Origin: a bacterium
GTDB lineage: Bacteria; Patescibacteriota; Microgenomatia; UBA1400; UBA12108
DNA: 64,000 bases
Assembly (NCBI GenBank): GCA_043827085.1
Contig: JBDRPO010000022.1
Location: 4,481 to 68,480 of the forward strand
Direction of reading: 5' to 3'
Both the position numbers and the translations under genes were made by a program. The notes below the pieces were generated by a model. It was not told the DNA's origin. It saw nothing but the letters and a program-made list of their open reading frames with translations, and ran no database searches. Numbering within the stretch: the first letter of the stretch is position 1; each line of letters opens with the position of its first letter. This document shows, piece after piece, positions 1 through 64,000 of the stretch.

Positions 1-1
1 A

Positions 2-778
<777 letters not shown>

Positions 779-813
779 TACTAGATACAAAATACATAAT
801 ACATAAAACAAAT

Positions 814-1764
814 ATGAAAGTATTAATTGCCGGTGGCGCCGGTTTCATAGGTTCTCATCTTTGTGACCGCTTACTTCAAGATGGCCACGAAGTGATCTGT
901 GCTGACAACTTCTCCTCCGGTTCCAAAGATAACATTACTCATCTTTTAGCTAATCCTAAATTTACTCTCATCGAGCAAGATATTTGTACTCCTCTACCTC
1001 CCAAAATCTCCAATTTATCCGCCATTTTTCACTTTGCTTCTCCCGCCTCCCCCAATCCCGACAGCCCCGTCTCCTATATGTCCCATCCCGTCGAAACCTT
1101 GATGGTGAATAGTCTTGGCACCAAAAATATGCTGGACCTAGCTGTCAAAAATAACTGTCAAATTATCTTTGCCTCGACCTCCGAAGTCTACGGTGATCCC
1201 GAGGTTCATCCTCAGCCAGAAACCTATCGTGGTAATGTTTCCCCCAATGGTCCTCGTAGCTGCTACGACGAAGGTAAACGCTTTATGGAGTCCATCGCTT
1301 TCACCTACGCCCGCAAGTTTGCTGCCAAAATTAAAGTTATTCGCATCTTTAATACTTACGGACCCCACATGCGCCTTGACGATGGACGCTTCACCATCAA
1401 TTTAATTGATTCCTATCTTAATCACAAATCCTTCAAAATGTTTGGGGATGGGAGTAGTACTCGCTCATTTTGTTATATTGATGATTTAGTCGAAGGTATC
1501 ATGCTAGTTGCGGGGAGCGATCAAGCCTTGGGAGAAGTAATCAATCTAGGTAACCCGAGCGAAATTGCGCTTATTGATGCCATCAAAGTATTTGAGAGTG
1601 TTATTGGGAGCGAGTTATCCAAGCAAAGAGAGGATTCTCAGCCCGACGATCCTCACCGTCGCTGCCCGGATATTACTAAGGTCAAACAGCTACTCGGTTG
1701 GGAACCCAAAATAGACTTTAGAACTGGGATAAAAAAGACTTTGGAATCTTATCGCCATGAATAA
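814..1764 (+). CDS. NAD-dependent sugar-nucleotide dehydratase/decarboxylase of the extended SDR family, UDP-glucuronate decarboxylase (UXS/ArnA-DH)-like
   Basis: Rossmann motif GGAGFIGSHL, then DNFSSGSKDNI, then the catalytic tyrosine block CYDEGKR, as in UXS-type enzymes. It lies 36 nt downstream of gmd. A GDP-6-deoxyhexose reductase or epimerase cannot be excluded. Confidence 0.6.
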   Translation: MKVLIAGGAGFIGSHLCDRLLQDGHEVICADNFSSGSKDNITHLLANPKFTLIEQDICTPLPPKISNLSAIFHFASPASPNPDSPVSYMSHPVETLMVNSLGTKNMLDLAVKNNCQIIFASTSEVYGDPEVHPQPETYRGNVSPNGPRSCYDEGKRFMESIAFTYARKFAAKIKVIRIFNTYGPHMRLDDGRFTINLIDSYLNHKSFKMFGDGSSTRSFCYIDDLVEGIMLVAGSDQALGEVINLGNPSEIALIDAIKVFESVIGSELSKQREDSQPDDPHRRCPDITKVKQLLGWEPKIDFRTGIKKTLESYRHE

Positions 1765-2920
1765 AGTCGTTATCATTATTCCTACCTATAATGAACGAGG
1801 CAACGTGGCCCCAGTCACGTTGGCACTGTCCAAGGTTTTTAAACAATGTGTGGGCTACGCCATGCACATCTTATTTGTTGACGATAACTCTCCCGACGGC
1901 ACGAGTCGCGAAATTGATAAACTCATCAAGAAGTACCCTTTTGTTCACATCCTCAACAACAAACGCAAAGGTGGACTCGGTCACGCCTACAAGAAAGGCA
2001 TGATCTATGCGCTTGATAAACTAAAAGCCGACATTGTCTTTGAATTCGACGCCGATCTCTCTCATGATCCAGGGAAAATTCCCGCCATGCTCGAGAAAAT
2101 TGCTGGTGGAGCTGATATGGTTTTGGGCTCTCGCTACCAGCGTGGAGGGGGAATTCCCGAAAACTGGCCACTCTACCGCAAATTCCTCTCTGTCGTTGGC
2201 AATCTCTTTATCCGCGTAGTCATGTTTAACTTTTCTCTCCACGACTGGACGACCGGTTACCGCGCCATCCGCGCCACACTTGTGCAAGCGATTATTCCTT
2301 CTATGCATAACTCCGCTTTTCATGGTTACACCTGGCAAATAGGTTTTCTCGTGCAAACTATCCAGAAAGGGTATAAAGTAGCCGAAGTGCCGTTTTATTT
2401 CAAAGATCGTACCTTGGGCCGCTCGAAACTAGGTCCAGAATTTATTATTAATACCATGAGGTATATTATGAAAGTTCGTCTAACCGAAATATTCCACTCT
2501 CGTATTATTAAATTTATTCTAGTTGGTGGTTTCGGCTCGGTAATTCAATTCACTTTCCTTTATCTCTATAGGATGTTTATTCCCGCCTACCAACTCGCCA
2601 TCTTTCTCTCGATCGAAACCGCTGTAATCTCCAACTTTACCTGGAGTAACCTCTGGACCTTTGCTGACCGTAAACTCAAAACTAGCCAAATTCCGGGTAA
2701 ATTTATCCAGTTTAACTTAGCTTCTGCCGGCTCCATCATCATTCAGCAAGTCGTGGCTTTCCTCGGCGAGAGATTTATTGGACTCTACCCTCTCTTTACC
2801 GTCCCTGTTGTACATCTCGGTGTTGATACTGGCGTGATGTTTGCGGTCATCGGCATCGCGATCGGAATGTTTTGGAACTTCTTTGCCTACTCCCGCCTCG
2901 TATGGCGCAAATCTACTTAA
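1757..2920 (+). CDS. Polyprenol-phosphate sugar synthase (Dpm1-like GT2) fused to a C-terminal GtrA-like 4-TM domain
   Basis: N-terminal VVIIIPTYNERGN ... FVDDNSPDGT ... FDADLSHDP are the GT-A DxD-type motifs of Dpm1/GtrB. The C-terminal ~130 aa (FILVGGFGSVIQFTFLY ... FWNFFAYSRLVWRK) matches the GtrA flippase family pattern. It overlaps the upstream gene by 8 nt. Confidence 0.75.
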   Translation: MNKVVIIIPTYNERGNVAPVTLALSKVFKQCVGYAMHILFVDDNSPDGTSREIDKLIKKYPFVHILNNKRKGGLGHAYKKGMIYALDKLKADIVFEFDADLSHDPGKIPAMLEKIAGGADMVLGSRYQRGGGIPENWPLYRKFLSVVGNLFIRVVMFNFSLHDWTTGYRAIRATLVQAIIPSMHNSAFHGYTWQIGFLVQTIQKGYKVAEVPFYFKDRTLGRSKLGPEFIINTMRYIMKVRLTEIFHSRIIKFILVGGFGSVIQFTFLYLYRMFIPAYQLAIFLSIETAVISNFTWSNLWTFADRKLKTSQIPGKFIQFNLASAGSIIIQQVVAFLGERFIGLYPLFTVPVVHLGVDTGVMFAVIGIAIGMFWNFFAYSRLVWRKST

Positions 2921-4019
2921 ACACTCCCCAGTCACTAATAGGTTGAATATTCTTGAGAATAAATTGCCACCCAAGTAAATAAATCGGGATAATCAGCACG
3001 GCCATTACCCACCATGCCTTTTTTGGTACTTTCGGTAGGCGTGGCGCATAACCCAAAAGCGCCATGGGTGCAATCGGCAAGGCGTACCTCCCCAAATCCC
3101 GGTGAGCCACGAAAAGTAATATCGCGCCGTATATCCATCCATACGCCTTGACTGTTTTGTCCTTCACCATGGCTAGGCCTAATCCATAAAACACGTAGAG
3201 ATAAATGATGTCTTCCCTCCACATATCACTAATCCAACTCTGCATATTAGAAAATATCTGAAAAGGCGGGAAAAACAGATGCAAGTTATCTCCCGAATGA
3301 AAGTATGCTAAAAGATCTTGGTATCTGAAGCCGTAAAACACAAACAACCCCACCAGTGTTAAGGGCATAATTAAGTAAGGGATAAAATGCTTAGGTTTAT
3401 GCCACATTGCCAAAATATAGCCCGCAAATAATATTATGCCTGGACTCCTGGTTAGTACTGCTAACGCTCCGGCAATTGCACTTGGCCAATACTTTTCTTT
3501 GATTGCCCAAGTTAACGAAACTAGGACAAAAGTCATAAACAAAGGTTCATTACTTCCAACTCCGCGCACCGACAGCATTCGCGCAGGAAAAAATAAGGCA
3601 ATCACGCTCATAATTAACGCCAATCGCCTATTTTTGAGCGTAGTCTCAAAAAACCAATATAGCCCGATAGCCAGTAGGACATTTGTCACAATAACTGCAG
3701 CAAGTAGTGCGTGGGGTGGCGGCAAGGCCAAACTAAAAAACTTGACGATGCCCGCAAAGAGTGGGAAGTGAGCCGCAAAATATATCGGATCATTGCCAGT
3801 CAGAAACTGGGCATTAATCTGCTCAATTACCTGTGGATTATACCAACTTTTTGCCACTACCAGAAAATTAAGGCCGTCAAAATTCTGAACAATCGTTTCC
3901 ATCCCACGTCCCCTGAAATCAATCCCCCCAAAACTACCCGTCTTCAGTATAAATGGAGTCCAAAACACAACCAGTGACATCAAACTCGCGATTCCCACAA
4001 GTAGCAAGTTTTTTCTCAT
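2913..4019 (-). CDS. Polytopic membrane protein, putative GT-C-type glycosyltransferase. Paralog of 35643..36737.
   Basis: Hydrophobic throughout. Shares the N-terminal block NFDGLNFLVVAKSWYNPQ with NWDGPSYVITAISLYNPQ of the 35643 gene. It is the only minus-strand gene in this part of the run. Confidence 0.5.
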   Translation of the reverse strand: MRKNLLLVGIASLMSLVVFWTPFILKTGSFGGIDFRGRGMETIVQNFDGLNFLVVAKSWYNPQVIEQINAQFLTGNDPIYFAAHFPLFAGIVKFFSLALPPPHALLAAVIVTNVLLAIGLYWFFETTLKNRRLALIMSVIALFFPARMLSVRGVGSNEPLFMTFVLVSLTWAIKEKYWPSAIAGALAVLTRSPGIILFAGYILAMWHKPKHFIPYLIMPLTLVGLFVFYGFRYQDLLAYFHSGDNLHLFFPPFQIFSNMQSWISDMWREDIIYLYVFYGLGLAMVKDKTVKAYGWIYGAILLFVAHRDLGRYALPIAPMALLGYAPRLPKVPKKAWWVMAVLIIPIYLLGWQFILKNIQPISDWGVFK

Positions 4020-4037
4020 ACCTATATACTACATGCA

Positions 4038-4742
4038 ATGAGCGTAAAACTCACTAGCTTATCGATCTTCATGCCAGCTTTCAACGAAGAGGGGAATATC
4101 ACCGCGACTTTGATTGACGCTGGTAAAGCCGCCAAAAGGATCACAAACGACTATGAAATTATCGTGGTTAATGACGGTAGTCGTGACAAAACTGCCGAAA
4201 TCGTCCAAGAACTAGCCAAGCTTGATCCTCATCTACGCCTGATCAACCACACAAGTAACAGGGGGTACGGTGGAGCCGTCAAAACTGGCATGTCTGCCTG
4301 CCGCAAAGACTGGATCTTTTTTACCGACTCTGACGGTCAATTTCACTACGACGAGCTCATTAAATTTGTTGAAGTCAGCGGGTCATTCGATCTCGTCATG
4401 GGCTATCGCAAAAAACGCATGGATCCTTTTCACCGCGTCTTTGTCGCTCAAGTCCTCCTAAAAGTCTGGAATTTTGCCTTGTTTGGTTTGACCGTTCGCG
4501 ACGTCGATTGTGCCTATAAATTATTTAGGCGGGAGGTGAGGGACGCTATCAAACTAAAAACCGAGAGCGCCATCACCGTCTCCGAATTCATTATTAAATC
4601 CTATGCTCTCGGCTTTAGGATCAAACAAATGCCGGTGTCTCACTACGCTCGTCGCTTTGGAGAGCAGACCGGCGGCAATTGGCGCGTGATCGCCAGAGCA
4701 GCCAGGGAAAGCTTCCGACTCTGCAAAGAACTGCATCCATGA
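4038..4742 (+). CDS. Family 2 glycosyltransferase (polyprenol-phosphate glycosyltransferase-like)
   Basis: SIFMPAFNEEGNI ... IIVVNDGSRD ... FFTDSDGQF (DxD) ... GYRKKR. Soluble, 234 aa, with no TM tail. Confidence 0.75.
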   Translation: MSVKLTSLSIFMPAFNEEGNITATLIDAGKAAKRITNDYEIIVVNDGSRDKTAEIVQELAKLDPHLRLINHTSNRGYGGAVKTGMSACRKDWIFFTDSDGQFHYDELIKFVEVSGSFDLVMGYRKKRMDPFHRVFVAQVLLKVWNFALFGLTVRDVDCAYKLFRREVRDAIKLKTESAITVSEFIIKSYALGFRIKQMPVSHYARRFGEQTGGNWRVIARAARESFRLCKELHP

Positions 4743-6256
4743 ACTACCTAAAACGCAATTGGCTCATTATTCTCATCCTTATCCTGGCTACATTTACTCG
4801 TCTCTACCGCCTTCCCGCGACCATTACTTTTCTCGAAGACGAAGGACGCGATTTACTCATCGCGCACCGGATGATCGACACCCACAGACCTGTCCTCCTT
4901 GGTCCGCAAACTTCCACGGGCAACATGTATTTAGGCCCCCTCTATTATTATCTGATTACCCCTTGGCTCTTCGCTTTTCAGGGCAGCCCGATTGGTCCCG
5001 TCATCTTCATTGCTTTGACAGGGATATTGACAGTTTATTTGCTTTACCGCTTTGGTTTGCGCTGGTTTAGTCCGCGAGTTGGTTATCTAGCGGCTTTGCT
5101 TTATGCCCTCATGCCTCTCCCTGTCCAGTTTAGTCGCAACTCCTGGAATCCCAATCTAGTCCCGCTTATTTCGCTCCTCCTAGTTTGGACTACCCTTCAC
5201 TTAAGTTCTCATCCCCGCGTGCGCCGCCTAACCTACTTTGCGGGTCTTGGTGCCTTAGTCGGGATCTTGGTCCAGCTTCACTACATGGCGCTGATCTTCG
5301 TCGCTGCCCTCGGATTACTCAATCTCTTTTTATGGCGCAAGCAACTGAAAAGTTTCACCCTGGGTGTTCTTGTCTCCCTAGTGGCTTTCGCTGCCGTTCT
5401 TTCTCCCTTTATTGTTTTCGAGATCAGGAATAATTTTGTTAATACCAAAGCCATTACCAGTTTTATCAAAGCCGATCGTGAGAAAAATATCCGCTACTCA
5501 TTACCGTTCTGGCTCTGGGAGGGCAAAGTTGCCGCAACCGGCACTAAATTATTGGGCAGTCAATTAGGCCGTGGAGCCTTGAGTCCCGATGTCCTTAGTC
5601 CCGCCATTACCGTGATCGCCCTCACTCTTATTATCTTTGGTCTTTGGTCTACACCCATCTATCGTATGATCGCCTTTCTTTTTATCTTGCCGCTTTTAAC
5701 GCTAGGCATCTATCAAGAATCAATTCATCTTCACTACATCGGTTTCTTTTTTCCGCTTACATATTTACTTATTGCCTCACTGATAGATCGGGGCAAATTA
5801 CTTAGCCGTTTAGCTATCCTATTCGTCATTTATACTTTGATCTACTCCATCCCTTCCACTCTGAGCTACATTAGCTCTGGTCCCACTAACCAAGTTATCC
5901 GGGCGAGCGAAGTTTCACAGTACATTGTCAAGGAATCCGCAGGACGTCCTTATAACATGGTGAGTTCCGGGAAAACTCATACCACTCCGTACCTCTACTT
6001 TTCTGCCATCTCACCCTTACCTCCGGTAAATACTCACGCCCCCCTTCTCTTTTTAATCTGTCAAGACAATCCCTGTTCTGACGAGGATATTAACTCTCCA
6101 CTTCTCTATATCACGGGTCCCGCCCATCCTACTCTAGTCAACTATCTTGGTCATCCGCTCTACAACTACTATGATCAACCAAGAACGCTCATTAAAATGG
6201 AGCACGTCTCTCACGGGGTTTGGGTCGCTGAAATAAATGTTAAACTAGTACCATGA
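4739..6256 (+). CDS. GT-C superfamily (ArnT/PMT, COG1807-like) membrane glycosyltransferase, paralog family A
   Basis: Start taken at the in-frame ATG at 4739 (MNYLKRNWLIILI...), overlapping the upstream stop as ATGA. First-loop acidic motif FLEDEGRD, then LLGP....YLGPLYYYLITP, then more than 10 predicted TM helices. Paralogous to 23789..25189 and 25197..26714. Confidence 0.6.
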   Translation: MNYLKRNWLIILILILATFTRLYRLPATITFLEDEGRDLLIAHRMIDTHRPVLLGPQTSTGNMYLGPLYYYLITPWLFAFQGSPIGPVIFIALTGILTVYLLYRFGLRWFSPRVGYLAALLYALMPLPVQFSRNSWNPNLVPLISLLLVWTTLHLSSHPRVRRLTYFAGLGALVGILVQLHYMALIFVAALGLLNLFLWRKQLKSFTLGVLVSLVAFAAVLSPFIVFEIRNNFVNTKAITSFIKADREKNIRYSLPFWLWEGKVAATGTKLLGSQLGRGALSPDVLSPAITVIALTLIIFGLWSTPIYRMIAFLFILPLLTLGIYQESIHLHYIGFFFPLTYLLIASLIDRGKLLSRLAILFVIYTLIYSIPSTLSYISSGPTNQVIRASEVSQYIVKESAGRPYNMVSSGKTHTTPYLYFSAISPLPPVNTHAPLLFLICQDNPCSDEDINSPLLYITGPAHPTLVNYLGHPLYNYYDQPRTLIKMEHVSHGVWVAEINVKLVP

Positions 6257-7005
6257 AACCACTCGTTTCTGTCATCTTGCCCAATTATAACGAACTCGAA
6301 AACCTCAAGCGGGGAGTTCTTAACGATATTGCCAATTATTTAGACACTCAATCATATGGCTGGGAAGTTATTATCTCTGACGATGGCTCAACCGACGATA
6401 GTACTGCTTATATCGACAATTTTGTTGCTGAACATCCCAATTTTAGACTATTAAAGAACACTCACGCCGGCAAGCCATACGCACTCAAAAGTGCGATCAA
6501 AATTGCGCAAGGGGATTATGTTCTTTTCACCGACATGGATCAGTCCACTCCGATCGACCAGCTTGATAAACTATTGCCCTATACCAAGGATGGGTTTCGC
6601 GTTGTGATCGGCTCTCGCGGCATCCGCCGACGTGATTCTAGTCTGATCCGTCAGCTCGCCTCAGTCATTTTCCTCTTGGCACGCAAAATATTCCTTCTGC
6701 GAAGCATCAAAGATACCCAGTGTGGTTTTAAACTTCTTGAGACTGCTCTAGCCAAAAAGATTTTCACCCGCATGCGGCTTTTTGGTAGAGCTCACAAGAC
6801 CGTCGGTTGGAAAGTCACCGCCTATGATGTTGAGTTGCTCTTTCTCGCCGAAAAGCTCGGAGAAGAAATCCAAGAGGTAAGAGTAGTTTGGCGTGACGAA
6901 GACACAAGTTCCGATAAAAAGCGAAATTTTATCAAAGAAAGTATCGAAATGTTTGTCGAAATTCTCCGTGTCAGTGTCAATGATATGTTGGGTAAATACA
7001 ACTAG
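6253..7005 (+). CDS. Family 2 glycosyltransferase (Dpm1-like)
   Basis: VSVILPNYNELENL ... VIISDDGSTDDS ... FTDMDQS (DxD). ATGA overlap with the upstream gene. Confidence 0.75.
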   Translation: MKPLVSVILPNYNELENLKRGVLNDIANYLDTQSYGWEVIISDDGSTDDSTAYIDNFVAEHPNFRLLKNTHAGKPYALKSAIKIAQGDYVLFTDMDQSTPIDQLDKLLPYTKDGFRVVIGSRGIRRRDSSLIRQLASVIFLLARKIFLLRSIKDTQCGFKLLETALAKKIFTRMRLFGRAHKTVGWKVTAYDVELLFLAEKLGEEIQEVRVVWRDEDTSSDKKRNFIKESIEMFVEILRVSVNDMLGKYN

Positions 7006-7020
7006 TGCTCGGATCCCTAC

Positions 7021-7077
7021 AAGGTCCGACCTTGAAGGATGAGCCCAACCCGAGCAAAGCGAGGGAAGGTCGGACCT
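7021..7077. promoter_or_regulatory. Inverted repeat or paired palindromic sites in an 80-nt intergenic gap
   Basis: aaggtccgacctt at about 7021-7033 and aaggtcggacct at about 7066-7077 are reverse complements (12-bp arms, ~32-nt spacer). Each arm is itself a near-palindrome (aaggtc-N-gacct). No U-tract follows, so it may be an operator pair rather than a classic terminator. Confidence 0.4.
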
Positions 7078-7084
7078 CAATATA

Positions 7085-8224
7085 ATGTTAAATATCCTCT
7101 GGCTTATATTATCCATAGCTCTTTTTGTTTACAGTTACGGCTTTGTTGACTTTAATCTCACCCTCTCTTCTCACTATTTGGTGACTAGTTTTGTCTCTTG
7201 GTCTCAAGGCCTAGCTATGTTTCACCGCTCGACCTCCCTCTACGTTTATCTCGGCTTAATGGGAATGCTGTATTTGTGTTACTTTATCACGATATCAAAA
7301 TGGCGCCACTTTACCGCTTTCCCCTGGAAAATCATCGCTCTTGTTGCTCTTTTTTTTGCTCTTTCCTATCCCTTTCTATCCTCCGATGTTTTCAAATATC
7401 TCTTCAGTGCCAAAGAACTTTTGGTCTATCATGCTAATCCTCACGTCGTTGCTCCCCAAGTTTTTGCCGGAGATACCTGGCTTCGTTTTATGCGCTGGAT
7501 TCACACCCCGAGCCCCTACGGTCCAGTCATGACCGGGCTCGCGATTCCCTATTATCTCTTGGGTTTTGGCAAGTTTGTTCCCTCACTTTACTTATTTAAA
7601 CTCGATCAAATTTTTTGGTACGGTTTGTCTATTTGGGTAATTGGTAAATTAGCAGGTAAGCGGGCGGTTATGGCCCAACTCTTTTTTGCGCTCAATCCCC
7701 TGATTCTTATCGAGTGGCTCGTTAATTCCCACAACGATGCCCCCATGATCTCGCTTTTGTTGTTTTCCCTCTACCTGCTTACCCTCACTCGGAGATTACC
7801 CGCACTCATTTCTCTCTTATTTTCCATTGGCATTAAATACGTGACTATCATCTTCCTTCCAATTATCTTAATTTCAAAGAAATATACAATTAACCTAACA
7901 TCTATTATCTATTATCTAATATCTGTATTGGCGCTCGCGCCCATACTTTATCATTATCAAATCCAGTATCAACCGTGGTACGTTACCTGGCTTGTGCCTT
8001 TTGCTGCTCTCTCTGGTTCAATTCCTCTGATGGGGATGACCGCTGCCTACAGTTTCGGTGCCATTCTCCGCTACATCCCCTTCATCCAGTTGGGGCTCTG
8101 GCAGGGGAGTGGTCGCTATTTTGCTCTCCTTACCTTCACCCCCATGGTTCTCTCTGCTCTCTACTTCCTTCTTCTCCGTTTTTTCCGCCAATATCACTCC
8201 CCAGAAACCAAAAACCAGTTATAA
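7085..8224 (+). CDS. Polytopic integral membrane protein of unknown function, putative GT-C glycosyltransferase
   Basis: 379 aa, more than 9 hydrophobic segments, no soluble domain. Sits in an operon with GT-C genes. Confidence 0.45.
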   Translation: MLNILWLILSIALFVYSYGFVDFNLTLSSHYLVTSFVSWSQGLAMFHRSTSLYVYLGLMGMLYLCYFITISKWRHFTAFPWKIIALVALFFALSYPFLSSDVFKYLFSAKELLVYHANPHVVAPQVFAGDTWLRFMRWIHTPSPYGPVMTGLAIPYYLLGFGKFVPSLYLFKLDQIFWYGLSIWVIGKLAGKRAVMAQLFFALNPLILIEWLVNSHNDAPMISLLLFSLYLLTLTRRLPALISLLFSIGIKYVTIIFLPIILISKKYTINLTSIIYYLISVLALAPILYHYQIQYQPWYVTWLVPFAALSGSIPLMGMTAAYSFGAILRYIPFIQLGLWQGSGRYFALLTFTPMVLSALYFLLLRFFRQYHSPETKNQL

Positions 8225-8231
8225 TGAAGTC

Positions 8232-9725
8232 ATGCAGTGGTTCCCAAAAATAAAGAAACTCGAGTGGTTAGTTATTCTTTCTCTGGTTATTGTCTATTTC
8301 GCCTTCACTCTAACTAATTTGACCAAACTCCCCATTTTCGTCGATGAAGCACTCTACTTACGTTGGGCTCAGATCGCCTGGCACGACGCGTCTTGGCGTT
8401 TTATTAGCTTAACCGACGGCAAGCAGCCCCTTTACGTCTGGTTCGTCATTCCTTTTATGAAGATGATCTCCGATCCACTCTCCGCCGGGCGCACCGCTTC
8501 CGTCGTTTGTGGTCTCTCCACCTTTCTGGGTATGGGATACCTAGGTTGGCTGATCAAAGACAAAAAAACCGCACTTATCGCCATGATTCTTGCCATGTTT
8601 TCACCCTATCTCTTCTTTTATTATCGCTTCGGCGTCATGGAATCCATGCTAGTATCTGGCTCTATTTGGGTATGCAGCTTTTCAATACTCCTTGCCCGCT
8701 CGCGCCGCCTTGACGTCGCCATGATTCTCGGCATGATTGCGGGCGCGACCATGTTGACTAAGTCATCTGGTACTTTCTTTTTGCTCCTCATACCTTTTGC
8801 CTACCTCCTCGTAGTTGACTTCAAGCAATTCTTTTCCTCTATAACTTTTAACTACAGTATCTTAGTGCTAGTCTCATGGCTACTTGCCACCGTGATCTAT
8901 AACGTGCAGCGTCTTTCTCCCTGGATGCACATGATTGCAGAAAAAAACGCTTTCTTTATCGTCCCGTACAACGAAATCTTTAATGAACTCGGTCGCATCT
9001 TCAATAATTTTCACGATGTCTGGCGCTGGCAAATTGCCTACACAACACTCCCCATCCTCTTATTGGCCCTATTCGGCTTTTATCTCGTTATTCGCCGAAA
9101 TTGGCGACTAGGCATATTCCTTTCCGCTTGGCTCTTTGGCCCCATGCTTGGTACCGTACTCCTAGCTAAACTCTTTGCCCCTCGCTATATTATCTTTGTC
9201 ACTCCCTTTATCCTCTTATTTGCTGCTTATGCGCTCGCTTCTATCAAATCTTACTCACTCCGCTTTTGGACAAGCATGCTCGTAATTCTTCTCCCCATTA
9301 TCCTGATTGGGAAACTAATTAGTAATCCCATTACTTTCCCATATGTCTCGGTAGACGAAGGGTATGTTAACGGTTGGTCAGCCGGGGAGGGGACTAAACA
9401 AATTGCCGACTGGGCGGTGGCCCGGATTCATACCATTGGGAAACCCATCACTATTTTTACCGAAGGCACCTTTGGTATTTTGCCTCACGGCCTTGAGCTC
9501 TATGCTGACGGACGAGTAACTGGTTTGACCATCAGGGGGTTATATCCCATTAACTCGATTCCACCGCGAGAAGCACTAGAATCTGTCAAAGATAATCTCG
9601 AAACCTATCTAATTCTCAACAACACTCAAACCTACGGTCCTCAAAATGGTCTCGAACTCGTGAGTGAATATGCCAAGCGTGATCCAAAATACACAATGCG
9701 TCTTTATCGCATTATGCCCAAGTGA
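8232..9725 (+). CDS. GT-C superfamily membrane glycosyltransferase (ArnT/PMT-like)
   Basis: Start at the internal ATG (MQWFPKIKKLEW...), which is residue 59 of the track ORF. The upstream part overlaps the previous gene. Motif PIFVDEALYLRWAQ in the first loop. More than 10 TM segments plus a C-terminal soluble domain. Confidence 0.55.
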   Translation: MQWFPKIKKLEWLVILSLVIVYFAFTLTNLTKLPIFVDEALYLRWAQIAWHDASWRFISLTDGKQPLYVWFVIPFMKMISDPLSAGRTASVVCGLSTFLGMGYLGWLIKDKKTALIAMILAMFSPYLFFYYRFGVMESMLVSGSIWVCSFSILLARSRRLDVAMILGMIAGATMLTKSSGTFFLLLIPFAYLLVVDFKQFFSSITFNYSILVLVSWLLATVIYNVQRLSPWMHMIAEKNAFFIVPYNEIFNELGRIFNNFHDVWRWQIAYTTLPILLLALFGFYLVIRRNWRLGIFLSAWLFGPMLGTVLLAKLFAPRYIIFVTPFILLFAAYALASIKSYSLRFWTSMLVILLPIILIGKLISNPITFPYVSVDEGYVNGWSAGEGTKQIADWAVARIHTIGKPITIFTEGTFGILPHGLELYADGRVTGLTIRGLYPINSIPPREALESVKDNLETYLILNNTQTYGPQNGLELVSEYAKRDPKYTMRLYRIMPK

Positions 9726-11302
9726 TTATGCGGAAAAATCTCTCTCTAATCATCACCTCTCTAGTCCTCGCGCTCGTAGTCATCTGGCCTATCCGTCAAA
9801 CTGGCATTTGGTACCCCATGCATGACTCGACAAGCGTCACGAGAGTTTTGCTCATGAAAACCGCCATCATGAATGGTCAGATCCCTCCCATTTGGGCAGA
9901 AAATATTAATGGTGGTTTTGGTTACCCACTCTTTCATTTTTACGCACCACTCTTCCATACCATCTCTACACTGTTCTCCTTTTTTATCACTCCCGTCACC
10001 TCGGCCATTAAACTAACCATTTTCCTCAGTATTTTTACCGGTATCTTGGGCTCAGTATATTTTGCAAAACGTTGGGGGAGACTCGCCGCGCTCGTTACCG
10101 GAGTTGCCTTTGCCCTTGCTCCCTACGCCGCTGTCAATATTTATGTCCGCGGAGCCTTTGCCGAATACTTGAGTTTGGCACTTTTGCCTTGGGTTTTGAT
10201 CGTCACCGAAAAAATCACTTCAACTCGCAAAATGGTGGTTGCCGGGGTTTTCCTTTCTCTCTTTGTCTTGAGTCACAATCTTATTCCCATTATTGCCCTC
10301 CCCATGGTCTTGGTCTGGATGATCACCCAAAATAAGCTAAATCTCAAGTTAGTGGTCGGGGCGATCATTCTCTCCGCTCTCCTCTCGGCCTGGTTTGTCC
10401 TTCCTCTTGTGATGGAGAGGGGGTTCACCCAAGCAGATACTATTGCCAAAACTACCAACTATGCCAAACACTTTGTCGAGCCGTGGCAACTCTGGAATAG
10501 TACCTGGGGATTTGGTGGCTCTGCTCAAGGAGTCGAAGATGGGATGTCATTCAAGTTAGGCAAGATTCAGCTTATTCTCGGTATGCTCGGCGCGTTGATT
10601 GCTTTCAGGGAAAAGAAAAAATCCCTAAAACTTATCTCTCTCTTTATATTAATCTCGGTTTTTCTCACTACATCCGCCTCCAAGTTTGTTTGGGATCGCC
10701 TCCCCACTCTCCAAATCGTCCAGTTTCCCTGGCGCAACCTCGGGATTATCACTGTTTTCCTTTCCCTTCTTTCAGGTTTTACCGTAAGCAGAATCAATCA
10801 TAGAGTTTTCCGCTTTGTCGGTGCCTCCTTAATCATGGTTATGTTATTTCTGACAGGTTATAAGTATTTTGTTCCTGAATCCACAAATATCGCCAAAGAT
10901 GAAGTTTCCGACATCGCCTCGGTCGTGCCAGAATATGTCCCGACTTGGTGGAAAATCCCGCCTGCCCAAAGATATGACTTCTACGCTCCCCCCAGTATTT
11001 CCTCAGCCGAAAACGAAACCTCCCAACAAGGACCAGCAGCCGGAGGGTATCATTTCGATTTAGTCGCCACTGATCCTTCGATAATAATTTTTGGTTCCGC
11101 CTACTACCCCACCTGGGAAGGGCGAGTTGATGGCAAAAAAGTGGCAGTATCCCCGAACGGTAATGGCCTTGCCTCGTTCACTATTCCCCAAGGGATCCAC
11201 TCCATCGATTTACGCCAATCCCACACGCAGCTAGAAAAATTTGCCGCGATTATTTCTCTCATCACTTTAGCCATCATGATCAAACTTTATGTCAAAGCTT
11301 AA
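9722..11302 (+). CDS. Large polytopic membrane protein, paralog family B (YfhO-like or PTPS-related GT-C candidate)
   Basis: Conserved N-terminal block WYPMHDSTSVTRVLLMKTAIMNGQIPPIWAENINGGFGYPLFHFYAPL is shared with 22222..23811 and 31909..33522. The C-terminal ~100 aa is a soluble beta-rich tail. The track start is GTG, and an ATG lies 6 nt downstream. Confidence 0.55.
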   Translation: MIMRKNLSLIITSLVLALVVIWPIRQTGIWYPMHDSTSVTRVLLMKTAIMNGQIPPIWAENINGGFGYPLFHFYAPLFHTISTLFSFFITPVTSAIKLTIFLSIFTGILGSVYFAKRWGRLAALVTGVAFALAPYAAVNIYVRGAFAEYLSLALLPWVLIVTEKITSTRKMVVAGVFLSLFVLSHNLIPIIALPMVLVWMITQNKLNLKLVVGAIILSALLSAWFVLPLVMERGFTQADTIAKTTNYAKHFVEPWQLWNSTWGFGGSAQGVEDGMSFKLGKIQLILGMLGALIAFREKKKSLKLISLFILISVFLTTSASKFVWDRLPTLQIVQFPWRNLGIITVFLSLLSGFTVSRINHRVFRFVGASLIMVMLFLTGYKYFVPESTNIAKDEVSDIASVVPEYVPTWWKIPPAQRYDFYAPPSISSAENETSQQGPAAGGYHFDLVATDPSIIIFGSAYYPTWEGRVDGKKVAVSPNGNGLASFTIPQGIHSIDLRQSHTQLEKFAAIISLITLAIMIKLYVKA

Positions 11303-12665
11303 AATATTTCTGTTGATATTTTTCTCAACTTGTCTAGCGTACGGAGCCTCACTCAAGTATGGATTCTCTCAGGACGATTGGTATTTTCTCCTTATTTCCC
11401 AAGCCAATAACTTTCAAGGAGTTGTCAATTTCTTCAATCCTTTTGCTCAGTCTGGCTTCGCTTTCTTCCGCCCGCTTGGCACTCAACTCTATTATTTTCT
11501 CTTTACCTCTGCTTTTGGCTTATCTCGCGCCCCTCTCTTTATGCACATTTTTATGCTTATCCTGCAGGGGAGTTGTGGTTACTTAGTATATCGCCTGGCA
11601 GCAAAACTCAAATTTTCTCCCTCTTCCGCTTTTCTCATCGGTCTAGTTTATGCCACGAGCTCAGCTCAATTTCTGAGCTTGTTCTACATCGCTGCCACTC
11701 AACAGCTCCTCGCCGCTTTTTTTGGTTTACTCTCACTTAATTATTTCCTCGTTCGTCGTCATTGGCTGTCTGCTATTTTCTTTTTATTGGCCCTAATCTC
11801 CAAAGAAACCGCCATCATAATCCCATTTATTGCCATTACTCTCTCTCTCTTAACTACCACCAAACTCAATCTCAAATCCATGGTCACCCGCTTTATGCCT
11901 TATACTTTATACCTTATACTTTATACAACTCTCCGTCTCCTAGCCCCCCACGCCGTCCAAGCCGAGTATCATTTTACTTTCGGGTTAAACGTGCTAAGCA
12001 CACTTCGCTGGTACATATTGTTTGCCTTTAATGCTCCCGAAGAGTGGTTGCGTTACGCCACTCCCCACCTTGGTATTAATCTACTTCAATTTATTCGTGA
12101 CTTCGGTCTGCTTGGTTTCTCGATCACGACGCTTACCTTATCTTCCTTATTACTCTTCCTCGTTTCACTCATTCGCTCCTCCCTACGCAAGTGTGCACTT
12201 TATCTTTCTTGGTTTGTCTTGGCACTTGCTCCTGTTCTCTTTCTGCTTGACCACCGCTATCCACACTATCTCGATCTTGCTCTCGTGCCTCTCATCCTCC
12301 TGCTCTACCACTCATTTCGCGGCAAGTGGCAATATCTTCTGACGGCCATCCTGATCGTCGGCTCAGTTTGCAATATTTATCTCTCCGAGAGAATTCACTG
12401 GACTACTGGCCGTGCGAAAATGGCCTCATCCGCTCTCTCCGCGATTGACTGGTCTTCCACCTGCCCCCACTCAGCAATTATCTTCACAGGTCCCAAGCCT
12501 TTCCCCCTCGAGCTCTCATATACTCTCTCACTTGCCAACGGCCCGCGCGTAATATGCCAAAACCCCAAGCTCGGCGTATACTACCAGGAAGTAGTGCCAT
12601 CCGAGGGGACAGTTGCCTTCCCAATCGACATTAGTCCAGTCTTTAAATCATATGTCCAGCCTTAA
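11289..12665 (+). CDS. Polytopic membrane protein, paralog family C (DDW motif). Putative GT-C.
   Basis: Motifs GFSQDDWYFL, FFRPLGTQLYY and MHIFMLILQGSCGYLVYRLA are shared with the 54165..55454 gene (GGDDIWLYM, TYRPIPFSLF, MHWVPIVLHGLNVILVYLLA). Confidence 0.5.
   Translation: MSKLKIFLLIFFSTCLAYGASLKYGFSQDDWYFLLISQANNFQGVVNFFNPFAQSGFAFFRPLGTQLYYFLFTSAFGLSRAPLFMHIFMLILQGSCGYLVYRLAAKLKFSPSSAFLIGLVYATSSAQFLSLFYIAATQQLLAAFFGLLSLNYFLVRRHWLSAIFFLLALISKETAIIIPFIAITLSLLTTTKLNLKSMVTRFMPYTLYLILYTTLRLLAPHAVQAEYHFTFGLNVLSTLRWYILFAFNAPEEWLRYATPHLGINLLQFIRDFGLLGFSITTLTLSSLLLFLVSLIRSSLRKCALYLSWFVLALAPVLFLLDHRYPHYLDLALVPLILLLYHSFRGKWQYLLTAILIVGSVCNIYLSERIHWTTGRAKMASSALSAIDWSSTCPHSAIIFTGPKPFPLELSYTLSLANGPRVICQNPKLGVYYQEVVPSEGTVAFPIDISPVFKSYVQP
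11898..11925. repeat. 14-nt direct tandem duplication inside the family C membrane protein CDS
   Basis: ccttatactttata ccttatactttata. Encodes PYTLYLILYT. The unit length is not a multiple of 3. Confidence 0.6.
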
Positions 12666-14124
12666 CTTAGACAACATCAAACTCAAAGCCTTCAAAGGAG
12701 TCTTCACTCTCACTTTCCGCCGCCTCATTCTCAAAGTGATCGATACCGTTGGCGTCATTGTTCTGGCTCGTGCACTCACCCAAGACGTCTTTGGCGTCTT
12801 TGGCATCATTAGTTTTGTGGTATTTACTTTCCTCTCATTTTTTTCCGATATCGGTTTTGGCGCTGCTTTAATCCAGAAGAAAGAAGATCTCACTGACGAG
12901 GATACCCGTACCACCTTTACTATCCAACAATCCCTCGTGACTTTGCTCTTAATTATTGCTTGGGCGACCTCTCCCCTCATATCTGGCTTCTATCATCTAG
13001 GCAACCAGGGGATCTGGCTCATCCGCGTGCTCTCTCTTTCCCTCTTCCTGACTTCCTTCAAAACCATTCCCTCCATACTCCTCGAGCGTGAGCTCAAGTT
13101 TGAAAAACTCGTGATTCCCGAAATCGTCGAAACCTTAATTTACAACGGTTTTGCTGTCTACATGGCGCTTCATGGTTATGGCATCTGGAGTTTGGTAGTT
13201 GCCATTTTAGCTCGTACCATCGCCGGAGCCATTCTTTTGAATGTTCTTTCACCCTGGCGCATCGGTTGGGGGTTCTCTCGCCAATCTGCCAAGGGGCTCC
13301 TAGGCTTTGGAGTCCCATATCAATTAAATAGTGTCCTTGCCCTCATTAAAGACAACGTCACTCCGACCCTCATTGCCTACTGGTATGGCCCAGCGGCGGT
13401 CGGCTTCGTTAACTTGGCACAAAACATCGCCACCCGCCCCATGGAACTCATCAATATTGTTAGCCGCGTCATGTTTCCCGCCTACGCTCGCATCCAGGAG
13501 GACTCTGTCCGTCTCAAGCGCTGGATCGAGAAATCGGTCTCTTTCATGGCCTACCTTTATATGCCAGCAATTACCGGTCTCCTCATTACCGCCAAACCGA
13601 TCCTCGAGTACCTCTACGCCGATAAATCTGCCAAATGGCTGCCTTCCTTGCCCACTCTTCTTCTCTTCCTCGCCGGTGCCTACCCCATCATTGTGACCAC
13701 TACCTACACCAACGCCCTCTATGCACTAGGTAAACCCAAAGTTGTCTTGGCACTTATGACTCTCTATACCGTGCTCACTTGGACCTTGGGCGCGCCTCTC
13801 ATTTACAAATACGGCTTTGTCGGGATCGCGCTCGCCGGCTTTATTATTACCTATGCCACCTTGCCGATCGTGGTTCGGCAAATGAATAAAGTCGTCCCCA
13901 TATCTACCTGGGATTCCCTCAAAAAGCCGCTCCTAGCCAGTTTAATTATGGGAGTTGTTACCTATTTTATTAATCAGGTTTTCACCCACTCTTTACTCAC
14001 CCTGATTTTCACTTGCCTCTCGGGGGTGGTAACATATATCTTGGCAATTCTCGTTTTAGACGGCCCACGTCTCAAATCCGAGTTTAATAATTGGTTTAGC
14101 TTAATTGGGAGTAGAGATAAATGA
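12652..14124 (+). CDS. Wzx-like oligosaccharide flippase (MOP/polysaccharide biosynthesis protein family)
   Basis: Start at the ATG at 12652 (MSSLNLDNIK...). 12-14 predicted TM helices. Characteristic FGVFGIISFVV..FLSFFSDIGFGAALIQ N-terminal pattern and the LAGAYPI region. Confidence 0.7.
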   Translation: MSSLNLDNIKLKAFKGVFTLTFRRLILKVIDTVGVIVLARALTQDVFGVFGIISFVVFTFLSFFSDIGFGAALIQKKEDLTDEDTRTTFTIQQSLVTLLLIIAWATSPLISGFYHLGNQGIWLIRVLSLSLFLTSFKTIPSILLERELKFEKLVIPEIVETLIYNGFAVYMALHGYGIWSLVVAILARTIAGAILLNVLSPWRIGWGFSRQSAKGLLGFGVPYQLNSVLALIKDNVTPTLIAYWYGPAAVGFVNLAQNIATRPMELINIVSRVMFPAYARIQEDSVRLKRWIEKSVSFMAYLYMPAITGLLITAKPILEYLYADKSAKWLPSLPTLLLFLAGAYPIIVTTTYTNALYALGKPKVVLALMTLYTVLTWTLGAPLIYKYGFVGIALAGFIITYATLPIVVRQMNKVVPISTWDSLKKPLLASLIMGVVTYFINQVFTHSLLTLIFTCLSGVVTYILAILVLDGPRLKSEFNNWFSLIGSRDK

Positions 14125-15740
14125 AAGAAAAAATCTCCGTCATCATTCCGACCGTCAACGCTCACGAAGAACTAGATCTAGCCATCCAAAGTATCAAAAA
14201 AAACTCTGATTGTACTGTCGAATTCGTCATCGTCATTGATCCCGACATGAATACGGGTAAAGTTAATGAGGACATTCTTAAAGTCTGCCAAAAACACCAT
14301 GTTAAAGCCTGGGTCAATAAAGAAAATCTTGGCCCATACGGCAACTGGAATAGGGGAGCCGAGGTTGCAACAACTGACTGGTTGGTCTTTACGACCGATG
14401 ACCAATATTTTGCCCCCCACTGGGACTCGAACTTGCTTAAATACTGGGAACCCAAAAGATTGATTGCTGGACGTCTCATCGAGCCGGGCATTATCCCCGT
14501 CTACAAAACCAATATTAAACAAGATTTTGGCGTCTTACCCTCCGAATTTAAAGAAAAAGAATTTATTCAGTGGTGCAAGGATCGCCGCGCCAAGGGATAT
14601 ACGCCTGATGGTTTTTTTATCCCCATGCTTCAAAAACGCGAAGATTACGACGCTCTTGGTCACTACCCGACCGCCGGCAAGTTTGGGACCTCAACCGCCG
14701 TTAGCAACGACTATCTCTACGTCCAAGCGGCGCTCAAGAAAGGTTATCAGTTTGGCACCGCCGAAGACTCTTATTCCTACCACTTCCAAGCCAGTTCCTG
14801 GAAAAAGAAAACCTTGAAGCCCACGATTGCTGCCGTAGTTTTGACCAAAAACGAAGCGGGAGACCTCGCCAAATGCCTCAAGTCGCTCTCTTGGGTAACT
14901 GATATCATCGTAGTAGATTCTGGTTCGTCTGATCAAACTCTAGACATTGCCAAGAAATTAAAAGCCAAAGTCTTCTCCCGCGACTTCGACAACTTTGCCT
15001 CCCAAAGAAACTTTGCCCTCACCAAAGTCGCGCCGTACAACTGGGTGATTATGGTCGATGCCGATGAGGTGGTCGAGATGGCGCTTGCCAAGGAACTCCA
15101 ATTTTTTGCCAAAGATATTTATCTCGATGGTGTCCAAATCCCTCGCAAAAACTACATCTTTGGTAAATGGATTGAACACTGTGACTGGTATCCTGATCAT
15201 CGCCTAGTCTTCTTCCGTCCCAAGATGGTCAGCTACACCGGCGAGATACACGAGCGCGTAGGCTTTGTAAAAGGTAACGGCACTGTGGCAACTGCCACCA
15301 ATAATCTCGTCCACCACAACTACGACACTGTCCGGGAATTTGTGCTCAAAAATCTCGTGGATTATCCACTTCAGTATGCCAAAATCTTGGACGCGGACAA
15401 AGTTCGCTTTACGGCGCTCGACATCCTAGGCAAACCCATAGCCGAGTTTATGCGTCGCTTTTTCTTAACCGAAGGCTATAAAGACGGACTCTACGGTCTG
15501 GTTCTCTCGGCTCTCATGGGTGTCCAAACTCTCGTTGCCTACACTTACCTTTGGGAAATCCAAGGTAAGCGCAAAGATTTAACGACCAATGAAACCCTAG
15601 CAGTCTTTGCTACGCTCCGTGGGAAGGGGAGTGAACTCACCTATTGGCTCACCACTTTAGCCATAGAAAGCGCCTCTGGCGCTACCAAACTGGTCCACCG
15701 CGCCAAAAGGAAAATAATCAAACTAACCCAAAACCTATGA
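14121..15740 (+). CDS. Two-domain glycosyltransferase (tandem GT2-like domains)
   Basis: Domain 1: ISVIIPTVNAHEEL ... VFTTDDQYF. Domain 2: IAAVVLTKNEAGDL ... IIVVDSGSSDQT ... MVDADEVV (DxDE, WaaE/KdtX-like). 539 aa. Confidence 0.7.
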   Translation: MKEKISVIIPTVNAHEELDLAIQSIKKNSDCTVEFVIVIDPDMNTGKVNEDILKVCQKHHVKAWVNKENLGPYGNWNRGAEVATTDWLVFTTDDQYFAPHWDSNLLKYWEPKRLIAGRLIEPGIIPVYKTNIKQDFGVLPSEFKEKEFIQWCKDRRAKGYTPDGFFIPMLQKREDYDALGHYPTAGKFGTSTAVSNDYLYVQAALKKGYQFGTAEDSYSYHFQASSWKKKTLKPTIAAVVLTKNEAGDLAKCLKSLSWVTDIIVVDSGSSDQTLDIAKKLKAKVFSRDFDNFASQRNFALTKVAPYNWVIMVDADEVVEMALAKELQFFAKDIYLDGVQIPRKNYIFGKWIEHCDWYPDHRLVFFRPKMVSYTGEIHERVGFVKGNGTVATATNNLVHHNYDTVREFVLKNLVDYPLQYAKILDADKVRFTALDILGKPIAEFMRRFFLTEGYKDGLYGLVLSALMGVQTLVAYTYLWEIQGKRKDLTTNETLAVFATLRGKGSELTYWLTTLAIESASGATKLVHRAKRKIIKLTQNL

Positions 15741-16663
15741 AAAAATCCAAAAAGATCAAGCACGCAGTAGTTTTGATTAATTACAAAGTTGCAAGAGATA
15801 CGATTACTTGTGTCAAATCGATCGAAAAGTGTAAAGATCAGCCACACATCATCGTCGTGGATAATGGTTCGACAGAGGGAGTCATCCAAGAGCTCCGCGA
15901 AGCTTGCCCGGGACTTGATATCATCATCGCCGGCGCCAATATCGGCTTCTCTGCCGGGAATAATCTCGGCATCCAAAAAGCCCTTAAGCTCGGCGCCCAA
16001 GTAGTTTATATCCTCAACAACGACACTTTGGTTGACCCCAATCTCTTCTTCCGCGCATTCCGCTATGTCGCCGGCAAAAACAGAATCACAGGCGGCAAGA
16101 TTTACTACGCCAAGGGTTACGAATACCACTCTGAACAAAAGGGTAGGGGAGATATCCTGTGGTACGCCGGCGGCTACTTCGACTGGACGAGCGTGATTGC
16201 TGTTCACTATGGTGTCGACGAAATAGACAAGGGTCAACACGACAAAACTCTCCCTGTCGGCTTTATCACTGGTTGCTTTATTGCCGTCCCCCGCCAAGTT
16301 TTCAAAAAAATAGGACTACTCGATGAACCTTTCTTCCTCTACCTCGAAGATACCGATTTCTGTCTCCATGCCAAAAAAATGAGTATCGAAGTCATGTACA
16401 ACCCCAATTTAATTGTTTATCACTGCAACTCAAGCGCCACCGTAGCAGGATCTCCCTTAGTTGACTACTACATTACTCGCAATCGTTTTTTTATTGGGAA
16501 GCGCTATGGCACACTGCGCCTTCGCCTCGCCCTCCTGCGCGAAGCCATTTTTTACAACTGGAACTCCCCCATCCGCCGCCAAGCCTTCTTTGACTATTTA
16601 ACTGGTAGAATGGGGAATAGGAATGAAAAAATCTCTGCTATCGTGGTTCAAACACAAAAATAA
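15737..16663 (+). CDS. Family 2 glycosyltransferase (rhamnosyl-/WbbL-like subgroup)
   Basis: Start at the internal ATG (MKKSKKIKHAVVLINY...), giving an ATGA overlap. IIVVDNGSTEG ... GNNLG ... YLEDTDF (DxD). Confidence 0.75.
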   Translation: MKKSKKIKHAVVLINYKVARDTITCVKSIEKCKDQPHIIVVDNGSTEGVIQELREACPGLDIIIAGANIGFSAGNNLGIQKALKLGAQVVYILNNDTLVDPNLFFRAFRYVAGKNRITGGKIYYAKGYEYHSEQKGRGDILWYAGGYFDWTSVIAVHYGVDEIDKGQHDKTLPVGFITGCFIAVPRQVFKKIGLLDEPFFLYLEDTDFCLHAKKMSIEVMYNPNLIVYHCNSSATVAGSPLVDYYITRNRFFIGKRYGTLRLRLALLREAIFYNWNSPIRRQAFFDYLTGRMGNRNEKISAIVVQTQK

Positions 16664-18068
16664 TCTCCCCAATTTATTGGTAATAATTTTCCTGGCATCT
16701 ATCTCCTATCTCCTATATTTCAATTTGGGTCGTGACGCCCTGTTCGATTGGGATGAAGGTATCTACGGTGAGCTTGGGGCTCAGGTGTTAGTTACGAAGA
16801 ATATTCTCGTTGCTTTTTGGAATGGTGCACCCTGGCTAGAAAAACCTCCCGGCATCGCCTGGGTTGCTGGAATTGGGATTGCCCTTGCTGGTCCTACTGC
16901 GGGGGGTGCACGTCTTCTCATGCCTCTCATTGCTATCTACACGCTCTACATCGTTTATCGGATAGGTACCCACCTTGGGAGTTCCCGACATGGCTTGATT
17001 GCCGTCGGCGTACTTGCAACCTTCAATTTGTTCTTAGGTAGAACACGCGCGGTCAACACCGACATGCCCCTTCTGGCCAGTATCGTGACCACCATCCTTT
17101 TCCTTCTCGAAAATAGGCCTGCCTGGTGGGTAGCTCTTGCCGTCTTTGGTGGGGTTTGGTTTAAGGGCTTGGCGGGCTTGCTCTCAGTCATCATTACCTT
17201 ACCCCTTATTTTGAATAAATCAAAAACTTACATCTTACATCTTACGTCTTACGTCTTATTACTTATCCTTCCTTGGCATCTTTACGCCCTCATCAGATAC
17301 GGTAGTAATTTTACTACTCCTTATTTTTTCGAACAGGTGGTCAGGCGGGCTACCGCCCAAATAGAATTTCATTTTGAAAATCGCTGGTACTACTTCAAAT
17401 ATCTTTACGATAACTTGGGTCTTGGAGTGCTGATAGTTGCTGGCGTAGGAGCAGCAAGTATTCTCAAAAAGCGGGAAAATCTCTACTTATTATGGTGGGT
17501 TCTCGTGCCTCTTGCTATCTTCACCCTCGCCAAAACTCGGCTGTTCTGGTACATTCTCCCGATTTATCCAGCGCTTGCCCTCCTTGTGAGCGAGGCTATC
17601 GCTCGCTGGCAAAACGGGAAGCATGCCAAAAGCGTCGTTGGAATCATTGCCATCGGGATCTGTTCCCAAGCCATTCTCATGGCTTCTCGCTCAGTCGAGT
17701 TTAAGAAAGTTACTTCTCCCCTGCCTGATCGGCTTTACGTGGCCACTGAACTCGCTAAATTAAATCCTGGCACCTTAGCGGTTCTAGTTCCCCCCTCGGA
17801 GCGCTTAGCCGAAGCGCTTCTTCCGACAATTGCCCGGCTAAGTTCTAGTTTCCGCTATGGTGGTATGCCCTCGGTTGTCTTTTATTATGCTGGCCCGGTT
17901 CAATTTTATTACGACGTAGATAAGTTCGCGGCATTTTGGCAAGAAGCCCAGAATCCTACCGCCATGATCTTTGCCGAAGATAGTAAGCTCATTCCTGCCT
18001 CTTTCCGCACTGTTGTCGCCTCACCTACCTACCTTGGCATTCAAAAGGGGGTTTATGCTCTCCGTTAG
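16623..18068 (+). CDS. ArnT-like GT-C glycosyltransferase (lipid-carrier-dependent, COG1807)
   Basis: LFDWDEGIYGELG first-loop motif, then PPGIAWVAGIG, then more than 10 TM helices. Overlaps the upstream GT2 by 41 nt. Confidence 0.65.
   Translation: MKKSLLSWFKHKNNLPNLLVIIFLASISYLLYFNLGRDALFDWDEGIYGELGAQVLVTKNILVAFWNGAPWLEKPPGIAWVAGIGIALAGPTAGGARLLMPLIAIYTLYIVYRIGTHLGSSRHGLIAVGVLATFNLFLGRTRAVNTDMPLLASIVTTILFLLENRPAWWVALAVFGGVWFKGLAGLLSVIITLPLILNKSKTYILHLTSYVLLLILPWHLYALIRYGSNFTTPYFFEQVVRRATAQIEFHFENRWYYFKYLYDNLGLGVLIVAGVGAASILKKRENLYLLWWVLVPLAIFTLAKTRLFWYILPIYPALALLVSEAIARWQNGKHAKSVVGIIAIGICSQAILMASRSVEFKKVTSPLPDRLYVATELAKLNPGTLAVLVPPSERLAEALLPTIARLSSSFRYGGMPSVVFYYAGPVQFYYDVDKFAAFWQEAQNPTAMIFAEDSKLIPASFRTVVASPTYLGIQKGVYALR
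17230..17257. repeat. Heptanucleotide tandem repeat inside the ArnT-like CDS
   Basis: acatctt acatctt acgtctt acgtctt: four 7-nt units, two identical pairs. Encodes YILHLTSYVL. Confidence 0.6.
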
Positions 18069-18828
18069 TACCCAAATAGCGCGTGACGATTCGCTTGTAG
18101 ATTTTGCCAGGATGCTCAAAAGTGTTTCCTTCGCCGACGAAATCTTTGTCTTCAATATGGAGCGGAACGATATGCGAGCCCTGGAACTTTTTCAGCAATT
18201 CTCAGCTCGCGTCATTAATGTCAAAACTCCTAAAATCGTCGAAGAAATACGCGCCCGCCAGGTTCGCGAAGCGGGAGGTGACTGGGTACTCATTCTAGAT
18301 TTTGATGAAGTAATTCCAGGAGAACTCCGCGGCGAGATCGAATCAATCATCGAAAACAAAGCCTCTTGTTCTGCTTACACGATCCCCCGCGACAATTATT
18401 CCCTTGATTATCCCATGACCCACGGAGGGTGGGAACGCGACTATGTCATACGGCTACTACGCAAAGCTGACTTTATCGATTGGCCCAAAAACATCCATAG
18501 CACTCCCCGTTTCAAAGGTAGTATGGTCAAAACGCTCCATAGCATGGAGCATCACAAGGACGCCAGTCTCTCCCAAATGGTTGAGAAAACCAATCGTTAT
18601 AGTGACATCGAAGCCGATTTATTTTTTCAGGGCGGCCTGCCCCCAGTTGACTCATTTACCCTCGTCAGGAAACCTGTAATGGAATTTATCCGGCGCTACA
18701 TCCTCAAGAAAGGTTTTCTTGATGGTTGTATCGGTTTGATCCAAGCTCTCTACCAAGGTTATTCCGTCTTTATCACCTACGCCAAGCTCGCCGAGCTCCA
18801 AACTAACTATAAATCCAGTAAAAGGTAA
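18055..18828 (+). CDS. GT2-like glycosyltransferase (WaaE/KdtX-like subgroup)
   Basis: Start taken at the internal ATG (MLSVSTQIARDD...). LILDFDEVI acidic motif ... YTIPRDNY ... C-terminal GFLDG block shared with 31122..31904 and domain 2 of 14121..15740. Confidence 0.55.
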   Translation: MLSVSTQIARDDSLVDFARMLKSVSFADEIFVFNMERNDMRALELFQQFSARVINVKTPKIVEEIRARQVREAGGDWVLILDFDEVIPGELRGEIESIIENKASCSAYTIPRDNYSLDYPMTHGGWERDYVIRLLRKADFIDWPKNIHSTPRFKGSMVKTLHSMEHHKDASLSQMVEKTNRYSDIEADLFFQGGLPPVDSFTLVRKPVMEFIRRYILKKGFLDGCIGLIQALYQGYSVFITYAKLAELQTNYKSSKR

Positions 18829-18858
18829 TACTACGATTATTCGAATAATTAGAGTATT
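18827..18858. promoter_or_regulatory. 32-bp near-perfect palindrome, upstream copy, ending 2 nt before the start of the TrpR-like gene
   Basis: aatactacgattattcgaataattagagtatt. Identical to the downstream copy except for 3 nt in the left arm (acg vs cta). Centred on ttcgaa. Confidence 0.5.
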
Positions 18859-18860
18859 GT

Positions 18861-19304
18861 ATGTCACAAGTATCACGACACAAACTAAATCAAAAAGTTT
18901 ACGATAAAATATTCTCCTTGTTTCCACAATTTCTAGGTAGACTTAGTAGTCAGGGTCATGCGCAAGTTGTCGTCAACGCTCTATTTTCAACAACAGAAAG
19001 AACTATCATAGCCAAGCGTATTGCCACAGCCTTTATGTTAGTCAAGGGCTATACTTACTCAGAAATAAGTTCAAAACTATGTATTAGTTATGGCACGATC
19101 GGAAAAATTGCTGAAGTTACTAAAAATGCCGATACAAGGTTCGTCAAAGAATTACAATTAATTTCGCAAGAGCAAGCGTTTGGCGAGTTTCTCAATGCCA
19201 TTGGTTACCGAGTCGCTAAACTTCTACCTCCCAAAGGTGGCAATTGGTCAGTATGGAGGCGTAATATAGAGGAAGAACGTCGTCAAGCAGAACAATCATT
19301 TTAA
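18861..19304 (+). CDS. TrpR/YerC-family helix-turn-helix DNA-binding protein
   Basis: 147 aa. The segment STTERTIIAKRIATAFMLVKGYTYSEISSKLCISYGTIGKI follows the TrpR/YerC pattern (..AIAQRLEVARML..G.SQREIS...GVS.ATITRG). It is the only non-glycan gene in 40 kb. Confidence 0.55.
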   Translation: MSQVSRHKLNQKVYDKIFSLFPQFLGRLSSQGHAQVVVNALFSTTERTIIAKRIATAFMLVKGYTYSEISSKLCISYGTIGKIAEVTKNADTRFVKELQLISQEQAFGEFLNAIGYRVAKLLPPKGGNWSVWRRNIEEERRQAEQSF

Positions 19305-19334
19305 TACTCTAATTATTCGAATAATTAGAGTATT
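19303..19334. promoter_or_regulatory. 32-bp perfect palindrome, downstream copy. Overlaps the stop of the TrpR-like gene and lies about 22 nt upstream of the GT4 start.
   Basis: aatactctaattattcgaataattagagtatt is exactly self-complementary. It sits in the promoter/RBS region of the 19357 GT4 gene. Confidence 0.55.
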
Positions 19335-19356
19335 GCAATGTATGTAAGGTGTATTT

Positions 19357-20394
19357 ATGACTAATACAAGAAAAGCTCTGATCGTCAGCCCCTATCTCGA
19401 TCACCTCGGGGGTGGGGAGCGTTATATGCTCTCTGCAGCCAGCGCGCTTGAGTCGCTAGATTATTCGGTTTTCTTTTCTTGGGATAATCTGGCAGAAATA
19501 GCTTCTCTTGCTACCATGCTCGGCATTAAACTCAATAATCCTCAACTCGACCCTGTTATCAAAAAATTCTATTTCGGAAGTAATCCTCTTTCTATGTACC
19601 TCTCAACCAAAAATTATGACGTCGTCATCTATCTCTCGGATGGTTCTCTTCCACTCTTGGGTAGTCGGAAAAACATCATTCACATGCAAGTACCTTTCCA
19701 CCACGTGAGCGGCAGGTCATGGAAAAATCAATTCAAGAAAATGTTTGTTCATCACGTTGTCGTTAATTCTCTTTTCACCAAACGGATTATTGACCAGGAA
19801 TTTGGTTTGAGCTCAACCGTCCTCTATCCACCCGTAGATGGAATTGTAGGGACTCCGCAAAAAGATAACCTCATTCTTTCGGTCGGTCGATTCGAGCCAT
19901 CCTTAAACACCAAACATCAGGATATCTTAATTGAGGCGTTTAAGCTCCTTTCACCTAACTTGCCCGGCTGGAAACTAGTTCTCGCCGGTGGCTCGTCCAG
20001 TGACGAGTGGTTAACCAAGCTCAAAAACATGGCAGTCGACTTACCCATTGAATTCGCTCCTAATATTGCTCATGCTGACCTATCTACTCTCTATAGCAGA
20101 GCAAAAATTTACTGGCATGCTGCAGGGTTTGGAGTCGATGAGCAAAAAAATCCAGAACTCACCGAACACTTTGGCATTAGCACCGTTGAGGCTATTTCTG
20201 CGGGTTGTCTCCCTCTCGTCGTTCCCTATGGCGGCCAGCGAGAAATTGTAGTAGACACCAACCTTCATTGGACAACTATCGAAGAACTAAATACCAAAAC
20301 CCTTTGGCTATCCCAGAATCCTCAAGTACCGAGCCTCGACATTTCTCTTTACTCTCCCGCCAATTTTGCCACCGAACTAAAAAAATTACTATGA
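19357..20394 (+). CDS. Family 4 (GT-B) glycosyltransferase
   Basis: LSVGRFEPSLNTKHQDILIEAF ... FGISTVEAISAGCLPLV is the classic GT4 E-x7-E region. Confidence 0.75.
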   Translation: MTNTRKALIVSPYLDHLGGGERYMLSAASALESLDYSVFFSWDNLAEIASLATMLGIKLNNPQLDPVIKKFYFGSNPLSMYLSTKNYDVVIYLSDGSLPLLGSRKNIIHMQVPFHHVSGRSWKNQFKKMFVHHVVVNSLFTKRIIDQEFGLSSTVLYPPVDGIVGTPQKDNLILSVGRFEPSLNTKHQDILIEAFKLLSPNLPGWKLVLAGGSSSDEWLTKLKNMAVDLPIEFAPNIAHADLSTLYSRAKIYWHAAGFGVDEQKNPELTEHFGISTVEAISAGCLPLVVPYGGQREIVVDTNLHWTTIEELNTKTLWLSQNPQVPSLDISLYSPANFATELKKLL

Positions 20395-21653
20395 AATTAA
20401 AACAAATTTTCACTTCCAAAATATTTATGCTGGGGCTTCTTATTCGTCTCCTCGTCATGCCTTTTACCGGCCACTATGATCTCCGCGGGATTAATTTCGC
20501 GCTCTATAACCTTCCCTTTAAAGGGATCAGCAATGTCTACACAGTCGCAGAGAAAGGTCCCCTTGATTATCTCGTCGACGTAAACTTCGGCCGCGACTAC
20601 TTTATCTACCCACCCCTAACATATTTTACCCTCGGCTCATTTATGACGGTATTCAAGCCTTTCTATGGTCCAGAGTTCGTGAACTGGATAGAAGGGTACG
20701 GGAGCGATATTAGTAAGGTTCTAACTCACCCTCAGGTTTGGCGCTATCTATTTCTCATGAAACTACCATATTTATTTTTTGACATCCTCTTGCTCTTTGT
20801 CTTACTCAAGTTCTTCGGCAAACCCAAGGATCGTGAATGCGCGCTCAAATATTGGTGGCTCAACCCCATCGTGATCTTCCTGCCTTACCTTTGGGGACAA
20901 TTCGACATCATCCCATCAGCTGTCATGCTCGCAGGAGTCTTGTATGGCGTCAAAAACAAACCTTACCACGCCGCCATTCTTTTTGGTCTCGCCGCCTCCT
21001 TCAAAAATTATCCTCTCATTCTCTTGCCATTCTTAGCCATTATTCTAGGCAAAAATCTTTGGCAAATGCTCAAACTTTTCCTTGCTGGCCTTGCCCCCTT
21101 TGTTCTGACCACCATACCTTTTTGGGGACACGAATTTTTCCGTCGCTCAGTTTTATTCTCCTGGCAATCACAAAAAATGCTTGATTTCCAGCTAGGTCTC
21201 GGCGGTACTGATGTCATCTATCCTTTTGTGATTGGCTACGCCCTCATCCTCCTTTGGACGCTCTACCATCTGCGGGGGAAGTATGAACTCTTGTATCTCC
21301 CGATGGTCATGACTCTCACTTGGTACTACGCCACCACCAACTTCCACCAACAGTGGTTCATGTGGGTCTTGCCATACCTCGTGATCCTCGCCGTGCAAGA
21401 TAAGAAATTGTGCCTCATTGGCTTAGGGGTCATTGGACTTTTCTTTCTCCGTCTTATTGAGCTACAAGCCAACGTCACGAGCGAACTATTTATTTGGCTC
21501 GCCCCCGCCTTTGATGACATCCCCAAATCCCGCTATCTCATTGATATTTTATACGATATCGGCAAGTTCCGAGGGTTAGTTAACAGTCTCTTTGTTGCCT
21601 TATCCTTCTTCGTTTCCGTTTACTTAGTCACAAAATCTCAGGTCAAATCATGA
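20391..21653 (+). CDS. Polytopic membrane protein, putative GT-C/DUF2029-like mannosyltransferase candidate
   Basis: Start at the internal ATG (MKLKQIFTSKIF...), giving an ATGA overlap. More than 10 TM helices. GHYDLRGINFALYNLP loop. No soluble domain. Confidence 0.45.
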   Translation: MKLKQIFTSKIFMLGLLIRLLVMPFTGHYDLRGINFALYNLPFKGISNVYTVAEKGPLDYLVDVNFGRDYFIYPPLTYFTLGSFMTVFKPFYGPEFVNWIEGYGSDISKVLTHPQVWRYLFLMKLPYLFFDILLLFVLLKFFGKPKDRECALKYWWLNPIVIFLPYLWGQFDIIPSAVMLAGVLYGVKNKPYHAAILFGLAASFKNYPLILLPFLAIILGKNLWQMLKLFLAGLAPFVLTTIPFWGHEFFRRSVLFSWQSQKMLDFQLGLGGTDVIYPFVIGYALILLWTLYHLRGKYELLYLPMVMTLTWYYATTNFHQQWFMWVLPYLVILAVQDKKLCLIGLGVIGLFFLRLIELQANVTSELFIWLAPAFDDIPKSRYLIDILYDIGKFRGLVNSLFVALSFFVSVYLVTKSQVKS

Positions 21654-22213
21654 AAAAAATAGCTCTTGTCCTTGTCAGCGCTTTTTTCCTCTCCGGTTGT
21701 AGTCGCCTAGATGCCCATCAGCCCCTTACTACCTCCGTTATCCCGCTCTCGGGCGGAGAGTCTGTTTCACAAACTTTTCTCTCGACCCACGACAACCTAG
21801 GCATTGTTAGTATCTGTCTTCGCAACTTCGAGCGCGCTCAAATCCCCCTCCACTTTTCCTTGTCCGAGAATAGCAGTGTTATCAGGTCACTAGATTTTAG
21901 TAGTGCCAACATCGACAATACTGACTGTACAAGGCTTTCATTTGAAGCGGTAGCCGATTCTGGTGGCCACACCTATGTGGCATCTGTGAGTGCGGGTCCT
22001 CCCGTGAAGGGGAGTCTGAACCCCGCCAAGCTTAGCGTTGAGACAAGTGGTGCAGGTCTCCACTTCAAAACCTTTTATCGTCAGGAACTAGGCTCTGTCA
22101 TCAGGGAATCATTCGCTCAGTTTATAGCTCGCCTCACGCTCGACATAGCTTTCCTCCTCCCATATTTAGCTACCTTGCTTGTATTATTGTTCTTAATCAT
22201 TAAGAAAAAATAA
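21650..22213 (+). CDS. Putative lipoprotein with C-terminal membrane anchor, unknown function
   Basis: Signal peptide MKKIALVLVSAFFLSGC (lipobox LSGC), a Ser/Thr-rich soluble region, and a C-terminal TM helix LLPYLATLLVLLFLII. Confidence 0.45.
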   Translation: MKKIALVLVSAFFLSGCSRLDAHQPLTTSVIPLSGGESVSQTFLSTHDNLGIVSICLRNFERAQIPLHFSLSENSSVIRSLDFSSANIDNTDCTRLSFEAVADSGGHTYVASVSAGPPVKGSLNPAKLSVETSGAGLHFKTFYRQELGSVIRESFAQFIARLTLDIAFLLPYLATLLVLLFLIIKKK

Positions 22214-22221
22214 TCGCCTTT

Positions 22222-23811
22222 ATGTTTAAAAAACTTTTCATTCTTATTACCATTGGTCTCTCGATCTTTCTCACTACTCGCGCCTTATTCCACGAGGGAT
22301 TCTTCCGCACGATCGACGACGTCACTCCGGTGCGCCTCAGCTATATGGCCAAAGAGCTCGCGTCAATCTCTTGGTTAGAGAATTTCCCCGTTCGCTTTTC
22401 CGCAGATTTGTCTCACGGTTATGGTTATCCTCTTTATCTATTCTACGGTCCCTTGGTCTACTACATTGGTGGTTTACTCATGCTCCTTGCTCATTTGAGT
22501 GACATTGTCGCAGCCAAAGCCGTCTACGCTTTCCCGCTCATTATTGGCCCCATTCTCATGTACTGGGCTTCTCGTCAAAAACTGGGGAGGTGGGGAGCCC
22601 TTACTGCCACACTCCTTTACGCATTTTTCCCTTTTCGTGGCTTTGATGCCTACTTGCGTGGTGGAGTAGGCGAGGGATGGTCCATGGCATTCCTACCCGC
22701 TGCTATGGGTGGTCTTTTCCTTATAGAAAAAAAGAACCGCTGGGGCATACCTATAACCGCTATATTTCTCGCTCTTGCGATCATTTCCCACAACATTAGT
22801 GGTTTGTTAATCCTCGGATTATTGCTTGCCTATGGTTTATATTCCATGCCCAAGAATAAATCATTTTGGGTCTCACTCTTGTTGGGTTTAGGAATCTCAG
22901 CTTTCTTCTGGTTGCCCTCGCTATATTATATGAATATCGTCAAGGTCAATTATTCTGCCCAAAACACTGGGGAGGTATTGAATCATCTCTCTCCTCTTCG
23001 CGAACTCATTACTCCCCACAGTTATCGTCTTGATGAAAAATCGAGTCCCTATCTCTTATATTTATTGATCCTCGGTTTCTTCTTGACCTACAATAGTAAA
23101 AAGAAGAATCTTATTTGGCTAATTGCCTCACTAATCATCTTTTTCTTGCCCAGCATGGAAATGAAATGGCTATGGTCACTCACCTTGCCTCTCTCTCGCC
23201 TGACTCAATTCCCTTGGCGCATCTATATTATTGGCTGTTTTACCATTCCCTTGGCCATTGGTTATTTTATCAACAATACAAAGTCGAAATTTCTTAAACT
23301 ACTCTTTTTTGTTGTATTAATTCCACTCTATATAATGTATCTGCCGGCTTTTTCTCCTCGTGAATATTCCTACTTTTACAATTACAACGCCGAAGATACC
23401 GGTCCTTGTGCCACTTCTTGGGGAGATGAATATATCCCGATCTGGGTTAAAGAATGTATCTCTGCGCCATACGAAAAAATCATGTACACGAAACCAGAAT
23501 TAGATTTTACAATCCAAAAAACTAACAACTATTCCTATCAAACTACCCTCCAGAATGATTCCTCTGTCATGCTCTACGCCAATAAATATTACTTTCCTGG
23601 CTGGAAGGTTATGCTTGATGGACGTGAAGCCAACATCGACCACACTTTTTATAAGCATGGAATTTTCCGCACAGAGGCCCCCGCGGGAGTTCATAGTATA
23701 AGGCTTATTTATCAAAAAACCTGGATTATGTGGCTCGCGGATTTACTTACTCTTCTTAGTCTCTTAATTATTCTTAAAAAGGTCGTTTATGCCGTCAAAA
23801 AAACTAACTAA
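22222..23811 (+). CDS. Large polytopic membrane protein, paralog family B
   Basis: ALFHEGFFRTIDDVTPVRLSYMAKELASISWLENFPVRFSADLSHGYGYPLYLFYGPL aligns with the N-terminal blocks of 9722..11302 and 31909..33522. Confidence 0.55.
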   Translation: MFKKLFILITIGLSIFLTTRALFHEGFFRTIDDVTPVRLSYMAKELASISWLENFPVRFSADLSHGYGYPLYLFYGPLVYYIGGLLMLLAHLSDIVAAKAVYAFPLIIGPILMYWASRQKLGRWGALTATLLYAFFPFRGFDAYLRGGVGEGWSMAFLPAAMGGLFLIEKKNRWGIPITAIFLALAIISHNISGLLILGLLLAYGLYSMPKNKSFWVSLLLGLGISAFFWLPSLYYMNIVKVNYSAQNTGEVLNHLSPLRELITPHSYRLDEKSSPYLLYLLILGFFLTYNSKKKNLIWLIASLIIFFLPSMEMKWLWSLTLPLSRLTQFPWRIYIIGCFTIPLAIGYFINNTKSKFLKLLFFVVLIPLYIMYLPAFSPREYSYFYNYNAEDTGPCATSWGDEYIPIWVKECISAPYEKIMYTKPELDFTIQKTNNYSYQTTLQNDSSVMLYANKYYFPGWKVMLDGREANIDHTFYKHGIFRTEAPAGVHSIRLIYQKTWIMWLADLLTLLSLLIILKKVVYAVKKTN

Positions 23812-25189
23812 ACTAGCTGAGTGGTTCTTGGTGGGTATCCTGGTGATGTTTGCCCTTTTCTTCCGGATCAATCGACTTGAAGGCAGACTGACATTCGAAT
23901 GGGATCAAGAAAGAGACATACAAGCTGTCGAGAGTATGGTTACTACCGGGACTCCAGCGCTTCTTGGTCCGATTGTGCGGGGTAATGCCGGTGGCTTCTA
24001 CCTTGGTCCCCTGTACTACTATCTCATCACCCCCCTCTACTTGTCATCAGGGGGGAATCCGCTCTCGCTCGCCGTTGTCTCAATTGGTGCCGACTTACTC
24101 CTTATTCCCTTGCTCTATTTCTTCTTGCGCTCCCGCACCTCACCCTTTGCGGCCTTCGTCGTCTCCCTAATCTGGGCAGGCTCTCCGCTCATCATCCACA
24201 ACGCCTATACACCCTGGAACGTCTCGCTAATTCCGCTCTGGAGTTTGTTCTATCTTTGGACTATTGAGCGCTTGCACCTTAGCGGGAGATTACGTCACCT
24301 AGTTCTTTTAGTCTTTCTGAGTTCCGTGACGACCAGTATCCACGTCTCCCTGATCCCCATTGCCGCTCTCGTCCTTTTAATTAACTGGAGGCATTTTCTA
24401 GCTCTCCGCCCACGTGCGTACTTATATCTTATCTCTGCCAACATCCTGCCCATCTCTACTCTTATCTTCCACGATCTCACTCATCGTTTTGAAAATACGA
24501 TTCTCCTGAAGAGTTTTCTCTTTGGCGTTGGCGGGAACCCCACTTCGCTTGGTCAAATTCTCCCGCTCATTTTCGAGAAATTTGGCTACACCATCGGTCG
24601 CCTCTTTACCGGTGAACCATATACTGCGCTTGGAATCATTGTGGTGGCTGTTGTTATGCTCGTAGGGTTTATTAAGTATCGCCAAAGTACGGTCGTCAAA
24701 TATAATCTCATCACCATTATTGCCTTACTATTCTCCCTCATGGTCTACCGTAACCTTGATTTTGCCGAGTATTATTTTCTCCCCACTTTTGTGTCAATTC
24801 TGATTCTTTTGGCATATTTTTGTGCTTCCATTCCCAAGATCATTCGCCTCTTTATCCCCGTCGTATTCATTGTGTATTATTTCCAGTTAGGATTTGCGGC
24901 TCGCGCCTCTTCCATCTCTCCCTATTCCTTGACCGTTAAACGTCAGGTGTTAACCGAAGTAAAGTCACTCACTTATCCAGTTGAGATTAGAACCAATCTT
25001 CCGCGGGAAAGAAATACTGGCTTTACTTATTTGATGAAAGATATGGGGATAAATTCCGACTCTGGCTCTTCGCGTAAAGCCTACATCTACGAAGCCAAGA
25101 ATATGGAGATCATTTCTCCACCCGAGGCCAGAAGTATCATTCTCGATAAACCCATCCAAGCCTTCAAGCTGATTGTCTTTAGCAATTAA
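23789..25189 (+). CDS. GT-C membrane glycosyltransferase, paralog family A
   Basis: TFEWDQERD ... ALLGP..RGNAGGFYLGPLYYYLITP, nearly collinear with 4739..6256. Confidence 0.6.
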   Translation: MPSKKLTKLAEWFLVGILVMFALFFRINRLEGRLTFEWDQERDIQAVESMVTTGTPALLGPIVRGNAGGFYLGPLYYYLITPLYLSSGGNPLSLAVVSIGADLLLIPLLYFFLRSRTSPFAAFVVSLIWAGSPLIIHNAYTPWNVSLIPLWSLFYLWTIERLHLSGRLRHLVLLVFLSSVTTSIHVSLIPIAALVLLINWRHFLALRPRAYLYLISANILPISTLIFHDLTHRFENTILLKSFLFGVGGNPTSLGQILPLIFEKFGYTIGRLFTGEPYTALGIIVVAVVMLVGFIKYRQSTVVKYNLITIIALLFSLMVYRNLDFAEYYFLPTFVSILILLAYFCASIPKIIRLFIPVVFIVYYFQLGFAARASSISPYSLTVKRQVLTEVKSLTYPVEIRTNLPRERNTGFTYLMKDMGINSDSGSSRKAYIYEAKNMEIISPPEARSIILDKPIQAFKLIVFSN

Positions 25190-25196
25190 GTCTTTT

Positions 25197-26714
25197 CTAC
25201 CTCAGTGTCATATTCGTCGACATCAGATGGGGGTCCTCAGGTATTGCCGCCTCCTCACTCGTAAGAAGGTATTTCTCGATTAAAAATAATCCTTTATAGT
25301 CCCAAGTTCTTACCGGCTCTTTTTTAATTCGCACTTGGTCTTCTCTCCACCACCGGACGTCAAATTGAGGATGATCGATGGTATTTTTTGCAACCACCAA
25401 ATAAGTAGTGGCTGATTTTGTCACAAAATTCACCTTCTTCCTCGAGATCTGCGCAGCGTAGCGGACGCCATAGTTTGCCGAATATCCCCAGATGTCCGTG
25501 TCGAGCGTAAAAACACTAAAACTTTCGGGTGCATCGTCCACGATTATTTCTCCTAACGTCTTGTTAAACAGCCAGGAACTTTCCGCTTGTCTAGAAAAAT
25601 CGCGAGTAGAAAACGCCGCTACTTCTGCCTGACTCACATTCACAAACAATAGGGGAACTAAAATCACCACTGCCACATACCTACCCACTGACTCCAGCTG
25701 TGAAGCGAAAATAATGGCATTTATCGCTGTGAAATCAAAATAGTAACCCTTAATTGGTTCTGGGAAAAGGAACGAGAAAGCCCAAAAAACTAAATTCACC
25801 CATAAATAGAGACTGAAAAATCCCATTCTATTATTCTTAACTAATCCTCTCCCCACGCAAATCCAAAATAATAAGGACGCCATTCTCCGTATCCATATAT
25901 CACCTCGGGATAGCAAACCTATCGACATGGTCAGTTCACTCCATCTATTGAGGAAGACTTCTTTTATTGTCATATAAACAGGATTATCGGCCCGCAAATA
26001 CGTCGCGATCGCTCTGAGTTGAAGAAAGTTATGGCGCAAATCAAAAAGTATGTAGGTAGAGAGTGGTAAAAGGATCACCAGTAAAATCAGCGCGTGTGAC
26101 AGTTTCTCCTGCCGTCTAAAAATTTTGTATATCACGAGCATTATCAAACTCAAGAACATTGGTAATCCGAACATGATCTCAAATTGAATTAAAAGGCCAG
26201 CCAACACGCTGCCTACGGCCAAATCTCTAATTCTCCCTTTATTGTGGTATTGCCACATAAAATAAAAGAAGGTGGGGAACAGTAAAAATGCCCCATTAGG
26301 GTTAAATAGCTGATGACTAAAAAGTGGTATCCTCGAAGCCACAATGGCTGCACCCATCAAACCAATCATGGGGGAAAATATTTTCCTCCCCACCCAATAG
26401 ATTGAGTATAAAGACAACATTTCGAGCACCACCCACCACCAACCAACCGCGATGGGGTTGCCTTGACCTACGACAAACGCCGGTAAATTAAGGTAAAGCC
26501 AAGCTGGCCCATGGTATAAGCCAGGCAGGCCTCTGATCCCCTCCCCAATCAGAGTTATTTTTCGCTCCATAACCATTTGATCCATTAAGGCAAAATCTCT
26601 GGCGATGTCACTATGGAAAACAATGTCGCCATGAAGAGCGTACCAACCTGCCAATACTAAACAATACGCAATCACGCTCAGGAGCATTACCTTGCCCAAC
26701 TTACCAAATGACAT
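25197..26714 (-). CDS. GT-C membrane glycosyltransferase, paralog family A (inverted copy)
   Basis: VFHSDIARD ... TLIGEGIRGLPGLYHGPAWLYLNLP matches the same family-A block arrangement. Tail-to-tail with 23789..25189 (7-nt gap). Confidence 0.6.
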   Translation of the reverse strand: MSFGKLGKVMLLSVIAYCLVLAGWYALHGDIVFHSDIARDFALMDQMVMERKITLIGEGIRGLPGLYHGPAWLYLNLPAFVVGQGNPIAVGWWWVVLEMLSLYSIYWVGRKIFSPMIGLMGAAIVASRIPLFSHQLFNPNGAFLLFPTFFYFMWQYHNKGRIRDLAVGSVLAGLLIQFEIMFGLPMFLSLIMLVIYKIFRRQEKLSHALILLVILLPLSTYILFDLRHNFLQLRAIATYLRADNPVYMTIKEVFLNRWSELTMSIGLLSRGDIWIRRMASLLFWICVGRGLVKNNRMGFFSLYLWVNLVFWAFSFLFPEPIKGYYFDFTAINAIIFASQLESVGRYVAVVILVPLLFVNVSQAEVAAFSTRDFSRQAESSWLFNKTLGEIIVDDAPESFSVFTLDTDIWGYSANYGVRYAAQISRKKVNFVTKSATTYLVVAKNTIDHPQFDVRWWREDQVRIKKEPVRTWDYKGLFLIEKYLLTSEEAAIPEDPHLMSTNMTLR

Positions 26715-26741
26715 TTACCCATTATAGTATAAAATACCCTT

Positions 26742-27635
26742 ATGTCTAAACCGAAAGTCAGTGTTGTGATCCCTAGCTGGAACAGTGAAAGCCAACTCAA
26801 ACAAAATCTTCCTTATGTCTTTGCGGCCGCCAAAGTTGTAGGTGCCGAAGTAGTAATAGTTGACGGCAATAGCCAACTAGATAACACTGTCGGATACCTC
26901 AAGTCACTAGGTTCCAAAATCCGTTTTTACGAAAACAAAATAGACGGCAGTTTTTCCAACAACGTCAACACTGGCGTCAAGCTGGCCAAAGGTGAGGTCA
27001 TTATGCTCCTCAATACCGACGTCCGCCCATCCCCCGACTGTTTCAAGAACTGTCTCAAAAATTTCTCTGACCCCTCAGTTTTTGCCGTCACCTTCAATAG
27101 CGACGAAGCTTGGGCAGGGGGACGCTGGGAAAACGGCTTACTGCAACACGCCAAGGTCGAGCCGACAGGAGCCAACGCCAACAAATCCAATCCTAGCCTC
27201 TGGGCCTCAGGTGGCCAAGCCGCCTTCTCACGCGCCAAATGGCTTGAACTCGGTGGCATGGATCTGATGTACAAACCCTTCTACTGGGAAGACGTAGATT
27301 TAGGCTACCGTGCCTGGAAGAGGGGATGGCAAATCATCTGGGATCCAAAGTGCCAGTGTGTTCACGATCATCAAAAGAGCGTCATCGCCAGCAACTTTAC
27401 TCCCGAATTTGTGAGGGGGATCGCTCAGCGCAATCAATTTCTCTTCGTCTGGAAAAATATTCATGACTCAACAATGCTCCGCTCTCATTTCCTCCACATC
27501 CCTTCCTTCATCAAAAACTATCCGGCCCCATTCTTCCGCACTCTTTATTATCTCCCTCAAGCTCTGCGTGGTCGTTCCGTCGAAAAACTCGCCTCAGTTT
27601 GCACTGATAAAGAAATCCTACAAAAATGGAGTTAG
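26742..27635 (+). CDS. Family 2 glycosyltransferase
   Basis: VSVVIPSWNSESQL ... VVIVDGNSQLDNT ... LLNTDV ... WEDVDLGYRAW. Confidence 0.7.
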   Translation: MSKPKVSVVIPSWNSESQLKQNLPYVFAAAKVVGAEVVIVDGNSQLDNTVGYLKSLGSKIRFYENKIDGSFSNNVNTGVKLAKGEVIMLLNTDVRPSPDCFKNCLKNFSDPSVFAVTFNSDEAWAGGRWENGLLQHAKVEPTGANANKSNPSLWASGGQAAFSRAKWLELGGMDLMYKPFYWEDVDLGYRAWKRGWQIIWDPKCQCVHDHQKSVIASNFTPEFVRGIAQRNQFLFVWKNIHDSTMLRSHFLHIPSFIKNYPAPFFRTLYYLPQALRGRSVEKLASVCTDKEILQKWS

Positions 27636-29500
27636 CTATGAAACCAACGGTTTCGGTAATTATCGTCAACTACAATGCCGGCAAACTACTGGAGAAATCA
27701 GTTAAGTCCGTCATCAATTTCCCTGGCGTTGAAGTAGTGGTTGCTGACAATGCCAGTAAAGATGGTTCCTTCATTGAGCTCCAAAATACGCTTCATGCCC
27801 CCAATTTAATTTTGATCGACAACGGCGCCAACATTGGCTTCGGCAAAGCCGTGAATCAGGCGGTAAAGAAGAGTCATGGCGAATATGTTTATCTCTTGAA
27901 TCCCGATGCCTCGCTCTCCAAAACTGCCCTAGCCCGCATGGTGGAAACGGCCAAGAAATATGATGATCGAGCGATCATCGCCCCGCGACTAGAAAATCCT
28001 GATAAGTCTCCGCAATCTTCTTGTTACCGCCCTCAAACTGTCTGGAATGCAGTTAAAGAATACTGGTTTGGCATGAAGGGTTCATACAGCAAATATCTCC
28101 CACCCGGTAACTCCCCGCAAGTAGTCCACGCCACGGTCGCCGCCGCCTGGCTAGTACCACGTTCAGTTTGGGATGAACTTGGAGGGCTAAGCGATCGCTT
28201 TTTCCTCTATTTTGAAGACTTGGATATGTGTGATCGCGCAAGCATTGCGGGCATTCCTGTCATTTATGATCCTCAGGCTATAGTTAAACACGCTCACGGA
28301 GTCTCATCCCGTACCAACCCAATTGTAATGAAACTATTTACCCAATCAGCCCGAACTTATCATGGTATTATCAAAAAACTCATCATTGACGCTATCATTC
28401 GTCTTCGGGATTTCTTTATTCCCCCTGTTTCCACTAAAAAAATTACAGGAATAATTCTGACATATACTCTCTTTATCCTCACTGTTGCCTCTCTGGGTTA
28501 TCTTCTACTCCCCGAGCGATACTCTCCGACAGGCCTCATCTCTAATATTTATCACTCCAACTTCTTGCTTTGGTCATGGGCCAATTTTGATGGCGAACAT
28601 TATCTCAACATTGCACAAAATGGTTATCAAACTTTGCGTGGCCAATCTGAATACGCCTTTTTCCCTCTTTTCCCGCTCCTCATTAATTTAGTTAGCCGCA
28701 CAGGGCTAGATCTCTACCTCTCGGCTCATCTGGTCATTTTTGCCTCAGCCGTTGGTTTTATTATTATACTTCTCAAATGGGCCTCTAAATACACCAGTAA
28801 CCCCTTATCTCTCTTGTGGTTAGTTTTGCTTTCTCCTGGCGCGATCTTTCTCTCTGCGATCTACACCGAACCTCTTTTCCTCTTGCTCACAGTCACGACT
28901 TTTTACTTTAGTGACAAAAAGGAGTGGGGGAGGGCTGCTCTTATGGCAGCGCTTGCGACCGCCACCCGCGTGAACGGGATATTCTTGGTCCTATTTTTAT
29001 TAATAAAATCACGCTCGTATCGTGCGTTAATTGGGTTGACTGGATTGTTTGCCTACATGTATTATCTCTGGCAAAAAGCTGGTGATTCTCTAGCATTTTT
29101 TCATGCTCAAGCTGGCTGGCAAAAATCTAATCCTACCGTCCCCTGGGTTACTGGCTTAAATTATCTCCGTGCCGTCACCATTGATTTCCGCCCCGACCTC
29201 ACTCATCTTGTGGTCGCGATTGAAGTCTTAGTTACAGCCTTACTGTTATATCTTCTTCTCCGTTTTTGGCGCAGATCCAAGCTAGACGTCTCATACAAAT
29301 ATTACGCACTCGGGAATCTCGCTCTCCCCCTGGCAACCGGATCCCTGGGCTCCATGCCTCGCTTCTCACTCGCCCTCTTCCCCCTCTTCCTGATGATCCC
29401 CGCACTTCCCCGCCGTTTCAGAATTATCACTTATTCCTTCTATATTCTTACTTCCATAATCGGTATCATTCTCTTTACGCGAGGCTATTGGTATGCTTAA
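27626..29500 (+). CDS. Fusion protein: N-terminal GT2 catalytic domain plus C-terminal PIG-V-like (mannosyltransferase-type) 8-10 TM domain
   Basis: N-terminal TVSVIIVNYNAG ... VVVADNASKDGS ... YFEDLDMCDRA (GT2). The C-terminal half contains SWANFDGEHYLNIAQNGYQ ... AFFPLFPLLI, the same block as ILGNFDGANYLWISTHGY ... AFFPLYPILI of 34532..35635. Confidence 0.65.
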   Translation: MELAMKPTVSVIIVNYNAGKLLEKSVKSVINFPGVEVVVADNASKDGSFIELQNTLHAPNLILIDNGANIGFGKAVNQAVKKSHGEYVYLLNPDASLSKTALARMVETAKKYDDRAIIAPRLENPDKSPQSSCYRPQTVWNAVKEYWFGMKGSYSKYLPPGNSPQVVHATVAAAWLVPRSVWDELGGLSDRFFLYFEDLDMCDRASIAGIPVIYDPQAIVKHAHGVSSRTNPIVMKLFTQSARTYHGIIKKLIIDAIIRLRDFFIPPVSTKKITGIILTYTLFILTVASLGYLLLPERYSPTGLISNIYHSNFLLWSWANFDGEHYLNIAQNGYQTLRGQSEYAFFPLFPLLINLVSRTGLDLYLSAHLVIFASAVGFIIILLKWASKYTSNPLSLLWLVLLSPGAIFLSAIYTEPLFLLLTVTTFYFSDKKEWGRAALMAALATATRVNGIFLVLFLLIKSRSYRALIGLTGLFAYMYYLWQKAGDSLAFFHAQAGWQKSNPTVPWVTGLNYLRAVTIDFRPDLTHLVVAIEVLVTALLLYLLLRFWRRSKLDVSYKYYALGNLALPLATGSLGSMPRFSLALFPLFLMIPALPRRFRIITYSFYILTSIIGIILFTRGYWYA

Positions 29501-31103
29501 GTTCCTCAAAAACCCACTGGTATTAATCCTTGCTCTGGCGGCCTTTTTACGTTTATTTATGCTGACGAGTGTCCCCCCCAGCCTCAATTGGGACGAAGTC
29601 TCGATGGGTTACACTGCCTACTCCTTGTCTCAAACTGGCATGGATGAGTGGGGTCAGCGGTTACCTTTATTATTCCGCTCCTACGGAGAATGGAAATCCG
29701 CGGTTTACATTTACCTCCTTGTCCCCATGGTCAAGTTTTTCGGCATGAACGCTTGGTCAGTCCGGCTTCCCTCAGCCATTGCCGGCATTCTCGCCGTCTA
29801 TTTGACCTACTTGATCGGCAAAAAAATCTACAGTGAAAAAGTCGGTTTATGGTCAGCTTTCTTCCTTGCCATCTCGCCTTGGCATCTCTTACTCTCTCGT
29901 CCCGCCTTTGAAGCCAACGTCAGCCTCACTCTAATCCTGGCTGGACTTTACTTGTTTCTGAGATTTAACCTAGAATCTAAAGTCTATCTTCTAATATCTA
30001 GCGCTATTGCGCTAGGCTTAGCTCCCCATACTTATAATAGTGCGAAGGTTGTGGTCCCCATTCTTGCCCTCTACTTAATTTGGTCGACCAAGTTGCACAA
30101 GAATCTCAAACAACTCGTCATTTTTCTGGGCGTCCTGACGCTCTTTGCCGCCCCCCTCTTTATTGACCTCTTTTCGGGTCGCTCGCAGTTTCGTTATTCG
30201 CAAGTTGGCGTCAGCACTGATATCAAGGGACTCAACGAATTTATTAACTATCGCAAAAATCCTCATCTCCCACCCATTGTTGGCAAGCTGCTTTTCAATC
30301 GCTACACTTATTCCCTCAGCCGCGCATCTTATAACGGCCTCTCCTACTTTAATCCCGCTTTTCTCCTTGTCGAAGCCGGTGACCACAACCAACATCATGT
30401 CCGCAATTTTGGTGTGCTCTACGTTGCCGAATTTATCTTTGTGCTATCTGGGCTTTTGACGCTTTTTAGCAAGAAATCCCGCCTCATCAACTTCTTGCCA
30501 TTAGTAATTATTGGCTTGGGCATTATCCCGGCTGCTTTGACCCGCGACCAAGGTCATGTCCTGCGTAGTCTCTTGACCCTTCCCGGTTGGCAACTCCTCG
30601 CGGGACTAGGCATCGCCTCGCTCCAGCCCTCTAAGTTCAAAAAATGCTTGCTTTGCCTCCTTATCGTACAAGCATTTATTTTTATGCTTGCCTATTTCAT
30701 CTGGTACCCGCAAACCTTTGCCCGTGACTGGCAATATGGCCACAAAGAAGTGGCGGGGTATCTGCGTCTCCACGAGAATGAATATGACAAAATCGTCATG
30801 ACCAAGTGGTACGGTGAAGCCCAACTTTTCTTGGCTTTTTATAATAAATGGGATCCACTCCGCTACCAACAAGACAACATCCCCAATCTGCGCTACGAAT
30901 CAGAAGGCAAAATCTGGCTCGATCAGCTCCCTGAATATAGTCTCGGCAAGTACACTTTCAAATACCTGAACTGGCAAGCTGAAGACAAGTCAGAGAAAAC
31001 TCTCTACATCGGGAAAGGGGACGACTTCTACATCGACTCGAAGATCGTCAAGACGATTAACTTCCCCGACGGTACTCCTGCCTTTGTCCTCGTCGAACCA
31101 TAA
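29493..31103 (+). CDS. ArnT/PMT-family (PMT_2-like, COG1807) lipid-carrier-dependent glycosyltransferase
   Basis: SLNWDEVSMGYTAYSL first-loop DE motif, GEWKSAVYIYLLVP, about 12 TM helices, and a C-terminal soluble domain. Overlaps the upstream gene by 8 nt. Confidence 0.7.
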   Translation: MLKFLKNPLVLILALAAFLRLFMLTSVPPSLNWDEVSMGYTAYSLSQTGMDEWGQRLPLLFRSYGEWKSAVYIYLLVPMVKFFGMNAWSVRLPSAIAGILAVYLTYLIGKKIYSEKVGLWSAFFLAISPWHLLLSRPAFEANVSLTLILAGLYLFLRFNLESKVYLLISSAIALGLAPHTYNSAKVVVPILALYLIWSTKLHKNLKQLVIFLGVLTLFAAPLFIDLFSGRSQFRYSQVGVSTDIKGLNEFINYRKNPHLPPIVGKLLFNRYTYSLSRASYNGLSYFNPAFLLVEAGDHNQHHVRNFGVLYVAEFIFVLSGLLTLFSKKSRLINFLPLVIIGLGIIPAALTRDQGHVLRSLLTLPGWQLLAGLGIASLQPSKFKKCLLCLLIVQAFIFMLAYFIWYPQTFARDWQYGHKEVAGYLRLHENEYDKIVMTKWYGEAQLFLAFYNKWDPLRYQQDNIPNLRYESEGKIWLDQLPEYSLGKYTFKYLNWQAEDKSEKTLYIGKGDDFYIDSKIVKTINFPDGTPAFVLVEP

Positions 31104-31121
31104 TGGTTTATACTAATTCCT

Positions 31122-31904
31122 ATGGATTCAAAAAAGATTAATCTCTCGATCGCTCTGGCTGTCTATAACGAAGAAGAAACCCTTGGGGATTGTCTGAAGT
31201 CAATCGAAGGTCTTGCCGACGAGATAGTGATCGTCGACGGGCACTCTACCGATAAAACGGTCGAAATTGCGGGAAGTTACGGTGCCAAAGTCATCTCTGA
31301 AGAGAATCGAACCAACTTTCACATCAATAAACAGCACGCGATTGACGCCTGTGTGGGGCCCTGGATTCTCCAGCTCGACGCCGACGAAAGGGTGAGCTCC
31401 ATGCTCGCGGCTGAAATCAAGCAGATTGTGACTCAGTCTCCCGCTGGTCTCCCCGCCGCCTATTACCTCAAGCGAAGGAACTATTTCCTCGGCCGCTGGA
31501 TGAACAAGGGTGGCATGTATCCTGACCCAGTAATCCGCCTCTTCCAGCAGGGGAAGGCGCGCCTCCCTCAAGCCAGCGTCCACGAGCTCATGGAGGTCAC
31601 GGGAGGCACCGGGTGGCTCAGCAACGATCTCTTGCACATTGCCGACCCCAACTTCTCTCGCTACCTCCTCAGAAGCAATAGATACACTTCTTTTCAGGCA
31701 GATGATTGGCTCAAGGAAGGTAAAATCGGCACCGATTCCTGGAGTATCATTCTCTATGTGTTATTAAAGCCCCTCGCTCGTTTTCTCTCTATTTATTTCC
31801 GCCACAAGGGTTTCCTGGACGGCTTTCCCAGCTTTGTCTTTGCTTGGTACTCTGGTATTCATATCGCCAGCTCCTACGTGAAATACTGGGAAAAGAAAAA
31901 ATAA
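31122..31904 (+). CDS. GT2-like glycosyltransferase (WaaE/KdtX-like subgroup)
   Basis: LSIALAVYNEEETL ... IVIVDGHSTDKT ... LQLDADERV ... C-terminal KGFLDGFPSFVFAWY. Confidence 0.7.
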   Translation: MDSKKINLSIALAVYNEEETLGDCLKSIEGLADEIVIVDGHSTDKTVEIAGSYGAKVISEENRTNFHINKQHAIDACVGPWILQLDADERVSSMLAAEIKQIVTQSPAGLPAAYYLKRRNYFLGRWMNKGGMYPDPVIRLFQQGKARLPQASVHELMEVTGGTGWLSNDLLHIADPNFSRYLLRSNRYTSFQADDWLKEGKIGTDSWSIILYVLLKPLARFLSIYFRHKGFLDGFPSFVFAWYSGIHIASSYVKYWEKKK

Positions 31905-31908
31905 TCCT

Positions 31909-33522
31909 ATGCGTGCATTCATCAAATCCCACGCCCCGTATCTTCTTGCTATTACTTTTATAGTCATGTTTCTTACCCGCAATCTCTGGGGAACTCGTGC
32001 CTGGATCGAGACTCACGACGGAATCTTTCACCTCATTCGCCAGGAGGTTTTTACTGATGTATTAAGAACAGGACAATTTCCGGTTCGCTGGGCCAGCTCT
32101 CTAGACAATGGTTTTGGCCTGCCCTTATTCAATTATATCTACCCTGGTCCCTATTATCTGGGTTCCCCGCTCTCTCTCCTAGGCCTTAGTTCCAAGTGGG
32201 TCATCAAAGCGGTCGAAATTGGACTATATCTAGTCGGTGGCTTTGGGATGTATTTTTTACTATTCCGTAAGAATAAGTTATTTGCCACGGTTGCCGCCAT
32301 CTTTTATCTCACCACTCCCTATTTCCTCCTGAATATCTTTGTTCGTGGGGCTCTGGGGGAATTTATGGCCATTTCTTTCATGCCCTGGATTTTGCTTTCT
32401 CTGCAGGATTTGTCAGTCAGGAAAGGCTTACGTTGGTACCACCCGCTCCCGTATTTTTTTATGTTTATCGCCCATAATTTCTTGAGTTTTCTCTTCTTAC
32501 CCATTTACTTCCTAGTCGTCATGCAATATAGAAAAATATGGAAGACTAGTATTGCCAGCCTTGTTTTGTCGCTAGGTTTAGCTGCTTTTTTCGTGCTCCC
32601 CATGCTACTGGAGCGCAATTTACTGTTCTCGGTTACTAACCAGAATTTTACCTACAACTACCTCGACCATTTTGTGTATCCTATTCAGTTGATCTATGGG
32701 AAATGGGGGAATGGTCACTCCTACGCTGGCTTAAATGATAGGATCTCCTTCGCCCTAGGCTTAACTGCTCTTATAGCGCTCATCTGGGGGACCATCACCG
32801 CGATCAGGCGCCATAATCCAGACTTAACTCGCTGGCTTATCATTACTGGTCTGGTTCTATTTTTTACGCTACCTTTCTCGCTCCCAATTTGGCAACTCGT
32901 TAAACCGCTCCAAATGATTCAGTTCCCTTGGAGATTATTGTCATTCACCCCGATTACCGTTCCCCTCGTCAGTTTTTATCTTCTCTTAAGTCAAAAAAAA
33001 TCCCGTGCCATATATATAATCATCGGGATTTTGGTTGTCATTAGTCTCTATTTTGCGACTCGTTACTCAACTCCTCCATATTTTCAAAATAACGACCAGC
33101 TAGCTCAACAATTTTATATTCATCGTGACCAAACGACTACCTCCTCGCGTATTGAGATGTTGCCTCGCTGGGCACCGCTTAAAGAGAAATGGAAGGGTGA
33201 GGAGAATCTTCGTGTGGAGCGAGGTTCCTCATCCGTGACTTCAGTTACTTCAACTCCTACCAAAATTGTCTTTACCGCTGAGACAGAAGATCCAGACGCA
33301 ATCTATCGAATCCGCCGCAATTATTTTCCCTCTTGGTCAGTCAAAGACGAATCAGGCGCTTCCTACGACCTTGAGCCGACAGTTGATGGTGAGATCAACT
33401 TTACCGGCAGTACAGGGGGTCACACTTATACCGTCTACGTCGGTAGCACGAAAATAGAAATTTTGGCCAACCTTATTTCTCTCTTAGCTCTTATCTATTT
33501 GTTAAAATTGGGTTTCCGCTAA
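31909..33522 (+). CDS. Large polytopic membrane protein, paralog family B
   Basis: WIETHDGIFHLIRQEVFTDVLRTGQFPVRWASSLDNGFGLPLFNYIYPGPYY. C-terminal soluble tail with a final TM segment. Confidence 0.55.
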   Translation: MRAFIKSHAPYLLAITFIVMFLTRNLWGTRAWIETHDGIFHLIRQEVFTDVLRTGQFPVRWASSLDNGFGLPLFNYIYPGPYYLGSPLSLLGLSSKWVIKAVEIGLYLVGGFGMYFLLFRKNKLFATVAAIFYLTTPYFLLNIFVRGALGEFMAISFMPWILLSLQDLSVRKGLRWYHPLPYFFMFIAHNFLSFLFLPIYFLVVMQYRKIWKTSIASLVLSLGLAAFFVLPMLLERNLLFSVTNQNFTYNYLDHFVYPIQLIYGKWGNGHSYAGLNDRISFALGLTALIALIWGTITAIRRHNPDLTRWLIITGLVLFFTLPFSLPIWQLVKPLQMIQFPWRLLSFTPITVPLVSFYLLLSQKKSRAIYIIIGILVVISLYFATRYSTPPYFQNNDQLAQQFYIHRDQTTTSSRIEMLPRWAPLKEKWKGEENLRVERGSSSVTSVTSTPTKIVFTAETEDPDAIYRIRRNYFPSWSVKDESGASYDLEPTVDGEINFTGSTGGHTYTVYVGSTKIEILANLISLLALIYLLKLGFR

Positions 33523-33531
33523 AATCAACCT

Positions 33532-34566
33532 ATGCGTGTTCAAATTTCCACTTGTCCCATTCGTCAAGCCAGTCGCGTCCGCGGGGTGGGTATCTACACC
33601 CGCCAGCTTGAAGCTGCTCTTGTCAAAAAATATCCGGGCGATCAATATACTGTCTCCAGTACTCTCCAGAGCGGCATCGACCTCATCCACTACCCGTATT
33701 TTGAACCCTTCTTCCTCACTATGCCTTTAACCCACTCAGTTCCCGTCGTGGTCACCGTTCACGATCTGATTCCGCTTAAATACCCCGAGCACTTCCCCAA
33801 AGGTTTGCGGGGAACCCTCAAATGGCAACTGCAAAAGCTGGCGGTCCGTCGGGCTAACCATATTATTACCGACTCAAAGGCGTCTGCCGAAGATATTGCC
33901 AGAATTTTGCATTACCCCGCTCAGAAAATCTCTGTTATCCCGCTTGCTTCCGGCGCCGCGAGGACTACCACCAAAACCAAAGCCAAAGTGGTGGCAGACT
34001 ACCAACTTCCCGCACGCTTTGCTCTCTATGTGGGCGACCTCAACTGGAACAAAAATATTCCCGGGTTGATTCGCGAGTTTTCCAAGTTAGAAAATAGTAC
34101 CCTACACTTAGTTCTCGTCGGCCAGGCTTTTACAGCCAAGCCCCCTTCCTTTGAACTTCTTCAAGTGCAGGCTGCGGTTGCCGCCAGCGGCGCGAGGGAC
34201 AAAATCCACCTCATTGGTTACGTCCCGAGCCATCACCTCCCCGGTATCTATAGTCTTGCCACCATCTATGTTCAGCCTTCCTGGGATGAGGGCTTCGGCC
34301 TAACCCTTCTCGAAGCCATGGCCGCCGACTGCCCGGTCATCTCCTCCAGTCGCGGGAGCCTACCCGAAGTAGGAGGGGATGCTGTTATATATTTTAATCC
34401 AGGGAAGCCCGGTGATCTCACCGAAAAGCTAGCTACCCTCACTCGCTCTCCCGATGTTCGCTCGCAGCTAGTTGAGTTAGGCCGTCTCCAACTCAAACGT
34501 TTCTCCTGGGATCAAACTGCGGAGTTAACACATGCAATATATGAAAAAGTCTTGGCTAATCATTAG
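33532..34566 (+). CDS. Family 4 (GT-B) glycosyltransferase
   Basis: YVGDLNWNKNIPGLIREF ... EGFGLTLLEAMAADCPVISS (GT4 E-x7-E). Confidence 0.75.
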   Translation: MRVQISTCPIRQASRVRGVGIYTRQLEAALVKKYPGDQYTVSSTLQSGIDLIHYPYFEPFFLTMPLTHSVPVVVTVHDLIPLKYPEHFPKGLRGTLKWQLQKLAVRRANHIITDSKASAEDIARILHYPAQKISVIPLASGAARTTTKTKAKVVADYQLPARFALYVGDLNWNKNIPGLIREFSKLENSTLHLVLVGQAFTAKPPSFELLQVQAAVAASGARDKIHLIGYVPSHHLPGIYSLATIYVQPSWDEGFGLTLLEAMAADCPVISSSRGSLPEVGGDAVIYFNPGKPGDLTEKLATLTRSPDVRSQLVELGRLQLKRFSWDQTAELTHAIYEKVLANH

Positions 34567-35635
34567 TATTTGGATTGCCATCTTAGTTGGAGCTATCTTC
34601 TGGACAGTTTCAAAGTATCCCATATACACTCCATCATTCCCGTATCATCAGACTATTGCCCATTTGCCCCGCCAACTCTCTATTTTGGGCAATTTCGACG
34701 GTGCCAATTACCTCTGGATTTCCACTCACGGTTACCCTATCAAGGGAGGTGAAGTCGCCTTTTTCCCTCTTTATCCCATTTTAATTAGCACGCTCGTCAA
34801 TCTCGGCATTGAGCCACTCTATGCTGCCCTTATTTTTAACTTATTCTGCGTTACAATAATTGGTTTATTGATCCATCAACTTTATCCCAAATTATCTGCC
34901 AAATTCCTCTTGCTATTTCTTTCTTTTCCGGTCAGTTTTTATCTGGTATCTGCCTACACTGAAACTTTATTTATTTTATTCTTCCTCACTTTTATGCTCT
35001 GTCTTAAACAGCAACGTTGGTGGTTGGCGGCCCTCATCGCCGGCCTGGCTTCCGGTACTCGTCTCGTCGGAGCTATCTTTGGTGTCATCCTCATTATTGA
35101 ATACTTTCGCTATCATCCTATTACCATTAACCATAAACTATTGACCATGTTTATCCTCTCCGAGCTAGGCCTTCTCGCTTATATGTATTTTCTCTTTACC
35201 ACCAGGGGAGATCCACTCTCATTTATTCACGCTCAACCGCTCTTTGGGATGGGTAGGTCTGGAGGAGAAATCATTTTTTTGCCTCAGGTTCTATATCGCT
35301 ATCTTAAAATGCTTTTGACCGTCGATACGATGAGTCTCCTATATTGGCGGGTCCTCTGGGAACTGCTGACCTTTTTAGCTTCACTTTACCTCCTGATCAA
35401 ATATTGGGTCAAACTTACACCAGCTGAACGGATATATACTGCTTGGGTGGTATTACTCCCAACTCTCTCTGGCACGCTTTCCTCTTTTCCACGCTATGCC
35501 CTTGTTGCTATCCCACTTTTTCTTGCCGTAGCCAAAGAGATCAAACCCATTTACCTGACTTTTATCGTCCTAGCCCAATCTTCTCTTCTCATCTTCAATC
35601 TTATCCTCTTTACTCGTGGTCTTTTTGTAGCATAA
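34532..35635 (+). CDS. PIG-V-like (Mannosyl_trans2-type) polytopic membrane glycosyltransferase candidate
   Basis: ILGNFDGANYLWISTHGYPIKGGEVAFFPLYPIL, about 9 TM helices. Homologous to the C-terminal half of 27626..29500. Confidence 0.5.
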   Translation: MQYMKKSWLIISIWIAILVGAIFWTVSKYPIYTPSFPYHQTIAHLPRQLSILGNFDGANYLWISTHGYPIKGGEVAFFPLYPILISTLVNLGIEPLYAALIFNLFCVTIIGLLIHQLYPKLSAKFLLLFLSFPVSFYLVSAYTETLFILFFLTFMLCLKQQRWWLAALIAGLASGTRLVGAIFGVILIIEYFRYHPITINHKLLTMFILSELGLLAYMYFLFTTRGDPLSFIHAQPLFGMGRSGGEIIFLPQVLYRYLKMLLTVDTMSLLYWRVLWELLTFLASLYLLIKYWVKLTPAERIYTAWVVLLPTLSGTLSSFPRYALVAIPLFLAVAKEIKPIYLTFIVLAQSSLLIFNLILFTRGLFVA

Positions 35636-35642
35636 TTGCCTT

Positions 35643-36737
35643 ATGCCTAAAGCCTGGAAAATTATTATTGCTGTTTACCTTGGCCTCACCGTCATTTTCT
35701 ACAGCTATTATTTCTTTTTCAAAGAAACCAAACTTGATACCGTTTACAAAAACTGGGATGGCCCCAGCTACGTTATCACTGCTATTTCACTTTACAATCC
35801 CCAAATTGCCTACGATAACAACTTTATTCAGTCAACCGATATTAAACCCACCTGGACTTGGCTCCCCGCTCACTTTCCCCTCTATCCTTGGCTGATTAGG
35901 GCATCCTCTGCCATTGGCTACTTCCCCGCCATGCTCCTTATTTCTCAGATTTTCTCGCTCGCTACATTCATTGCTTTTTACGAATTTGTCCGAAGAATTA
36001 AACTCACCAACTCTCCGCTCCCCCTCACGCTTCTCATGATGCTCCTACCGCCTCGCTGGTTTATTGTCTCTCACATAGGGGCAAGCGAACCAATTTTTCT
36101 TTTCTTTATGCTCCTAATGCTCCTGTTCTGGCACCAAAAAAAGCATCTAACTGCCGCCATTTTTGGCGCCGTTGCTCAGCTTGCCCGCCCCCAGGGGATT
36201 TTGCTCTTTGCCGCCGTCGGTCTTTTTGCACTCTACGAAATGATCGTCAAAAAGATGAATATATATACCCAACTCAAAACTTACCTCCCATATTTCCTGA
36301 TTCCCGCCTCACTCCTAGGAGTATTTGTCTATTTTTACTTCCGTACCGGAGACTTTTTTGCTTTCTTTAGTGCCATAAGCATTTTTAAGCATACTCAAAT
36401 TTTACCTTTTACGGTTTTTACCTATCCCGCTCCCAACGTAGAGACTTATTGGCAAGAAATTAACGCCGTTAACTACGTCGTCTATCTAGCCTCCATCTTT
36501 GTTTTGTTCCGTCGTCGGCTCTTTCGCCTTGGTATCCTTGGCCTCATCTTCTTTCTCCCGCTGCCATTCCTGCGACACTCTGACATTTCTCGCTACGCAC
36601 TCCCCCTTATGCCTCTGGCCTTTATCGCCTTCGAAGACTTACTTTCCAGGCGCGAATTTGTGCTCGCTGCCTACTTCATGTCTCCGGCTATCATGGCCTA
36701 CGCCGTCAATTTTATGACCTTTAATCGCACCATCTAG
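35643..36737 (+). CDS. Polytopic membrane protein, paralog of 2913..4019. Putative GT-C.
   Basis: NWDGPSYVITAISLYNPQIAYDN block. More than 9 TM helices. Confidence 0.5.
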   Translation: MPKAWKIIIAVYLGLTVIFYSYYFFFKETKLDTVYKNWDGPSYVITAISLYNPQIAYDNNFIQSTDIKPTWTWLPAHFPLYPWLIRASSAIGYFPAMLLISQIFSLATFIAFYEFVRRIKLTNSPLPLTLLMMLLPPRWFIVSHIGASEPIFLFFMLLMLLFWHQKKHLTAAIFGAVAQLARPQGILLFAAVGLFALYEMIVKKMNIYTQLKTYLPYFLIPASLLGVFVYFYFRTGDFFAFFSAISIFKHTQILPFTVFTYPAPNVETYWQEINAVNYVVYLASIFVLFRRRLFRLGILGLIFFLPLPFLRHSDISRYALPLMPLAFIAFEDLLSRREFVLAAYFMSPAIMAYAVNFMTFNRTI

Positions 36738-36752
36738 AGTATAATTTAACTT

Positions 36753-37526
36753 ATGCCTTATCTACTTTCACGCTGGTCCGAACTTTCCCGTCAACTCATT
36801 GGCCGCGAAATCAAGTCGCGCTACAAACAATCATTCCTGGGTTACGCCTGGGTTATCCTCAATCCACTCCTGCAAATGCTCGTCATGACTTTTGTTTTTT
36901 CCTTGATTATCCGCGTCTCTTCCCTGGGTGTTCCCTATGCCATTTTTCTTTACGTGGCGCTTTTGCCCTGGAATCTCTTTGCCAACTCCCTGACCCACGC
37001 GACCAATAGTCTGGTTGGTAACGCCGCCCTCATCAAAAAGATCTACTTCCCCCGTCAAATCTTTATCCAAGCTACCTTAATCGCCAAAATCGTTGATTTT
37101 CTTTTAGCCTCACTCGTCTTAGTGGCCTTTTTCCTCTACTACCACCTGCCATTAACTCTCAACGTTCTCTGGGTCATCCCGATTTTTATTATCCAAGAAA
37201 TCTTTACCTATGGTCTTTCATTAATCCTCGCTGCCGCCAACCTTTTTTACCGGGACGTCCAGCATTTACTCTCACTGATTCTGGTTCTCTGGATGTACGT
37301 GACCCCCATCATTTATCCGATTGAGATGGTGCCAGAGGCCTACAGATTTGTCTTTAAGCTCAATCCCATGGCCGTGATAGTCAACGCGTACCGCGAGTGC
37401 ATCTTGGGTGGCAACATGCCCAAACTATCTAGTTTAGGGATTGCCCTCATAGTCAGCCTCGCTACCTATTATCTCGGCAGGAAAATATTTATCAAATTAG
37501 AAGGATACTTTGCCGATGTCGCCTAA
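36753..37526 (+). CDS. ABC-2 type polysaccharide/teichoic-acid exporter permease (Wzm/TagG/KpsM-like)
   Basis: REIKSRYKQSFLGYAWVILNPLLQMLVMTFVFS signature. 6 TM helices. 257 aa. Confidence 0.8.
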   Translation: MPYLLSRWSELSRQLIGREIKSRYKQSFLGYAWVILNPLLQMLVMTFVFSLIIRVSSLGVPYAIFLYVALLPWNLFANSLTHATNSLVGNAALIKKIYFPRQIFIQATLIAKIVDFLLASLVLVAFFLYYHLPLTLNVLWVIPIFIIQEIFTYGLSLILAAANLFYRDVQHLLSLILVLWMYVTPIIYPIEMVPEAYRFVFKLNPMAVIVNAYRECILGGNMPKLSSLGIALIVSLATYYLGRKIFIKLEGYFADVA

Positions 37527-37530
37527 AAAA

Positions 37531-37552
37531 CCCGGTGTACAAGGACACCGGG
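37531..37552. promoter_or_regulatory. Stem-loop immediately after the permease stop
   Basis: cccggtgt-acaagg-acaccggg, a perfect 8-bp stem. It is flanked by AAAAA on the 5' side, so it reads as hairpin+TTTTT on the minus strand. Only a weak U-tract on the plus strand. Confidence 0.4.
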
Positions 37553-37600
37553 TATGTTAAACAAAATAATACTAAAAAATCACTCACAAGTCAAAAAAAG

Positions 37601-37626
37601 GCTCGGCATACCGAAGCATGCCGAGC
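37601..37626. promoter_or_regulatory. Second stem-loop, about 22 nt upstream of the ABC ATPase start
   Basis: gctcggcat-accgaagc-atgccgagc, a 9-bp perfect stem. An A-rich spacer separates the two hairpins. Confidence 0.4.
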
Positions 37627-37648
37627 AGATTAAGGCCAATATACCAGT

Positions 37649-38401
37649 ATGATCAATCAAAGTCAAACAGCTATCACTTTTGATCAAGTGTCAAAACGCT
37701 ACTTCAAGCAGGGTACTCGTACCTTCAAGGAGATGCTCCATGCCCTCTTTATTCGAAGAGAGAAACCAGGAGAGTTCCTTTGGGCGCTCCGCAACATCAC
37801 ACTAAGTATCGCTCCAGGTACAACCTACGGAGTGATAGGAAAAAACGGTTCCGGGAAATCAACACTTCTAAAGTTGATTGCTAGTGTTAGTACACCCACA
37901 ACAGGAAAGACTCTGGTTCAGGGTCGAATCGCTCCCATAATCGAACTCGGGGCCGGTTTTCACCCAGACTTGACAGGGAGAGAGAATATCACCTTAAACG
38001 CCGCCATGCTCGGCATGACCAAAGCCGAAATCCAAGCGGCCACTCCTGCCATTATCGACTTTGCCGAGCTTGCGGGATTTCTCGACACTCCAGTCAAATA
38101 TTATTCGTCAGGCATGTATCTACGCCTGGCTTTTGCCGTCGCCATCCACGTCCACGCAGATATCCTGCTTATCGACGAGATCTTAGCAGTTGGCGATGAG
38201 GTTTTTCAGCAAAAATGTTTGGCTAAGCTAAACTCACTCAAAAAAGAGGGGAAAACCATTGTCTATGTCAGTCACAATATCCACAGTGTCTTAGATTTTT
38301 GTGATCGAGGATTATATCTTGATCACGGCAAAGTTAAAGAAGAGGGAAATATCATAAAGGTGGTTAAACATTATAGTCAGGACATGGAAAAAGAGCTATG
38401 A
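37649..38401 (+). CDS. ABC transporter ATP-binding protein (Wzt/TagH-like, with no C-terminal carbohydrate-binding domain)
   Basis: Walker A GKNGSGKST, signature YSSGMYLRLAF, Walker B ILLIDEIL. 250 aa. Confidence 0.85.
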   Translation: MINQSQTAITFDQVSKRYFKQGTRTFKEMLHALFIRREKPGEFLWALRNITLSIAPGTTYGVIGKNGSGKSTLLKLIASVSTPTTGKTLVQGRIAPIIELGAGFHPDLTGRENITLNAAMLGMTKAEIQAATPAIIDFAELAGFLDTPVKYYSSGMYLRLAFAVAIHVHADILLIDEILAVGDEVFQQKCLAKLNSLKKEGKTIVYVSHNIHSVLDFCDRGLYLDHGKVKEEGNIIKVVKHYSQDMEKEL

Positions 38402-39516
38402 GGATTGGGATCGACCTCTCGATGTTAGTCTATCAGGGCAGTGGGGTCGCAACCTATACCTTTAACGCCGCCAAGACACTTCTCAAATATGATCATAAAA
38501 ATGATTACGTCTTTTTCTACGCCTCACTCCGCCGCCCAGCCCACTTTACCTACCTTGCTGACCTGAAAAAATTGGGAGCAAAAATAGTCGAAGTTCCGAT
38601 CCCGAGTCGCCTCTTGCGGCTTATCTGGAATCGCCTACACATCTTGCCCGTTGAATGGTTTATCGGCAAAGTTGATGTTTTCTTCTCCTCCGATTACCTG
38701 CGCCCACCGCTCTTTCCTGGAACCAAGGGCATTACAACCGTCCATGACATGATTTGGCACAAGTTCCCTCAGTTTCATACTGGTGACATTATCGCTTCTC
38801 ATGCACGCAAAATGGCCAAACTCATTCGCTTTGGCGACACTATCCTTGTAGACTCCCAGAGTTCAGCTATCGACTTAACTACAATTTATCCCCAGATTCC
38901 TTCATCTCGTGTTCACGTCGTCTATCCCGGAGTAGATGATCGTTTTGCTCCGCAATCCCCTGCAACTATAAAAAAAGTCCTTACCAAATATTCCCTCCCT
39001 CAGGATCCCTACCTCATCTACATCGGTGCGATCGAACCGCGGAAAAATCTTGATCTTTCGATCCGTGTATTTGCCGATCTCATCAAACTCAAACCATACG
39101 GAAACTATAACTTCATTATTGCCGGTCGCGCTGGTTGGAAAAATGAGCACATCCACAAGCTTGTATATGATCTCAAACTAACTTCTCGCGTTCTCTTCCC
39201 GGGATTCGTGGAAGAAGGGGATATTCCCGCGCTCTATTCAGGCGCCAAAGCTTGTATGTATCTCTCAGCCTACGAAGGTTTTGGCTTACCCCCACTTGAG
39301 GCTGCGGGGTCCGGCACTCCCACCCTACTCTACAATAATTCATCACTCAAAGAGCTGTTCCCTTCTTCTTACCCATACGCCAAGGAGGGAAATGAGCTTA
39401 TGACTCTAATCCAACTTATCCAGTCCGGGCGGAAACTTCCCTTCACCCAATATGTCACCAAATTTTCGTGGCAGCATTTTACCCTGGAGTTTGATAAAAT
39501 AGCTACATCACTATGA
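38398..39516 (+). CDS. Family 4 (GT-B) glycosyltransferase
   Basis: YIGAIEPRKNLDL ... EGFGLPPLEAAGSGTP. ATGA overlap with the ATPase gene. Confidence 0.75.
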   Translation: MRIGIDLSMLVYQGSGVATYTFNAAKTLLKYDHKNDYVFFYASLRRPAHFTYLADLKKLGAKIVEVPIPSRLLRLIWNRLHILPVEWFIGKVDVFFSSDYLRPPLFPGTKGITTVHDMIWHKFPQFHTGDIIASHARKMAKLIRFGDTILVDSQSSAIDLTTIYPQIPSSRVHVVYPGVDDRFAPQSPATIKKVLTKYSLPQDPYLIYIGAIEPRKNLDLSIRVFADLIKLKPYGNYNFIIAGRAGWKNEHIHKLVYDLKLTSRVLFPGFVEEGDIPALYSGAKACMYLSAYEGFGLPPLEAAGSGTPTLLYNNSSLKELFPSSYPYAKEGNELMTLIQLIQSGRKLPFTQYVTKFSWQHFTLEFDKIATSL

Positions 39517-40859
39517 AAACTAAAACAGAAAACTGGAATATTGCCTTTGAGATTTCGCCCATACTGGCAGCTTCCGGTTCGTTTGGTGACAAATCTGGGG
39601 TCTATCGTATTAATTACAATTTAATCAAGTATTTAAGTAATTATTTTCAAGATCAAAATCTCCCTCACCAAATTTACCTTTATACCATTAACCCTCCCCT
39701 ACTTTTTAACATGAACATCGATCTTTACGAGCTCTTAAAAAGAGACAATATTCACCTGCTCAAGCTTCCCAACCTCACCAGTCGTTATCTTCACGAATAT
39801 CCAATTTTCAACCACATAGGCATTCGTTTTATCGCTAAGCTTGTGAATAAACTAATCTACAAGAAAATCCTCGAAAAAACTCTCTTTCAGCGCTACCTTA
39901 ATTCGCTCGCTGAAATCTTGCGCACAAATCATGTGGAAGTCGTTCATCACTCCGAAAGTGGTTTCGTTGATTTACAAGGTTTTGCTAACGTGATCCACAT
40001 CAACGATCTTGTCCCCATCAAGTTTCCTTTTTGGCAGCGCAAACTCACTGTCGATATCCACAAACGCAAACTTAGTTTTACCGAAAGCTCGGCACAGGGG
40101 GTAATTTGCATCAGCGAAAGTACCAAACAAGATCTACTAGGATATCTTCCCCGCTTGGCTCAATCAGATCGCCTCGTTAAAGTCATCTTCCCCGGCGCCG
40201 ATAATCACCAAGACACTATCAACATAAAATTGTCCTCGCTCAACCATATTATCGAGAAAAAGGGATATTCTGCGCTCAAAAAAGATAGATATTTCCTTTA
40301 TTTCGGCACGGTCGAGCCCCGCAAAAACATTTCGCTACTAGTAACGGTGTTTAATCACTTATTGACTAGTAAGACTTTTACTGACTTTAAACTTATATTA
40401 GTCGGTGGACGTGGTTGGGGTAAAACTTATGATGATCTACAACGTTTTATCGTTGAAAATTATCCAATCCCCTCAGAAAGCCCCATTATCTTTTTAGATT
40501 TTCTTAGTGACGACTATCTCGCTTGTTTAATCAAAAACGCCCGCGCGGTTGTCTACCCGTCGCTTTATGAGGGGTTTGGGTTACCTGTGGCCGAAAGTAT
40601 GAGACTCGGAACACCCGTCATTACCTCCAATGTATCATCTCTTCCCGAAGTGGCTGACGGTGCCTGCCTAACCGTTGATCCCCTAAATCCAGAAGCACTC
40701 GAATCAGCAATGATCAGACTCTATCAAGAAGATGCTCTGCGTTCTTCCCTTTCACGCAAGGGTCTTAAACAAGCCGCCAAATTTACTTGGGAAAATTGCG
40801 CCAAAGAAACCTATCAATTCTATGTTAGTTTGCTCCATCATTTAGGAGCCAATAAATGA
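39513..40859 (+). CDS. Family 4 glycosyltransferase, tandem paralog 1
   Basis: NIAFEISPILAASGSFGDKSGVYRINYNLIKYLS ... FGTVEPRKN ... EGFGLPVAES. 448 aa. Confidence 0.75.
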   Translation: MKTKTENWNIAFEISPILAASGSFGDKSGVYRINYNLIKYLSNYFQDQNLPHQIYLYTINPPLLFNMNIDLYELLKRDNIHLLKLPNLTSRYLHEYPIFNHIGIRFIAKLVNKLIYKKILEKTLFQRYLNSLAEILRTNHVEVVHHSESGFVDLQGFANVIHINDLVPIKFPFWQRKLTVDIHKRKLSFTESSAQGVICISESTKQDLLGYLPRLAQSDRLVKVIFPGADNHQDTINIKLSSLNHIIEKKGYSALKKDRYFLYFGTVEPRKNISLLVTVFNHLLTSKTFTDFKLILVGGRGWGKTYDDLQRFIVENYPIPSESPIIFLDFLSDDYLACLIKNARAVVYPSLYEGFGLPVAESMRLGTPVITSNVSSLPEVADGACLTVDPLNPEALESAMIRLYQEDALRSSLSRKGLKQAAKFTWENCAKETYQFYVSLLHHLGANK

Positions 40860-42202
40860 AGAAGGTTTGGAATATTGCTTTCGAGATCTCTCCGATTCTG
40901 GCTGCCTCCGGCTCCTTCGGTGATCGCTCAGGTGTTTATCGGATCAACTACAACCTGATCAAATATCTCAGCGAATACTTTGTAGCCGAGAAATTACCTC
41001 ACCAAATCTATGTATATACGTTAAATCCTGCGCTCAACTACAATATCGGTCTCGACCTCAATGCCTTACTGGGTAAAAGCAACATTCACTTTCTCAAAAT
41101 TCCTTATCCTCACGGCAAGTATCTGCAAGAGTATCAGATTTTTGACCACGCCGGTATTCGTTTTATCATCAAGTGGATTGATCAAGTAATCTGGCGACCG
41201 ATTATCGAAAACGTAGTGTTCGCCCGTTATCTTTATCTAATCTCTCAGGAGTTTAAAGCCAAGCAAGTCAAGGTAGTCCATCATTCCGAAAGTGGATTTG
41301 CTTATATCAAAAACGTTTTAAACATTATTCACATCCATGACATGGTTCCCTTTATGTTTCCTTTTTGGCAGCGACCAGTTACGATTGATATTCACCGCCG
41401 CAAAATCAAATTTGCCACCAAAAAGTGTAACGCCGTTATTTGCATCAGCAAACACACCGTCAAAGATTTTGTGGAATACGCCAAGCAATATAAGCTCCCC
41501 TGTCCTCCTCACCGCGTTATATATCTAGGACCGGAACAATTTCCACCTGGTGACAAAAATAATATTAGTGACATCAACAATTCGCTCCGTGCCAGTGGTC
41601 GTAGAATTATTCTCCCCAAAAAGTATTTTCTTTTCTTCGGGACCATCGAACCAAGGAAAAACACTACAATGCTCATCTCAGTTTTTGACAAGCTCAAAAA
41701 AGCTGGCAAACTGGCTCAGTTCGATCTAGTTTTAGTCGGCGGCAAAGGTTGGGGTAAAGTTTATGACAACACCAAAGATTATCTCCAAGAAAACTATCCC
41801 AAATCTATTGCTAGTCCCATTATTTTACTTGACTTCTTGAGCGATGAATATTTACACACGTTAATCACCAATAGTTATGCTGTCGTGTACCCTTCATTTT
41901 ACGAGGGTTTCGGTCTACCGGTCTTAGAAAGCATGCAATACGGTATCCCCGTGATTACCTCTAACAACTCTTCGATCCCTGAAGTAGGAGAGGACGCGTG
42001 TCTCTACATCGACCCCACCAGCCCAGACTCGCTCGAAGGTGCCTTACTTACTCTAGCTTCTTCACCCAAGCTTCACAAGCAACTTGCACTAGCCAGCAAA
42101 CGTCAAGCTGCCAAGTTTAATTGGCAATATACAGCTTTCCAGACTTATCAGTATTATTGTGAACTTCTCAAACCCAAACCTACTTCAAGTATATTTCACT
42201 AA
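40856..42202 (+). CDS. Family 4 glycosyltransferase, tandem paralog 2
   Basis: Same length (448 aa) and near-identical N-terminus (NIAFEISPILAASGSFGDRSGVYRINYNLIKYLS) as the upstream gene. FGTIEPRKN ... EGFGLPVLES. Confidence 0.75.
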   Translation: MKKVWNIAFEISPILAASGSFGDRSGVYRINYNLIKYLSEYFVAEKLPHQIYVYTLNPALNYNIGLDLNALLGKSNIHFLKIPYPHGKYLQEYQIFDHAGIRFIIKWIDQVIWRPIIENVVFARYLYLISQEFKAKQVKVVHHSESGFAYIKNVLNIIHIHDMVPFMFPFWQRPVTIDIHRRKIKFATKKCNAVICISKHTVKDFVEYAKQYKLPCPPHRVIYLGPEQFPPGDKNNISDINNSLRASGRRIILPKKYFLFFGTIEPRKNTTMLISVFDKLKKAGKLAQFDLVLVGGKGWGKVYDNTKDYLQENYPKSIASPIILLDFLSDEYLHTLITNSYAVVYPSFYEGFGLPVLESMQYGIPVITSNNSSIPEVGEDACLYIDPTSPDSLEGALLTLASSPKLHKQLALASKRQAAKFNWQYTAFQTYQYYCELLKPKPTSSIFH

Positions 42203-44405
42203 ATTGTGCCGACAACAAGTTGCTATCTGTGCTAGTCGGATCCACCACCTTAGGCTGCCAAGAATCTGCTGCTATGATATGTATGGTATTTATCCCTGTC
42301 TTAAGCATTGTTCGTGGCACCAACAACTGATTATCTTTCCTAGTTGTCTCCAAATTCACGCTCCCAAGAAATTCGCGGTTCAGATATATCTTAATTAGCT
42401 GAGTTTTATGGTAACTTGCTCCCTCCAAATGGAGAGTCATCTCTTTTTTATCAGCTACTTTTAGTAGAATCTGTGCCGTTGAATTCATCCAGCGGAATCC
42501 CTGGTCACGTCCATACCAATTTCCCGCGATCTGTAGTTCGTCCCCCGGCTCTCCTATTTTTACCGACAGATACTCCTGATCAGTTGGTTCTCTTGACCAC
42601 AGCTCCGCCACAGACTCCTCCTTTATTTTTTTGTATCCCAGTTTAGGTAGTTCTGTCACAATCTGCGTGTACCCTGGCGTGGTGGGGTATAAGATAATAT
42701 ATTTGATATCCAAAAAATCTACCGCTCGCCTAGCCTCATTTTCATTTAATTCCTGCCATTTACTTAAATCAGTCCGGTCCAGTCCTCCATTATTTACTAC
42801 TTGCGGATCGATCATCCTCCCTACGTAGCCGAGCCACGCATTCTGTTGATAGTAAGCAAATTTATAACTGGGTACCCTCCCACTATAGCCAGCCAACATC
42901 GGCTTACCATGAATTAGCTGCCCAGCAATGAAATTTAGCCCTTCAGTATTACCAAAATAAATAAAACCATCTCGCATTGCGCTCGGGATCTCCTGTACCA
43001 CCCCACCACCAGGATCTTTTTTGATAAACTCGTATATTTGATAAGGTAAAGGAGTAGGGGTGGCCAAAGAGTACTTGATTGAATGATCTAGTATCAAGAC
43101 TGCTAGTAATCCCACAAAGACGAGCGCCTTACCTTCTTTTGTCAGTCGCTTTCCCCATGACTGCCAAAGATAACCAATCACAATATACGAAACAAATATG
43201 TACCCAATCGCCAGTCTCCCTGGACTACGAATATTGCCCATAAAGGGTAAGTAGTGAAATAACGCAAAGGGGAGGGGAACCACCAGCTTTATTCCCTCTT
43301 GGAGTTCCTTCGTCCATCTGCCAGCCACGTGGAGGAACGGCCCTAGGGTGAGACTCCACAGCCAAAACCCAGCAAACAACCATGGCGCTACCTGCTGCTT
43401 TGCCTTTCCGAAGTTCTTCTTTCTGATTATGAGATATCCAAAGATTCCCAGAGTGACCAGGATCATGATTCCAGGATAGGTATAGTTTTCAAAAATACCC
43501 TTAGCAAATGCCCAGTGCTGATCTGTCCAAACTGCTATCCCCCGTAAATATCGACTGTAATAGCTAGGGATAAACATCCCAAACAGATCCGTCGAAAATT
43601 GCAGCGCTCCCGCCCAGCCCTCAGTTTTGGGTAAGCCGCTAAACAAAGTCACTTGTCTCAAAGTCACGAGCCATTGGGCAATCATGGCGACAATTGCTAC
43701 TCCTCCCACCACAATCATCCGCCAACTATTCTTAACTACCTCAACCACTTCATCGCGCCGGCAACACCCATAGAATCCACCCAAGAGTCCAGCCGACAGC
43801 AGCAAAGTCACAAAATAGTACAAATTATGGTACAGCGCCATAGCCAGGAAAAAGGCTGTCCCGAGTGCTCCCAACACTCGCTTTCCCAATTTTCCCCTTC
43901 CCGTCATCGTGAGTGCTGAGAGGTAAAACCACGGGAAAACATAGATCGACATATAGGTCAAATGCCCCATCCGGGGCAATAGAAATGTCGTATACGCAAA
44001 CGCCAGTCCCAAAATACCCGCAATACCCACGCCAATTTTCAACTTTCTCAGGAGTAAGTACATCCCCACACTAGCCGCGTAGATGGACAAAGCTACGGTG
44101 ATCGACATGGCTTGGTGCGTTGATAGCCATGGACGTAAGGCAATAAAATACAAAGCGTTGCCGGAATCAGTCGACGCAAACTCTGTCCCAAACGGATAAA
44201 AAGCGCTGCTCCTCCACGCGAAAGGATTTTTCCCAGCCACAATATTTTGGTATGCCTGCTCGATCCCCCACTCAGTGGCAAGTACTTCCCCGTACCTGGC
44301 TTCCACAGTCGAAGTATCAAATTTAAGTTCATGCCAAAATGATTTGTAGTACCACAAGTTCACTATCAAATATATGAGTAACACTATCCAGGTTGATTTT
44401 TTCAT
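42180..44405 (-). CDS. Very large polytopic membrane protein with a C-terminal ~230-aa soluble domain, paralog family D (YfhO-like GT-C candidate)
   Basis: 741 aa. N-terminal TEWGIEQAYQNIVAGKNPFAWRSSAFYPFGTEFASTDSG aligns with TEWIVETGYQKIIHGQNPFAPTTKLFYPFETKIALNDPG of 44405..46036. Last gene of the minus-strand operon. Confidence 0.55.
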   Translation of the reverse strand: MKKSTWIVLLIYLIVNLWYYKSFWHELKFDTSTVEARYGEVLATEWGIEQAYQNIVAGKNPFAWRSSAFYPFGTEFASTDSGNALYFIALRPWLSTHQAMSITVALSIYAASVGMYLLLRKLKIGVGIAGILGLAFAYTTFLLPRMGHLTYMSIYVFPWFYLSALTMTGRGKLGKRVLGALGTAFFLAMALYHNLYYFVTLLLSAGLLGGFYGCCRRDEVVEVVKNSWRMIVVGGVAIVAMIAQWLVTLRQVTLFSGLPKTEGWAGALQFSTDLFGMFIPSYYSRYLRGIAVWTDQHWAFAKGIFENYTYPGIMILVTLGIFGYLIIRKKNFGKAKQQVAPWLFAGFWLWSLTLGPFLHVAGRWTKELQEGIKLVVPLPFALFHYLPFMGNIRSPGRLAIGYIFVSYIVIGYLWQSWGKRLTKEGKALVFVGLLAVLILDHSIKYSLATPTPLPYQIYEFIKKDPGGGVVQEIPSAMRDGFIYFGNTEGLNFIAGQLIHGKPMLAGYSGRVPSYKFAYYQQNAWLGYVGRMIDPQVVNNGGLDRTDLSKWQELNENEARRAVDFLDIKYIILYPTTPGYTQIVTELPKLGYKKIKEESVAELWSREPTDQEYLSVKIGEPGDELQIAGNWYGRDQGFRWMNSTAQILLKVADKKEMTLHLEGASYHKTQLIKIYLNREFLGSVNLETTRKDNQLLVPRTMLKTGINTIHIIAADSWQPKVVDPTSTDSNLLSAQFSEIYLK

Positions 44406-46036
44406 TATTCACGCCTCCACCAGGAATATCCTTGTACTTGTCTCACTTCTTCTGCTCCCACCTCATTTAACATATTCTCTATTTGCTGGGTATATGGTTC
44501 GTTTCGCTTCACTATCACATCAGTAATATTTAACAAATCGAGTTCACTCTTTACTGTTTGAGTCGTCCCTGCATACTCTGTCACGACCGGCTCTTTGGGT
44601 AGCTCAGTAAACCGATTGTAGTTGCCGTGATCGGTAATTTTTAGGATGTGAGATATCCAGCTTAGTTTATCGTAGTAATCAAATACTTGTGTATCCACCC
44701 GCGCCAAATACCCTCCCATGATGCTGCGGTGATGTATGAGCTGTCCGTACATCGGGTTTAGTCCGTATATGAAACCACGATACTCAAAACCATCACGCAG
44801 GGCAAACGGGATCTCCATCACGACTCCACCCTCAGTACGCCCAAGAGTTTCATATATCTCCATCGGCATCTCATCCGCTGCTCTGTAGGGGATACTATAG
44901 TGTTGCGTAAGCAAAAATATCACACCCAAGCCAACCACGATCCACTTCTTTGTTTTCGTTAAAAGTGTCGCGACAGCTATACATGCAAAAAATATCATTG
45001 CAGGGATAAATCTATCTGGTGCGCGCAAACTCTCTAGTCCTGGTAGGCTCCTAAGTAATAAAAAGGGTAGAGGAAAAAACACCTCCACTCCGTCCAGGTT
45101 AATATGCCATCTCCCCAATACTTTCAAAAAAGGCCCCATGGTCAAAATCGCAAACCACATACTACTGATCATTGCCACGCCGATTTTCTTGTACTTTATA
45201 AGCACATAGCCCAAGAGGAGTAGTAATACTACCCCCCAAGTTTTGGGCGAGGCAAGCTCTACCAAATCTTTCGCTAGCTGGACTGCTCCCCCATACCCAA
45301 ACACTCTAGTCGTCTCTCGCCTCATCAACTCATCTCTTACACTCACAAGCCATGGGCTCAGTACTACCACCATTGCTGTCAAGCCAGCCAACATCTGGCG
45401 ATAGTTTACTTTTATATACGCATAACCAAAGAATGCGCCATAAATTACTCCCGCCATCATTATGCTTACGCCATAATAAAAATTCCCGTACCAAAATAGG
45501 GCCGCCACTATCCCAGCTCCCACCCAGTTATTTTTATAAATCAATAAATAAATCCACGGAAAAAGATAAAGACAGAGGTAAGTATAGTGCCCCCGTACTT
45601 CCCCACTTACATAAGGCATGTATGTATACACGAGCGCTAAAAGTATGGCGAGTTCACTTTTCTTGACCAGTGTACTAAGCAGTAAATACATCGCTAGACT
45701 AGAGAGAAAAAGTGAAAGTAGCACCGCTCCCATCATAGCTTGGTGTATCCCTAGCCACGGACGAAACACGGCGTAGGGAACTACCAGCAACATCCCAGGA
45801 TCATTTAATGCGATCTTAGTTTCAAACGGGTAAAACAATTTTGTCGTTGGCGCAAATGGATTCTGACCATGGATGATCTTTTGGTAACCAGTCTCTACGA
45901 TCCACTCAGTGATCCGTCCATCAGTCGTAGATAGATTATTACCAGGCGCATTACTCACTAGCTCTTTAACAAATCTCCAGTTAAAGAAGATATTGATACC
46001 AAGCAACACCAAAACCATCCACCAAACTCTTTTCAT
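44405..46036 (-). CDS. Large polytopic membrane protein, paralog family D
   Basis: 543 aa. Same N-terminal block as 42180..44405. Its stop overlaps the start of the downstream gene by 1 nt (TAATG). Confidence 0.55.
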   Translation of the reverse strand: MKRVWWMVLVLLGINIFFNWRFVKELVSNAPGNNLSTTDGRITEWIVETGYQKIIHGQNPFAPTTKLFYPFETKIALNDPGMLLVVPYAVFRPWLGIHQAMMGAVLLSLFLSSLAMYLLLSTLVKKSELAILLALVYTYMPYVSGEVRGHYTYLCLYLFPWIYLLIYKNNWVGAGIVAALFWYGNFYYGVSIMMAGVIYGAFFGYAYIKVNYRQMLAGLTAMVVVLSPWLVSVRDELMRRETTRVFGYGGAVQLAKDLVELASPKTWGVVLLLLLGYVLIKYKKIGVAMISSMWFAILTMGPFLKVLGRWHINLDGVEVFFPLPFLLLRSLPGLESLRAPDRFIPAMIFFACIAVATLLTKTKKWIVVGLGVIFLLTQHYSIPYRAADEMPMEIYETLGRTEGGVVMEIPFALRDGFEYRGFIYGLNPMYGQLIHHRSIMGGYLARVDTQVFDYYDKLSWISHILKITDHGNYNRFTELPKEPVVTEYAGTTQTVKSELDLLNITDVIVKRNEPYTQQIENMLNEVGAEEVRQVQGYSWWRRE

Positions 46037-46203
46037 GACTCTATTATAGCTTAAGACTCATGCTACAATTTACTTTGATATGTTGAAATCTTGGCTGATC
46101 TTTACTCTGGTAATGCTTGTCGCTTTCAGTCTTATCTACCGTGTTAATACCCATTGGGACCGTGTAAGAATAGTCCCGACCAGCATGTTTGCTCAGGAGT
46201 CAC

Positions 46204-48099
46204 CTATTCCCCACTAATTCTCTTGTACACAAACATCATCGGAGACTCCTCCACAAATTCAAATTTATCTCTCACTTGATCATAAATAGTGATGAGTGTA
46301 TGTTCGCCGATATTTGGTGTGTTTCTATACTCCTCAGCTTGGCGCAGCACCCTTTTGTCCACAAACAAGTATTTAGGCTCCCTGCGGTATAGCTCGATCA
46401 CATCTTTTAGTTCCTGTTTGGTGTAGAGCGTAGCATGTAGATAGTAGTAGTCAGCTAGATTTACTCGCTCGGCCTGCATTAAAAGCACATGGTCAAAGTA
46501 GCCGATGATAGCCACCCGCTCCTTGTTGGGGGTATATTTTTTGATCGCGTCCGCGCTCTCCATGAGCTCTGTGATAGGTATAGTAGGTACCGCTGTGTTT
46601 TCGACCGCTATCAACCTATTCTTTGGCGGGTAATTAAAGTTGGGGTCATACTTCATTAGTCGAAAGTCACTTAGTCGGTGTTTTTCTAGCTTTACTCCCC
46701 ACTGCACAAATTTAGTAAGGGGAAGTGCAAAAATTGCGATCGAGATCAAAACTACGAGCTGTTTGCCATAAGACCGCGTCCACACCGCGCGCACCAAATA
46801 CTGATATAAATAAATCAAAATTATGATCGCTGGGATGCTGACCGCCGCCAAGTCACTTAAGTTTTGCTTGCCCAGATAGTAGCGGAATATACCATAACCG
46901 TAAATAGATAACATAGTCAATACCGGCAAATCTCTTAGTGGTAGTCCTCCCTTGACGTATTTTCGCACCATGACACTCAAGATCACTATGCCGTATATCG
47001 CTATCGGCCAATACGCATACCAGGTTGTTAGTGCCAGGCCTTGACGCTGCAAAAACCCAGCGTTAAATAGTTGAGCGTAGTAATAGTATTGACTCCAGTC
47101 AGGCCATTTAGAGGCTACAATATATGTGTACAAGCTATAGATCGCCATGATAGTACCGGTGTAGCCAACAACCTGTATGCCTTGTCGCACCCCCAGCTTC
47201 CCTCTCAAGTAGGCTATGGTAAAGAGTGCTGCCCAGTAGCTCAAAATCAGTGGGATTCCCGATTCAAGGTTCCACAGTACCCCTACTGCCAGGCTTAGTT
47301 GGAGTAGTCTCCAAGCCCACTTTTTTTGTGTCCTACTCCACCACAAAAAAAGCAAAATCGCAGGCATTGCAGGCAAAAATCTCCACACACTCCCCCCTGG
47401 CCACAAAAAGAACTCCGAGGGAAACAGAGTCGGGAAGACTCCATAAAAATGCACACTAGTCGTCACGACAATCCCGAGTAACGCCAGGGTTTTCGACTTG
47501 GTCAAAACTCGCATAATCAAATACACGGCCATGTACTCGCAGACCCCCATAATCATAGAGATCAAATGCACGTTTGGATGCGAGAAGTACAGTCCAGCTT
47601 TAAAGATCCATGAAGTCAGGAAGATATTCAAAAATCCGTACTGGGCTTTGGTATCTACAAGAAGAATTTTTCCATTTAAAACATCATTGAGTGGTCCAGT
47701 AATAAAATTGAGATGATGATAGTTGTAAAAAAATTGGTAAAAAGCGTTATAACTAAAATTCACCACTAAACCAATAATTATCAAAGTAAAGAAACCTATC
47801 TCTTTCGCTCCTGGCCAGTTGATTTTGCCAGGAGTTTTTGGCCATAGTTTACGTATAGGCTCCAATTTCTCGCGCAAGATTAAATGAAAACCCCTCCACA
47901 ATCCATAAGTTACTGTGGGGATATAGAGTAGCGCTACAGGCCAAAAGTATTTATACGGAGTAAGTGTAACTGTCCGACTAGCTACCCACGGCAAAAATGT
48001 GTCGAGCGTTACTTGGTCAACTATAGGGTAAGGGTAGTTTACCGCCAAATACCAAAAACTCAGTCCCGCCAAGCTTAGTGCCACCAGAAATTTATTCAA
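46204..48099 (-). CDS. Large polytopic membrane protein with a C-terminal soluble domain, unknown family
   Basis: 631 aa. About 12 TM helices, then a ~170-aa hydrophilic tail (NYPPKNRLIAVENTAVP...). Overlaps the upstream gene by 8 nt. Confidence 0.5.
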   Translation of the reverse strand: MNKFLVALSLAGLSFWYLAVNYPYPIVDQVTLDTFLPWVASRTVTLTPYKYFWPVALLYIPTVTYGLWRGFHLILREKLEPIRKLWPKTPGKINWPGAKEIGFFTLIIIGLVVNFSYNAFYQFFYNYHHLNFITGPLNDVLNGKILLVDTKAQYGFLNIFLTSWIFKAGLYFSHPNVHLISMIMGVCEYMAVYLIMRVLTKSKTLALLGIVVTTSVHFYGVFPTLFPSEFFLWPGGSVWRFLPAMPAILLFLWWSRTQKKWAWRLLQLSLAVGVLWNLESGIPLILSYWAALFTIAYLRGKLGVRQGIQVVGYTGTIMAIYSLYTYIVASKWPDWSQYYYYAQLFNAGFLQRQGLALTTWYAYWPIAIYGIVILSVMVRKYVKGGLPLRDLPVLTMLSIYGYGIFRYYLGKQNLSDLAAVSIPAIIILIYLYQYLVRAVWTRSYGKQLVVLISIAIFALPLTKFVQWGVKLEKHRLSDFRLMKYDPNFNYPPKNRLIAVENTAVPTIPITELMESADAIKKYTPNKERVAIIGYFDHVLLMQAERVNLADYYYLHATLYTKQELKDVIELYRREPKYLFVDKRVLRQAEEYRNTPNIGEHTLITIYDQVRDKFEFVEESPMMFVYKRISGE

Positions 48100-50257
48100 A
48101 GCTAATCCTCCGAAAGTCGACTGCTAACTCGCGCTTGTCGCCTGAGGCTGCGTCTGGATTTTCAACTTTGTCAAACTCAAAGCTTACTAGATGCTTACCT
48201 AGCTGTACCTTTGGTAGCTCGATTGTATATTCACTCCATTCTCTACTCAAAGCTAACTTTCTGCATAACTCATCGTTTACAAATACCCGCACTGTCTGTC
48301 CGTCGATAAAGGATGTAGCTGTTATCTTGAGTTGAGTTTTCGTCATATTTTTCTCAGTTACCCACCATATACTTGCTGTCTTTTCATTGGCCCAGCGGTG
48401 ATCGTTCTCAGGGGTACTCCAGCCATCAATCAAAATCGTATCGTCATACTGAGTTTTCCCAAACTCTATCGTTTGCAACTGCTTGGAGTTCTTTAGTAAA
48501 CAATCATCACTCAAACAGCGTCTCCCCAACTTATAAAATCCATTTTCCCACACAACCTGCTCAAACAACAATTTTGGTGGTCGATACCACAGCTCTTTAG
48601 ATACCAAAATTAAAGCATCTTCTGGCACTATGCCATTTTTAAATTCCTGCAAATTTGCACTAGATACTAGCTCTTTTTGCGGGTAAAGAAAATATTCAGT
48701 CCATATTTGTCGCCAGTAATACCCCATCCCCTCCACCACTTCACTCAAATAAATTGGCTCTGTAATACTTGGATTATTTGCCAGTTCAGACAGAGACATT
48801 AGCGACCTGTCCACTGTAATGTGGTTATATGTAAAACGTCTTATCAGTCTCCCCCCCGACCACAAAGATGCCACAATGAGTATCACCCCCACTCCCAACC
48901 CAAGGTAGCGTTTTTTGTCAGCAATGTCTATCCAGCCAGCCACGAACCACGGGAGTACCACAGGGAGTACGTACGTCACCACTCTGTTATAGGCAAAAAA
49001 GTTGTTATTCCCCCAGGTTGTCCAAACTATCATCGGCAAATACAATCCTACCATTACCATAATCATCCCTCGCCCGCTTGCCTTCCACATTCCTCTGGCC
49101 AAGATGACCAAAATCAATCCCGATAAACTCCAGGCCACTATCCATGGCAGGGCAGGGGAAGTATGAATATCCCATAGCCCCAGTAACTCTACGGGGTTAG
49201 CAAAGGGATTAATTTTACGGAAAATATCCCAGCCTATTGGACCATTCACTAGTTGTGCTTGCTGGATATCAAACATGATCGAGTGGATGGCTGCCACACC
49301 ACCCAAAAGTAGAGTAGTAGTAGCGACCCGCCACATCGTTTGCCAGTTACGGCTGATGAGTAAGTAGATCCCAAACGGAGCCAGCAAAAAGATAGAACCT
49401 TCATGGTACGAGTAAAATACACTTGCCACAATGATTCCAATCAGAAAGTCATTTCTCTCTGATTTTTTGCTAAAAACATGGATCCAAAATAACAGCTGCA
49501 GTCCCCAGAAAAATACTTGTCCTGCGAAATTATGGTAGAGCATATACAACAAATTCGCATTTGCTGCCGTCAATCCGGCAGTGAGGATCAGTCCGAGCTT
49601 ACTCTCTTTCCCAGTCATAACGACTAGGAGTACATAAACCAGCGGGATCATCCAGGCGAATAGTAAGACTTGGAATAGGTAGGTGAATTGATACCCCCTG
49701 AGTCCCGTTACCTCCAATAGGTATCCCATCGTGATCGGTGTGCCCCACCTATACCCAATTCGAATTAGATTACTGATTCCGTTGTAGTCATACTTTCCTT
49801 CATGACCATCCACCAAAAGACGAGAAAATATTGTGCCCTTTTGCAAGTATTCAGGTACCGTAGCATAGATTATGGCGTCATTATTCCCCAGCGACACAGT
49901 GGTGAGGATTTTGTCATTTCTCCACAGTGGAGCCAAATTTACCAAAATCGAGACTCCAACCACACTCGCCAGGATCACCTCTCTCCATCCGATCGTCACT
50001 CTGATTTTGTCGTAGAACCAGGTTTTGAGGCTTAGGGTCGCAAGTACCAAGGTCAGGGGGATAGTGCTGTAGGCAATAGGTATCCCCATCAAGCTTAAAA
50101 TGGTGAGACCTACACTCACCCCCACGATTGTGTACCAAGGGGCCAGCCAAAAGGCAAAAAAGGCAATTTTCTTAGGCGTTAAATAGCTAGCGATACCATA
50201 ACCGAGGAAGTACATTAAAATTGTAATACCTGCTGGATACAAAAATATTTCTTTCAT
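48092..50257 (-). CDS. Very large polytopic membrane protein with a C-terminal ~250-aa soluble domain, paralog family E
   Basis: 721 aa. TTVSLGNNDAIIYATVPEYL block shared with TTLSLGNLDPVTYASGGEFL of 50254..51933. Confidence 0.5.
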   Translation of the reverse strand: MKEIFLYPAGITILMYFLGYGIASYLTPKKIAFFAFWLAPWYTIVGVSVGLTILSLMGIPIAYSTIPLTLVLATLSLKTWFYDKIRVTIGWREVILASVVGVSILVNLAPLWRNDKILTTVSLGNNDAIIYATVPEYLQKGTIFSRLLVDGHEGKYDYNGISNLIRIGYRWGTPITMGYLLEVTGLRGYQFTYLFQVLLFAWMIPLVYVLLVVMTGKESKLGLILTAGLTAANANLLYMLYHNFAGQVFFWGLQLLFWIHVFSKKSERNDFLIGIIVASVFYSYHEGSIFLLAPFGIYLLISRNWQTMWRVATTTLLLGGVAAIHSIMFDIQQAQLVNGPIGWDIFRKINPFANPVELLGLWDIHTSPALPWIVAWSLSGLILVILARGMWKASGRGMIMVMVGLYLPMIVWTTWGNNNFFAYNRVVTYVLPVVLPWFVAGWIDIADKKRYLGLGVGVILIVASLWSGGRLIRRFTYNHITVDRSLMSLSELANNPSITEPIYLSEVVEGMGYYWRQIWTEYFLYPQKELVSSANLQEFKNGIVPEDALILVSKELWYRPPKLLFEQVVWENGFYKLGRRCLSDDCLLKNSKQLQTIEFGKTQYDDTILIDGWSTPENDHRWANEKTASIWWVTEKNMTKTQLKITATSFIDGQTVRVFVNDELCRKLALSREWSEYTIELPKVQLGKHLVSFEFDKVENPDAASGDKRELAVDFRRISFE

Positions 50258-51933
50258 TGCAAGTCCTTTGCAAGCATCAATTTATCCACGTTGATTAACT
50301 CATACCCGTTCTCAGGCGTATTATGCAAAGTCACAAACGGTCCATCTCCCCGCCCAGTGAGCGGTAAATTGGCTCGTGTATAAAAAGGAACCTCGCGCAA
50401 AAAATGCTCTTCCCACACCCGCTGCCACAAATCATATCCTTCTGTCATCACATCTGTATTGTAAATGGGACTTTCCTGTATGGGCAGATTCTGCAATTCT
50501 GCTATCTCACGTCCTACCAATCGGTGGTGGTTAAAGTATTGGATCATAGTGCGGTAAGACGACCGTAAGGTCAAAACTCCCAGTATCACCATTACCACGA
50601 TGCTAATCTTGTAACTCTTGATCTGCGCAAGTCCAATAGATACAAGTACCACAAGTAGAAACATCCCATAGCCTAACACACGGTTATAGACAAAATAATT
50701 ACTAATTATTAAACGATAAAAAACCAAAAAAACACCAAAAACTAAAATGTATGCACCGATCAATTTTTTCTGCTTGATTTTTGCAAATCCCCATACAGCG
50801 ATGAGTAATAGAGGCAAGCTCACAATCAGGTCAACAATTAGTGGCAAATCCCGAGAATAATTCAGGTTATATATCCCGAGCAGTTCCCATAGTGACCCAA
50901 AGCGGATCCTCTCCCAGCCGATAAAAGTTGTGTTCGTGGTCACTTTGATTAAGCGAATTATTTGGTTTACACTATTTACCATTGTGATCGGAGTTAGTGC
51001 TAAAGCGTAAGAGATACTTATCCAGATATTTTTATATTGAGTAAGCAATAGGGGCAACAGCAACAGCATCATGCCATCTGGATATACCGAGGAGGTGGTA
51101 GCAATAGTTACTCCCATCCACCACGCTTTGCCAGGAGAGTCACCAAGAGCCAAAAGAATTGTCAAAACTATCAGTCCCCCGTAGACAAACTGTGGCATAA
51201 AAGCGTGGAACTGCCAGTACATGAGAGTAGAGTTAAGTCCAAAAAGTAGCGTAGTACCTACTAGCAAGCGTATATCATCGCGTCCCAGTAGCTTTTTGCT
51301 GAGTAAGTAAATTAGCGGCAGGGTCAGCGCTGTCAAAACTGCCAGCAATATCGTATAAACCTGGTATACCTGCTGATGCAAAATCACTGCAAAAAAACTT
51401 AAAGTGAGTGGCACTCCGTACCGAAAACCGTAGTGGAGTATGTCTGCGATAGACCAAGTATATGGGTGCTGCATATCTATTGCACTACCTTGGATCAGGC
51501 TATACTCCCGCAAAAACTCTCCACCACTTGCGTAAGTCACAGGATCTAGATTACCCAGGGACAAGGTGGTGGGGTAGCCAACCTTACCCCACATTGGGTA
51601 AAGATAGAAAACTATCACGCCGGTGACAAAGAGCAGCAAGCGCCAGTCGCTCATTGACCATTTAGAGCTCCACCCATACTTAATTAGCGCAAAAATATTA
51701 ATCAGGCTTGCGCAAAATAGTACGGCGTAGCTCCCGTACTTCATTGGGATATTTGCCAAACTCAAAGCACCAGATAGCAAGACAACTAAGCAAACTCCCC
51801 ACCAAGGCACGCTCCATTTCTCCTTGCGTAGCGGTGTAAGTCTATTTACCCCCCATCCCAGAAACATTAATAACCCCAAAATACCAAGTGTCAATAAACT
51901 AATTTGCAGCATAACTATGATTATACTATCCAT
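50254..51933 (-). CDS. Large polytopic membrane protein, paralog family E. First gene of the minus-strand operon.
   Basis: 559 aa. Shared block as above. An AT-rich divergent promoter region (51934-51979) separates it from the plus-strand PP-loop gene. Confidence 0.5.
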   Translation of the reverse strand: MDSIIIVMLQISLLTLGILGLLMFLGWGVNRLTPLRKEKWSVPWWGVCLVVLLSGALSLANIPMKYGSYAVLFCASLINIFALIKYGWSSKWSMSDWRLLLFVTGVIVFYLYPMWGKVGYPTTLSLGNLDPVTYASGGEFLREYSLIQGSAIDMQHPYTWSIADILHYGFRYGVPLTLSFFAVILHQQVYQVYTILLAVLTALTLPLIYLLSKKLLGRDDIRLLVGTTLLFGLNSTLMYWQFHAFMPQFVYGGLIVLTILLALGDSPGKAWWMGVTIATTSSVYPDGMMLLLLPLLLTQYKNIWISISYALALTPITMVNSVNQIIRLIKVTTNTTFIGWERIRFGSLWELLGIYNLNYSRDLPLIVDLIVSLPLLLIAVWGFAKIKQKKLIGAYILVFGVFLVFYRLIISNYFVYNRVLGYGMFLLVVLVSIGLAQIKSYKISIVVMVILGVLTLRSSYRTMIQYFNHHRLVGREIAELQNLPIQESPIYNTDVMTEGYDLWQRVWEEHFLREVPFYTRANLPLTGRGDGPFVTLHNTPENGYELINVDKLMLAKDLQ

Positions 51934-51979
51934 CAGGCTTGTGTTATAGTAATTTCATTACCACAAATAAAAAGTAAGT

Positions 51980-52657
51980 ATGATAAGTAAACAAAAAGTT
52001 AAAGAAGCTCAAAAAATTATTCGTCAAGCTCGCTCTAAATGGGATGATGACAAGATAGCGGTAGCTTGGACTGGCGGCAAAGACTCTACCGTCATCCTGA
52101 GTCTAATCCGTGAAACTTTTAACGGCAAAATCCCCTTTAGAGTCATTTTCAACGACTCGACTATCGAATTTCCCGAAGTATACGAGTTTATCAAAAAAAC
52201 TACTAAGGATTGGAATCTAAAACTCATTACGATTCCTCATTTGCCCGAAGATCTCCAAGCTTATCAAGACGCTGTCTCCCCGGAAGACAAAATGGAAATC
52301 ATGCGGATCGCCAAAATTAACGCGATCAATTATGCGATCACCGAATACAAGCTTCAAGCGTTCATGTCAGGTATCCGCGCCGACGAACACGAATCGCGCA
52401 GCGAAGAAACTCACTTTTCACCACGCACTTCCCACATGCGTGTCCACCCAATTCTCAATTTTACCCTTACTGATATTTGGGACTACATCAAAGAATTTGA
52501 AGTTCCCTATGTCAAGCTCTACGACCAAGGCTATAAATCGCTTGGAGAAGCACCTTTTACGAGTCCTGTCTCAGATCCCAATGCTCCCGAACGAGCGGGA
52601 AGGGAGGCCACCAAAGAAAAAACCATGAAACGTCTGCGTGATCTCGGTTATTGGTAA
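51980..52657 (+). CDS. PAPS-reductase-fold PP-loop protein (PF01507-like) lacking the redox cysteines
   Basis: WTGGKDSTV PP-loop, RADEHESR, ILNFTLTDIWDYI and YDQGYKSLGEAPFTSPV align with the CysH/CysD family. The family's QGY.SIGC.PCT cysteines are replaced here (C to E, C to F), and there is no C-terminal Cys pair. Confidence 0.7.
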   Translation: MISKQKVKEAQKIIRQARSKWDDDKIAVAWTGGKDSTVILSLIRETFNGKIPFRVIFNDSTIEFPEVYEFIKKTTKDWNLKLITIPHLPEDLQAYQDAVSPEDKMEIMRIAKINAINYAITEYKLQAFMSGIRADEHESRSEETHFSPRTSHMRVHPILNFTLTDIWDYIKEFEVPYVKLYDQGYKSLGEAPFTSPVSDPNAPERAGREATKEKTMKRLRDLGYW

Positions 52658-52666
52658 TACTGAGTT

Positions 52667-54178
52667 ATGTACAAAAATCTTGTCATTATCTCCATCGATT
52701 CTCTCCGTGCCGATGCCACCAACTTTTCTCACCAGGCAATTCATGGTCGTGCAGAACCACGACTTAAAACTCCCAACCTAGACAAGCTCGCAGGTCAAGG
52801 CTCATACATAGAAAAAGCTTATTCCACCAATACCTATACCACCGCTGCTCACGCTTCCCTCTTTACCGGCCGTTACCCTTACCAACATCAAGTCCGGGCC
52901 TTCCTTGATTTCCACAGCACTTTAAATCCCACAACACCTACCCTTGCTGAGATTCTGCACAATCAAGGTTTTCAGACATTTTTTTATTCCGATGTCCCAG
53001 AATTATTTTCCTCAAACGACATTTGGCGCGGTTTTAGAGTCAAAACTAAAAATAATACTAACTGGTTCTTTAACTCACTAGAAGAAGCCAAGAAAGACCG
53101 GAATTTTATCTTCCTCCACCTTTTTGATGTTCACGAACCATACTTATATATCGAAGATCAAAACCACAAACCCAATGCCAATGACGATTACTACGACTCA
53201 GTGACAACCCTGCAGAAGAAACTGGGATATAAATCCAAATTGAATCCCAAGAAAAATCCCCACGATTTCTGGCAAGAAATTCGTCAACATTTTCGCGCGG
53301 AGCATCTCAAAGAGTATCCTTATCTTTACCCCCTGTATCTTGCGGGAGTAAATTACTTTGATAAATACCGACTGCCATATTTTTTGAATCAATTTGACCA
53401 TCTGGGCTACACTAGTGACAATACTCTCTTCATTTTCCTGAGTGATCATGGCGAAGGACAAACCACTTTCGATACCAATAATATTATTAAATTTAATCAC
53501 GGGGGTGACATTACCGAAGACGTTCTCAGAATATTTCTGACTATTTCTGAGTCAGGTATTAATCGCAAGCTCATGTCCATCGCCGATCTCTCTAATCTAG
53601 CATTGTCTTTACTAGGAGTCCCATACCCCAAACCAATTGAATATTCACTCAGCCGCGCCGTTATTCCTCCGCATCATCTTTACGCCGAATCACACTACAA
53701 TATTGTCGGCGACAAACTGGCTCATGGATTAACTGATCAAGGTACTCTCGCGCAAATTACCTCACACGTCTTGGGTAGCCGGGCATTTATCACCGATTCT
53801 CACAAATATATTCTTCATGGTGAGCCGGAATACCTCGCCTCTTCCCATTCAACCGAACCTGCCAGCGTCGTGATTGATCGCTTATTCCAGTCTATCTTCT
53901 ATCGATTTTCCGATTCGACTTCCAAGAAATCATTACTCGGCGCCCATGCTCATTCTCCACTTGAACCCGATGCCCTTGCGTACAAACTTCTGATTTCTCC
54001 CGAAAAAACTCTCAAGCCTTTTACCGAAAGCTTTGAAACTACCGACCTAGCTGATCATCCAATTGACGACACGTCCTGGACAATCCAAGCCAAATTTCAT
54101 TGGCTATCTGCTCTCACAACCCACGTCCTCCATCCCCGCCGTCATTATCGTTTTTCCAAACTAATCAATAATTACTGA
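52667..54178 (+). CDS. Alkaline-phosphatase-superfamily phosphodiesterase/pyrophosphatase (ENPP type I phosphodiesterase-like), with a ~150-aa C-terminal extension
   Basis: Metal site ISIDSLRAD. Thr nucleophile block TNTYTTAAHASLFTGRYPYQHQ matches the ENPP pattern T-x3-H-x-S-x2-TG-x-YP-x2-H. HLFDVHEPY and FLSDHGEG second-metal motifs. Not a Cys/Ser-type sulfatase, because the CxPxR motif is absent. Confidence 0.65.
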   Translation: MYKNLVIISIDSLRADATNFSHQAIHGRAEPRLKTPNLDKLAGQGSYIEKAYSTNTYTTAAHASLFTGRYPYQHQVRAFLDFHSTLNPTTPTLAEILHNQGFQTFFYSDVPELFSSNDIWRGFRVKTKNNTNWFFNSLEEAKKDRNFIFLHLFDVHEPYLYIEDQNHKPNANDDYYDSVTTLQKKLGYKSKLNPKKNPHDFWQEIRQHFRAEHLKEYPYLYPLYLAGVNYFDKYRLPYFLNQFDHLGYTSDNTLFIFLSDHGEGQTTFDTNNIIKFNHGGDITEDVLRIFLTISESGINRKLMSIADLSNLALSLLGVPYPKPIEYSLSRAVIPPHHLYAESHYNIVGDKLAHGLTDQGTLAQITSHVLGSRAFITDSHKYILHGEPEYLASSHSTEPASVVIDRLFQSIFYRFSDSTSKKSLLGAHAHSPLEPDALAYKLLISPEKTLKPFTESFETTDLADHPIDDTSWTIQAKFHWLSALTTHVLHPRRHYRFSKLINNY

Positions 54179-55454
54179 GATAATGCTTCCCTGCATATAG
54201 TATCTCCAGGTTTTTTGGCTTTTCACATTGTTCATTTATTCGCACTCCTACTGGATAACTCATCATGTTAACGAGTTGCCCAACTCCCGTCGCCCAAAGT
54301 TCGTACTCTCCCATCCCAGTGAGGCATAAGGTATCGTATTTACTCCAATCATATTTCTCGACCACTTCTTTCTGGTACTGCTCCGCGGCCTGCACTCCCC
54401 GTGCCGAAAACGAATTTATCACCCACTGAGACCTGGTTGTAACTGACATATAGATTGCCAGTCCTAGGAGTAACCATCTCTCCCTCTTCCCCCCCGCGAT
54501 CATCAAACATACCCCTATCAAACTAAACTCCAGGTAAAAAGGCAACGCTCTACCTAGGAAATAAAAGGGGAGTAGCCCGACCGCTCCCCACCAACAAGCG
54601 AACCGAAACAATTGTCTGTTCTTTCGCCACACGTTCCACACAGCTAACCCCACAAGAATAGCAAACGACACACTGACCAAGTCGTAATACGAATGAGGAG
54701 GGTAGGGCATCCCCATCTGCCAGCCATGGCGCCAGTTGATGAGCCACAACCCATAATCAAATAAATTCTTCCGCAGAGTCTCTAAGTTAATAACATAGCT
54801 GTAGGCTGCTCCTTGTTGGCGGTACTGTCCCAATTTCAAAAAAAAATATATTATCGTTGGTACCCAATAAACCAAATAATACTTCCAACGAACCCTCTTC
54901 TGCCAAAGAATGTAACTCAGCACCAAAAGTACACTCACAAAACTTTCTTTACTAAACATCGCCAAAATAAATAATCCCCAGCTAGCAATAAACCATTCTT
55001 TCTGATACTTCGATACTTCGAAGTATCGAAGTAACAACAAAATAGATCCAAGTGAGAAAAGTAAAAATACTTGATCCACCAGCCCAGTGAGAGTGAACAC
55101 ATCAAAAAAGACGATGTGCGACACACCGTAGGTTACCGCCGCGGCGACTGCTCCCCATTTCGCTTTGCTTAGACCTTTCGCGAGTAGATACACAAGTATG
55201 ACGTTTAAGCCGTGGAGCACTATTGGTACCCAATGCATTGCACTAATATTGTTTCCTAAAAGGTGGTAGATAGAAAATAGTGAGAAGGGGATCGGTCGGT
55301 ATGTCCCTCCGATATCTGCAAATAACTCTCTGACTCGTCCCCAGCCACCCGGGGCGCTCATATACAGCCAAATATCATCTCCCCCCACAAAATAATGGGT
55401 AAACCCACTATAATAAAGGAGTATGAAAGCGAAAAGTCCTGTGATTATCCACAT
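54165..55454 (-). CDS. Polytopic membrane protein, paralog family C (DD motif)
   Basis: See 11289..12665. Contains an internal 28-nt perfect palindrome at about 55006-55033. Its 5' end overlaps the 5' end of the divergent 55423 gene by ~32 nt. Confidence 0.5.
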   Translation of the reverse strand: MWIITGLFAFILLYYSGFTHYFVGGDDIWLYMSAPGGWGRVRELFADIGGTYRPIPFSLFSIYHLLGNNISAMHWVPIVLHGLNVILVYLLAKGLSKAKWGAVAAAVTYGVSHIVFFDVFTLTGLVDQVFLLFSLGSILLLLRYFEVSKYQKEWFIASWGLFILAMFSKESFVSVLLVLSYILWQKRVRWKYYLVYWVPTIIYFFLKLGQYRQQGAAYSYVINLETLRKNLFDYGLWLINWRHGWQMGMPYPPHSYYDLVSVSFAILVGLAVWNVWRKNRQLFRFACWWGAVGLLPFYFLGRALPFYLEFSLIGVCLMIAGGKRERWLLLGLAIYMSVTTRSQWVINSFSARGVQAAEQYQKEVVEKYDWSKYDTLCLTGMGEYELWATGVGQLVNMMSYPVGVRINEQCEKPKNLEILYAGKHYLSNY

Positions 55455-57027
55455 ACTCCAAATCTTATCATTCCTGCTCGTACCTTTGTTCGTTTACTTA
55501 TTCATCGTGAACTCTTCACTCTCCGCCGTGGGGCCGTATGTCGGCACCTACTCCCCCTCCGACGAGGAAACCAATTATCTAACTGCTCTGTCAGTTTACC
55601 GTGGCGAGGGACTATACAAAAATTTTAGTATTTCCTATCCCCCCGGCCGCTTCCTTGCTCAGGCACTATATTTCCACTTGACTCAGCCCACCATCATTTC
55701 AGCCAGGATTTACATGAACCTCTTTGCTCCGCTCTTATTCCCCACACTGCTCTTCTTTTTGACTTACCGTGTTCTTCGTGTCCTCAAACTCAGTTTCTTC
55801 CCTGCCTATCTCCTAGGCTGGCTCGCGCTTCTACTGGACCTAACCATAGTTCACTCTGCGCAAGAAGTGCACGCACTCATCGCTGGATTTTGTCTAGTTT
55901 TGTTATCGCGGCTAAAATTCCATCAATTTTTCTTAGGTTTACTCTTGGGACTCATTTTTCTCTTCCGTTTCGAAGCCGGAATTATCGTCGCTCTCTCGCT
56001 CATCCTAGCATACCGCTCACCGCCCTCTAAACAGAATATCCTTGGTTTTGGGGTTGTTTGGCTCCCAGTCCTCGCTAACCTACTCTTTCATGGCACTCTC
56101 GCCAACTTTTTTTATGACACCATTGTTCTCGGTCTCATCATGCAGCCTCGCGTCATGGGCCAGCCAATTCCCCCCAATGCACTCTGGTATGTTTTTCTCT
56201 CCTCGCTCCTTGCGCTGTTCGGTTTCACCCTCTCCCTCGCGGCCCACTCCAACAAATCATTACGCACCGTAGCGGGTATCGCCTTATTTAGTTATGTCTC
56301 CGCCCTAGGTCGCTCAGACGAGGGACACTTATGGTACGCTCTCCTTTGGCTCCCCTTACTTATAAGTTATTCCCTTACCCAGCTGGACCGTATTCGCCTC
56401 CTACCCACAATCTTTATTGGCTTAGGTTTATTTGCAGCCTGTTATCTCATTATCGTTGTAAAATCTCCTGCCTTATTTCTGTCCATTGCGGCGATCATGC
56501 TGCTCTTGGCTGACCGCCTAAAGTCGTTTTCCCGTGAGATCACACTCGCAGGCATTATTACCGCTCTCCTCATTTTCCACAGCTTTCAGTACTTCACTCT
56601 CCGTTTCCAGCTTCCCCGTTATGTTGGTACTCTCGCCCACCCTTGGACTCAATCCGCCTCTGGCGGATCGATTGGCGGACTCGATTTCCCTTTCTCAACT
56701 CTCACTTCACTCTTGGAAATTAAATTACATATTACCGGCAACTCTCCCTCGCTCTTTATCTTCCCCGAAAATACTATTTATTATGAATACTTTAAATTGC
56801 CTCGTCCCACCCGCTATCTCTATCTCACTGGTGAGCGCACAGCGGGAACCGAAACCGAGATTATCCTCGATCTAGAATCAACCCCCAACCTCTACATTCT
56901 GGTCTTCCCCGTCAAAGCCGCTCATCGCGGGGGTGAAGTTTGGTCCTGGATAGAGTCCCACACGGAAGTTATCTACTCTGCTCCCTACCAGTCCACGACC
57001 GTTGAGCTGCGTCATTCATCGCTTTAG
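55423..57027 (+). CDS. Polytopic membrane protein with a C-terminal soluble domain, GT-C-like (SDEETNYL loop motif)
   Basis: 534 aa. About 11 TM helices. Acidic DEE motif in the first loop. C-terminal ~110-aa hydrophilic domain. Start uncertain because of the divergent overlap. Confidence 0.45.
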   Translation: MKAKSPVIIHILQILSFLLVPLFVYLFIVNSSLSAVGPYVGTYSPSDEETNYLTALSVYRGEGLYKNFSISYPPGRFLAQALYFHLTQPTIISARIYMNLFAPLLFPTLLFFLTYRVLRVLKLSFFPAYLLGWLALLLDLTIVHSAQEVHALIAGFCLVLLSRLKFHQFFLGLLLGLIFLFRFEAGIIVALSLILAYRSPPSKQNILGFGVVWLPVLANLLFHGTLANFFYDTIVLGLIMQPRVMGQPIPPNALWYVFLSSLLALFGFTLSLAAHSNKSLRTVAGIALFSYVSALGRSDEGHLWYALLWLPLLISYSLTQLDRIRLLPTIFIGLGLFAACYLIIVVKSPALFLSIAAIMLLLADRLKSFSREITLAGIITALLIFHSFQYFTLRFQLPRYVGTLAHPWTQSASGGSIGGLDFPFSTLTSLLEIKLHITGNSPSLFIFPENTIYYEYFKLPRPTRYLYLTGERTAGTETEIILDLESTPNLYILVFPVKAAHRGGEVWSWIESHTEVIYSAPYQSTTVELRHSSL

Positions 57028-58274
57028 TATTGCCGCACAAACTCACTTAGTGTCTTGAGTACATACTTCATCTGCGGCGCCCCAATGCCGGGAAACACTC
57101 CCAGCCAGAAAGCCTGATTCATCACAATGTCGGCATTAGTCATCTCACCCATCACTCGCTTATTCTCGACCCGCAGATAGGCTGGGTGGCGGAGAAGATT
57201 CCCAGAGAAAATATTTCTAGTTCCCACTTTATGTGCTTCCAGGTATTCTGTGACATCATTACGTGAGAAAGGAGCTTCTTTCTGGACAATAATCGGGAAG
57301 CCAAACCAACAGGGTTTAGTACCCGCCGGCTCTTCAATAATTTTAAATAAGATGGGATATTGCACAAAGAATTTTCTTAAAGTCGCGTAATTAGCTCGTC
57401 TACGCTTGATGAAATCGGGTAAACGCCTGAGTTGTGCGATTCCAATCGCTGGTCCAAAATCAGTGAGCTTGAGGTTATATCCAATCATCGAGTAAATATA
57501 CTTGTGATCATAGCCGTATGGGAGCTCCCCGAGCTTCCACTTAAATCTGCGCCCGCAGGTATTATCCTTCCCCGTATCGCAGTAGCAGTCGCGCCCCCAG
57601 TCACGAAACTGGCGAAGGCAGCGGTGGATCAGGGGATTATTGGTCACGACCGCACCACCCTCTCCCATGGTGATTTGGTGTGCCGGGTAAAAACTGTAAG
57701 TTGCGATATCGCCAAAGGTCCCGACCAGTTGCCCGTTGTGGGTCGAGCCCAGTGCGTCGCAGCAATCTTCGATAATCCACAGTTGATATTTTTTCGCCAA
57801 TTCTTTGATTTTGTTTATGTTATAGGGGATACCGAGCGTGTGGGCTACCATGATGAGCTTGGTCTTAGGACTGATCGCCGCTTCGATTTTCTCCACGTCG
57901 ATATTTAATGTAGTTAAATCTGCGTCCACAAATACAGGCGTGAGTCCATGTTGAATCCCAGGATTAACTGTCGTGGGAAACCCAACCGCACAGGTAATGT
58001 ATTCATCCCCAGGCTTAAGCTGACGATCTCCAAAAACTGGTGAAGTGAGTGCCGCGAGTGCATTCAAGTTCGCGCTCGACCCGGAATTGACGAGTGTTAC
58101 GTACTCGACTCCCAAGAATTTCTTAAACTCACTCTCAAACTTTTTTGCCCATCTGCCCTCCGTCCACCACCCATCACGAGCCGCCTCGATAGCGTTATCA
58201 ATTTCTTCCTGCCCAAATACTTTTCCCGATACCGGCACATAAGTTTCACCAGGGACAAATTTTAGCTTACTCAT
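57024..58274 (-). CDS. ddhC: CDP-6-deoxy-D-xylo-4-hexulose 3-dehydrase (E1, DdhC/RfbH/AscC), DegT/DnrJ/EryC1 family
   Basis: N-terminal signature VPVSGKVFGQEEIDNAIEAARDGWWTEGRWAKKFE. [2Fe-2S] motif C-x-C-x7-C in DCYCDTGKDNTCGRRF, with an upstream Cys in EDCCDALG. 416 aa. Confidence 0.8.
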   Translation of the reverse strand: MSKLKFVPGETYVPVSGKVFGQEEIDNAIEAARDGWWTEGRWAKKFESEFKKFLGVEYVTLVNSGSSANLNALAALTSPVFGDRQLKPGDEYITCAVGFPTTVNPGIQHGLTPVFVDADLTTLNIDVEKIEAAISPKTKLIMVAHTLGIPYNINKIKELAKKYQLWIIEDCCDALGSTHNGQLVGTFGDIATYSFYPAHQITMGEGGAVVTNNPLIHRCLRQFRDWGRDCYCDTGKDNTCGRRFKWKLGELPYGYDHKYIYSMIGYNLKLTDFGPAIGIAQLRRLPDFIKRRRANYATLRKFFVQYPILFKIIEEPAGTKPCWFGFPIIVQKEAPFSRNDVTEYLEAHKVGTRNIFSGNLLRHPAYLRVENKRVMGEMTNADIVMNQAFWLGVFPGIGAPQMKYVLKTLSEFVRQY

Positions 58275-58317
58275 ATCAATTTATTATACACGAGCAAATA
58301 AGCTGTATAATTCTCCT

Positions 58318-60462
58318 ATGGTTATCCGTACTCCCAAGCGTATACATTTGTCTTTTGTTTCCCTCGTGACGCTCCTTGTCTCAATCATCTTGACAGGATT
58401 CATCATTGCCTTTGTAAAATTCTATTATCCCTTTGGGAACCAGCCCTTCTTTACTGTTATCTACATGTGGTGGACCAGAATGGCTTATCTTCTCTGTCTC
58501 GTGCTCGTCCCGCTTTATGCCTGGTTCATTTGGCGTGTATTACACCGGTACACTCGTCCATCTAAAACCATCACATTGATTTATTACGTGCTTAGCGGAC
58601 TTGCTTTTGTTGGGCTCCTTGCTTACATTGCCAAACTTGACTTGACTTTGTTTTATCATTGGTCCTCCGAAAAAGTCGCGATCTACTCAGACTGGAAGAC
58701 TCATGCCGTTACTCTAGGTTTTGCCGCCCTCATCCTTGGCTTCTACCGGAAACGTTCGTCTATTTACTCTTTTCTCTCTCATTCATTGACCAAAATAATT
58801 CTTGTCATTATGGTCGTCATTTCACTGTACCTAGCCAATTTTGCTCTCCTCAATGATAATCATCGCTACAATGCCAACGGATTAAATTTTAGTGTTGTCA
58901 TGCACCCAGCTGTCCAAGTTTACTATGGCAAAGCCGTACTGATTAACCAAAAAACTCAATATGGTCTCTACGCCCAACTCCTAGAGCCAATTTTTCATTT
59001 AATGGGAGGTATCAGTGTCTTCAAGTTTAGCCTTATTATGGCCATACTTATTTGTTTATCACTCCTTGCGATCGGCTTTTTCCTGCTCCTATCTGTTCAC
59101 CCAGTCTTTGCTTTAGTCGGGTTTTGTGCCACCATCTACTTCCATTATTTTGCCGGTACCCTCTGGCCTCACGAGCTTTACTATCAGTACTATCCCATTC
59201 GTACTATTGTCCCCACCTTGACATTGCTCTTTAGTACACTCTACTTCCGCACTCCCACCCAAAAGAAATTTTTAGCCATGCTGGTTTTCCTCTCCCTCGG
59301 CATTATCTGGAATCTTGATGTCGGTCTCTTTGCCTTTGGCGCTTTTGTCATCGCTGTCTCTTACCAATACCTTTTTCTCTCGGAAAATGTTTTTTATAAA
59401 CTTCGCCGGCTATTTAGTACTTGGTTTCTCTCAGGTCTAATCTTTACTCTTGTTTTTGGCGCTTTTTTGCTATATTTACGCCTTCGTTACCATGCTGTGC
59501 CTTCTCTTGAAATGTTTGTTTCGGCTCAAAAACTCTTCCTGAGCGGTCAGTTCCCCGTCCTCTTTCGTTTATGGACCATCATTGTGCTGATTTATCTTGC
59601 CGGTTTGATAAATTCCGTCAAAAATCTCGTCTTGAATCGTCCGTCCGTCAACCACACGATGATCTTTTTCACTACTATACTTGGTCTGGGCATTTTCACT
59701 TATAGTATCAACAATCCCCATGACTCCGTACTAACCAATTGTGGTTACCCTGCGCTTATCGTGCTAGTCCTTCTTGTTCATGAAACTCTCCAGGAATGGG
59801 GAGAGGAAGCCAGGCTTCGCTACCGCTCGCTTTTCCAATACAAATTTATTGTTCTCTCACTACTCATTATCTCATTTTTAGGGACTGCTTTCTTTGTCAA
59901 TCTGCGCGGGAGTACCCTCGTGCGAGACGCGATCACTATCGAAGATTTAATTCATCCTCGCCCCGGTAATATGGAAACTGCCTGGGATGCTAAAGGTGAA
60001 ACCGAAAAAATTGTGGATTTTATTACGATAGGTGATCTCTATCTCGATCCCAGCCTGACTCCGAGCTGGGTCAACAAAGCCAACTTTGCTGCCCGCTACG
60101 CTCTCCCAAATGGGGCCATTCGCGACGATCTCTTGATCCTTTCCAATTGGGAATACCTGCTTTATCTCAAAGCACATGCCAAAAGCCCTCTAATTTCCGT
60201 TAATTTTCGTCATCTGTTTCTCGTTAACGAATGGCAATCTTTATTTGATCAGCTCAAAAACCGTCAAGATCGCTATGTCCTCGTCGAAGACGAATGGGGT
60301 CTTTTCCAGGGTGAACTCAAAAATCATCCCAATGAGTACATCGCCAAAATCGAAGAACTTTTAGCCGCCAACTATCACCCAATCGAAAGAGAAATTGTCG
60401 GCGATAGTTGGTATGATGATCGCTGGTATCCCAGCGTGATGATCATGTACGAACGCAATTAA
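58318..60462 (+). CDS. Large polytopic membrane protein with a conserved C-terminal ~200-aa soluble domain, paralog family F
   Basis: 714 aa. The C-terminal IEDLIHPRPGNMETAWDAKGETEKIVDFI ... DDLLILSNWEYLLYLKAHAKSPLISVNFRHLFL ... YHPIEREIVGDSWYDDRWYPSVMIMYERN is homologous to the C-terminus of 63312..64000(-). Confidence 0.5.
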   Translation: MVIRTPKRIHLSFVSLVTLLVSIILTGFIIAFVKFYYPFGNQPFFTVIYMWWTRMAYLLCLVLVPLYAWFIWRVLHRYTRPSKTITLIYYVLSGLAFVGLLAYIAKLDLTLFYHWSSEKVAIYSDWKTHAVTLGFAALILGFYRKRSSIYSFLSHSLTKIILVIMVVISLYLANFALLNDNHRYNANGLNFSVVMHPAVQVYYGKAVLINQKTQYGLYAQLLEPIFHLMGGISVFKFSLIMAILICLSLLAIGFFLLLSVHPVFALVGFCATIYFHYFAGTLWPHELYYQYYPIRTIVPTLTLLFSTLYFRTPTQKKFLAMLVFLSLGIIWNLDVGLFAFGAFVIAVSYQYLFLSENVFYKLRRLFSTWFLSGLIFTLVFGAFLLYLRLRYHAVPSLEMFVSAQKLFLSGQFPVLFRLWTIIVLIYLAGLINSVKNLVLNRPSVNHTMIFFTTILGLGIFTYSINNPHDSVLTNCGYPALIVLVLLVHETLQEWGEEARLRYRSLFQYKFIVLSLLIISFLGTAFFVNLRGSTLVRDAITIEDLIHPRPGNMETAWDAKGETEKIVDFITIGDLYLDPSLTPSWVNKANFAARYALPNGAIRDDLLILSNWEYLLYLKAHAKSPLISVNFRHLFLVNEWQSLFDQLKNRQDRYVLVEDEWGLFQGELKNHPNEYIAKIEELLAANYHPIEREIVGDSWYDDRWYPSVMIMYERN

Positions 60463-60483
60463 GATGTTAAAATATCTCTGAAT

Positions 60484-61422
60484 ATGGTCAATAACAAAAA
60501 GTTAATCTCCATTGTGGTTCCCGTTTACAACGAAGAGGCCGTCATCCCCGAACTGCTCAAACGTTTAACTCAATTTATTTCTTTTTCTTCTCTCTATCGT
60601 TACGAAGTGATTTTTGTCGAGCACGGTTCGCGAGATCGCTCTTTCGCGCTTCTCAATCAAGCTACCAAGCGTCACGCTTACTTCAAAATCCTCCGCCTCG
60701 CCAGGAACGTCGGAGCTGACGGAGGCATTGTTGCCGGTATGCAGCACGCGGCAGGCGATGCCTGTGTCATCCTCATGGCTGATCTCCAGGAGCCGCCCGA
60801 GCTGATTGCCAAACTCGCCGAAAAATGGGAAGAGGGATATGGGATTGTCTACGGTTTAGTCAAAAAACGCACCGCTGGTATAGTCCGCAACTTTAACTCT
60901 CGCCTGTTTTACAAAATCATCAACTTAATGACCGGTAATATGTTCCCCGAAAATGCCTCCGACTTCCGCCTCATGGACCGACCTGTTTACGAAGTCGTTG
61001 CTCGCATGAAAGAGCACAACAAATACTTGCGCGGCCTCGTCATGTGGACTGGCTACCCCAGTATCGGCGTCCCCTTTGACCGCGCCCCGCGCTTTGCCGG
61101 TACTCCCAAATCAGACCTCAAAACTGTCCTCAAAGTGGCGAGTAACGGTATCTTCTCCTTTTCTTACGTTCCACTTCGCCTAGTCTCGACCCTCGGTATC
61201 TTCATGACACTGGTTTCGTTTGTCTTGGGTTTGATCTATCTCTATCTCTTTATCTCCGAGGGTAGGACAGCTCCAGGTATCACAACCGTCATCCTCTTGA
61301 CCCTGATTCTTTTTGGAATCCTGTTCTTTGTCCTCGGCGTCATCAGCGAATACCTCGCGCGGATCTACGAAGAAGTCAAAGACCGTCCACCGTACCTAGT
61401 CAAATCCAAAACCAATCTCTAG
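60484..61422 (+). CDS. Polyprenol-phosphate glycosyltransferase (GtrB/ArnC/CsbB-like GT2 with two C-terminal TM helices)
   Basis: ISIVVPVYNEEAVI ... VIFVEHGSRDRS ... LMADLQEPPE ... RLMDRPV, then two C-terminal TM helices (IFMTLVSFVLGLIYLYLFI and VILLTLILFGILFFVLGVI). 312 aa. Confidence 0.8.
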   Translation: MVNNKKLISIVVPVYNEEAVIPELLKRLTQFISFSSLYRYEVIFVEHGSRDRSFALLNQATKRHAYFKILRLARNVGADGGIVAGMQHAAGDACVILMADLQEPPELIAKLAEKWEEGYGIVYGLVKKRTAGIVRNFNSRLFYKIINLMTGNMFPENASDFRLMDRPVYEVVARMKEHNKYLRGLVMWTGYPSIGVPFDRAPRFAGTPKSDLKTVLKVASNGIFSFSYVPLRLVSTLGIFMTLVSFVLGLIYLYLFISEGRTAPGITTVILLTLILFGILFFVLGVISEYLARIYEEVKDRPPYLVKSKTNL

Positions 61423-63278
61423 TTTGACTCTGTCAATGTCTTGTCCCTATCCACTGTCGGGATAATCATATTGGCATTAAACTCATCTCTTGGTAAAAGA
61501 GGCGATAGGTCTTCGATCGGGTTACCAAACGTCAATTTGGGCTCTATTTTCTGGTCAGGTTTCAGCATCACTTGTACAAGACATGGTCCCTTTTGCGCCA
61601 GTGCCCAGCGGATACCCCGCTTTAGTTTTTGGTGATTATTGATCATTTTCCCAGGTATTCCGTACACCTTGGCCAGCTTAATAAAGTCTGGATTACAGAC
61701 CCCGGTGGTAGCATCAGTCGCAATATAGTGATTATCTAGATATAATTCCTGGAACTGTTTGATAATCCCGTATCCCCGGTTATCCAAGATAAATATTTTG
61801 ACCGGTAATTTTTGGATCGAGAGGGTCTGCAATTCCTGCACATTCATCTGAAAGCTCCCATCCCCGTCGATGCAGATTACTTCTTTCTTCCCGAGCGCGA
61901 CCGAGGCTCCGATTGCCGCCGGGAAAGCGTATCCCATCGGGGAATTGCCGAATGCCGAGAATAAGCGCTGTCCCTGTTTTAGCTTGAAAGACTGCATGAT
62001 CCAGGTCAAATGTCCTCCATCGTCGGGGATAATCACCGCATCTTTCTTCAGCTCTTGTGAGAGCATCTCTCCAAAAACATAAGGGTTGACGTACTTCTTC
62101 TGCTTAAAGTGGATCTTTTGCACCGTCGGATACTTTTTCTTCCACGCCAAGGTTCTGGCTAACCAAGCTTTAGTGTTGGGCAAACGTTTCAGATACTTGG
62201 GAGCTTGTTTGATCATCTCGCGCAAAAATTCCTTGGCGTCACACTCGATCTCTAGCTTTGGAGTCAGCCCACGCCGCTTCGCCAGCTCGCCTTGGTCAAT
62301 GTCCACCATGATGATCTGCGCGAGTCTGGCAAAGGTTTCCGGTCTCCCTCCTGTTTGGCGGGTATCGAGGCGTGATCCTACGGACAAAATCGCATCGGCG
62401 TTTTGAACAGTAAAATTGGCCGCTCTGGTTCCATACACACCATGACATCCTATGAGTTGCTGATGCTCCCAGCCAAAGCTATCCAGTCCGCTCCACGATG
62501 TCACCACCGGGAACTTCGTGAGCTTTGTCAGCTGATGGACTTCTCTTATCCCATCCGCTAGTCTGATTCCTCCTCCAGACAGTAATACCGGCCTCTCCGC
62601 CTTCACAAGTATCTCCCAAGCTTGTTTGACTTTTTCTCTGAGTTTACTGCCGGTGTCACGGTAGGGAAGGGTAGTGGGAGTAGCAAATGACTTCATCCTC
62701 TTTGGTTCGCAAGGAACACGCTGAAGGTCCATGGGGATATCTACTAGGACTGGTCCAGGTCGTCCAGACTTGGCCATGTACACAGCTTTTTCTAATTCGT
62801 AGCGGACATCCTCCAGCTTACCTATCTTAACCACGTACTTGGTTAGTGGTTTGACGATACTCACAATATCTGTTTCCTGGAAACCAATTTGGCGGGAGTT
62901 CTCTGTTCCCGGCATGCCGCCCTTCTGTTCGTAGGTATTTACCTGCCCTGATATATATAGTGTTGGAATACTGTCAAACCACGCACACCCCATCCCAGTG
63001 ATCAAATTGGTCGCACCCGGTCCCGAGGTCACCATACAAGCCGACAGTCCCGGACCCAAGCGCGAGTAAGCTTCTCCCATCATGGCAGCGCCCTGCTCGT
63101 GATTGACAGGCACATACTTAATGTCTTTCCGGCCATAGAATGCATCCATCACAAAGGCGATCGCCCCGCCCGTAACCACAAACACTTCCCTCACTCCTTG
63201 GCTCACCAAAAAATCCAAAATATAGTCGTTGACTTTATAAACTTGCTTCTGCTTGGTCATGAATCTTTCTCCCATCAT
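61419..63278 (-). CDS. Thiamine-diphosphate-dependent enzyme, acetolactate synthase large-subunit-like (candidate YerE-type sugar-nucleotide branching enzyme)
   Basis: N-terminal Pyr domain VREVFVVTGGAIAFVMDAF ... SGPGATNLITGMGCAWFDSIP. C-terminal ThDP-binding GDGSFQMNVQELQT. 619 aa. Convergent with the GT2 gene (4-nt overlap). Confidence 0.7.
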   Translation of the reverse strand: MMGERFMTKQKQVYKVNDYILDFLVSQGVREVFVVTGGAIAFVMDAFYGRKDIKYVPVNHEQGAAMMGEAYSRLGPGLSACMVTSGPGATNLITGMGCAWFDSIPTLYISGQVNTYEQKGGMPGTENSRQIGFQETDIVSIVKPLTKYVVKIGKLEDVRYELEKAVYMAKSGRPGPVLVDIPMDLQRVPCEPKRMKSFATPTTLPYRDTGSKLREKVKQAWEILVKAERPVLLSGGGIRLADGIREVHQLTKLTKFPVVTSWSGLDSFGWEHQQLIGCHGVYGTRAANFTVQNADAILSVGSRLDTRQTGGRPETFARLAQIIMVDIDQGELAKRRGLTPKLEIECDAKEFLREMIKQAPKYLKRLPNTKAWLARTLAWKKKYPTVQKIHFKQKKYVNPYVFGEMLSQELKKDAVIIPDDGGHLTWIMQSFKLKQGQRLFSAFGNSPMGYAFPAAIGASVALGKKEVICIDGDGSFQMNVQELQTLSIQKLPVKIFILDNRGYGIIKQFQELYLDNHYIATDATTGVCNPDFIKLAKVYGIPGKMINNHQKLKRGIRWALAQKGPCLVQVMLKPDQKIEPKLTFGNPIEDLSPLLPRDEFNANMIIPTVDRDKTLTESN

Positions 63279-63311
63279 TTTATTTAAGGTTTCCTATTAT
63301 AAACTATTTTT

Positions 63312-64000
63312 TTATTTTTCGTTTCTCTCCCACGTACTTATGTAATTGACTTGCCACTGCCAGCCGTAGTATTCCTCGCCCACCAACTCACGCTCAATTA
63401 CGTGATAATTATTGCGAATCTCCCGCCACAGTCGCTCTACCATTTCCTTCACATGACTCTTTTCTCCTCCCACAGTGATGAGTTGTTCTTCGTCAACGAT
63501 CAGGAGTTTACTTTGCCTCCCAGCAATATGGGTAAACAACTCCTCCCACTCACTTGGTAGTGCCAAATGACGGAAATTCACCATGGGTAACGGAGCTCTC
63601 GCTCTCGCGTGCAAATATAGCAAATAATCCCAATTAGATAATATGAGCACGTCATCGCGAACTTCCCCCATGTTCAATTTGTATTCGTCAGCGTATTCCG
63701 CTTTCTTTACCCAAATGGGTTTTAAGCCACGGTCGCGCGCCAAATCACTTTCATAGACAAAATCGATACCGGTAGCTGAGCCTCTATGTATTCCCCAGAG
63801 TGACTTGGCACTTTTTGTCTCGGGTCGGACCACATCTTCAATGGTAACCGTGTCTCCTACTAGCCGGCTGTAGCGCAGGTTTTGCACTGAGCTGGCCGCC
63901 ATCAAACAAAGTAAACCCACCCCCATCCATCCCGGCCACCAAAGTTTCTTTTGCCTCCATGCTCTCTCTACGAGGAGGGTAAGCAGAATTATTGCCGGGT
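63312..64000 (-). CDS. C-terminal part of a family F membrane protein. The frame stays open to the window edge, so the N-terminus lies outside.
   Basis: TIEDVVRPETKSAKSLWGIHRGSATGIDFV ... DDVLILSNWDYLLYLHARARAPLPMVNFRHLAL ... YHVIERELVGEEYYGWQWQVNYISTWERNEK matches the C-terminal domain of 58318..60462. No in-frame stop upstream of the first Met through nt 64000. Confidence 0.5.
   Translation of the reverse strand, partial: PAIILLTLLVERAWRQKKLWWPGWMGVGLLCLMAASSVQNLRYSRLVGDTVTIEDVVRPETKSAKSLWGIHRGSATGIDFVYESDLARDRGLKPIWVKKAEYADEYKLNMGEVRDDVLILSNWDYLLYLHARARAPLPMVNFRHLALPSEWEELFTHIAGRQSKLLIVDEEQLITVGGEKSHVKEMVERLWREIRNNYHVIERELVGEEYYGWQWQVNYISTWERNEK

Follow-up and report, generated by a model that had tools for sequence, protein, structure and literature searches.

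A minimal CysD-like protein paired with a threonine-type sulfatase-family enzyme points to PAPS-independent sulfation of cell-surface glycans

The gene pair described here lies in a 64-kb window (the whole stretch of DNA that was analysed, from whose first letter all positions are counted) and consists of what is, judged by its sequence, a minimal and cysteine-free CysD, followed after 9 nt (52658-52666) by an alkaline-phosphatase (AP)-superfamily enzyme, which Pfam, profile and fold comparisons place in the sulfatase family. The pair points to PAPS-independent sulfation of cell-surface glycans, a route that is undescribed. In the model that we favour, with a confidence just short of an even chance, the PP-loop enzyme would make APS and the AP enzyme would pass the sulfate on to a lipid-linked glycan. 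A previous sequence-only reading of this DNA had already recognised the two ORFs (51980-52657 and 52667-54178) as a real pair, which we confirm, with a spacer one nucleotide longer than it is, and had proposed adenylyl chemistry for the PP-loop protein, which appears to be the sensible reading. The literature searched held no description of the PP-loop/AP pair, and nothing relevant on PEP-CTERM links either. The features of the window that bear on the pair are collected in Table 1.

Table 1. Position of the PP-loop/AP pair, its predicted functional motifs and the upstream genes within the window
Feature	Position	Strand	Remark
ABC-2 glycan exporter (Wzm 36753-37526, Wzt 37649-38401)	36753..38401	+	PF01061, PF00005
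Three GT4 glycosyltransferases after the exporter	38398..42202	+	PF00534/PF13692
Five large polytopic membrane proteins (two pairs of paralogues and a fifth)	42180..51933	-	5-9 hydrophobic segments each
PP-loop protein, minimal cysteine-free CysD-like predicted adenylyltransferase	51980..52657	+	225 aa; ORF and PF01507
PP-loop T31-G-G-K-D-S36, predicted binding of the ATP alpha/beta-phosphates	52070..52087	+	invariant in alignments A1/A5
R133-A-D-E136 motif	52376..52387	+	R133, D135 and E136 invariant in the PP-loop family
C-terminal tail ERAGR...KEKTMKRLRDLGYW	52589..52654	+	aligns with E. coli CysD tail ERQGR...SMELKKRQGYF
Thr-type sulfatase-family AP-superfamily protein, proposed transferase	52667..54178	+	503 aa, soluble
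I-D11-S-L-R14-A-D16, first strand with predicted metal-binding Asp	52694..52714	+	D11, R14 and D16 invariant (alignment A2)
T58-T-A-A-H62, predicted nucleophile motif at the sulfatase C-x-P-x-R position	52838..52852	+	T58 and H62 invariant
D154-V-H156-E-P-Y motif	53126..53143	+	D154 and H156 invariant
D260-H261-G-E ... H278, predicted metal-ligand pair and downstream His	53444..53500	+	alignment A2
C-terminal helical extension, homologous to a region that carries DUF4214 in orthologues	53819..54175	+	aligned with PF13946-carrying orthologues

The PP-loop protein matches the Pfam family PAPS_reduct (PF01507) with an E-value of 1.2e-38, contains no cysteine at all and retains an intact PP-loop. 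Its top NCBIfam match is the CysD subfamily (1.6e-33), in each case under the cut-off, with 116.3 bits against 195 for NF003587 and 83.5 against 396.6 bits for TIGR02039, the latter match being split into two stretches. The cut-offs of the CysH-type (P)APS reductase families are missed as well (NF002537, 97.7 against 154 bits; TIGR00434, 91.2 against 165.1; TIGR02055, 70.4 against 235.3). Because a PDB search with the 51-residue tail was uninformative, returning only CysH-type chains and chance matches, the E. coli proteins were aligned directly, resulting in 30% identity to CysD and 23% to CysH, while the short CysDs of the archaeal and Omnitrophota type are 35-41% identical over the full length. 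Among the PP-loop orthologues, identity is 53-79%, and within the Patescibacteria 60-79%.

Three CysD motifs, namely an intact PP-loop of the SxGKDS type, RxDE..R and a C-terminal tail of the form M..L+..GY[FWM], are present on the common PAPS_reduct fold. The sequence-only reading was right in calling the loop an intact ATP-binding PP-loop, although the sequence reads TGGKDS and not SGGKDS; it matches SIGKDS of CysD, and its counterpart in E. coli CysH is a degenerate SFGIQA. Likewise, R133-A-D-E136 aligns with RRDE of CysD, where CysH has RREQ, and the ECGLH tail with the catalytic cysteine of CysH is replaced by a CysD-type M..LR.LGY tail that also aligns with the tail of the short CysDs (MQKLRSLGYM). 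The protein differs from E. coli CysD in the absence of both insertions, and from the short CysDs in the absence of their CC...CxxC. With the CysH-type PAPS/APS reductases it shares the Pfam family, the overall fold and the conserved phosphosulfate-binding basic residues (K112, R133, ER.GR), but it lacks their Fe-S cysteines. With zero cysteines and a CysD-type tail, a CysH-type reductase is out, as the sequence-only reading had concluded from the missing reductase cysteines. In a neighbour-joining tree with CysH as outgroup, built without support values, the mini-CysD clade to which the protein belongs groups as the sister of the CysD clade. Human FAD synthase, with its PAPS-reductase-like domain, provides the best PDB match (1.1e-16; the match to 8rom at this value falls in two stretches), and CysD is found at 3e-16.

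Its partner scores 79.2 bits with Sulfatase (PF00884, 4.3e-22, cut-off 25) and more weakly with Phosphodiest (PF01663, 8.6e-10, 39.2 bits), of whose 342 profile positions only 1-175 are matched. Profile matches reach 8e-29, the nearest in profile and in fold being S1 sulfatases and phosphonate monoester hydrolases, and with the AF2 model (pLDDT 86.4) S1 sulfatases are the top matches in Foldseek (E 6e-18, TM about 0.5). The Pfam matches and the invariant Thr58 uphold the previous assignment to the AP superfamily with a Thr nucleophile, whereas the ENPP-type label gives way to the sulfatase family, ENPPs being absent from the top 50 folds and the top 60 profile matches; what looks ENPP/EptA-like is confined to the T-x-x-x-H motif and the His-rich ligands. 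For the Phosphodiest-type partners of other loci, no PDB relatives were detectable by sequence. Neither a signal peptide nor a TM segment was found in the 503 residues, the chain opening directly with strand 1, in line with the cytoplasmic location previously proposed; some AP partners at other loci carry N-terminal TM segments.

The active site departs from that of the S1 formylglycine sulfatases, with which the partner shares the N-terminal Asp and the nucleophile position. In a HMMER alignment T58 falls on the Cys/Ser (formylglycine) residue of the sulfatase 9s7x/9s85, and in relatives the motif takes the form T-x-P-x-H. Since Thr58 and His62 stand in place of Cys/Ser and Arg of CxPxR, no formylglycine can form. 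The D154-V-H156 position is presumably that of the H-x-P motif of sulfatases and EptA. Further downstream, D260, H261 and G262 are invariant and E263 and H278 nearly invariant across the partner family, with D-H instead of D-N and His instead of the sulfate-binding Lys, so that the His residues, as we take it, occupy the Asn and Lys positions of Ca-sulfatases; the Lys/His pair that follows strand 4 in sulfatases is missing from the alignment. The C-terminal extension, previously regarded as unique, is common to the orthologues, with a DUF4214 match in several of them, and sets the partner apart from S1 sulfatases together with its cytoplasmic location. The extension of the window copy has no direct Pfam match; its helices 399-448 are modelled confidently by AF2, the final 28 residues are not.

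The pairing of PP-loop and AP genes is far beyond chance. Counting 43 species-level loci with a PP-loop orthologue of at least 39% identity, the AP gene is adjacent or fused in 35 and located within 1.5 kb in 3 more, while it is lacking in 3 and 2 end at a contig edge; it is thus kept beside the PP-loop gene in 38 of the 41 assessable loci. Furthermore, fusions with the AP domain N-terminal and the PP-loop domain C-terminal account for about 30 of the best 150 family representatives (50%-identity) and carry both sulfatase-type and Phosphodiest-type AP domains, PF01663 enzymes being the partners of many PP-loop orthologues. Conserved adjacency and repeated fusion together indicate that the two proteins act together. 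No inference is drawn on whether the active sites face each other, because the AF2 model of one natural fusion (P0141) has a pTM of 0.62 and a disordered linker (449-503). The pair was found in many uncultured bacteria and archaea, including Patescibacteria and DPANN archaea, so that the co-occurrence across genomes, which the sequence-only reading had proposed to check, is borne out and its absence from orthologous islands, which that reading had named as an argument against itself, is clearly not what is seen.

The connection to sulfate activation comes from related clades, where the same AP partners recur in true CysD-CysN operons and take the place of an APS kinase. The short-CysD operon has the form [TauE/TSUP anion transporter]-CysD-CysN-like GTPase-AP enzyme, and among the 31 metagenome short-CysD loci that have 2.5 kb or more of downstream sequence, the GTPase is encoded in 31, the AP enzyme in 26 and an APS kinase in none. 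An APS kinase was found neither in the window nor at about 90 mini-CysD loci, nor at 80 metagenome short-CysD loci, which are not independent lineages because they are 62-87% identical to one query. The CysN-like G domain occurs as a separate gene (31/31 loci) or fused (P0276), and one locus (L095) encodes a G-domain-CysD fusion with two genes downstream of it, one Thr-type sulfatase-like and one Phosphodiest. Over 600 aa, the 573-aa AP of L095 shares 33-34% identity with a ~700-aa AP beside Patescibacterial mini-CysDs, and the 258-aa AP after CysD-CysN in L097 is 50-57% identical to APs beside GTPase-less mini-CysDs (L046/L053/L055/L056/L082). L096, the only related locus of its kind, combines its CysD-like gene with an APS kinase and a faint match to a sulfotransferase and has no AP gene, which suggests that the AP enzymes stand in for APS kinase plus sulfotransferase. 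A full-length CysD alignment with cysN nearby, raised by the sequence-only reading as a counter-argument, turned out to exist in its first half: CysD aligns full-length, and the window encodes no cysN, nor do the 8 kb around some 90 related loci (L001-L091). Because the AP partners recur in true CysD-CysN operons, this alignment sharpens the finding and does not refute it.

Glycan assembly is the context in every neighbourhood examined, never defence. As previously noted for the membrane glycosyltransferases, the window surrounds the pair with PMT/PMT_2/GT87/PTPS_related genes, together with GT2 and GT4 glycosyltransferases, a Wzx-type flippase and the ABC-2 exporter, and related loci encode GT2, GT4, ABC-2, Wzx, Wzy_C, Bac_transf and WecG. 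In orthologous loci, the genes directly upstream of the pair are usually those of the ABC-2 exporter, and GT4 genes come after the pair (order Wzm-Wzt-PP-loop-AP-GT in L002/L004/L005/L006), ABC genes being located at most 7 kb from the pair in 11-13 of 47 loci. A PrsK-PP-loop-AP-PrsR arrangement occurs in Nitrospirota or Desulfobacterota. In the window genome the five membrane-protein genes (paralogous pairs 42180/44405 and 48092/50254), for which no Pfam match was obtained, separate the exporter/GT4 block from the pair. Several ORFs neighbouring the pair have no Pfam match. Methyltransferase, PLP decarboxylase, SHMT and radical-SAM genes adjoin some orthologues, and an FkbM methyltransferase is fused to some AP partners. 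AbiE toxin-antitoxin genes occur near some loci, inserted between or beside the pair. Neighbourhood clustering of the orthologous loci yielded no conserved third gene as a candidate transferase, and neither TauE, CysN, APS kinase nor the sulfotransferase-like protein of L096 was found near loci of the mini-CysD clade.

According to the sulfation model, the PP-loop enzyme would move AMP from ATP to sulfate, forming APS and PPi without the CysN GTPase, as its homology to CysD suggests. The sulfatase-family enzyme would then take the sulfuryl group from APS with release of AMP, possibly via a covalent Thr58-O-sulfate intermediate that, unlike the formylglycine adduct, could not collapse by elimination, and would, at the cytoplasmic face, transfer it to a hydroxyl group of a lipid-linked glycan, which the DUF4214-like C-terminal domain may hold; here the genomic context and the anatomy of the active site are our guides. 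Finally, the ABC-2 transporter would export the decorated glycan, a step proposed because orthologous loci carry this transporter. Tight coupling, by the 9-nt spacing here and by fusion elsewhere, would pull the unfavourable APS formation forward. We favour this model because of the CysD-likeness, the obligatory pairing, the CysD-CysN-AP operons, the shared AP partners, L096 and the glycan context, and because the nearest profile and fold relatives of the partner are sulfate-ester enzymes. By extension, Thr-type AP-superfamily enzymes, both sulfatase-like and ENPP-like, may represent an unrecognised class of sulfotransferases that would draw sulfate straight from the APS of a fused or adjacent CysD-type enzyme, which we put forward tentatively and with less than even confidence. 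Several points count against sulfation. On sequence grounds, the conserved Thr, D-x-H, D-H and His of the partner appear closer to those of Zn-dependent phosphoryl transferases (ENPP, EptA/MCR-1) than to the residues of Ca/Lys sulfatases, and the native chemistry of PF01663 enzymes is attack on phosphorus. APS synthesis without CysN is thermodynamically very unfavourable, and the model is weakened since no sulfur genes (TauE-like transporter, sulfate permease or others) were found in the window or at mini-CysD loci. Moreover, the literature searched offers no biochemical precedent for an APS-dependent AP-superfamily sulfotransferase.

These points lead to an alternative in which the ester is a phosphate. 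The PP-loop enzyme would adenylylate a compound X-P, e.g., a phospho-alcohol, to ADP-X in the manner of eukaryotic FMN adenylyltransferase, and the AP enzyme would transfer phospho-X to the glycan in the manner of EptA, LtaS or GacH, with phospho-X on Thr58, AMP as leaving group and a soluble cytoplasmic donor. The phosphoethanolamine and glycerophosphate transferases within the sulfatase Pfam family (EptA/MCR-1, LtaS, GacH) and the ENPPs have a Thr nucleophile, a motif of the T-x-x-x-H or H-x-P-Y type, a D-H pair and, further downstream, a His, and they decorate envelope glycans via a covalent Thr intermediate. The partner appears to resemble them in its conserved residues (Thr58, D-H, His), a Thr nucleophile with His-rich ligands being typical of phosphoryl transfer, and differs in lacking a TM segment, since those enzymes are membrane-anchored, extracytoplasmic and use phospholipid donors; none of them is among its 60 best profile matches. 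The human FAD synthase match on a par with CysD and the bona fide PF01663 enzymes frequent among the AP partners fit this route, and the methyltransferase, PLP decarboxylase, SHMT and radical-SAM neighbours and the FkbM fusions could build a head group. However, the same AP partners accompany G-protein-coupled CysD-CysN and a TauE-type anion transporter, and GTP coupling is not known outside sulfate activation; the tail and motifs of the PP-loop protein appear to fit CysD better than FAD synthase, and no kinase supplying X-P is seen as a conserved neighbour. We consider this route unlikely, with an appreciable chance nonetheless. That the PP-loop protein is simply a housekeeping FAD synthase of the eukaryotic type (FMN adenylyltransferase), located in a glycan island by chance, would explain its top PDB match and its very high conservation in Patescibacteria, but is very improbable in view of the near-universal AP adjacency or fusion, the glycan clusters across bacteria and archaea, and again the CysD-type tail.

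Another reading accepts sulfate activation by the PP-loop enzyme and leaves the AP enzyme as a mere hydrolase, which might release sulfate from an organosulfate taken up by the cell, or drive the reaction by removing PPi or a nucleotide, with the true sulfotransferase being an unrecognised protein elsewhere. It agrees with the CysD kinship and the CysD-CysN-AP operons, most AP-superfamily enzymes are hydrolases, and the Pfam-less neighbouring ORFs could hide a transferase. Yet a Thr nucleophile in a sulfatase scaffold would make a poor sulfate-ester hydrolase by the known mechanism, the repeated fusion to the PP-loop domain and the DUF4214 and methyltransferase fusions or associations fit a substrate-handling transferase better, and clustering did not bring up that transferase, so that we regard this explanation as rather improbable. 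A role in DNA modification or phage defence, on the model of BREX type 4 (BrxP + PglZ) or Dnd/Ssp, receives next to no credence from us. It could call on a generic BrxP match of the PP-loop protein (1.3e-15), weak DndC/SspD matches in PADLOC and the nearby AbiE genes; the BrxP match, however, spans the PAPS-reductase part only (116-317 of 779), DndC reaches 2e-5, the partner has no match to PglZ or anything else in PADLOC, no neighbourhood contains BREX or Dnd genes, and the AbiE genes are non-conserved insertions. The defence reading is therefore set aside for lack of a PglZ match and for the glycan-gene neighbourhoods, and glycan decoration, which the sequence-only reading had raised with 'sulfo-' among its options, is by far the better fit.

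Compared with the classical PAPS route (CysDN or Sat, CysC, PAPS sulfotransferase), the sulfation model would share the first step, and L096 resembles the classical arrangement, whereas at the mini-CysD and short-CysD loci the AP enzyme takes the place of the APS kinase. To our knowledge, all established biological O-sulfation proceeds via PAPS-dependent sulfotransferases or aryl-sulfate transferases, and the reviews searched list no APS-dependent or AP-superfamily sulfotransferase. A genetic precedent for cytoplasmic-side sulfation of a lipid-linked glycan exists in archaeal glycosylation, where the Agl7 step of Haloferax volcanii sulfates a dolichol-phosphate-bound hexose before flipping (PMC3892788). 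The protein family of Agl7 is not stated in the literature searched. It might be sulfatase-like.

In conclusion, if the ester proves to be a phosphate, the partner would be a soluble, nucleotide-donor-dependent cousin of EptA and LtaS coupled to a PP-loop activating enzyme, which would be new in itself. If the sulfation model is true, a sulfatase scaffold with threonine in place of formylglycine would have become a transferase and the reaction of APS kinase would be bypassed, providing candidate enzymes for those sulfated archaeal and bacterial glycans that lack a known sulfating enzyme. Patescibacteria and DPANN archaea have tiny genomes and invest heavily in surface glycans, and the model would assign a function to a gene pair that is widespread and strongly conserved in both. 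It would imply PAPS-free sulfated surface glycans in Patescibacteria, DPANN archaea, Nitrospirota, Desulfobacterota and others.

On its sequence, the PP-loop protein (225 aa) is a minimal, cysteine-free relative of CysD. It matches PF01507 (E 1.2e-38), contains no cysteine and retains an intact TGGKDS loop. Aligned with CysD and CysH of E. coli, it shares three features with CysD, namely the PP-loop, an RxDE..R motif and the C-terminal tail (ERAGR..KEKTMKRLRDLGYW versus ERQGR..SMELKKRQGYF in CysD), whereas in CysH the loop is degenerate and the tail, RECGLHEG, carries a cysteine; the window protein is 30% identical to CysD and 23% to CysH. Short 266-aa CysDs of archaea and Omnitrophota, ending in MQKLRSLGYM, are 35-41% identical to it across its entire length, and a neighbor-joining tree without support values grouped the window clade with the CysD clade as its sister and left CysH outside both. 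Because of these motifs, the full-length identity and the tree placement we regard it as a CysD relative and reject a disabled reductase; a reductase of any kind is unlikely. FAD synthase is unlikely too. Among the PDB matches, human FAD synthase and CysD are in a near tie at the top, followed by CysH-type reductases. The adenylyl chemistry proposed by the sequence-only reading is supported. The protein nevertheless differs from CysD in that it stays under the curated cut-off of the CysD model, its top curated-family match, lacks both insertions of the E. coli enzyme and has no CysN partnership.

In the short 266-aa CysDs a CC...CxxC pattern is invariant (79/80 loci, L098-L177; alignment A6). 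It resembles the APS reductase Fe-S motif, is absent from E. coli CysD and the window protein, and is kept by the fusion protein P0141 and a Desulfovibrio-type subfamily. Elsewhere in the PP-loop family, P0364 (674 aa) contains a LAGLIDADG-domain intein, and P0278 (517 aa) and P0307 (503 aa) are tandem PAPS_reduct duplications.

The alkaline phosphatase (AP)-superfamily partner had been labelled ENPP-type, which did not hold: Pfam scored Sulfatase (4.3e-22) above Phosphodiest (8.6e-10), and the solved folds nearest to its confident AF2 model (pLDDT 86.4; 28 homologues as input) were S1 sulfatases and phosphonate monoester hydrolases, both also retrieved by a partner-family profile search. Although in the sulfatase Pfam family, it lacks the defining formylglycine motif of S1 sulfatases, with Thr58 at the Cys/Ser and His62 at the Arg position; D11, R14, D16, D154, H156, D260, H261, G262, E263 and H278 are further (nearly) invariant residues. 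Such a His-rich, Thr-nucleophile pattern is a trait of ENPP and EptA/MCR-1 rather than of Ca/Lys sulfatases, and the likeness of the partner to EptA, LtaS and ENPP lies in the catalytic residues and does not extend to topology or overall similarity. Neither a signal peptide nor a membrane segment was detected in it. Its C-terminal helical region aligns with an orthologue stretch scoring as DUF4214, while the region itself had no DUF4214 score in Pfam; O-antigen binding by a DUF4214 domain was proposed from modelling in a 2026 preprint.

Stand-alone relatives of the partner (P0143, P0147, P0150, P0153, P0156 and P0172; alignment A2), several of which start with a hydrophobic leader, end in '..RLRALGY[VLF]..', near-identical to the PP-loop protein's C-terminal RLRDLGYW and to CysD ends and absent from paired AP proteins. 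The resemblance could be coincidental or mark a shared docking tail.

The reported arrangement of a cysteine-less PP-loop gene beside a Thr-nucleophile AP gene in a glycan cluster was recovered as two ORFs 9 nt apart, the gap containing no terminator-like site, and since opposite-strand genes occupy both flanks they form a two-gene unit. Both proteins occur identically in one NCBI MAG and one Logan assembly, and named homologues come from Roizmanbacteria, Gottesmanbacteria and Microgenomates. The entire 64-kb window, from a Microgenomates-type Patescibacterium, is a glycan island. Its genes include those for GDP-mannose dehydratase, an epimerase, an ABC-2 exporter, a Wzx-type flippase and numerous GT2 and GT4 enzymes. 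About 22 products are polytopic membrane proteins of 5-12 hydrophobic segments each, many of them in paralogous pairs; several match the GT-C families PMT, PMT_2, GT87, PTPS_related or Mannosyl_trans2, and others have no Pfam match. This density of membrane glycosyltransferase-like genes is unusually high for a small genome. A DegT/EryC1-type aminotransferase and a thiamine-diphosphate enzyme, encoded a short way downstream of the pair, suggest that an unusual amino sugar or branched sugar is made. Pfam and homologue searches matched no window ORF to APS kinase, CysN or sulfotransferase families. At the window end, a 204-aa ORF closely resembles the soluble C-terminal domain of a 714-aa membrane protein (common motif …LILSNW[ED]YLLYL…NFRHL…); the domain, which has no Pfam match, is C-terminal in one further protein.

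Coordinates of features in the window
Feature	Position	Strand	Remark
PP-loop protein ORF	51980-52657	+	225 aa
RLRDLGYW end of PP-loop protein	52625-52654		
Partner ORF	52667-54178	+	503 aa
ABC-2 exporter	36753-38401		
Polytopic membrane genes (examples)	4679-6256, 8058-9725, 9722-11302, 16623-18068, 22222-25189		
Polytopic membrane genes (further examples)	29493-33522, 42180-51933, 54165-57027		
Polytopic membrane gene	58318-60462	+	714 aa
DegT/EryC1-type aminotransferase	57024-58274	-	
Thiamine-diphosphate enzyme	61419-63278	-	619 aa
ORF at window end	63312-63926	-	204 aa
Further gene with the C-terminal domain	46204-48099		

A locus survey with one genome per species, ORF calling and family-profile searches yielded 80 loci, 43 of which encode a PP-loop protein at least 39% identical to that of the window. 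Among these 43, the AP gene is adjacent or fused in 35; in three more an inserted AbiE toxin-antitoxin pair or methyltransferase separates it from the PP-loop gene, still within 1.5 kb; it is missing in another three, and the last two loci reach a contig edge. Close orthologous loci keep the order Wzm-Wzt-PP-loop-AP-GT4; more distant loci show a divergent or duplicated AP gene, or a methyltransferase gene between it and the PP-loop gene. Moreover, a search among 1.84 billion representatives returned 154 PP-loop proteins under 1e-30, and among the best 150 about 30 join an N-terminal AP domain of either type, sulfatase or PF01663 (the type of all non-sulfatase AP genes surveyed), to a C-terminal PP-loop domain, which together with the adjacency bears out a functional pair. 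Another fusion, P0141 from a Gram-negative-type genome, adjoins a triple GT4 and an FkbM methyltransferase. Carriers are mainly Patescibacteria, with Altiarchaeales, Aenigmatarchaeota, Nitrospiraceae, Desulfobacteraceae, Syntrophobacterales and Desulfobaccia. Within 7 kb we found GT2 (16/47 loci), ABC-2 genes (11-13/47), GT4 (12/47) and, more rarely, epimerase and Bac_transf (8/47 each) and WecG/TagA and Wzy_C (5/47 each). This recurrence agrees with the glycan decoration that the sequence-only reading had weighed against defence; despite the occasional AbiE insertion, a defence role is unlikely.

AbiEi/AbiEii-type genes lie between or beside the two genes in Patescibacterial loci L016 (924-2307), L018 (4628-5985), L007, L020 and L022. 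In L007/L008 (9449-16436) and L009 (1-7991 and 10993-12396), radical-SAM/SPASM, B12-radical-SAM, PLP decarboxylase, SHMT-like and methyltransferase genes adjoin the pair, which hints at extra tailoring of the substituent or sugar. In Nitrospirota, a more distant PP-loop subfamily of about 270 aa is encoded between PrsK and PrsR, regulators of PEP-CTERM, and is followed by a PF01663 gene. In L060, L063, L065, L072, L075, L079 and L080 (Nitrospirota/Thermodesulfovibrionia), a ~274-aa PP-loop protein and a 443-aa PF01663 enzyme lie between these two PEP-CTERM/exosortase regulators, a histidine kinase and a sigma-54 regulator, with an exosortase gene nearby.

Relatives with extra domains gave the decisive lead on what the pair handles. 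P0276 fuses an EF-Tu-type G domain to a CysD-like domain, and P0362 and P0365 are APS-kinase-CysD fusions. In locus L095, the gene 4 bp after the G-domain fusion P0397 encodes a membrane-anchored, sulfatase-like protein of the Thr type (WTFPAHNSMFTG), and a PF01663 gene comes next. The P0397 relative P0403, in L094, is part of a Wzx/Wzy cluster that also encodes three methyltransferases and a mini AP-like protein of 299 aa. Locus L097 has the operon TauE-CysD (short CysD P0413)-CysN-like GTPase-PF01663 (258 aa), near a flippase, three sulfatase-family genes and AglB. A metagenome scan with short CysDs as queries gave 80 phylogenetically narrow loci, of which 31 had at least 2.5 kb downstream and 49 at least 1 kb upstream; the GTPase was present in 31/31, an AP gene within 3.5 kb in 26/31, APS kinase in 0/31 and TauE in 19/49. 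The 258-aa AP protein of L097 is 50-57% identical to those beside GTPase-less mini-CysDs (the window type) in five loci, and the 573-aa one of L095 shares 33-34% identity across 600 residues with the ~700-aa AP proteins beside Patescibacterial mini-CysDs, so that, by sequence, AP partners are common to GTPase-linked and GTPase-less PP-loop enzymes. The single related locus with an APS kinase and a faint sulfotransferase match had no AP gene.

To our knowledge, CysN-type GTP coupling serves sulfate activation only, and the CysD-CysN-AP operons therefore almost certainly make APS; because their constant companion is an AP enzyme, not APS kinase, the simplest reading is that this enzyme consumes APS. 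The mini-CysD would take the place of CysDN with no need for a G protein, close coupling to the partner pulling its reaction forward, and the AP enzyme would move sulfate from APS onto a lipid-linked glycan at the cytoplasmic face before export, to which its sulfatase ancestry, Thr nucleophile and glycan context point. We give this model somewhat less than an even chance: the active site looks phosphoryl- more than sulfuryl-oriented, many AP partners are ENPP-like, no sulfate transporter is visible in the mini-CysD clade, the supporting metagenome loci are phylogenetically narrow, and the literature searched offered no precedent. Its main rival, with equal two-step logic but a phosphate monoester activated as ADP-X, appears improbable, and slightly more so an AP enzyme acting as a helper hydrolase.

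Neither protein is named by a curated NCBIfam model, and the literature searched yielded no description of the pair. What emerges is a widespread and undescribed enzyme pair, for which APS-dependent sulfation is proposed as a specific, testable and unusual chemistry.

Follow-up and report, generated by a model that had tools for sequence, protein, structure and literature searches.

Core genes for a probable acyl-branched 3,6-dideoxyhexose pathway in a Patescibacteria genome

The region described here, at the end of the window (the whole stretch of 64,000 nucleotides that was analysed), probably, at roughly 70%, forms the distal half of a cluster in a Patescibacteria (Microgenomates-like) MAG, and the product of the cluster would be an acyl-branched 3,6-dideoxyhexose of the same type as yersiniose, erwiniose or caryophyllose. 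An uncultured, ultra-small bacterium of this group would then hold the core genes for a rare C-branched 3,6-dideoxy sugar together with its lipid-carrier delivery to the surface, which represents a known pathway type in a new host, with a branch that is possibly of a new kind. The identity of the E1 3-dehydrase, the YerE-like membership of a ThDP enzyme, the type of a GT2 glycosyltransferase, the GT-C fold of a membrane protein and the conserved linkage are each seen in sequence, structure prediction or gene context. The original prediction named E1, the GT2 and the ThDP enzyme, and all three genes are confirmed where it placed them. Its pairing of E1 with a YerE-like carboligase for a C-branched 3,6-dideoxyhexose holds, as does the role it gave the GT2, but its expectation of ddhD, its choice of yersiniose and its claim of rarity are unsupported or call for revision.

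Results

The features of the region and its flank are as follows.

51980-52657, plus strand: PAPS-reductase-like protein, syntenic neighbour (domain searches)
52667-54178, plus strand: sulfatase/alkaline-phosphatase-like protein, syntenic neighbour (domain searches)
54165-55454, minus strand: membrane protein without a family, syntenic neighbour (domain searches)
55423-57027, plus strand: membrane protein without a family, syntenic neighbour (domain searches)
57024-58274, minus strand: E1 (DdhC, RfbH), PMP- and [2Fe-2S]-dependent CDP-4-keto-6-deoxyglucose 3-dehydrase, 416 aa
58318-60462, plus strand: polytopic membrane protein of modelled GT-C fold, predicted polyprenol-P-sugar transferase, 714 aa (NCBI ABII21_04385)
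60484-61422, plus strand: GT2 of the polyprenol-phosphate glycosyltransferase type (GtrB/ArnC/PgfS-like), 312 aa (Pfam Glycos_transf_2)
61419-63278, minus strand: YerE-like ThDP-dependent carboligase, 619-aa ORF (TPP_enzyme_N/M/C domains)
63312-64000, minus strand: C-terminal third of a second GT-C-family paralogue, 667 aa in full (NCBI ABII21_04400)

The E1 protein had been recognized from an RfbH-type signature and a C-x-C-x7-C motif, and wider comparison bears this out. It matches Pfam DegT_DnrJ_EryC1 (E=1.9e-91) and the Yersinia E1 structure PDB 3bcx (E=4e-148), and its 624 bits against the NCBIfam RfbH equivalog NF011936 lie well above the cut-off of 423. In the alignment it keeps the catalytic His220 (in YPAHQ) and four of four [2Fe-2S] cysteines, namely Cys193 in EDCCDALG and Cys251, Cys253 and Cys261 in DCYCDTGKDNTC, which forms the C-x-C-x7-C motif. 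Judged by these residues, the product is a true E1/RfbH 3-dehydrase.

The ThDP enzyme (613 aa as NCBI MFH2085995.1, which starts 6 codons downstream of the ORF start) contains all three Pfam domains, TPP_enzyme_N, M and C. It had been described as resembling acetolactate synthase (ALS) but lying near E1 and outside any ilv context, and its coordinates and neighbours agree: the adjacent genes encode the GT2 and membrane proteins, and neither ilv genes nor an ilvN-like small-subunit gene was found near it. That it is nevertheless an ordinary acetolactate/acetohydroxyacid synthase (AHAS), or some other 2-oxo-acid enzyme lying beside E1 by coincidence, is very improbable. Its top-scoring NCBIfam model is indeed biosynthetic ALS (TIGR00118), and its identity to AHAS (31-34%) is barely under that to the YerE-like structures of JanthE (36%) and PpYerE (34%); however, the 440 bits fall short of the 538-bit cut-off for TIGR00118, and the enzyme lies much further under the cut-offs of the other ALS models. 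Its best PDB matches are JanthE (8rph, 377 bits) and PpYerE (5ahk, 312 bits), both of which are YerE-like enzymes (PMC12188165, PMC12247030). A neighbour-joining tree, built without YpYerE, ErwE and MMAR_2332, makes the window family monophyletic with JanthE and PpYerE at 100/100 bootstrap and leaves all four AHAS (At AHAS, Salmonella IlvG and two IlvB) outside. The original prediction had staked itself against clustering with IlvB or IlvG, and placement in a bona fide IlvB/IlvG/plant AHAS clade was rejected on this tree. The loop GQVNT[YH]E.KG...RQ.GFQE.D is common to the ThDP enzyme and PpYerE, whereas AHAS has GQVPRRMIGTDAFQE, and the Trp that governs AHAS acceptor specificity (Trp574) is Phe in the window protein. 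The sugar 3-dehydrase linkage, which is kept across phyla, also argues against an AHAS. On sequence grounds, then, the enzyme belongs to the YerE-like group and is not an acetolactate synthase. It has a C-terminal extension in common with JanthE and PpYerE, but differs from JanthE in having the canonical GDG in place of CDG, and JanthE groups not with the window protein but with a second paralogue found in loci L003 and L004. The physiological substrate of JanthE is not established (PMC12188165).

The arrangement of E1 with the ThDP gene is not due to chance, as the order E1, membrane protein, GT2, ThDP is repeated in the relative L001/L002 with proteins 60-82% identical, and the ThDP-E1 pairing recurs across phyla. 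We defined a locus as the stretch up to 10 kb each side of a ThDP gene, which gave 80 loci with family members, 44 of them at least 15 kb long. A full-signature E1 occurs in 16 of the 80 and a ColD-like His-type 3-dehydrase in 23 of the 80; among the 44 larger loci, 25 have a His-type sugar 3-dehydrase beside the ThDP relative. The remaining 19 show no 3-dehydrase within that stretch, so the ThDP family is not exclusively tied to an acceptor produced by a 3-dehydrase. Loci that join the two genes span CPR, SAR11, Bdellovibrionia, Elusimicrobia and Paenibacillus, and compact E1-ddhA-ddhB-ThDP operons occur in Paenibacillus, Bdellovibrionia, Elusimicrobia and Pelagibacterales. In the closest relatives (L001, L008 and L089), ddhA-like, ddhB-like, SDR, ThDP and E1 genes form a single cluster.

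The original prediction saw no ddhA, ddhB or ddhD in the window and suggested that they may lie downstream. Pfam scans of all window ORFs of at least 150 aa returned no NTP_transferase, CDP-glucose 4,6-dehydratase or E3, and BLAST of the window with Salmonella RfbF, RfbG and RfbI likewise found nothing, in agreement with the first observation. The downstream placement is supported in part: syntenic relatives have ddhA- and ddhB-like genes about 10 kb past the point where the window ends, and an SDR gene just past it, but searches of the window and of related loci (up to 10 kb each side of the ThDP gene) turned up no E3/ddhD homologue. The presence of ddhA, ddhB and the branch reductase in the source MAG therefore rests on synteny with these relatives. 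Without an E3 among the hits, the classical E1/E3 pair stays incomplete here, and E1 would have to be reduced in trans, its electrons coming from a non-dedicated reductase. SpnQ-type E1 homologues work without a dedicated E3 and, like the CPR enzyme, are Fe-S 3-dehydrases with no cognate reductase gene in their cluster, although SpnQ has a TDP-sugar as its substrate and serves a polyketide pathway.

The GT2 aligns over its full length to PgfS (220 bits) and ArnC (162 bits), both scores being below cut-off, and ends in two hydrophobic, TM-like segments; it has MAD where DAD is usual. Its alignment and hydrophobic segments uphold the role suggested for this GtrB-like GT2 between E1 and the ThDP gene, which is probably to load polyprenol phosphate with the sugar. 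Its gene directly adjoins the ThDP gene in the window, L001, L003, L088 and L089, and the GT2 proteins of the window, L003 and L004 are 60-82% identical to that of L001. The 714-aa gene between E1 and the GT2, which the original prediction overlooked, is syntenic in L001 and L090. The protein has no Pfam or NCBIfam match, but its AF2 model (pLDDT 84, pTM 0.86) models as a GT-C glycosyltransferase fold: the top 15 Foldseek hits in the PDB are all GT-C proteins, among them ALG12, AftA, ArnT, STT3, DPY19, PglB and Pmt4, at modest TM-scores of 0.34-0.48. This fold points to a likely route from CDP-sugar through polyprenol-P-sugar to a surface acceptor. A paralogue of the protein, ABII21_04400, has a frame open to nt 63998 and runs on outside the window as far as about nt 65,315; P0248 and L090 give its full length.

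Discussion

In the pathway that we propose, ddhA- and ddhB-like enzymes, whose genes synteny places outside the window, would make CDP-glucose and then 4,6-dehydrate it. E1 would strip the 3-hydroxyl by means of PMP and its [2Fe-2S] cluster to give a CDP-4-keto-3,6-dideoxyhexose. The ThDP enzyme would decarboxylate a 2-oxo acid and add the resulting acyl-anion equivalent to the C-4 ketone, leaving a tertiary-alcohol branch whose own ketone the SDR would reduce. Once complete, the sugar would be moved from CDP onto polyprenol phosphate by the GT2 and, after flipping, passed to a surface acceptor by the GT-C protein or its paralogue. All of the chemical steps are inferred, as are the identities of nucleotide, donor and acceptor; the chemistry follows a published unifying scheme for acyl-branched sugars (PMC9306805).

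We depart from the original prediction over the donor. The window's ThDP enzyme falls in a subclade (96/100 bootstrap) in whose clusters an ACT-less aspartate kinase (AK), homoserine dehydrogenase (HSD), ASD and a class-I aminotransferase lie intermixed with ddhA, ddhB, ThDP, SDR and E1. This set stays together through several rearranged orders (L001/L002, L003, L006, L007, L008, L009 and L089), and neither ThrB nor ThrC was found near it in these loci. Its embedding in the cluster suggests a homoserine-derived donor, 4-hydroxy-2-oxobutanoate, and a C3 branch, not yersiniose. We tentatively put this forward as a refinement of the best explanation: AK, ASD and HSD would convert aspartate to homoserine, the aminotransferase would yield the 2-oxo acid, and the ThDP enzyme would add a 3-hydroxypropanoyl branch, reduced to 1,3-dihydroxypropyl, between the branches of yersiniose (C2) and erwiniose (C4). 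We know of no sugar with a 1,3-dihydroxypropyl-type C3 branch; Krug et al. 2024 (Angew e202403535) reportedly surveyed more than 200 YerE-like clusters. No gene is linked to the ThDP gene more often than the aminotransferase (about 20 loci), which is missing, along with AK, HSD and ASD, from the plain E1-ddhA-ddhB-ThDP operons. The source MAG, in which the accessions MFH2085542 and MFH2085993-996 run in sequence, encodes an ASD 80% identical to that of the L001 cluster. In the published YerE-like clusters the donor supply is encoded within the cluster, and ErwE in vitro takes 4-hydroxy-2-oxobutanoate and wholly rejects pyruvate (PMC9306805). Against the C3 branch, none of the four genes lies in the window, and the trio is missing from the L004, L012 and L030 loci (up to 10 kb each side of the ThDP gene). 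In L092, another Gottesmanbacteria genome, an ACT-less AK-HSD-ASD run forms an ordinary operon with a ThrC-like PALP gene behind it, among housekeeping genes and with no ThDP gene. Common descent of related CPR genomes may therefore account for the linkage.

This housekeeping operon is also an argument for a plain yersiniose-type sugar, in which pyruvate would donate an acetyl branch reduced to 1-hydroxyethyl and the amino-acid genes would be unrelated. YpYerE uses pyruvate on the exact E1/E3 product (PMC9306805, PMC12247030), PpYerE and JanthE accept it (PMC12247030), and the operons of more distant family members lack a donor-supply gene. Even so, we consider a two-carbon branch unlikely and no longer the best guess for this subclade, since its clusters carry the aminotransferase with AK, HSD and ASD, the former tightly linked to the ThDP gene and the trio embedded between ddhAB and that gene. 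The aminotransferase might instead act after branching and convert the branch ketone to an amine, in keeping with its frequent linkage and with the modification of acetyl branches by reductases, transaminases and oxygenases in some secondary metabolites (PMC9306805). We regard such an amino-branched sugar as improbable, for the best matches of the enzyme are AspAT-type alpha-amino-acid aminotransferases and not DegT-type sugar aminotransferases, an SDR able to reduce the same ketone is also in the clusters, and the AK-HSD-ASD trio would be left unexplained.

The proposed C3 pathway shares its logic with the erwiniose, caryophyllose and gastriose clusters (ErwE/ErwF/ErwI/ErwJ; MMAR_2331-2333; MyGE), namely a 3,6-dideoxy-4-keto sugar, a cluster-encoded functionalized 2-oxo acid, a YerE-like carboligase and a reductase (PMC9306805). 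Those clusters, however, use a pyruvate aldolase to make the donor, whereas no aldolase was seen here and the subclade has the aminotransferase, AK, ASD and HSD; transamination is mentioned in PMC9306805 only as a biocatalytic option. Yersinia pseudotuberculosis yersiniose A biosynthesis (DdhA-D, YerE, YerF) resembles the window in the His and four Cys ligands of E1, a YerE-like gene within 3 kb of it, and the ddhA- and ddhB-like genes and SDR of the relatives' syntenic cluster. It differs in having E3/DdhD, in a donor that in the window's subclade is probably not pyruvate, and in passing the nucleotide sugar directly into the O-unit where delivery here is apparently by polyprenol-P and GT-C; the window's host is a CPR bacterium, and its ThDP enzyme is only about 34-36% identical to the characterized YerE-like structures. 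The view that such sugars are rarely reported outside a few proteobacteria is outdated, as acyl-branched sugars and YerE-like enzymes are known from mycobacteria, Rhodopseudomonas and Spirochaeta, with more than 200 predicted (PMC9306805, PMC12247030).

In export, a polyprenol-phosphate GT2 adjoining a GT-C transferase recalls the ArnC/ArnT and GtrA/GtrB/GtrC three-component systems. Unlike these, the window has no GtrA-like flippase identified beside the two genes, its GT2 scores too low for the cut-offs of ArnC and PgfS, its GT-C protein belongs to a small family without a Pfam model, and its sugar would be CDP-activated.

The four genes at 51980-57027 lie in the same order beside E1 in L001 and L090.

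Pathway and host

The window holds a pathway of a known kind, present as a variant in an unusual host. An E1-type sugar 3-dehydrase, an acetolactate synthase (ALS)-like ThDP enzyme and a GtrB-like GT2, the three genes on which the original prediction of a branched 3,6-dideoxyhexose pathway was built, were all found in their places. The features of the block are as follows.

57024-58274 (-): E1/DdhC/RfbH (CDP-6-deoxy-L-threo-D-glycero-4-hexulose 3-dehydrase), 416 aa, DegT family, NF011936, 3bcx
58318-60462: 714-aa protein, gene flanked by E1 and the GT2, no family match, 19 database relatives only
60484-61422 (+): GT2, putatively of the polyprenol-phosphate GtrB/ArnC/DPMS/PgfS type, 312 aa, GT2 domain at residues 9-170
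61419-63278 (-): three-domain ThDP enzyme, 619 aa, TPP_enzyme_N, M and C domains
63312 onwards: ORF open to the window end, part of the 667-aa gene ABII21_04400

Acyl-branched deoxysugars are rare, strongly antigenic surface components, and the ThDP enzymes responsible for them are in demand as catalysts for chiral tertiary alcohols.

E1 and the missing E3

With 624 bits, the E1 protein clears the cut-off of 423 set for the NCBIfam RfbH equivalog NF011936, and it matches the Yersinia E1 crystal structure (PDB 3bcx) over residues 5-412 at E=4e-148. The Schiff-base lysine is replaced by His220 (YPAHQ; YPAHH in the Yersinia E1 and YPAKH in the H220K mutant, 3bb8). All four [2Fe-2S] cysteines align with those of Salmonella RfbH and the Yersinia E1, and both the 3bcx alignment and a wider alignment place them at Cys193 in EDCCDALG and at Cys251, Cys253 and Cys261 in DCYCDTGKDNTC. 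We take the ligands to be C193, C251, C253 and C261, in a motif C-x57-C-x-C-x7-C. The score together with the retained His and four Cys bears out the claim that this is an Fe-S-dependent 3-dehydrase.

The classical reductase partner, E3 (DdhD/AscD/RfbI), was not found in the neighborhood. A BLAST search with Salmonella RfbI as query gave nothing at E<=1e-4 among six-frame ORFs from the window and from the related loci that it covered, and in the stretch up to 10 kb on each side of the ThDP gene no E3 accompanies a full-signature E1 in any of 16 genome loci (e.g. L078, L061, L029, L020), in the window or in its closest syntenic relative, L001. The Pfam gene tables of two other related loci, L088 and L089, list no E3-type ferredoxin/FNR protein, and E3 is absent among the annotated features of an Azospirillum plasmid locus. 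An E3 lying just downstream is therefore rejected at the level of the cluster, not of the genome. Because many E1 proteins of the related loci keep all Fe-S ligands despite the lack of a nearby RfbI homologue, classical E1/E3 pairing is not a feature of these clusters, and E3-less E1 clusters appear to be common. By analogy, such an E1 must presumably be served by a general ferredoxin or flavodoxin reductase, or else its E3 lies elsewhere in the genome; SpnQ is a precedent for an E1 served by a general reductase. An E1 that works without a classical E3 partner is one of the predictions made by this locus.

The ThDP enzyme as a YerE-like carboligase

The ThDP enzyme falls under the cut-offs of all ALS models (best TIGR00118, 440 bits against 538, with the others far lower), and beside it there is neither ilv context nor a small-subunit gene, its neighbors being GT2 and GT-C genes. 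Among solved structures the closest, at 377 and 312 bits, are 8rph and 5ahk, the latter that of PpYerE; plant AHAS comes after them at 282 bits. The 8rph structure is of JanthE, a YerE-like enzyme from Janthinobacterium (PMC12188165), and a solved structure has been reported for PpYerE (PMC12247030). In a neighbor-joining tree with 100 bootstraps, the window protein groups with 18 family members, JanthE and PpYerE in a single clade (100/100) apart from a few AHAS outgroups (Arabidopsis AHAS, Salmonella IlvG and two IlvB); YpYerE, ErwE and MMAR_2332 were not included.

Across the family alignment, HEQ (Glu61) and IDGDGSF...LDN, that is, the catalytic Glu and the Mg-ThDP motif, are invariant. 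The loop GQVNT[YH]E.KG...RQ.GFQE.D is common to the window enzyme and PpYerE, where AHAS has GQVPRRMIGTDAFQE. At the position of the Trp that sets acceptor specificity in AHAS (At W574), the window enzyme has Phe (QFQELY). Overall identity to the YerE-like structures is 34-36%, only slightly higher than the 31-34% to AHAS. The enzyme groups with YerE-like carboligases, not with AHAS, and is predicted from its sequence to use a sugar-ketone acceptor. Given its grouping with JanthE and PpYerE to the exclusion of the four AHAS, and its sub-cut-off ALS scores, the objection that it clusters with IlvB or IlvG fails.

Sulfoacetaldehyde acetyltransferase (Xsc), an identity raised by the nearby PAPS-reductase-like and sulfatase-like genes, was rejected at 237-252 bits against cut-offs of 620-676. 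A search of the plasmid collection found no YerE-like relative, only ordinary ALS at ~34% identity. The window protein is 100% identical to NCBI MFH2085995.1.

Distribution and gene context of the family

A scan of GTDB genomes recovered 333 relatives of the ThDP enzyme, the nearest in Roizmanbacteria and Gottesmanbacteria (57-64% identity). Others occur in further Patescibacteria, Pelagibacterales, Gammaproteobacteria MAGs, Woesearchaeota, Elusimicrobia, Bdellovibrionia and Pirellulales, and in a cultured Paenibacillus strain that is a possible experimental handle. The window locus places the YerE-like family, studied so far in enterobacteria and mycobacteria, in ultra-small uncultured Patescibacteria, and by homology the family reaches SAR11, Bdellovibrionia, Elusimicrobia and Woesearchaeota. 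The earlier view that such systems are rarely found outside a few proteobacteria needs correcting.

For gene context, all loci were translated in six frames and compared with reference proteins. E1 and the ThDP gene lie 3.1 kb apart in the window, and in 16 genome loci a full-signature E1 lies no more than 10 kb from the ThDP gene on one side or the other. In 23 further loci there is a DegT protein with the catalytic His and without any Fe-S Cys, i.e. a ColD-like 3-dehydrase, an enzyme type that needs no reductase. Counting only the loci that reach 15 kb (44 in all), either type of 3-dehydrase is present in 25. Compact operons of E1, ddhA, ddhB and the ThDP gene, with glycosyltransferases and no other metabolic genes, occur in Paenibacillus (L078), Bdellovibrionia (L061), Elusimicrobia (L059) and Pelagibacterales (L022). 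This context is as expected for an enzyme that would branch an NDP-4-keto-3,6-dideoxyhexose, and it agrees with the scheme in the literature, where CDP-4-keto-3,6-dideoxyglucose receives an acyl group derived from a 2-oxo acid through a YerE-like enzyme, after which a YerF-like reductase acts (PMC9306805, PMC12247030). With the E1 identity, the bootstrap-supported clade and this context in hand, the proposal that E1 and a YerE-like enzyme act together to make a branched 3,6-dideoxyhexose was right in kind.

Examples of the 23 loci with the His+/Cys- DegT gene beside the ThDP gene are L011, L015, L018, L024, L025, L028 and L053 in Pelagibacterales and L036 and L039-L041 in the candidate phyla radiation (CPR). 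Because a ColD-like 3-dehydrase sits beside the ThDP gene in the SAR11 loci, we hypothesize that SAR11 is probably another producer of C-branched 3,6-dideoxy sugars, through a route that needs no reductase.

Some clusters are more elaborate. A second ThDP paralogue, ~40% identical to the window protein, grouping with JanthE (99/100) and followed by an SDR, occurs in a Roizmanbacteria locus (L003:11082-12941) and in a Patescibacteria MAG (L004:4035-5933); these clusters may make two different branched sugars or carry out two branching steps. L088, whose ThDP enzyme shows 66% identity, has a transketolase split into N and C halves (12835-14579) between the GT2 and E1; upstream are two SDRs, a NeuB-like gene and another ThDP enzyme, and the predicted sugar chemistry is a different and more elaborate one.

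Probable keto-sugar supply beyond the window

Inside the window, neither Pfam (all ORFs >=150 aa) nor BLAST with Salmonella RfbF, RfbG and RfbI found a sugar nucleotidyltransferase, a CDP-glucose dehydratase or an E3, in agreement with the first reading that ddhA, ddhB and ddhD are not visible there. The layout of relatives indicates where the first two may lie. In the closest syntenic relative (L001/L002; ThDP enzyme 73%, E1 78% and GT2 82% identical) the order is PAPS-reductase-like, sulfatase-like, three membrane proteins, E1, a 705-aa membrane protein, GT2, ThDP enzyme, a 692-aa membrane paralogue, class-I aminotransferase (AT), SDR, ASD, homoserine dehydrogenase (HSD), aspartate kinase (AK), a 415-aa protein, ddhB-like and ddhA-like. 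On an 897-kb contig (L089) and in a Gottesmanbacteria locus (L008), ddhA, ddhB, AK, HSD, ASD, SDR, AT, ThDP gene and E1 form one block. In L001, L008 and L089 the ddhA-like genes match TIGR02623 best (277 bits, cut-off 300) and the ddhB-like genes TIGR02622 (208-220 bits, cut-off 278). From this cluster layout the ddhA- and ddhB-like genes would lie downstream, ~10 kb past the ThDP gene, so the suggestion that the ddh genes lie downstream holds in relatives for ddhA and ddhB, and by RfbI BLAST not for ddhD.

Close to the ThDP gene, the window has no YerF-like NAD(P)H reductase for the branch ketone. A candidate for this role, an SDR of 289-311 aa, is found in the cluster within ~5 kb of the ThDP gene in five related loci (L001, L007, L008, L012 and L089). 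A Logan contig identical to the window (L090) stops 39 nt upstream of ABII21_04400, at ~nt 65,355, and an exact 34-mer of the window end had no match in JGI metagenomes. On a 14,332-bp contig of the same MAG there is an ASD 80% identical to that of the L001 cluster. Since the accessions MFH2085993, 995 and 996 track the locus tags 04385 to 04400, we infer that MFH2085542 (ASD) belongs to the same genome as the window.

The window opens (2-1764, +) with a GDP-mannose 4,6-dehydratase gene truncated by the window edge, whose fragment scores 381 bits as gmd, and then a gene for a 316-aa SDR. This pair was rejected as the source of the keto sugar, being a gmd and a generic SDR 56 kb away; it indicates a putative second pathway, to a GDP-6-deoxyhexose, in the same island.

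The acyl donor and the branch

Published clusters of this kind make their own 2-oxo-acid donor (aldolase ErwI with ErwJ; MMAR_2331), and ErwE rejects pyruvate and accepts 4-hydroxy-2-oxobutanoate (PMC9306805). In the window subclade (96/100 bootstrap), clusters contain an AspAT-like AT with AK, ASD and HSD, mixed among the sugar genes in several orders and with no ThrB or ThrC nearby. The simplest reading of these contents is that aspartate is converted to homoserine and then to 4-hydroxy-2-oxobutanoate, the donor of a C3 branch. We hold this prediction of a homoserine-derived C3 donor for the subclade only tentatively, as the odds are somewhat against it: in another Gottesmanbacteria genome a locus without a ThDP gene (L092) has the ACT-less AK-HSD-ASD trio as a housekeeping operon with a ThrC-like gene after it, the trio is missing from the loci of three close relatives (up to 10 kb on each side of the ThDP gene), and AK, HSD, ASD and AT are all absent from the window itself. 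Plain pyruvate as donor, giving a yersiniose-type branch, is roughly level with it. Of the yersiniose analogy in the original prediction, the YerE-like enzyme stands and the two-carbon branch needs correcting, given AT, AK, ASD and HSD in the subclade clusters.

In these Microgenomates the AK is ~298 aa long and has no ACT domains, in the sugar clusters and the Thr-type operon alike (L001:2697-3596, L089:2670-3563, L092:8074-12961), and a Saccharibacteria genome has an AK of the usual ACT-containing form. The absence of ACT was considered and rejected as a sign of a dedicated role in donor supply, because the same kinase serves the housekeeping Thr-type operon of L092.

Returning to the C3 branch, we propose, with a probability of about 0.3, that CPR bacteria of the Microgenomates type make an undescribed 3,6-dideoxy-4-C-(1,3-dihydroxypropyl)-hexose. 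Feedback-insensitive AK, ASD and HSD together with the AT would supply homoserine-derived 4-hydroxy-2-oxobutanoate, the YerE-like enzyme would add it to the 4-keto sugar made by E1 without a dedicated E3, and the product would be displayed through polyprenol phosphate and a GT-C enzyme. If true, this would be a new donor-supply logic for acyl-branched sugars, with transamination instead of an aldolase, and the first acyl-branched sugar predicted for the CPR.

Proposed lipid-carrier export

The window, L001, L003, L088 and L089 all have a GT2 gene immediately adjacent to the ThDP gene. The window GT2 aligns along its whole length with PgfS (220 bits against a cut-off of 500) and with ArnC (162 bits against 529), below cut-off in both cases, and has two C-terminal hydrophobic segments at ~229-259 and 262-294. 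GtrB/ArnC/DPMS-type enzymes usually have DADLQxPP; the window GT2 and its closest orthologues have MADLQEPP (residues ~97-104), which is typical except that Met replaces the first Asp of the DxD.

The protein of 714 aa encoded between the E1 and GT2 genes gave an AF2 model with pLDDT 84 and pTM 0.86. In a Foldseek search of the PDB its top 15 matches were all GT-C proteins (probability 0.99-1.0, TM 0.22-0.48), among them ALG12, AftA, ArnT, STT3, DPY19, PglB and Pmt4. As modeled, the protein has a GT-C fold, with a polytopic N-terminal module and an extracytoplasmic domain, and is a predicted transferase. The fold comes from AF2 and Foldseek, since iterative HMM searches found no link between this protein and the PMT_2 proteins of the window. 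It has two paralogues, one at 63312 onwards and the other at 46204-48099.

The GT2 type and the GT-C fold support a route in which the sugar would pass from its CDP form to polyprenol phosphate through the GT2 and would then be transferred outside the membrane by the GT-C protein. The suggested loading of the sugar onto a lipid carrier was right in kind, and the predicted delivery through a new GT-C family goes one step past it.

The surrounding glycan island

By Pfam (ORFs >=150 aa) the window is a 64-kb island of glycan genes, with GT2, GT4, GT-C/PMT_2, an ABC-2 exporter and a Wzx-like flippase, and with many large membrane proteins that have no family. It points to heavy investment in unusual surface glycans in CPR biology, which is relevant to the attachment of episymbionts to their hosts. 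Two further groups lie at lower coordinates than E1.

42180-51933 (-): five consecutive large membrane proteins of 741/543/631/721/559 aa, no Pfam match
51980-54178 (+): PAPS-reductase/CysD-like protein (225 aa) and sulfatase/alkaline-phosphatase-like protein (503 aa)

The 631-aa member of the first group is the paralogue at 46204-48099 of the GT-C-fold protein, and unclassified GT-C-like genes seem to have expanded in the island. The PAPS-reductase-like and sulfatase-like pair is kept beside the E1 block in L001 and L090, and in L089 a CysQ/HisN-like phosphatase adjoins the ThDP gene; these genes hint that the glycan may be sulfated or phospho-modified.

Tandem paralogues also occur elsewhere in the window: two 448-aa GT4 genes at 39513-42202 (+), and two ~365-aa proteins at 34532-36737 (+) with weak matches to AZOBR_p60025 ('cell surface glycopolymer formation') and a third copy at 2913-4019 (-). 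GC skew on the + strand is negative (C>G) in every 2-kb bin of positions 1-64000, from -0.09 to -0.27, irrespective of gene strand.
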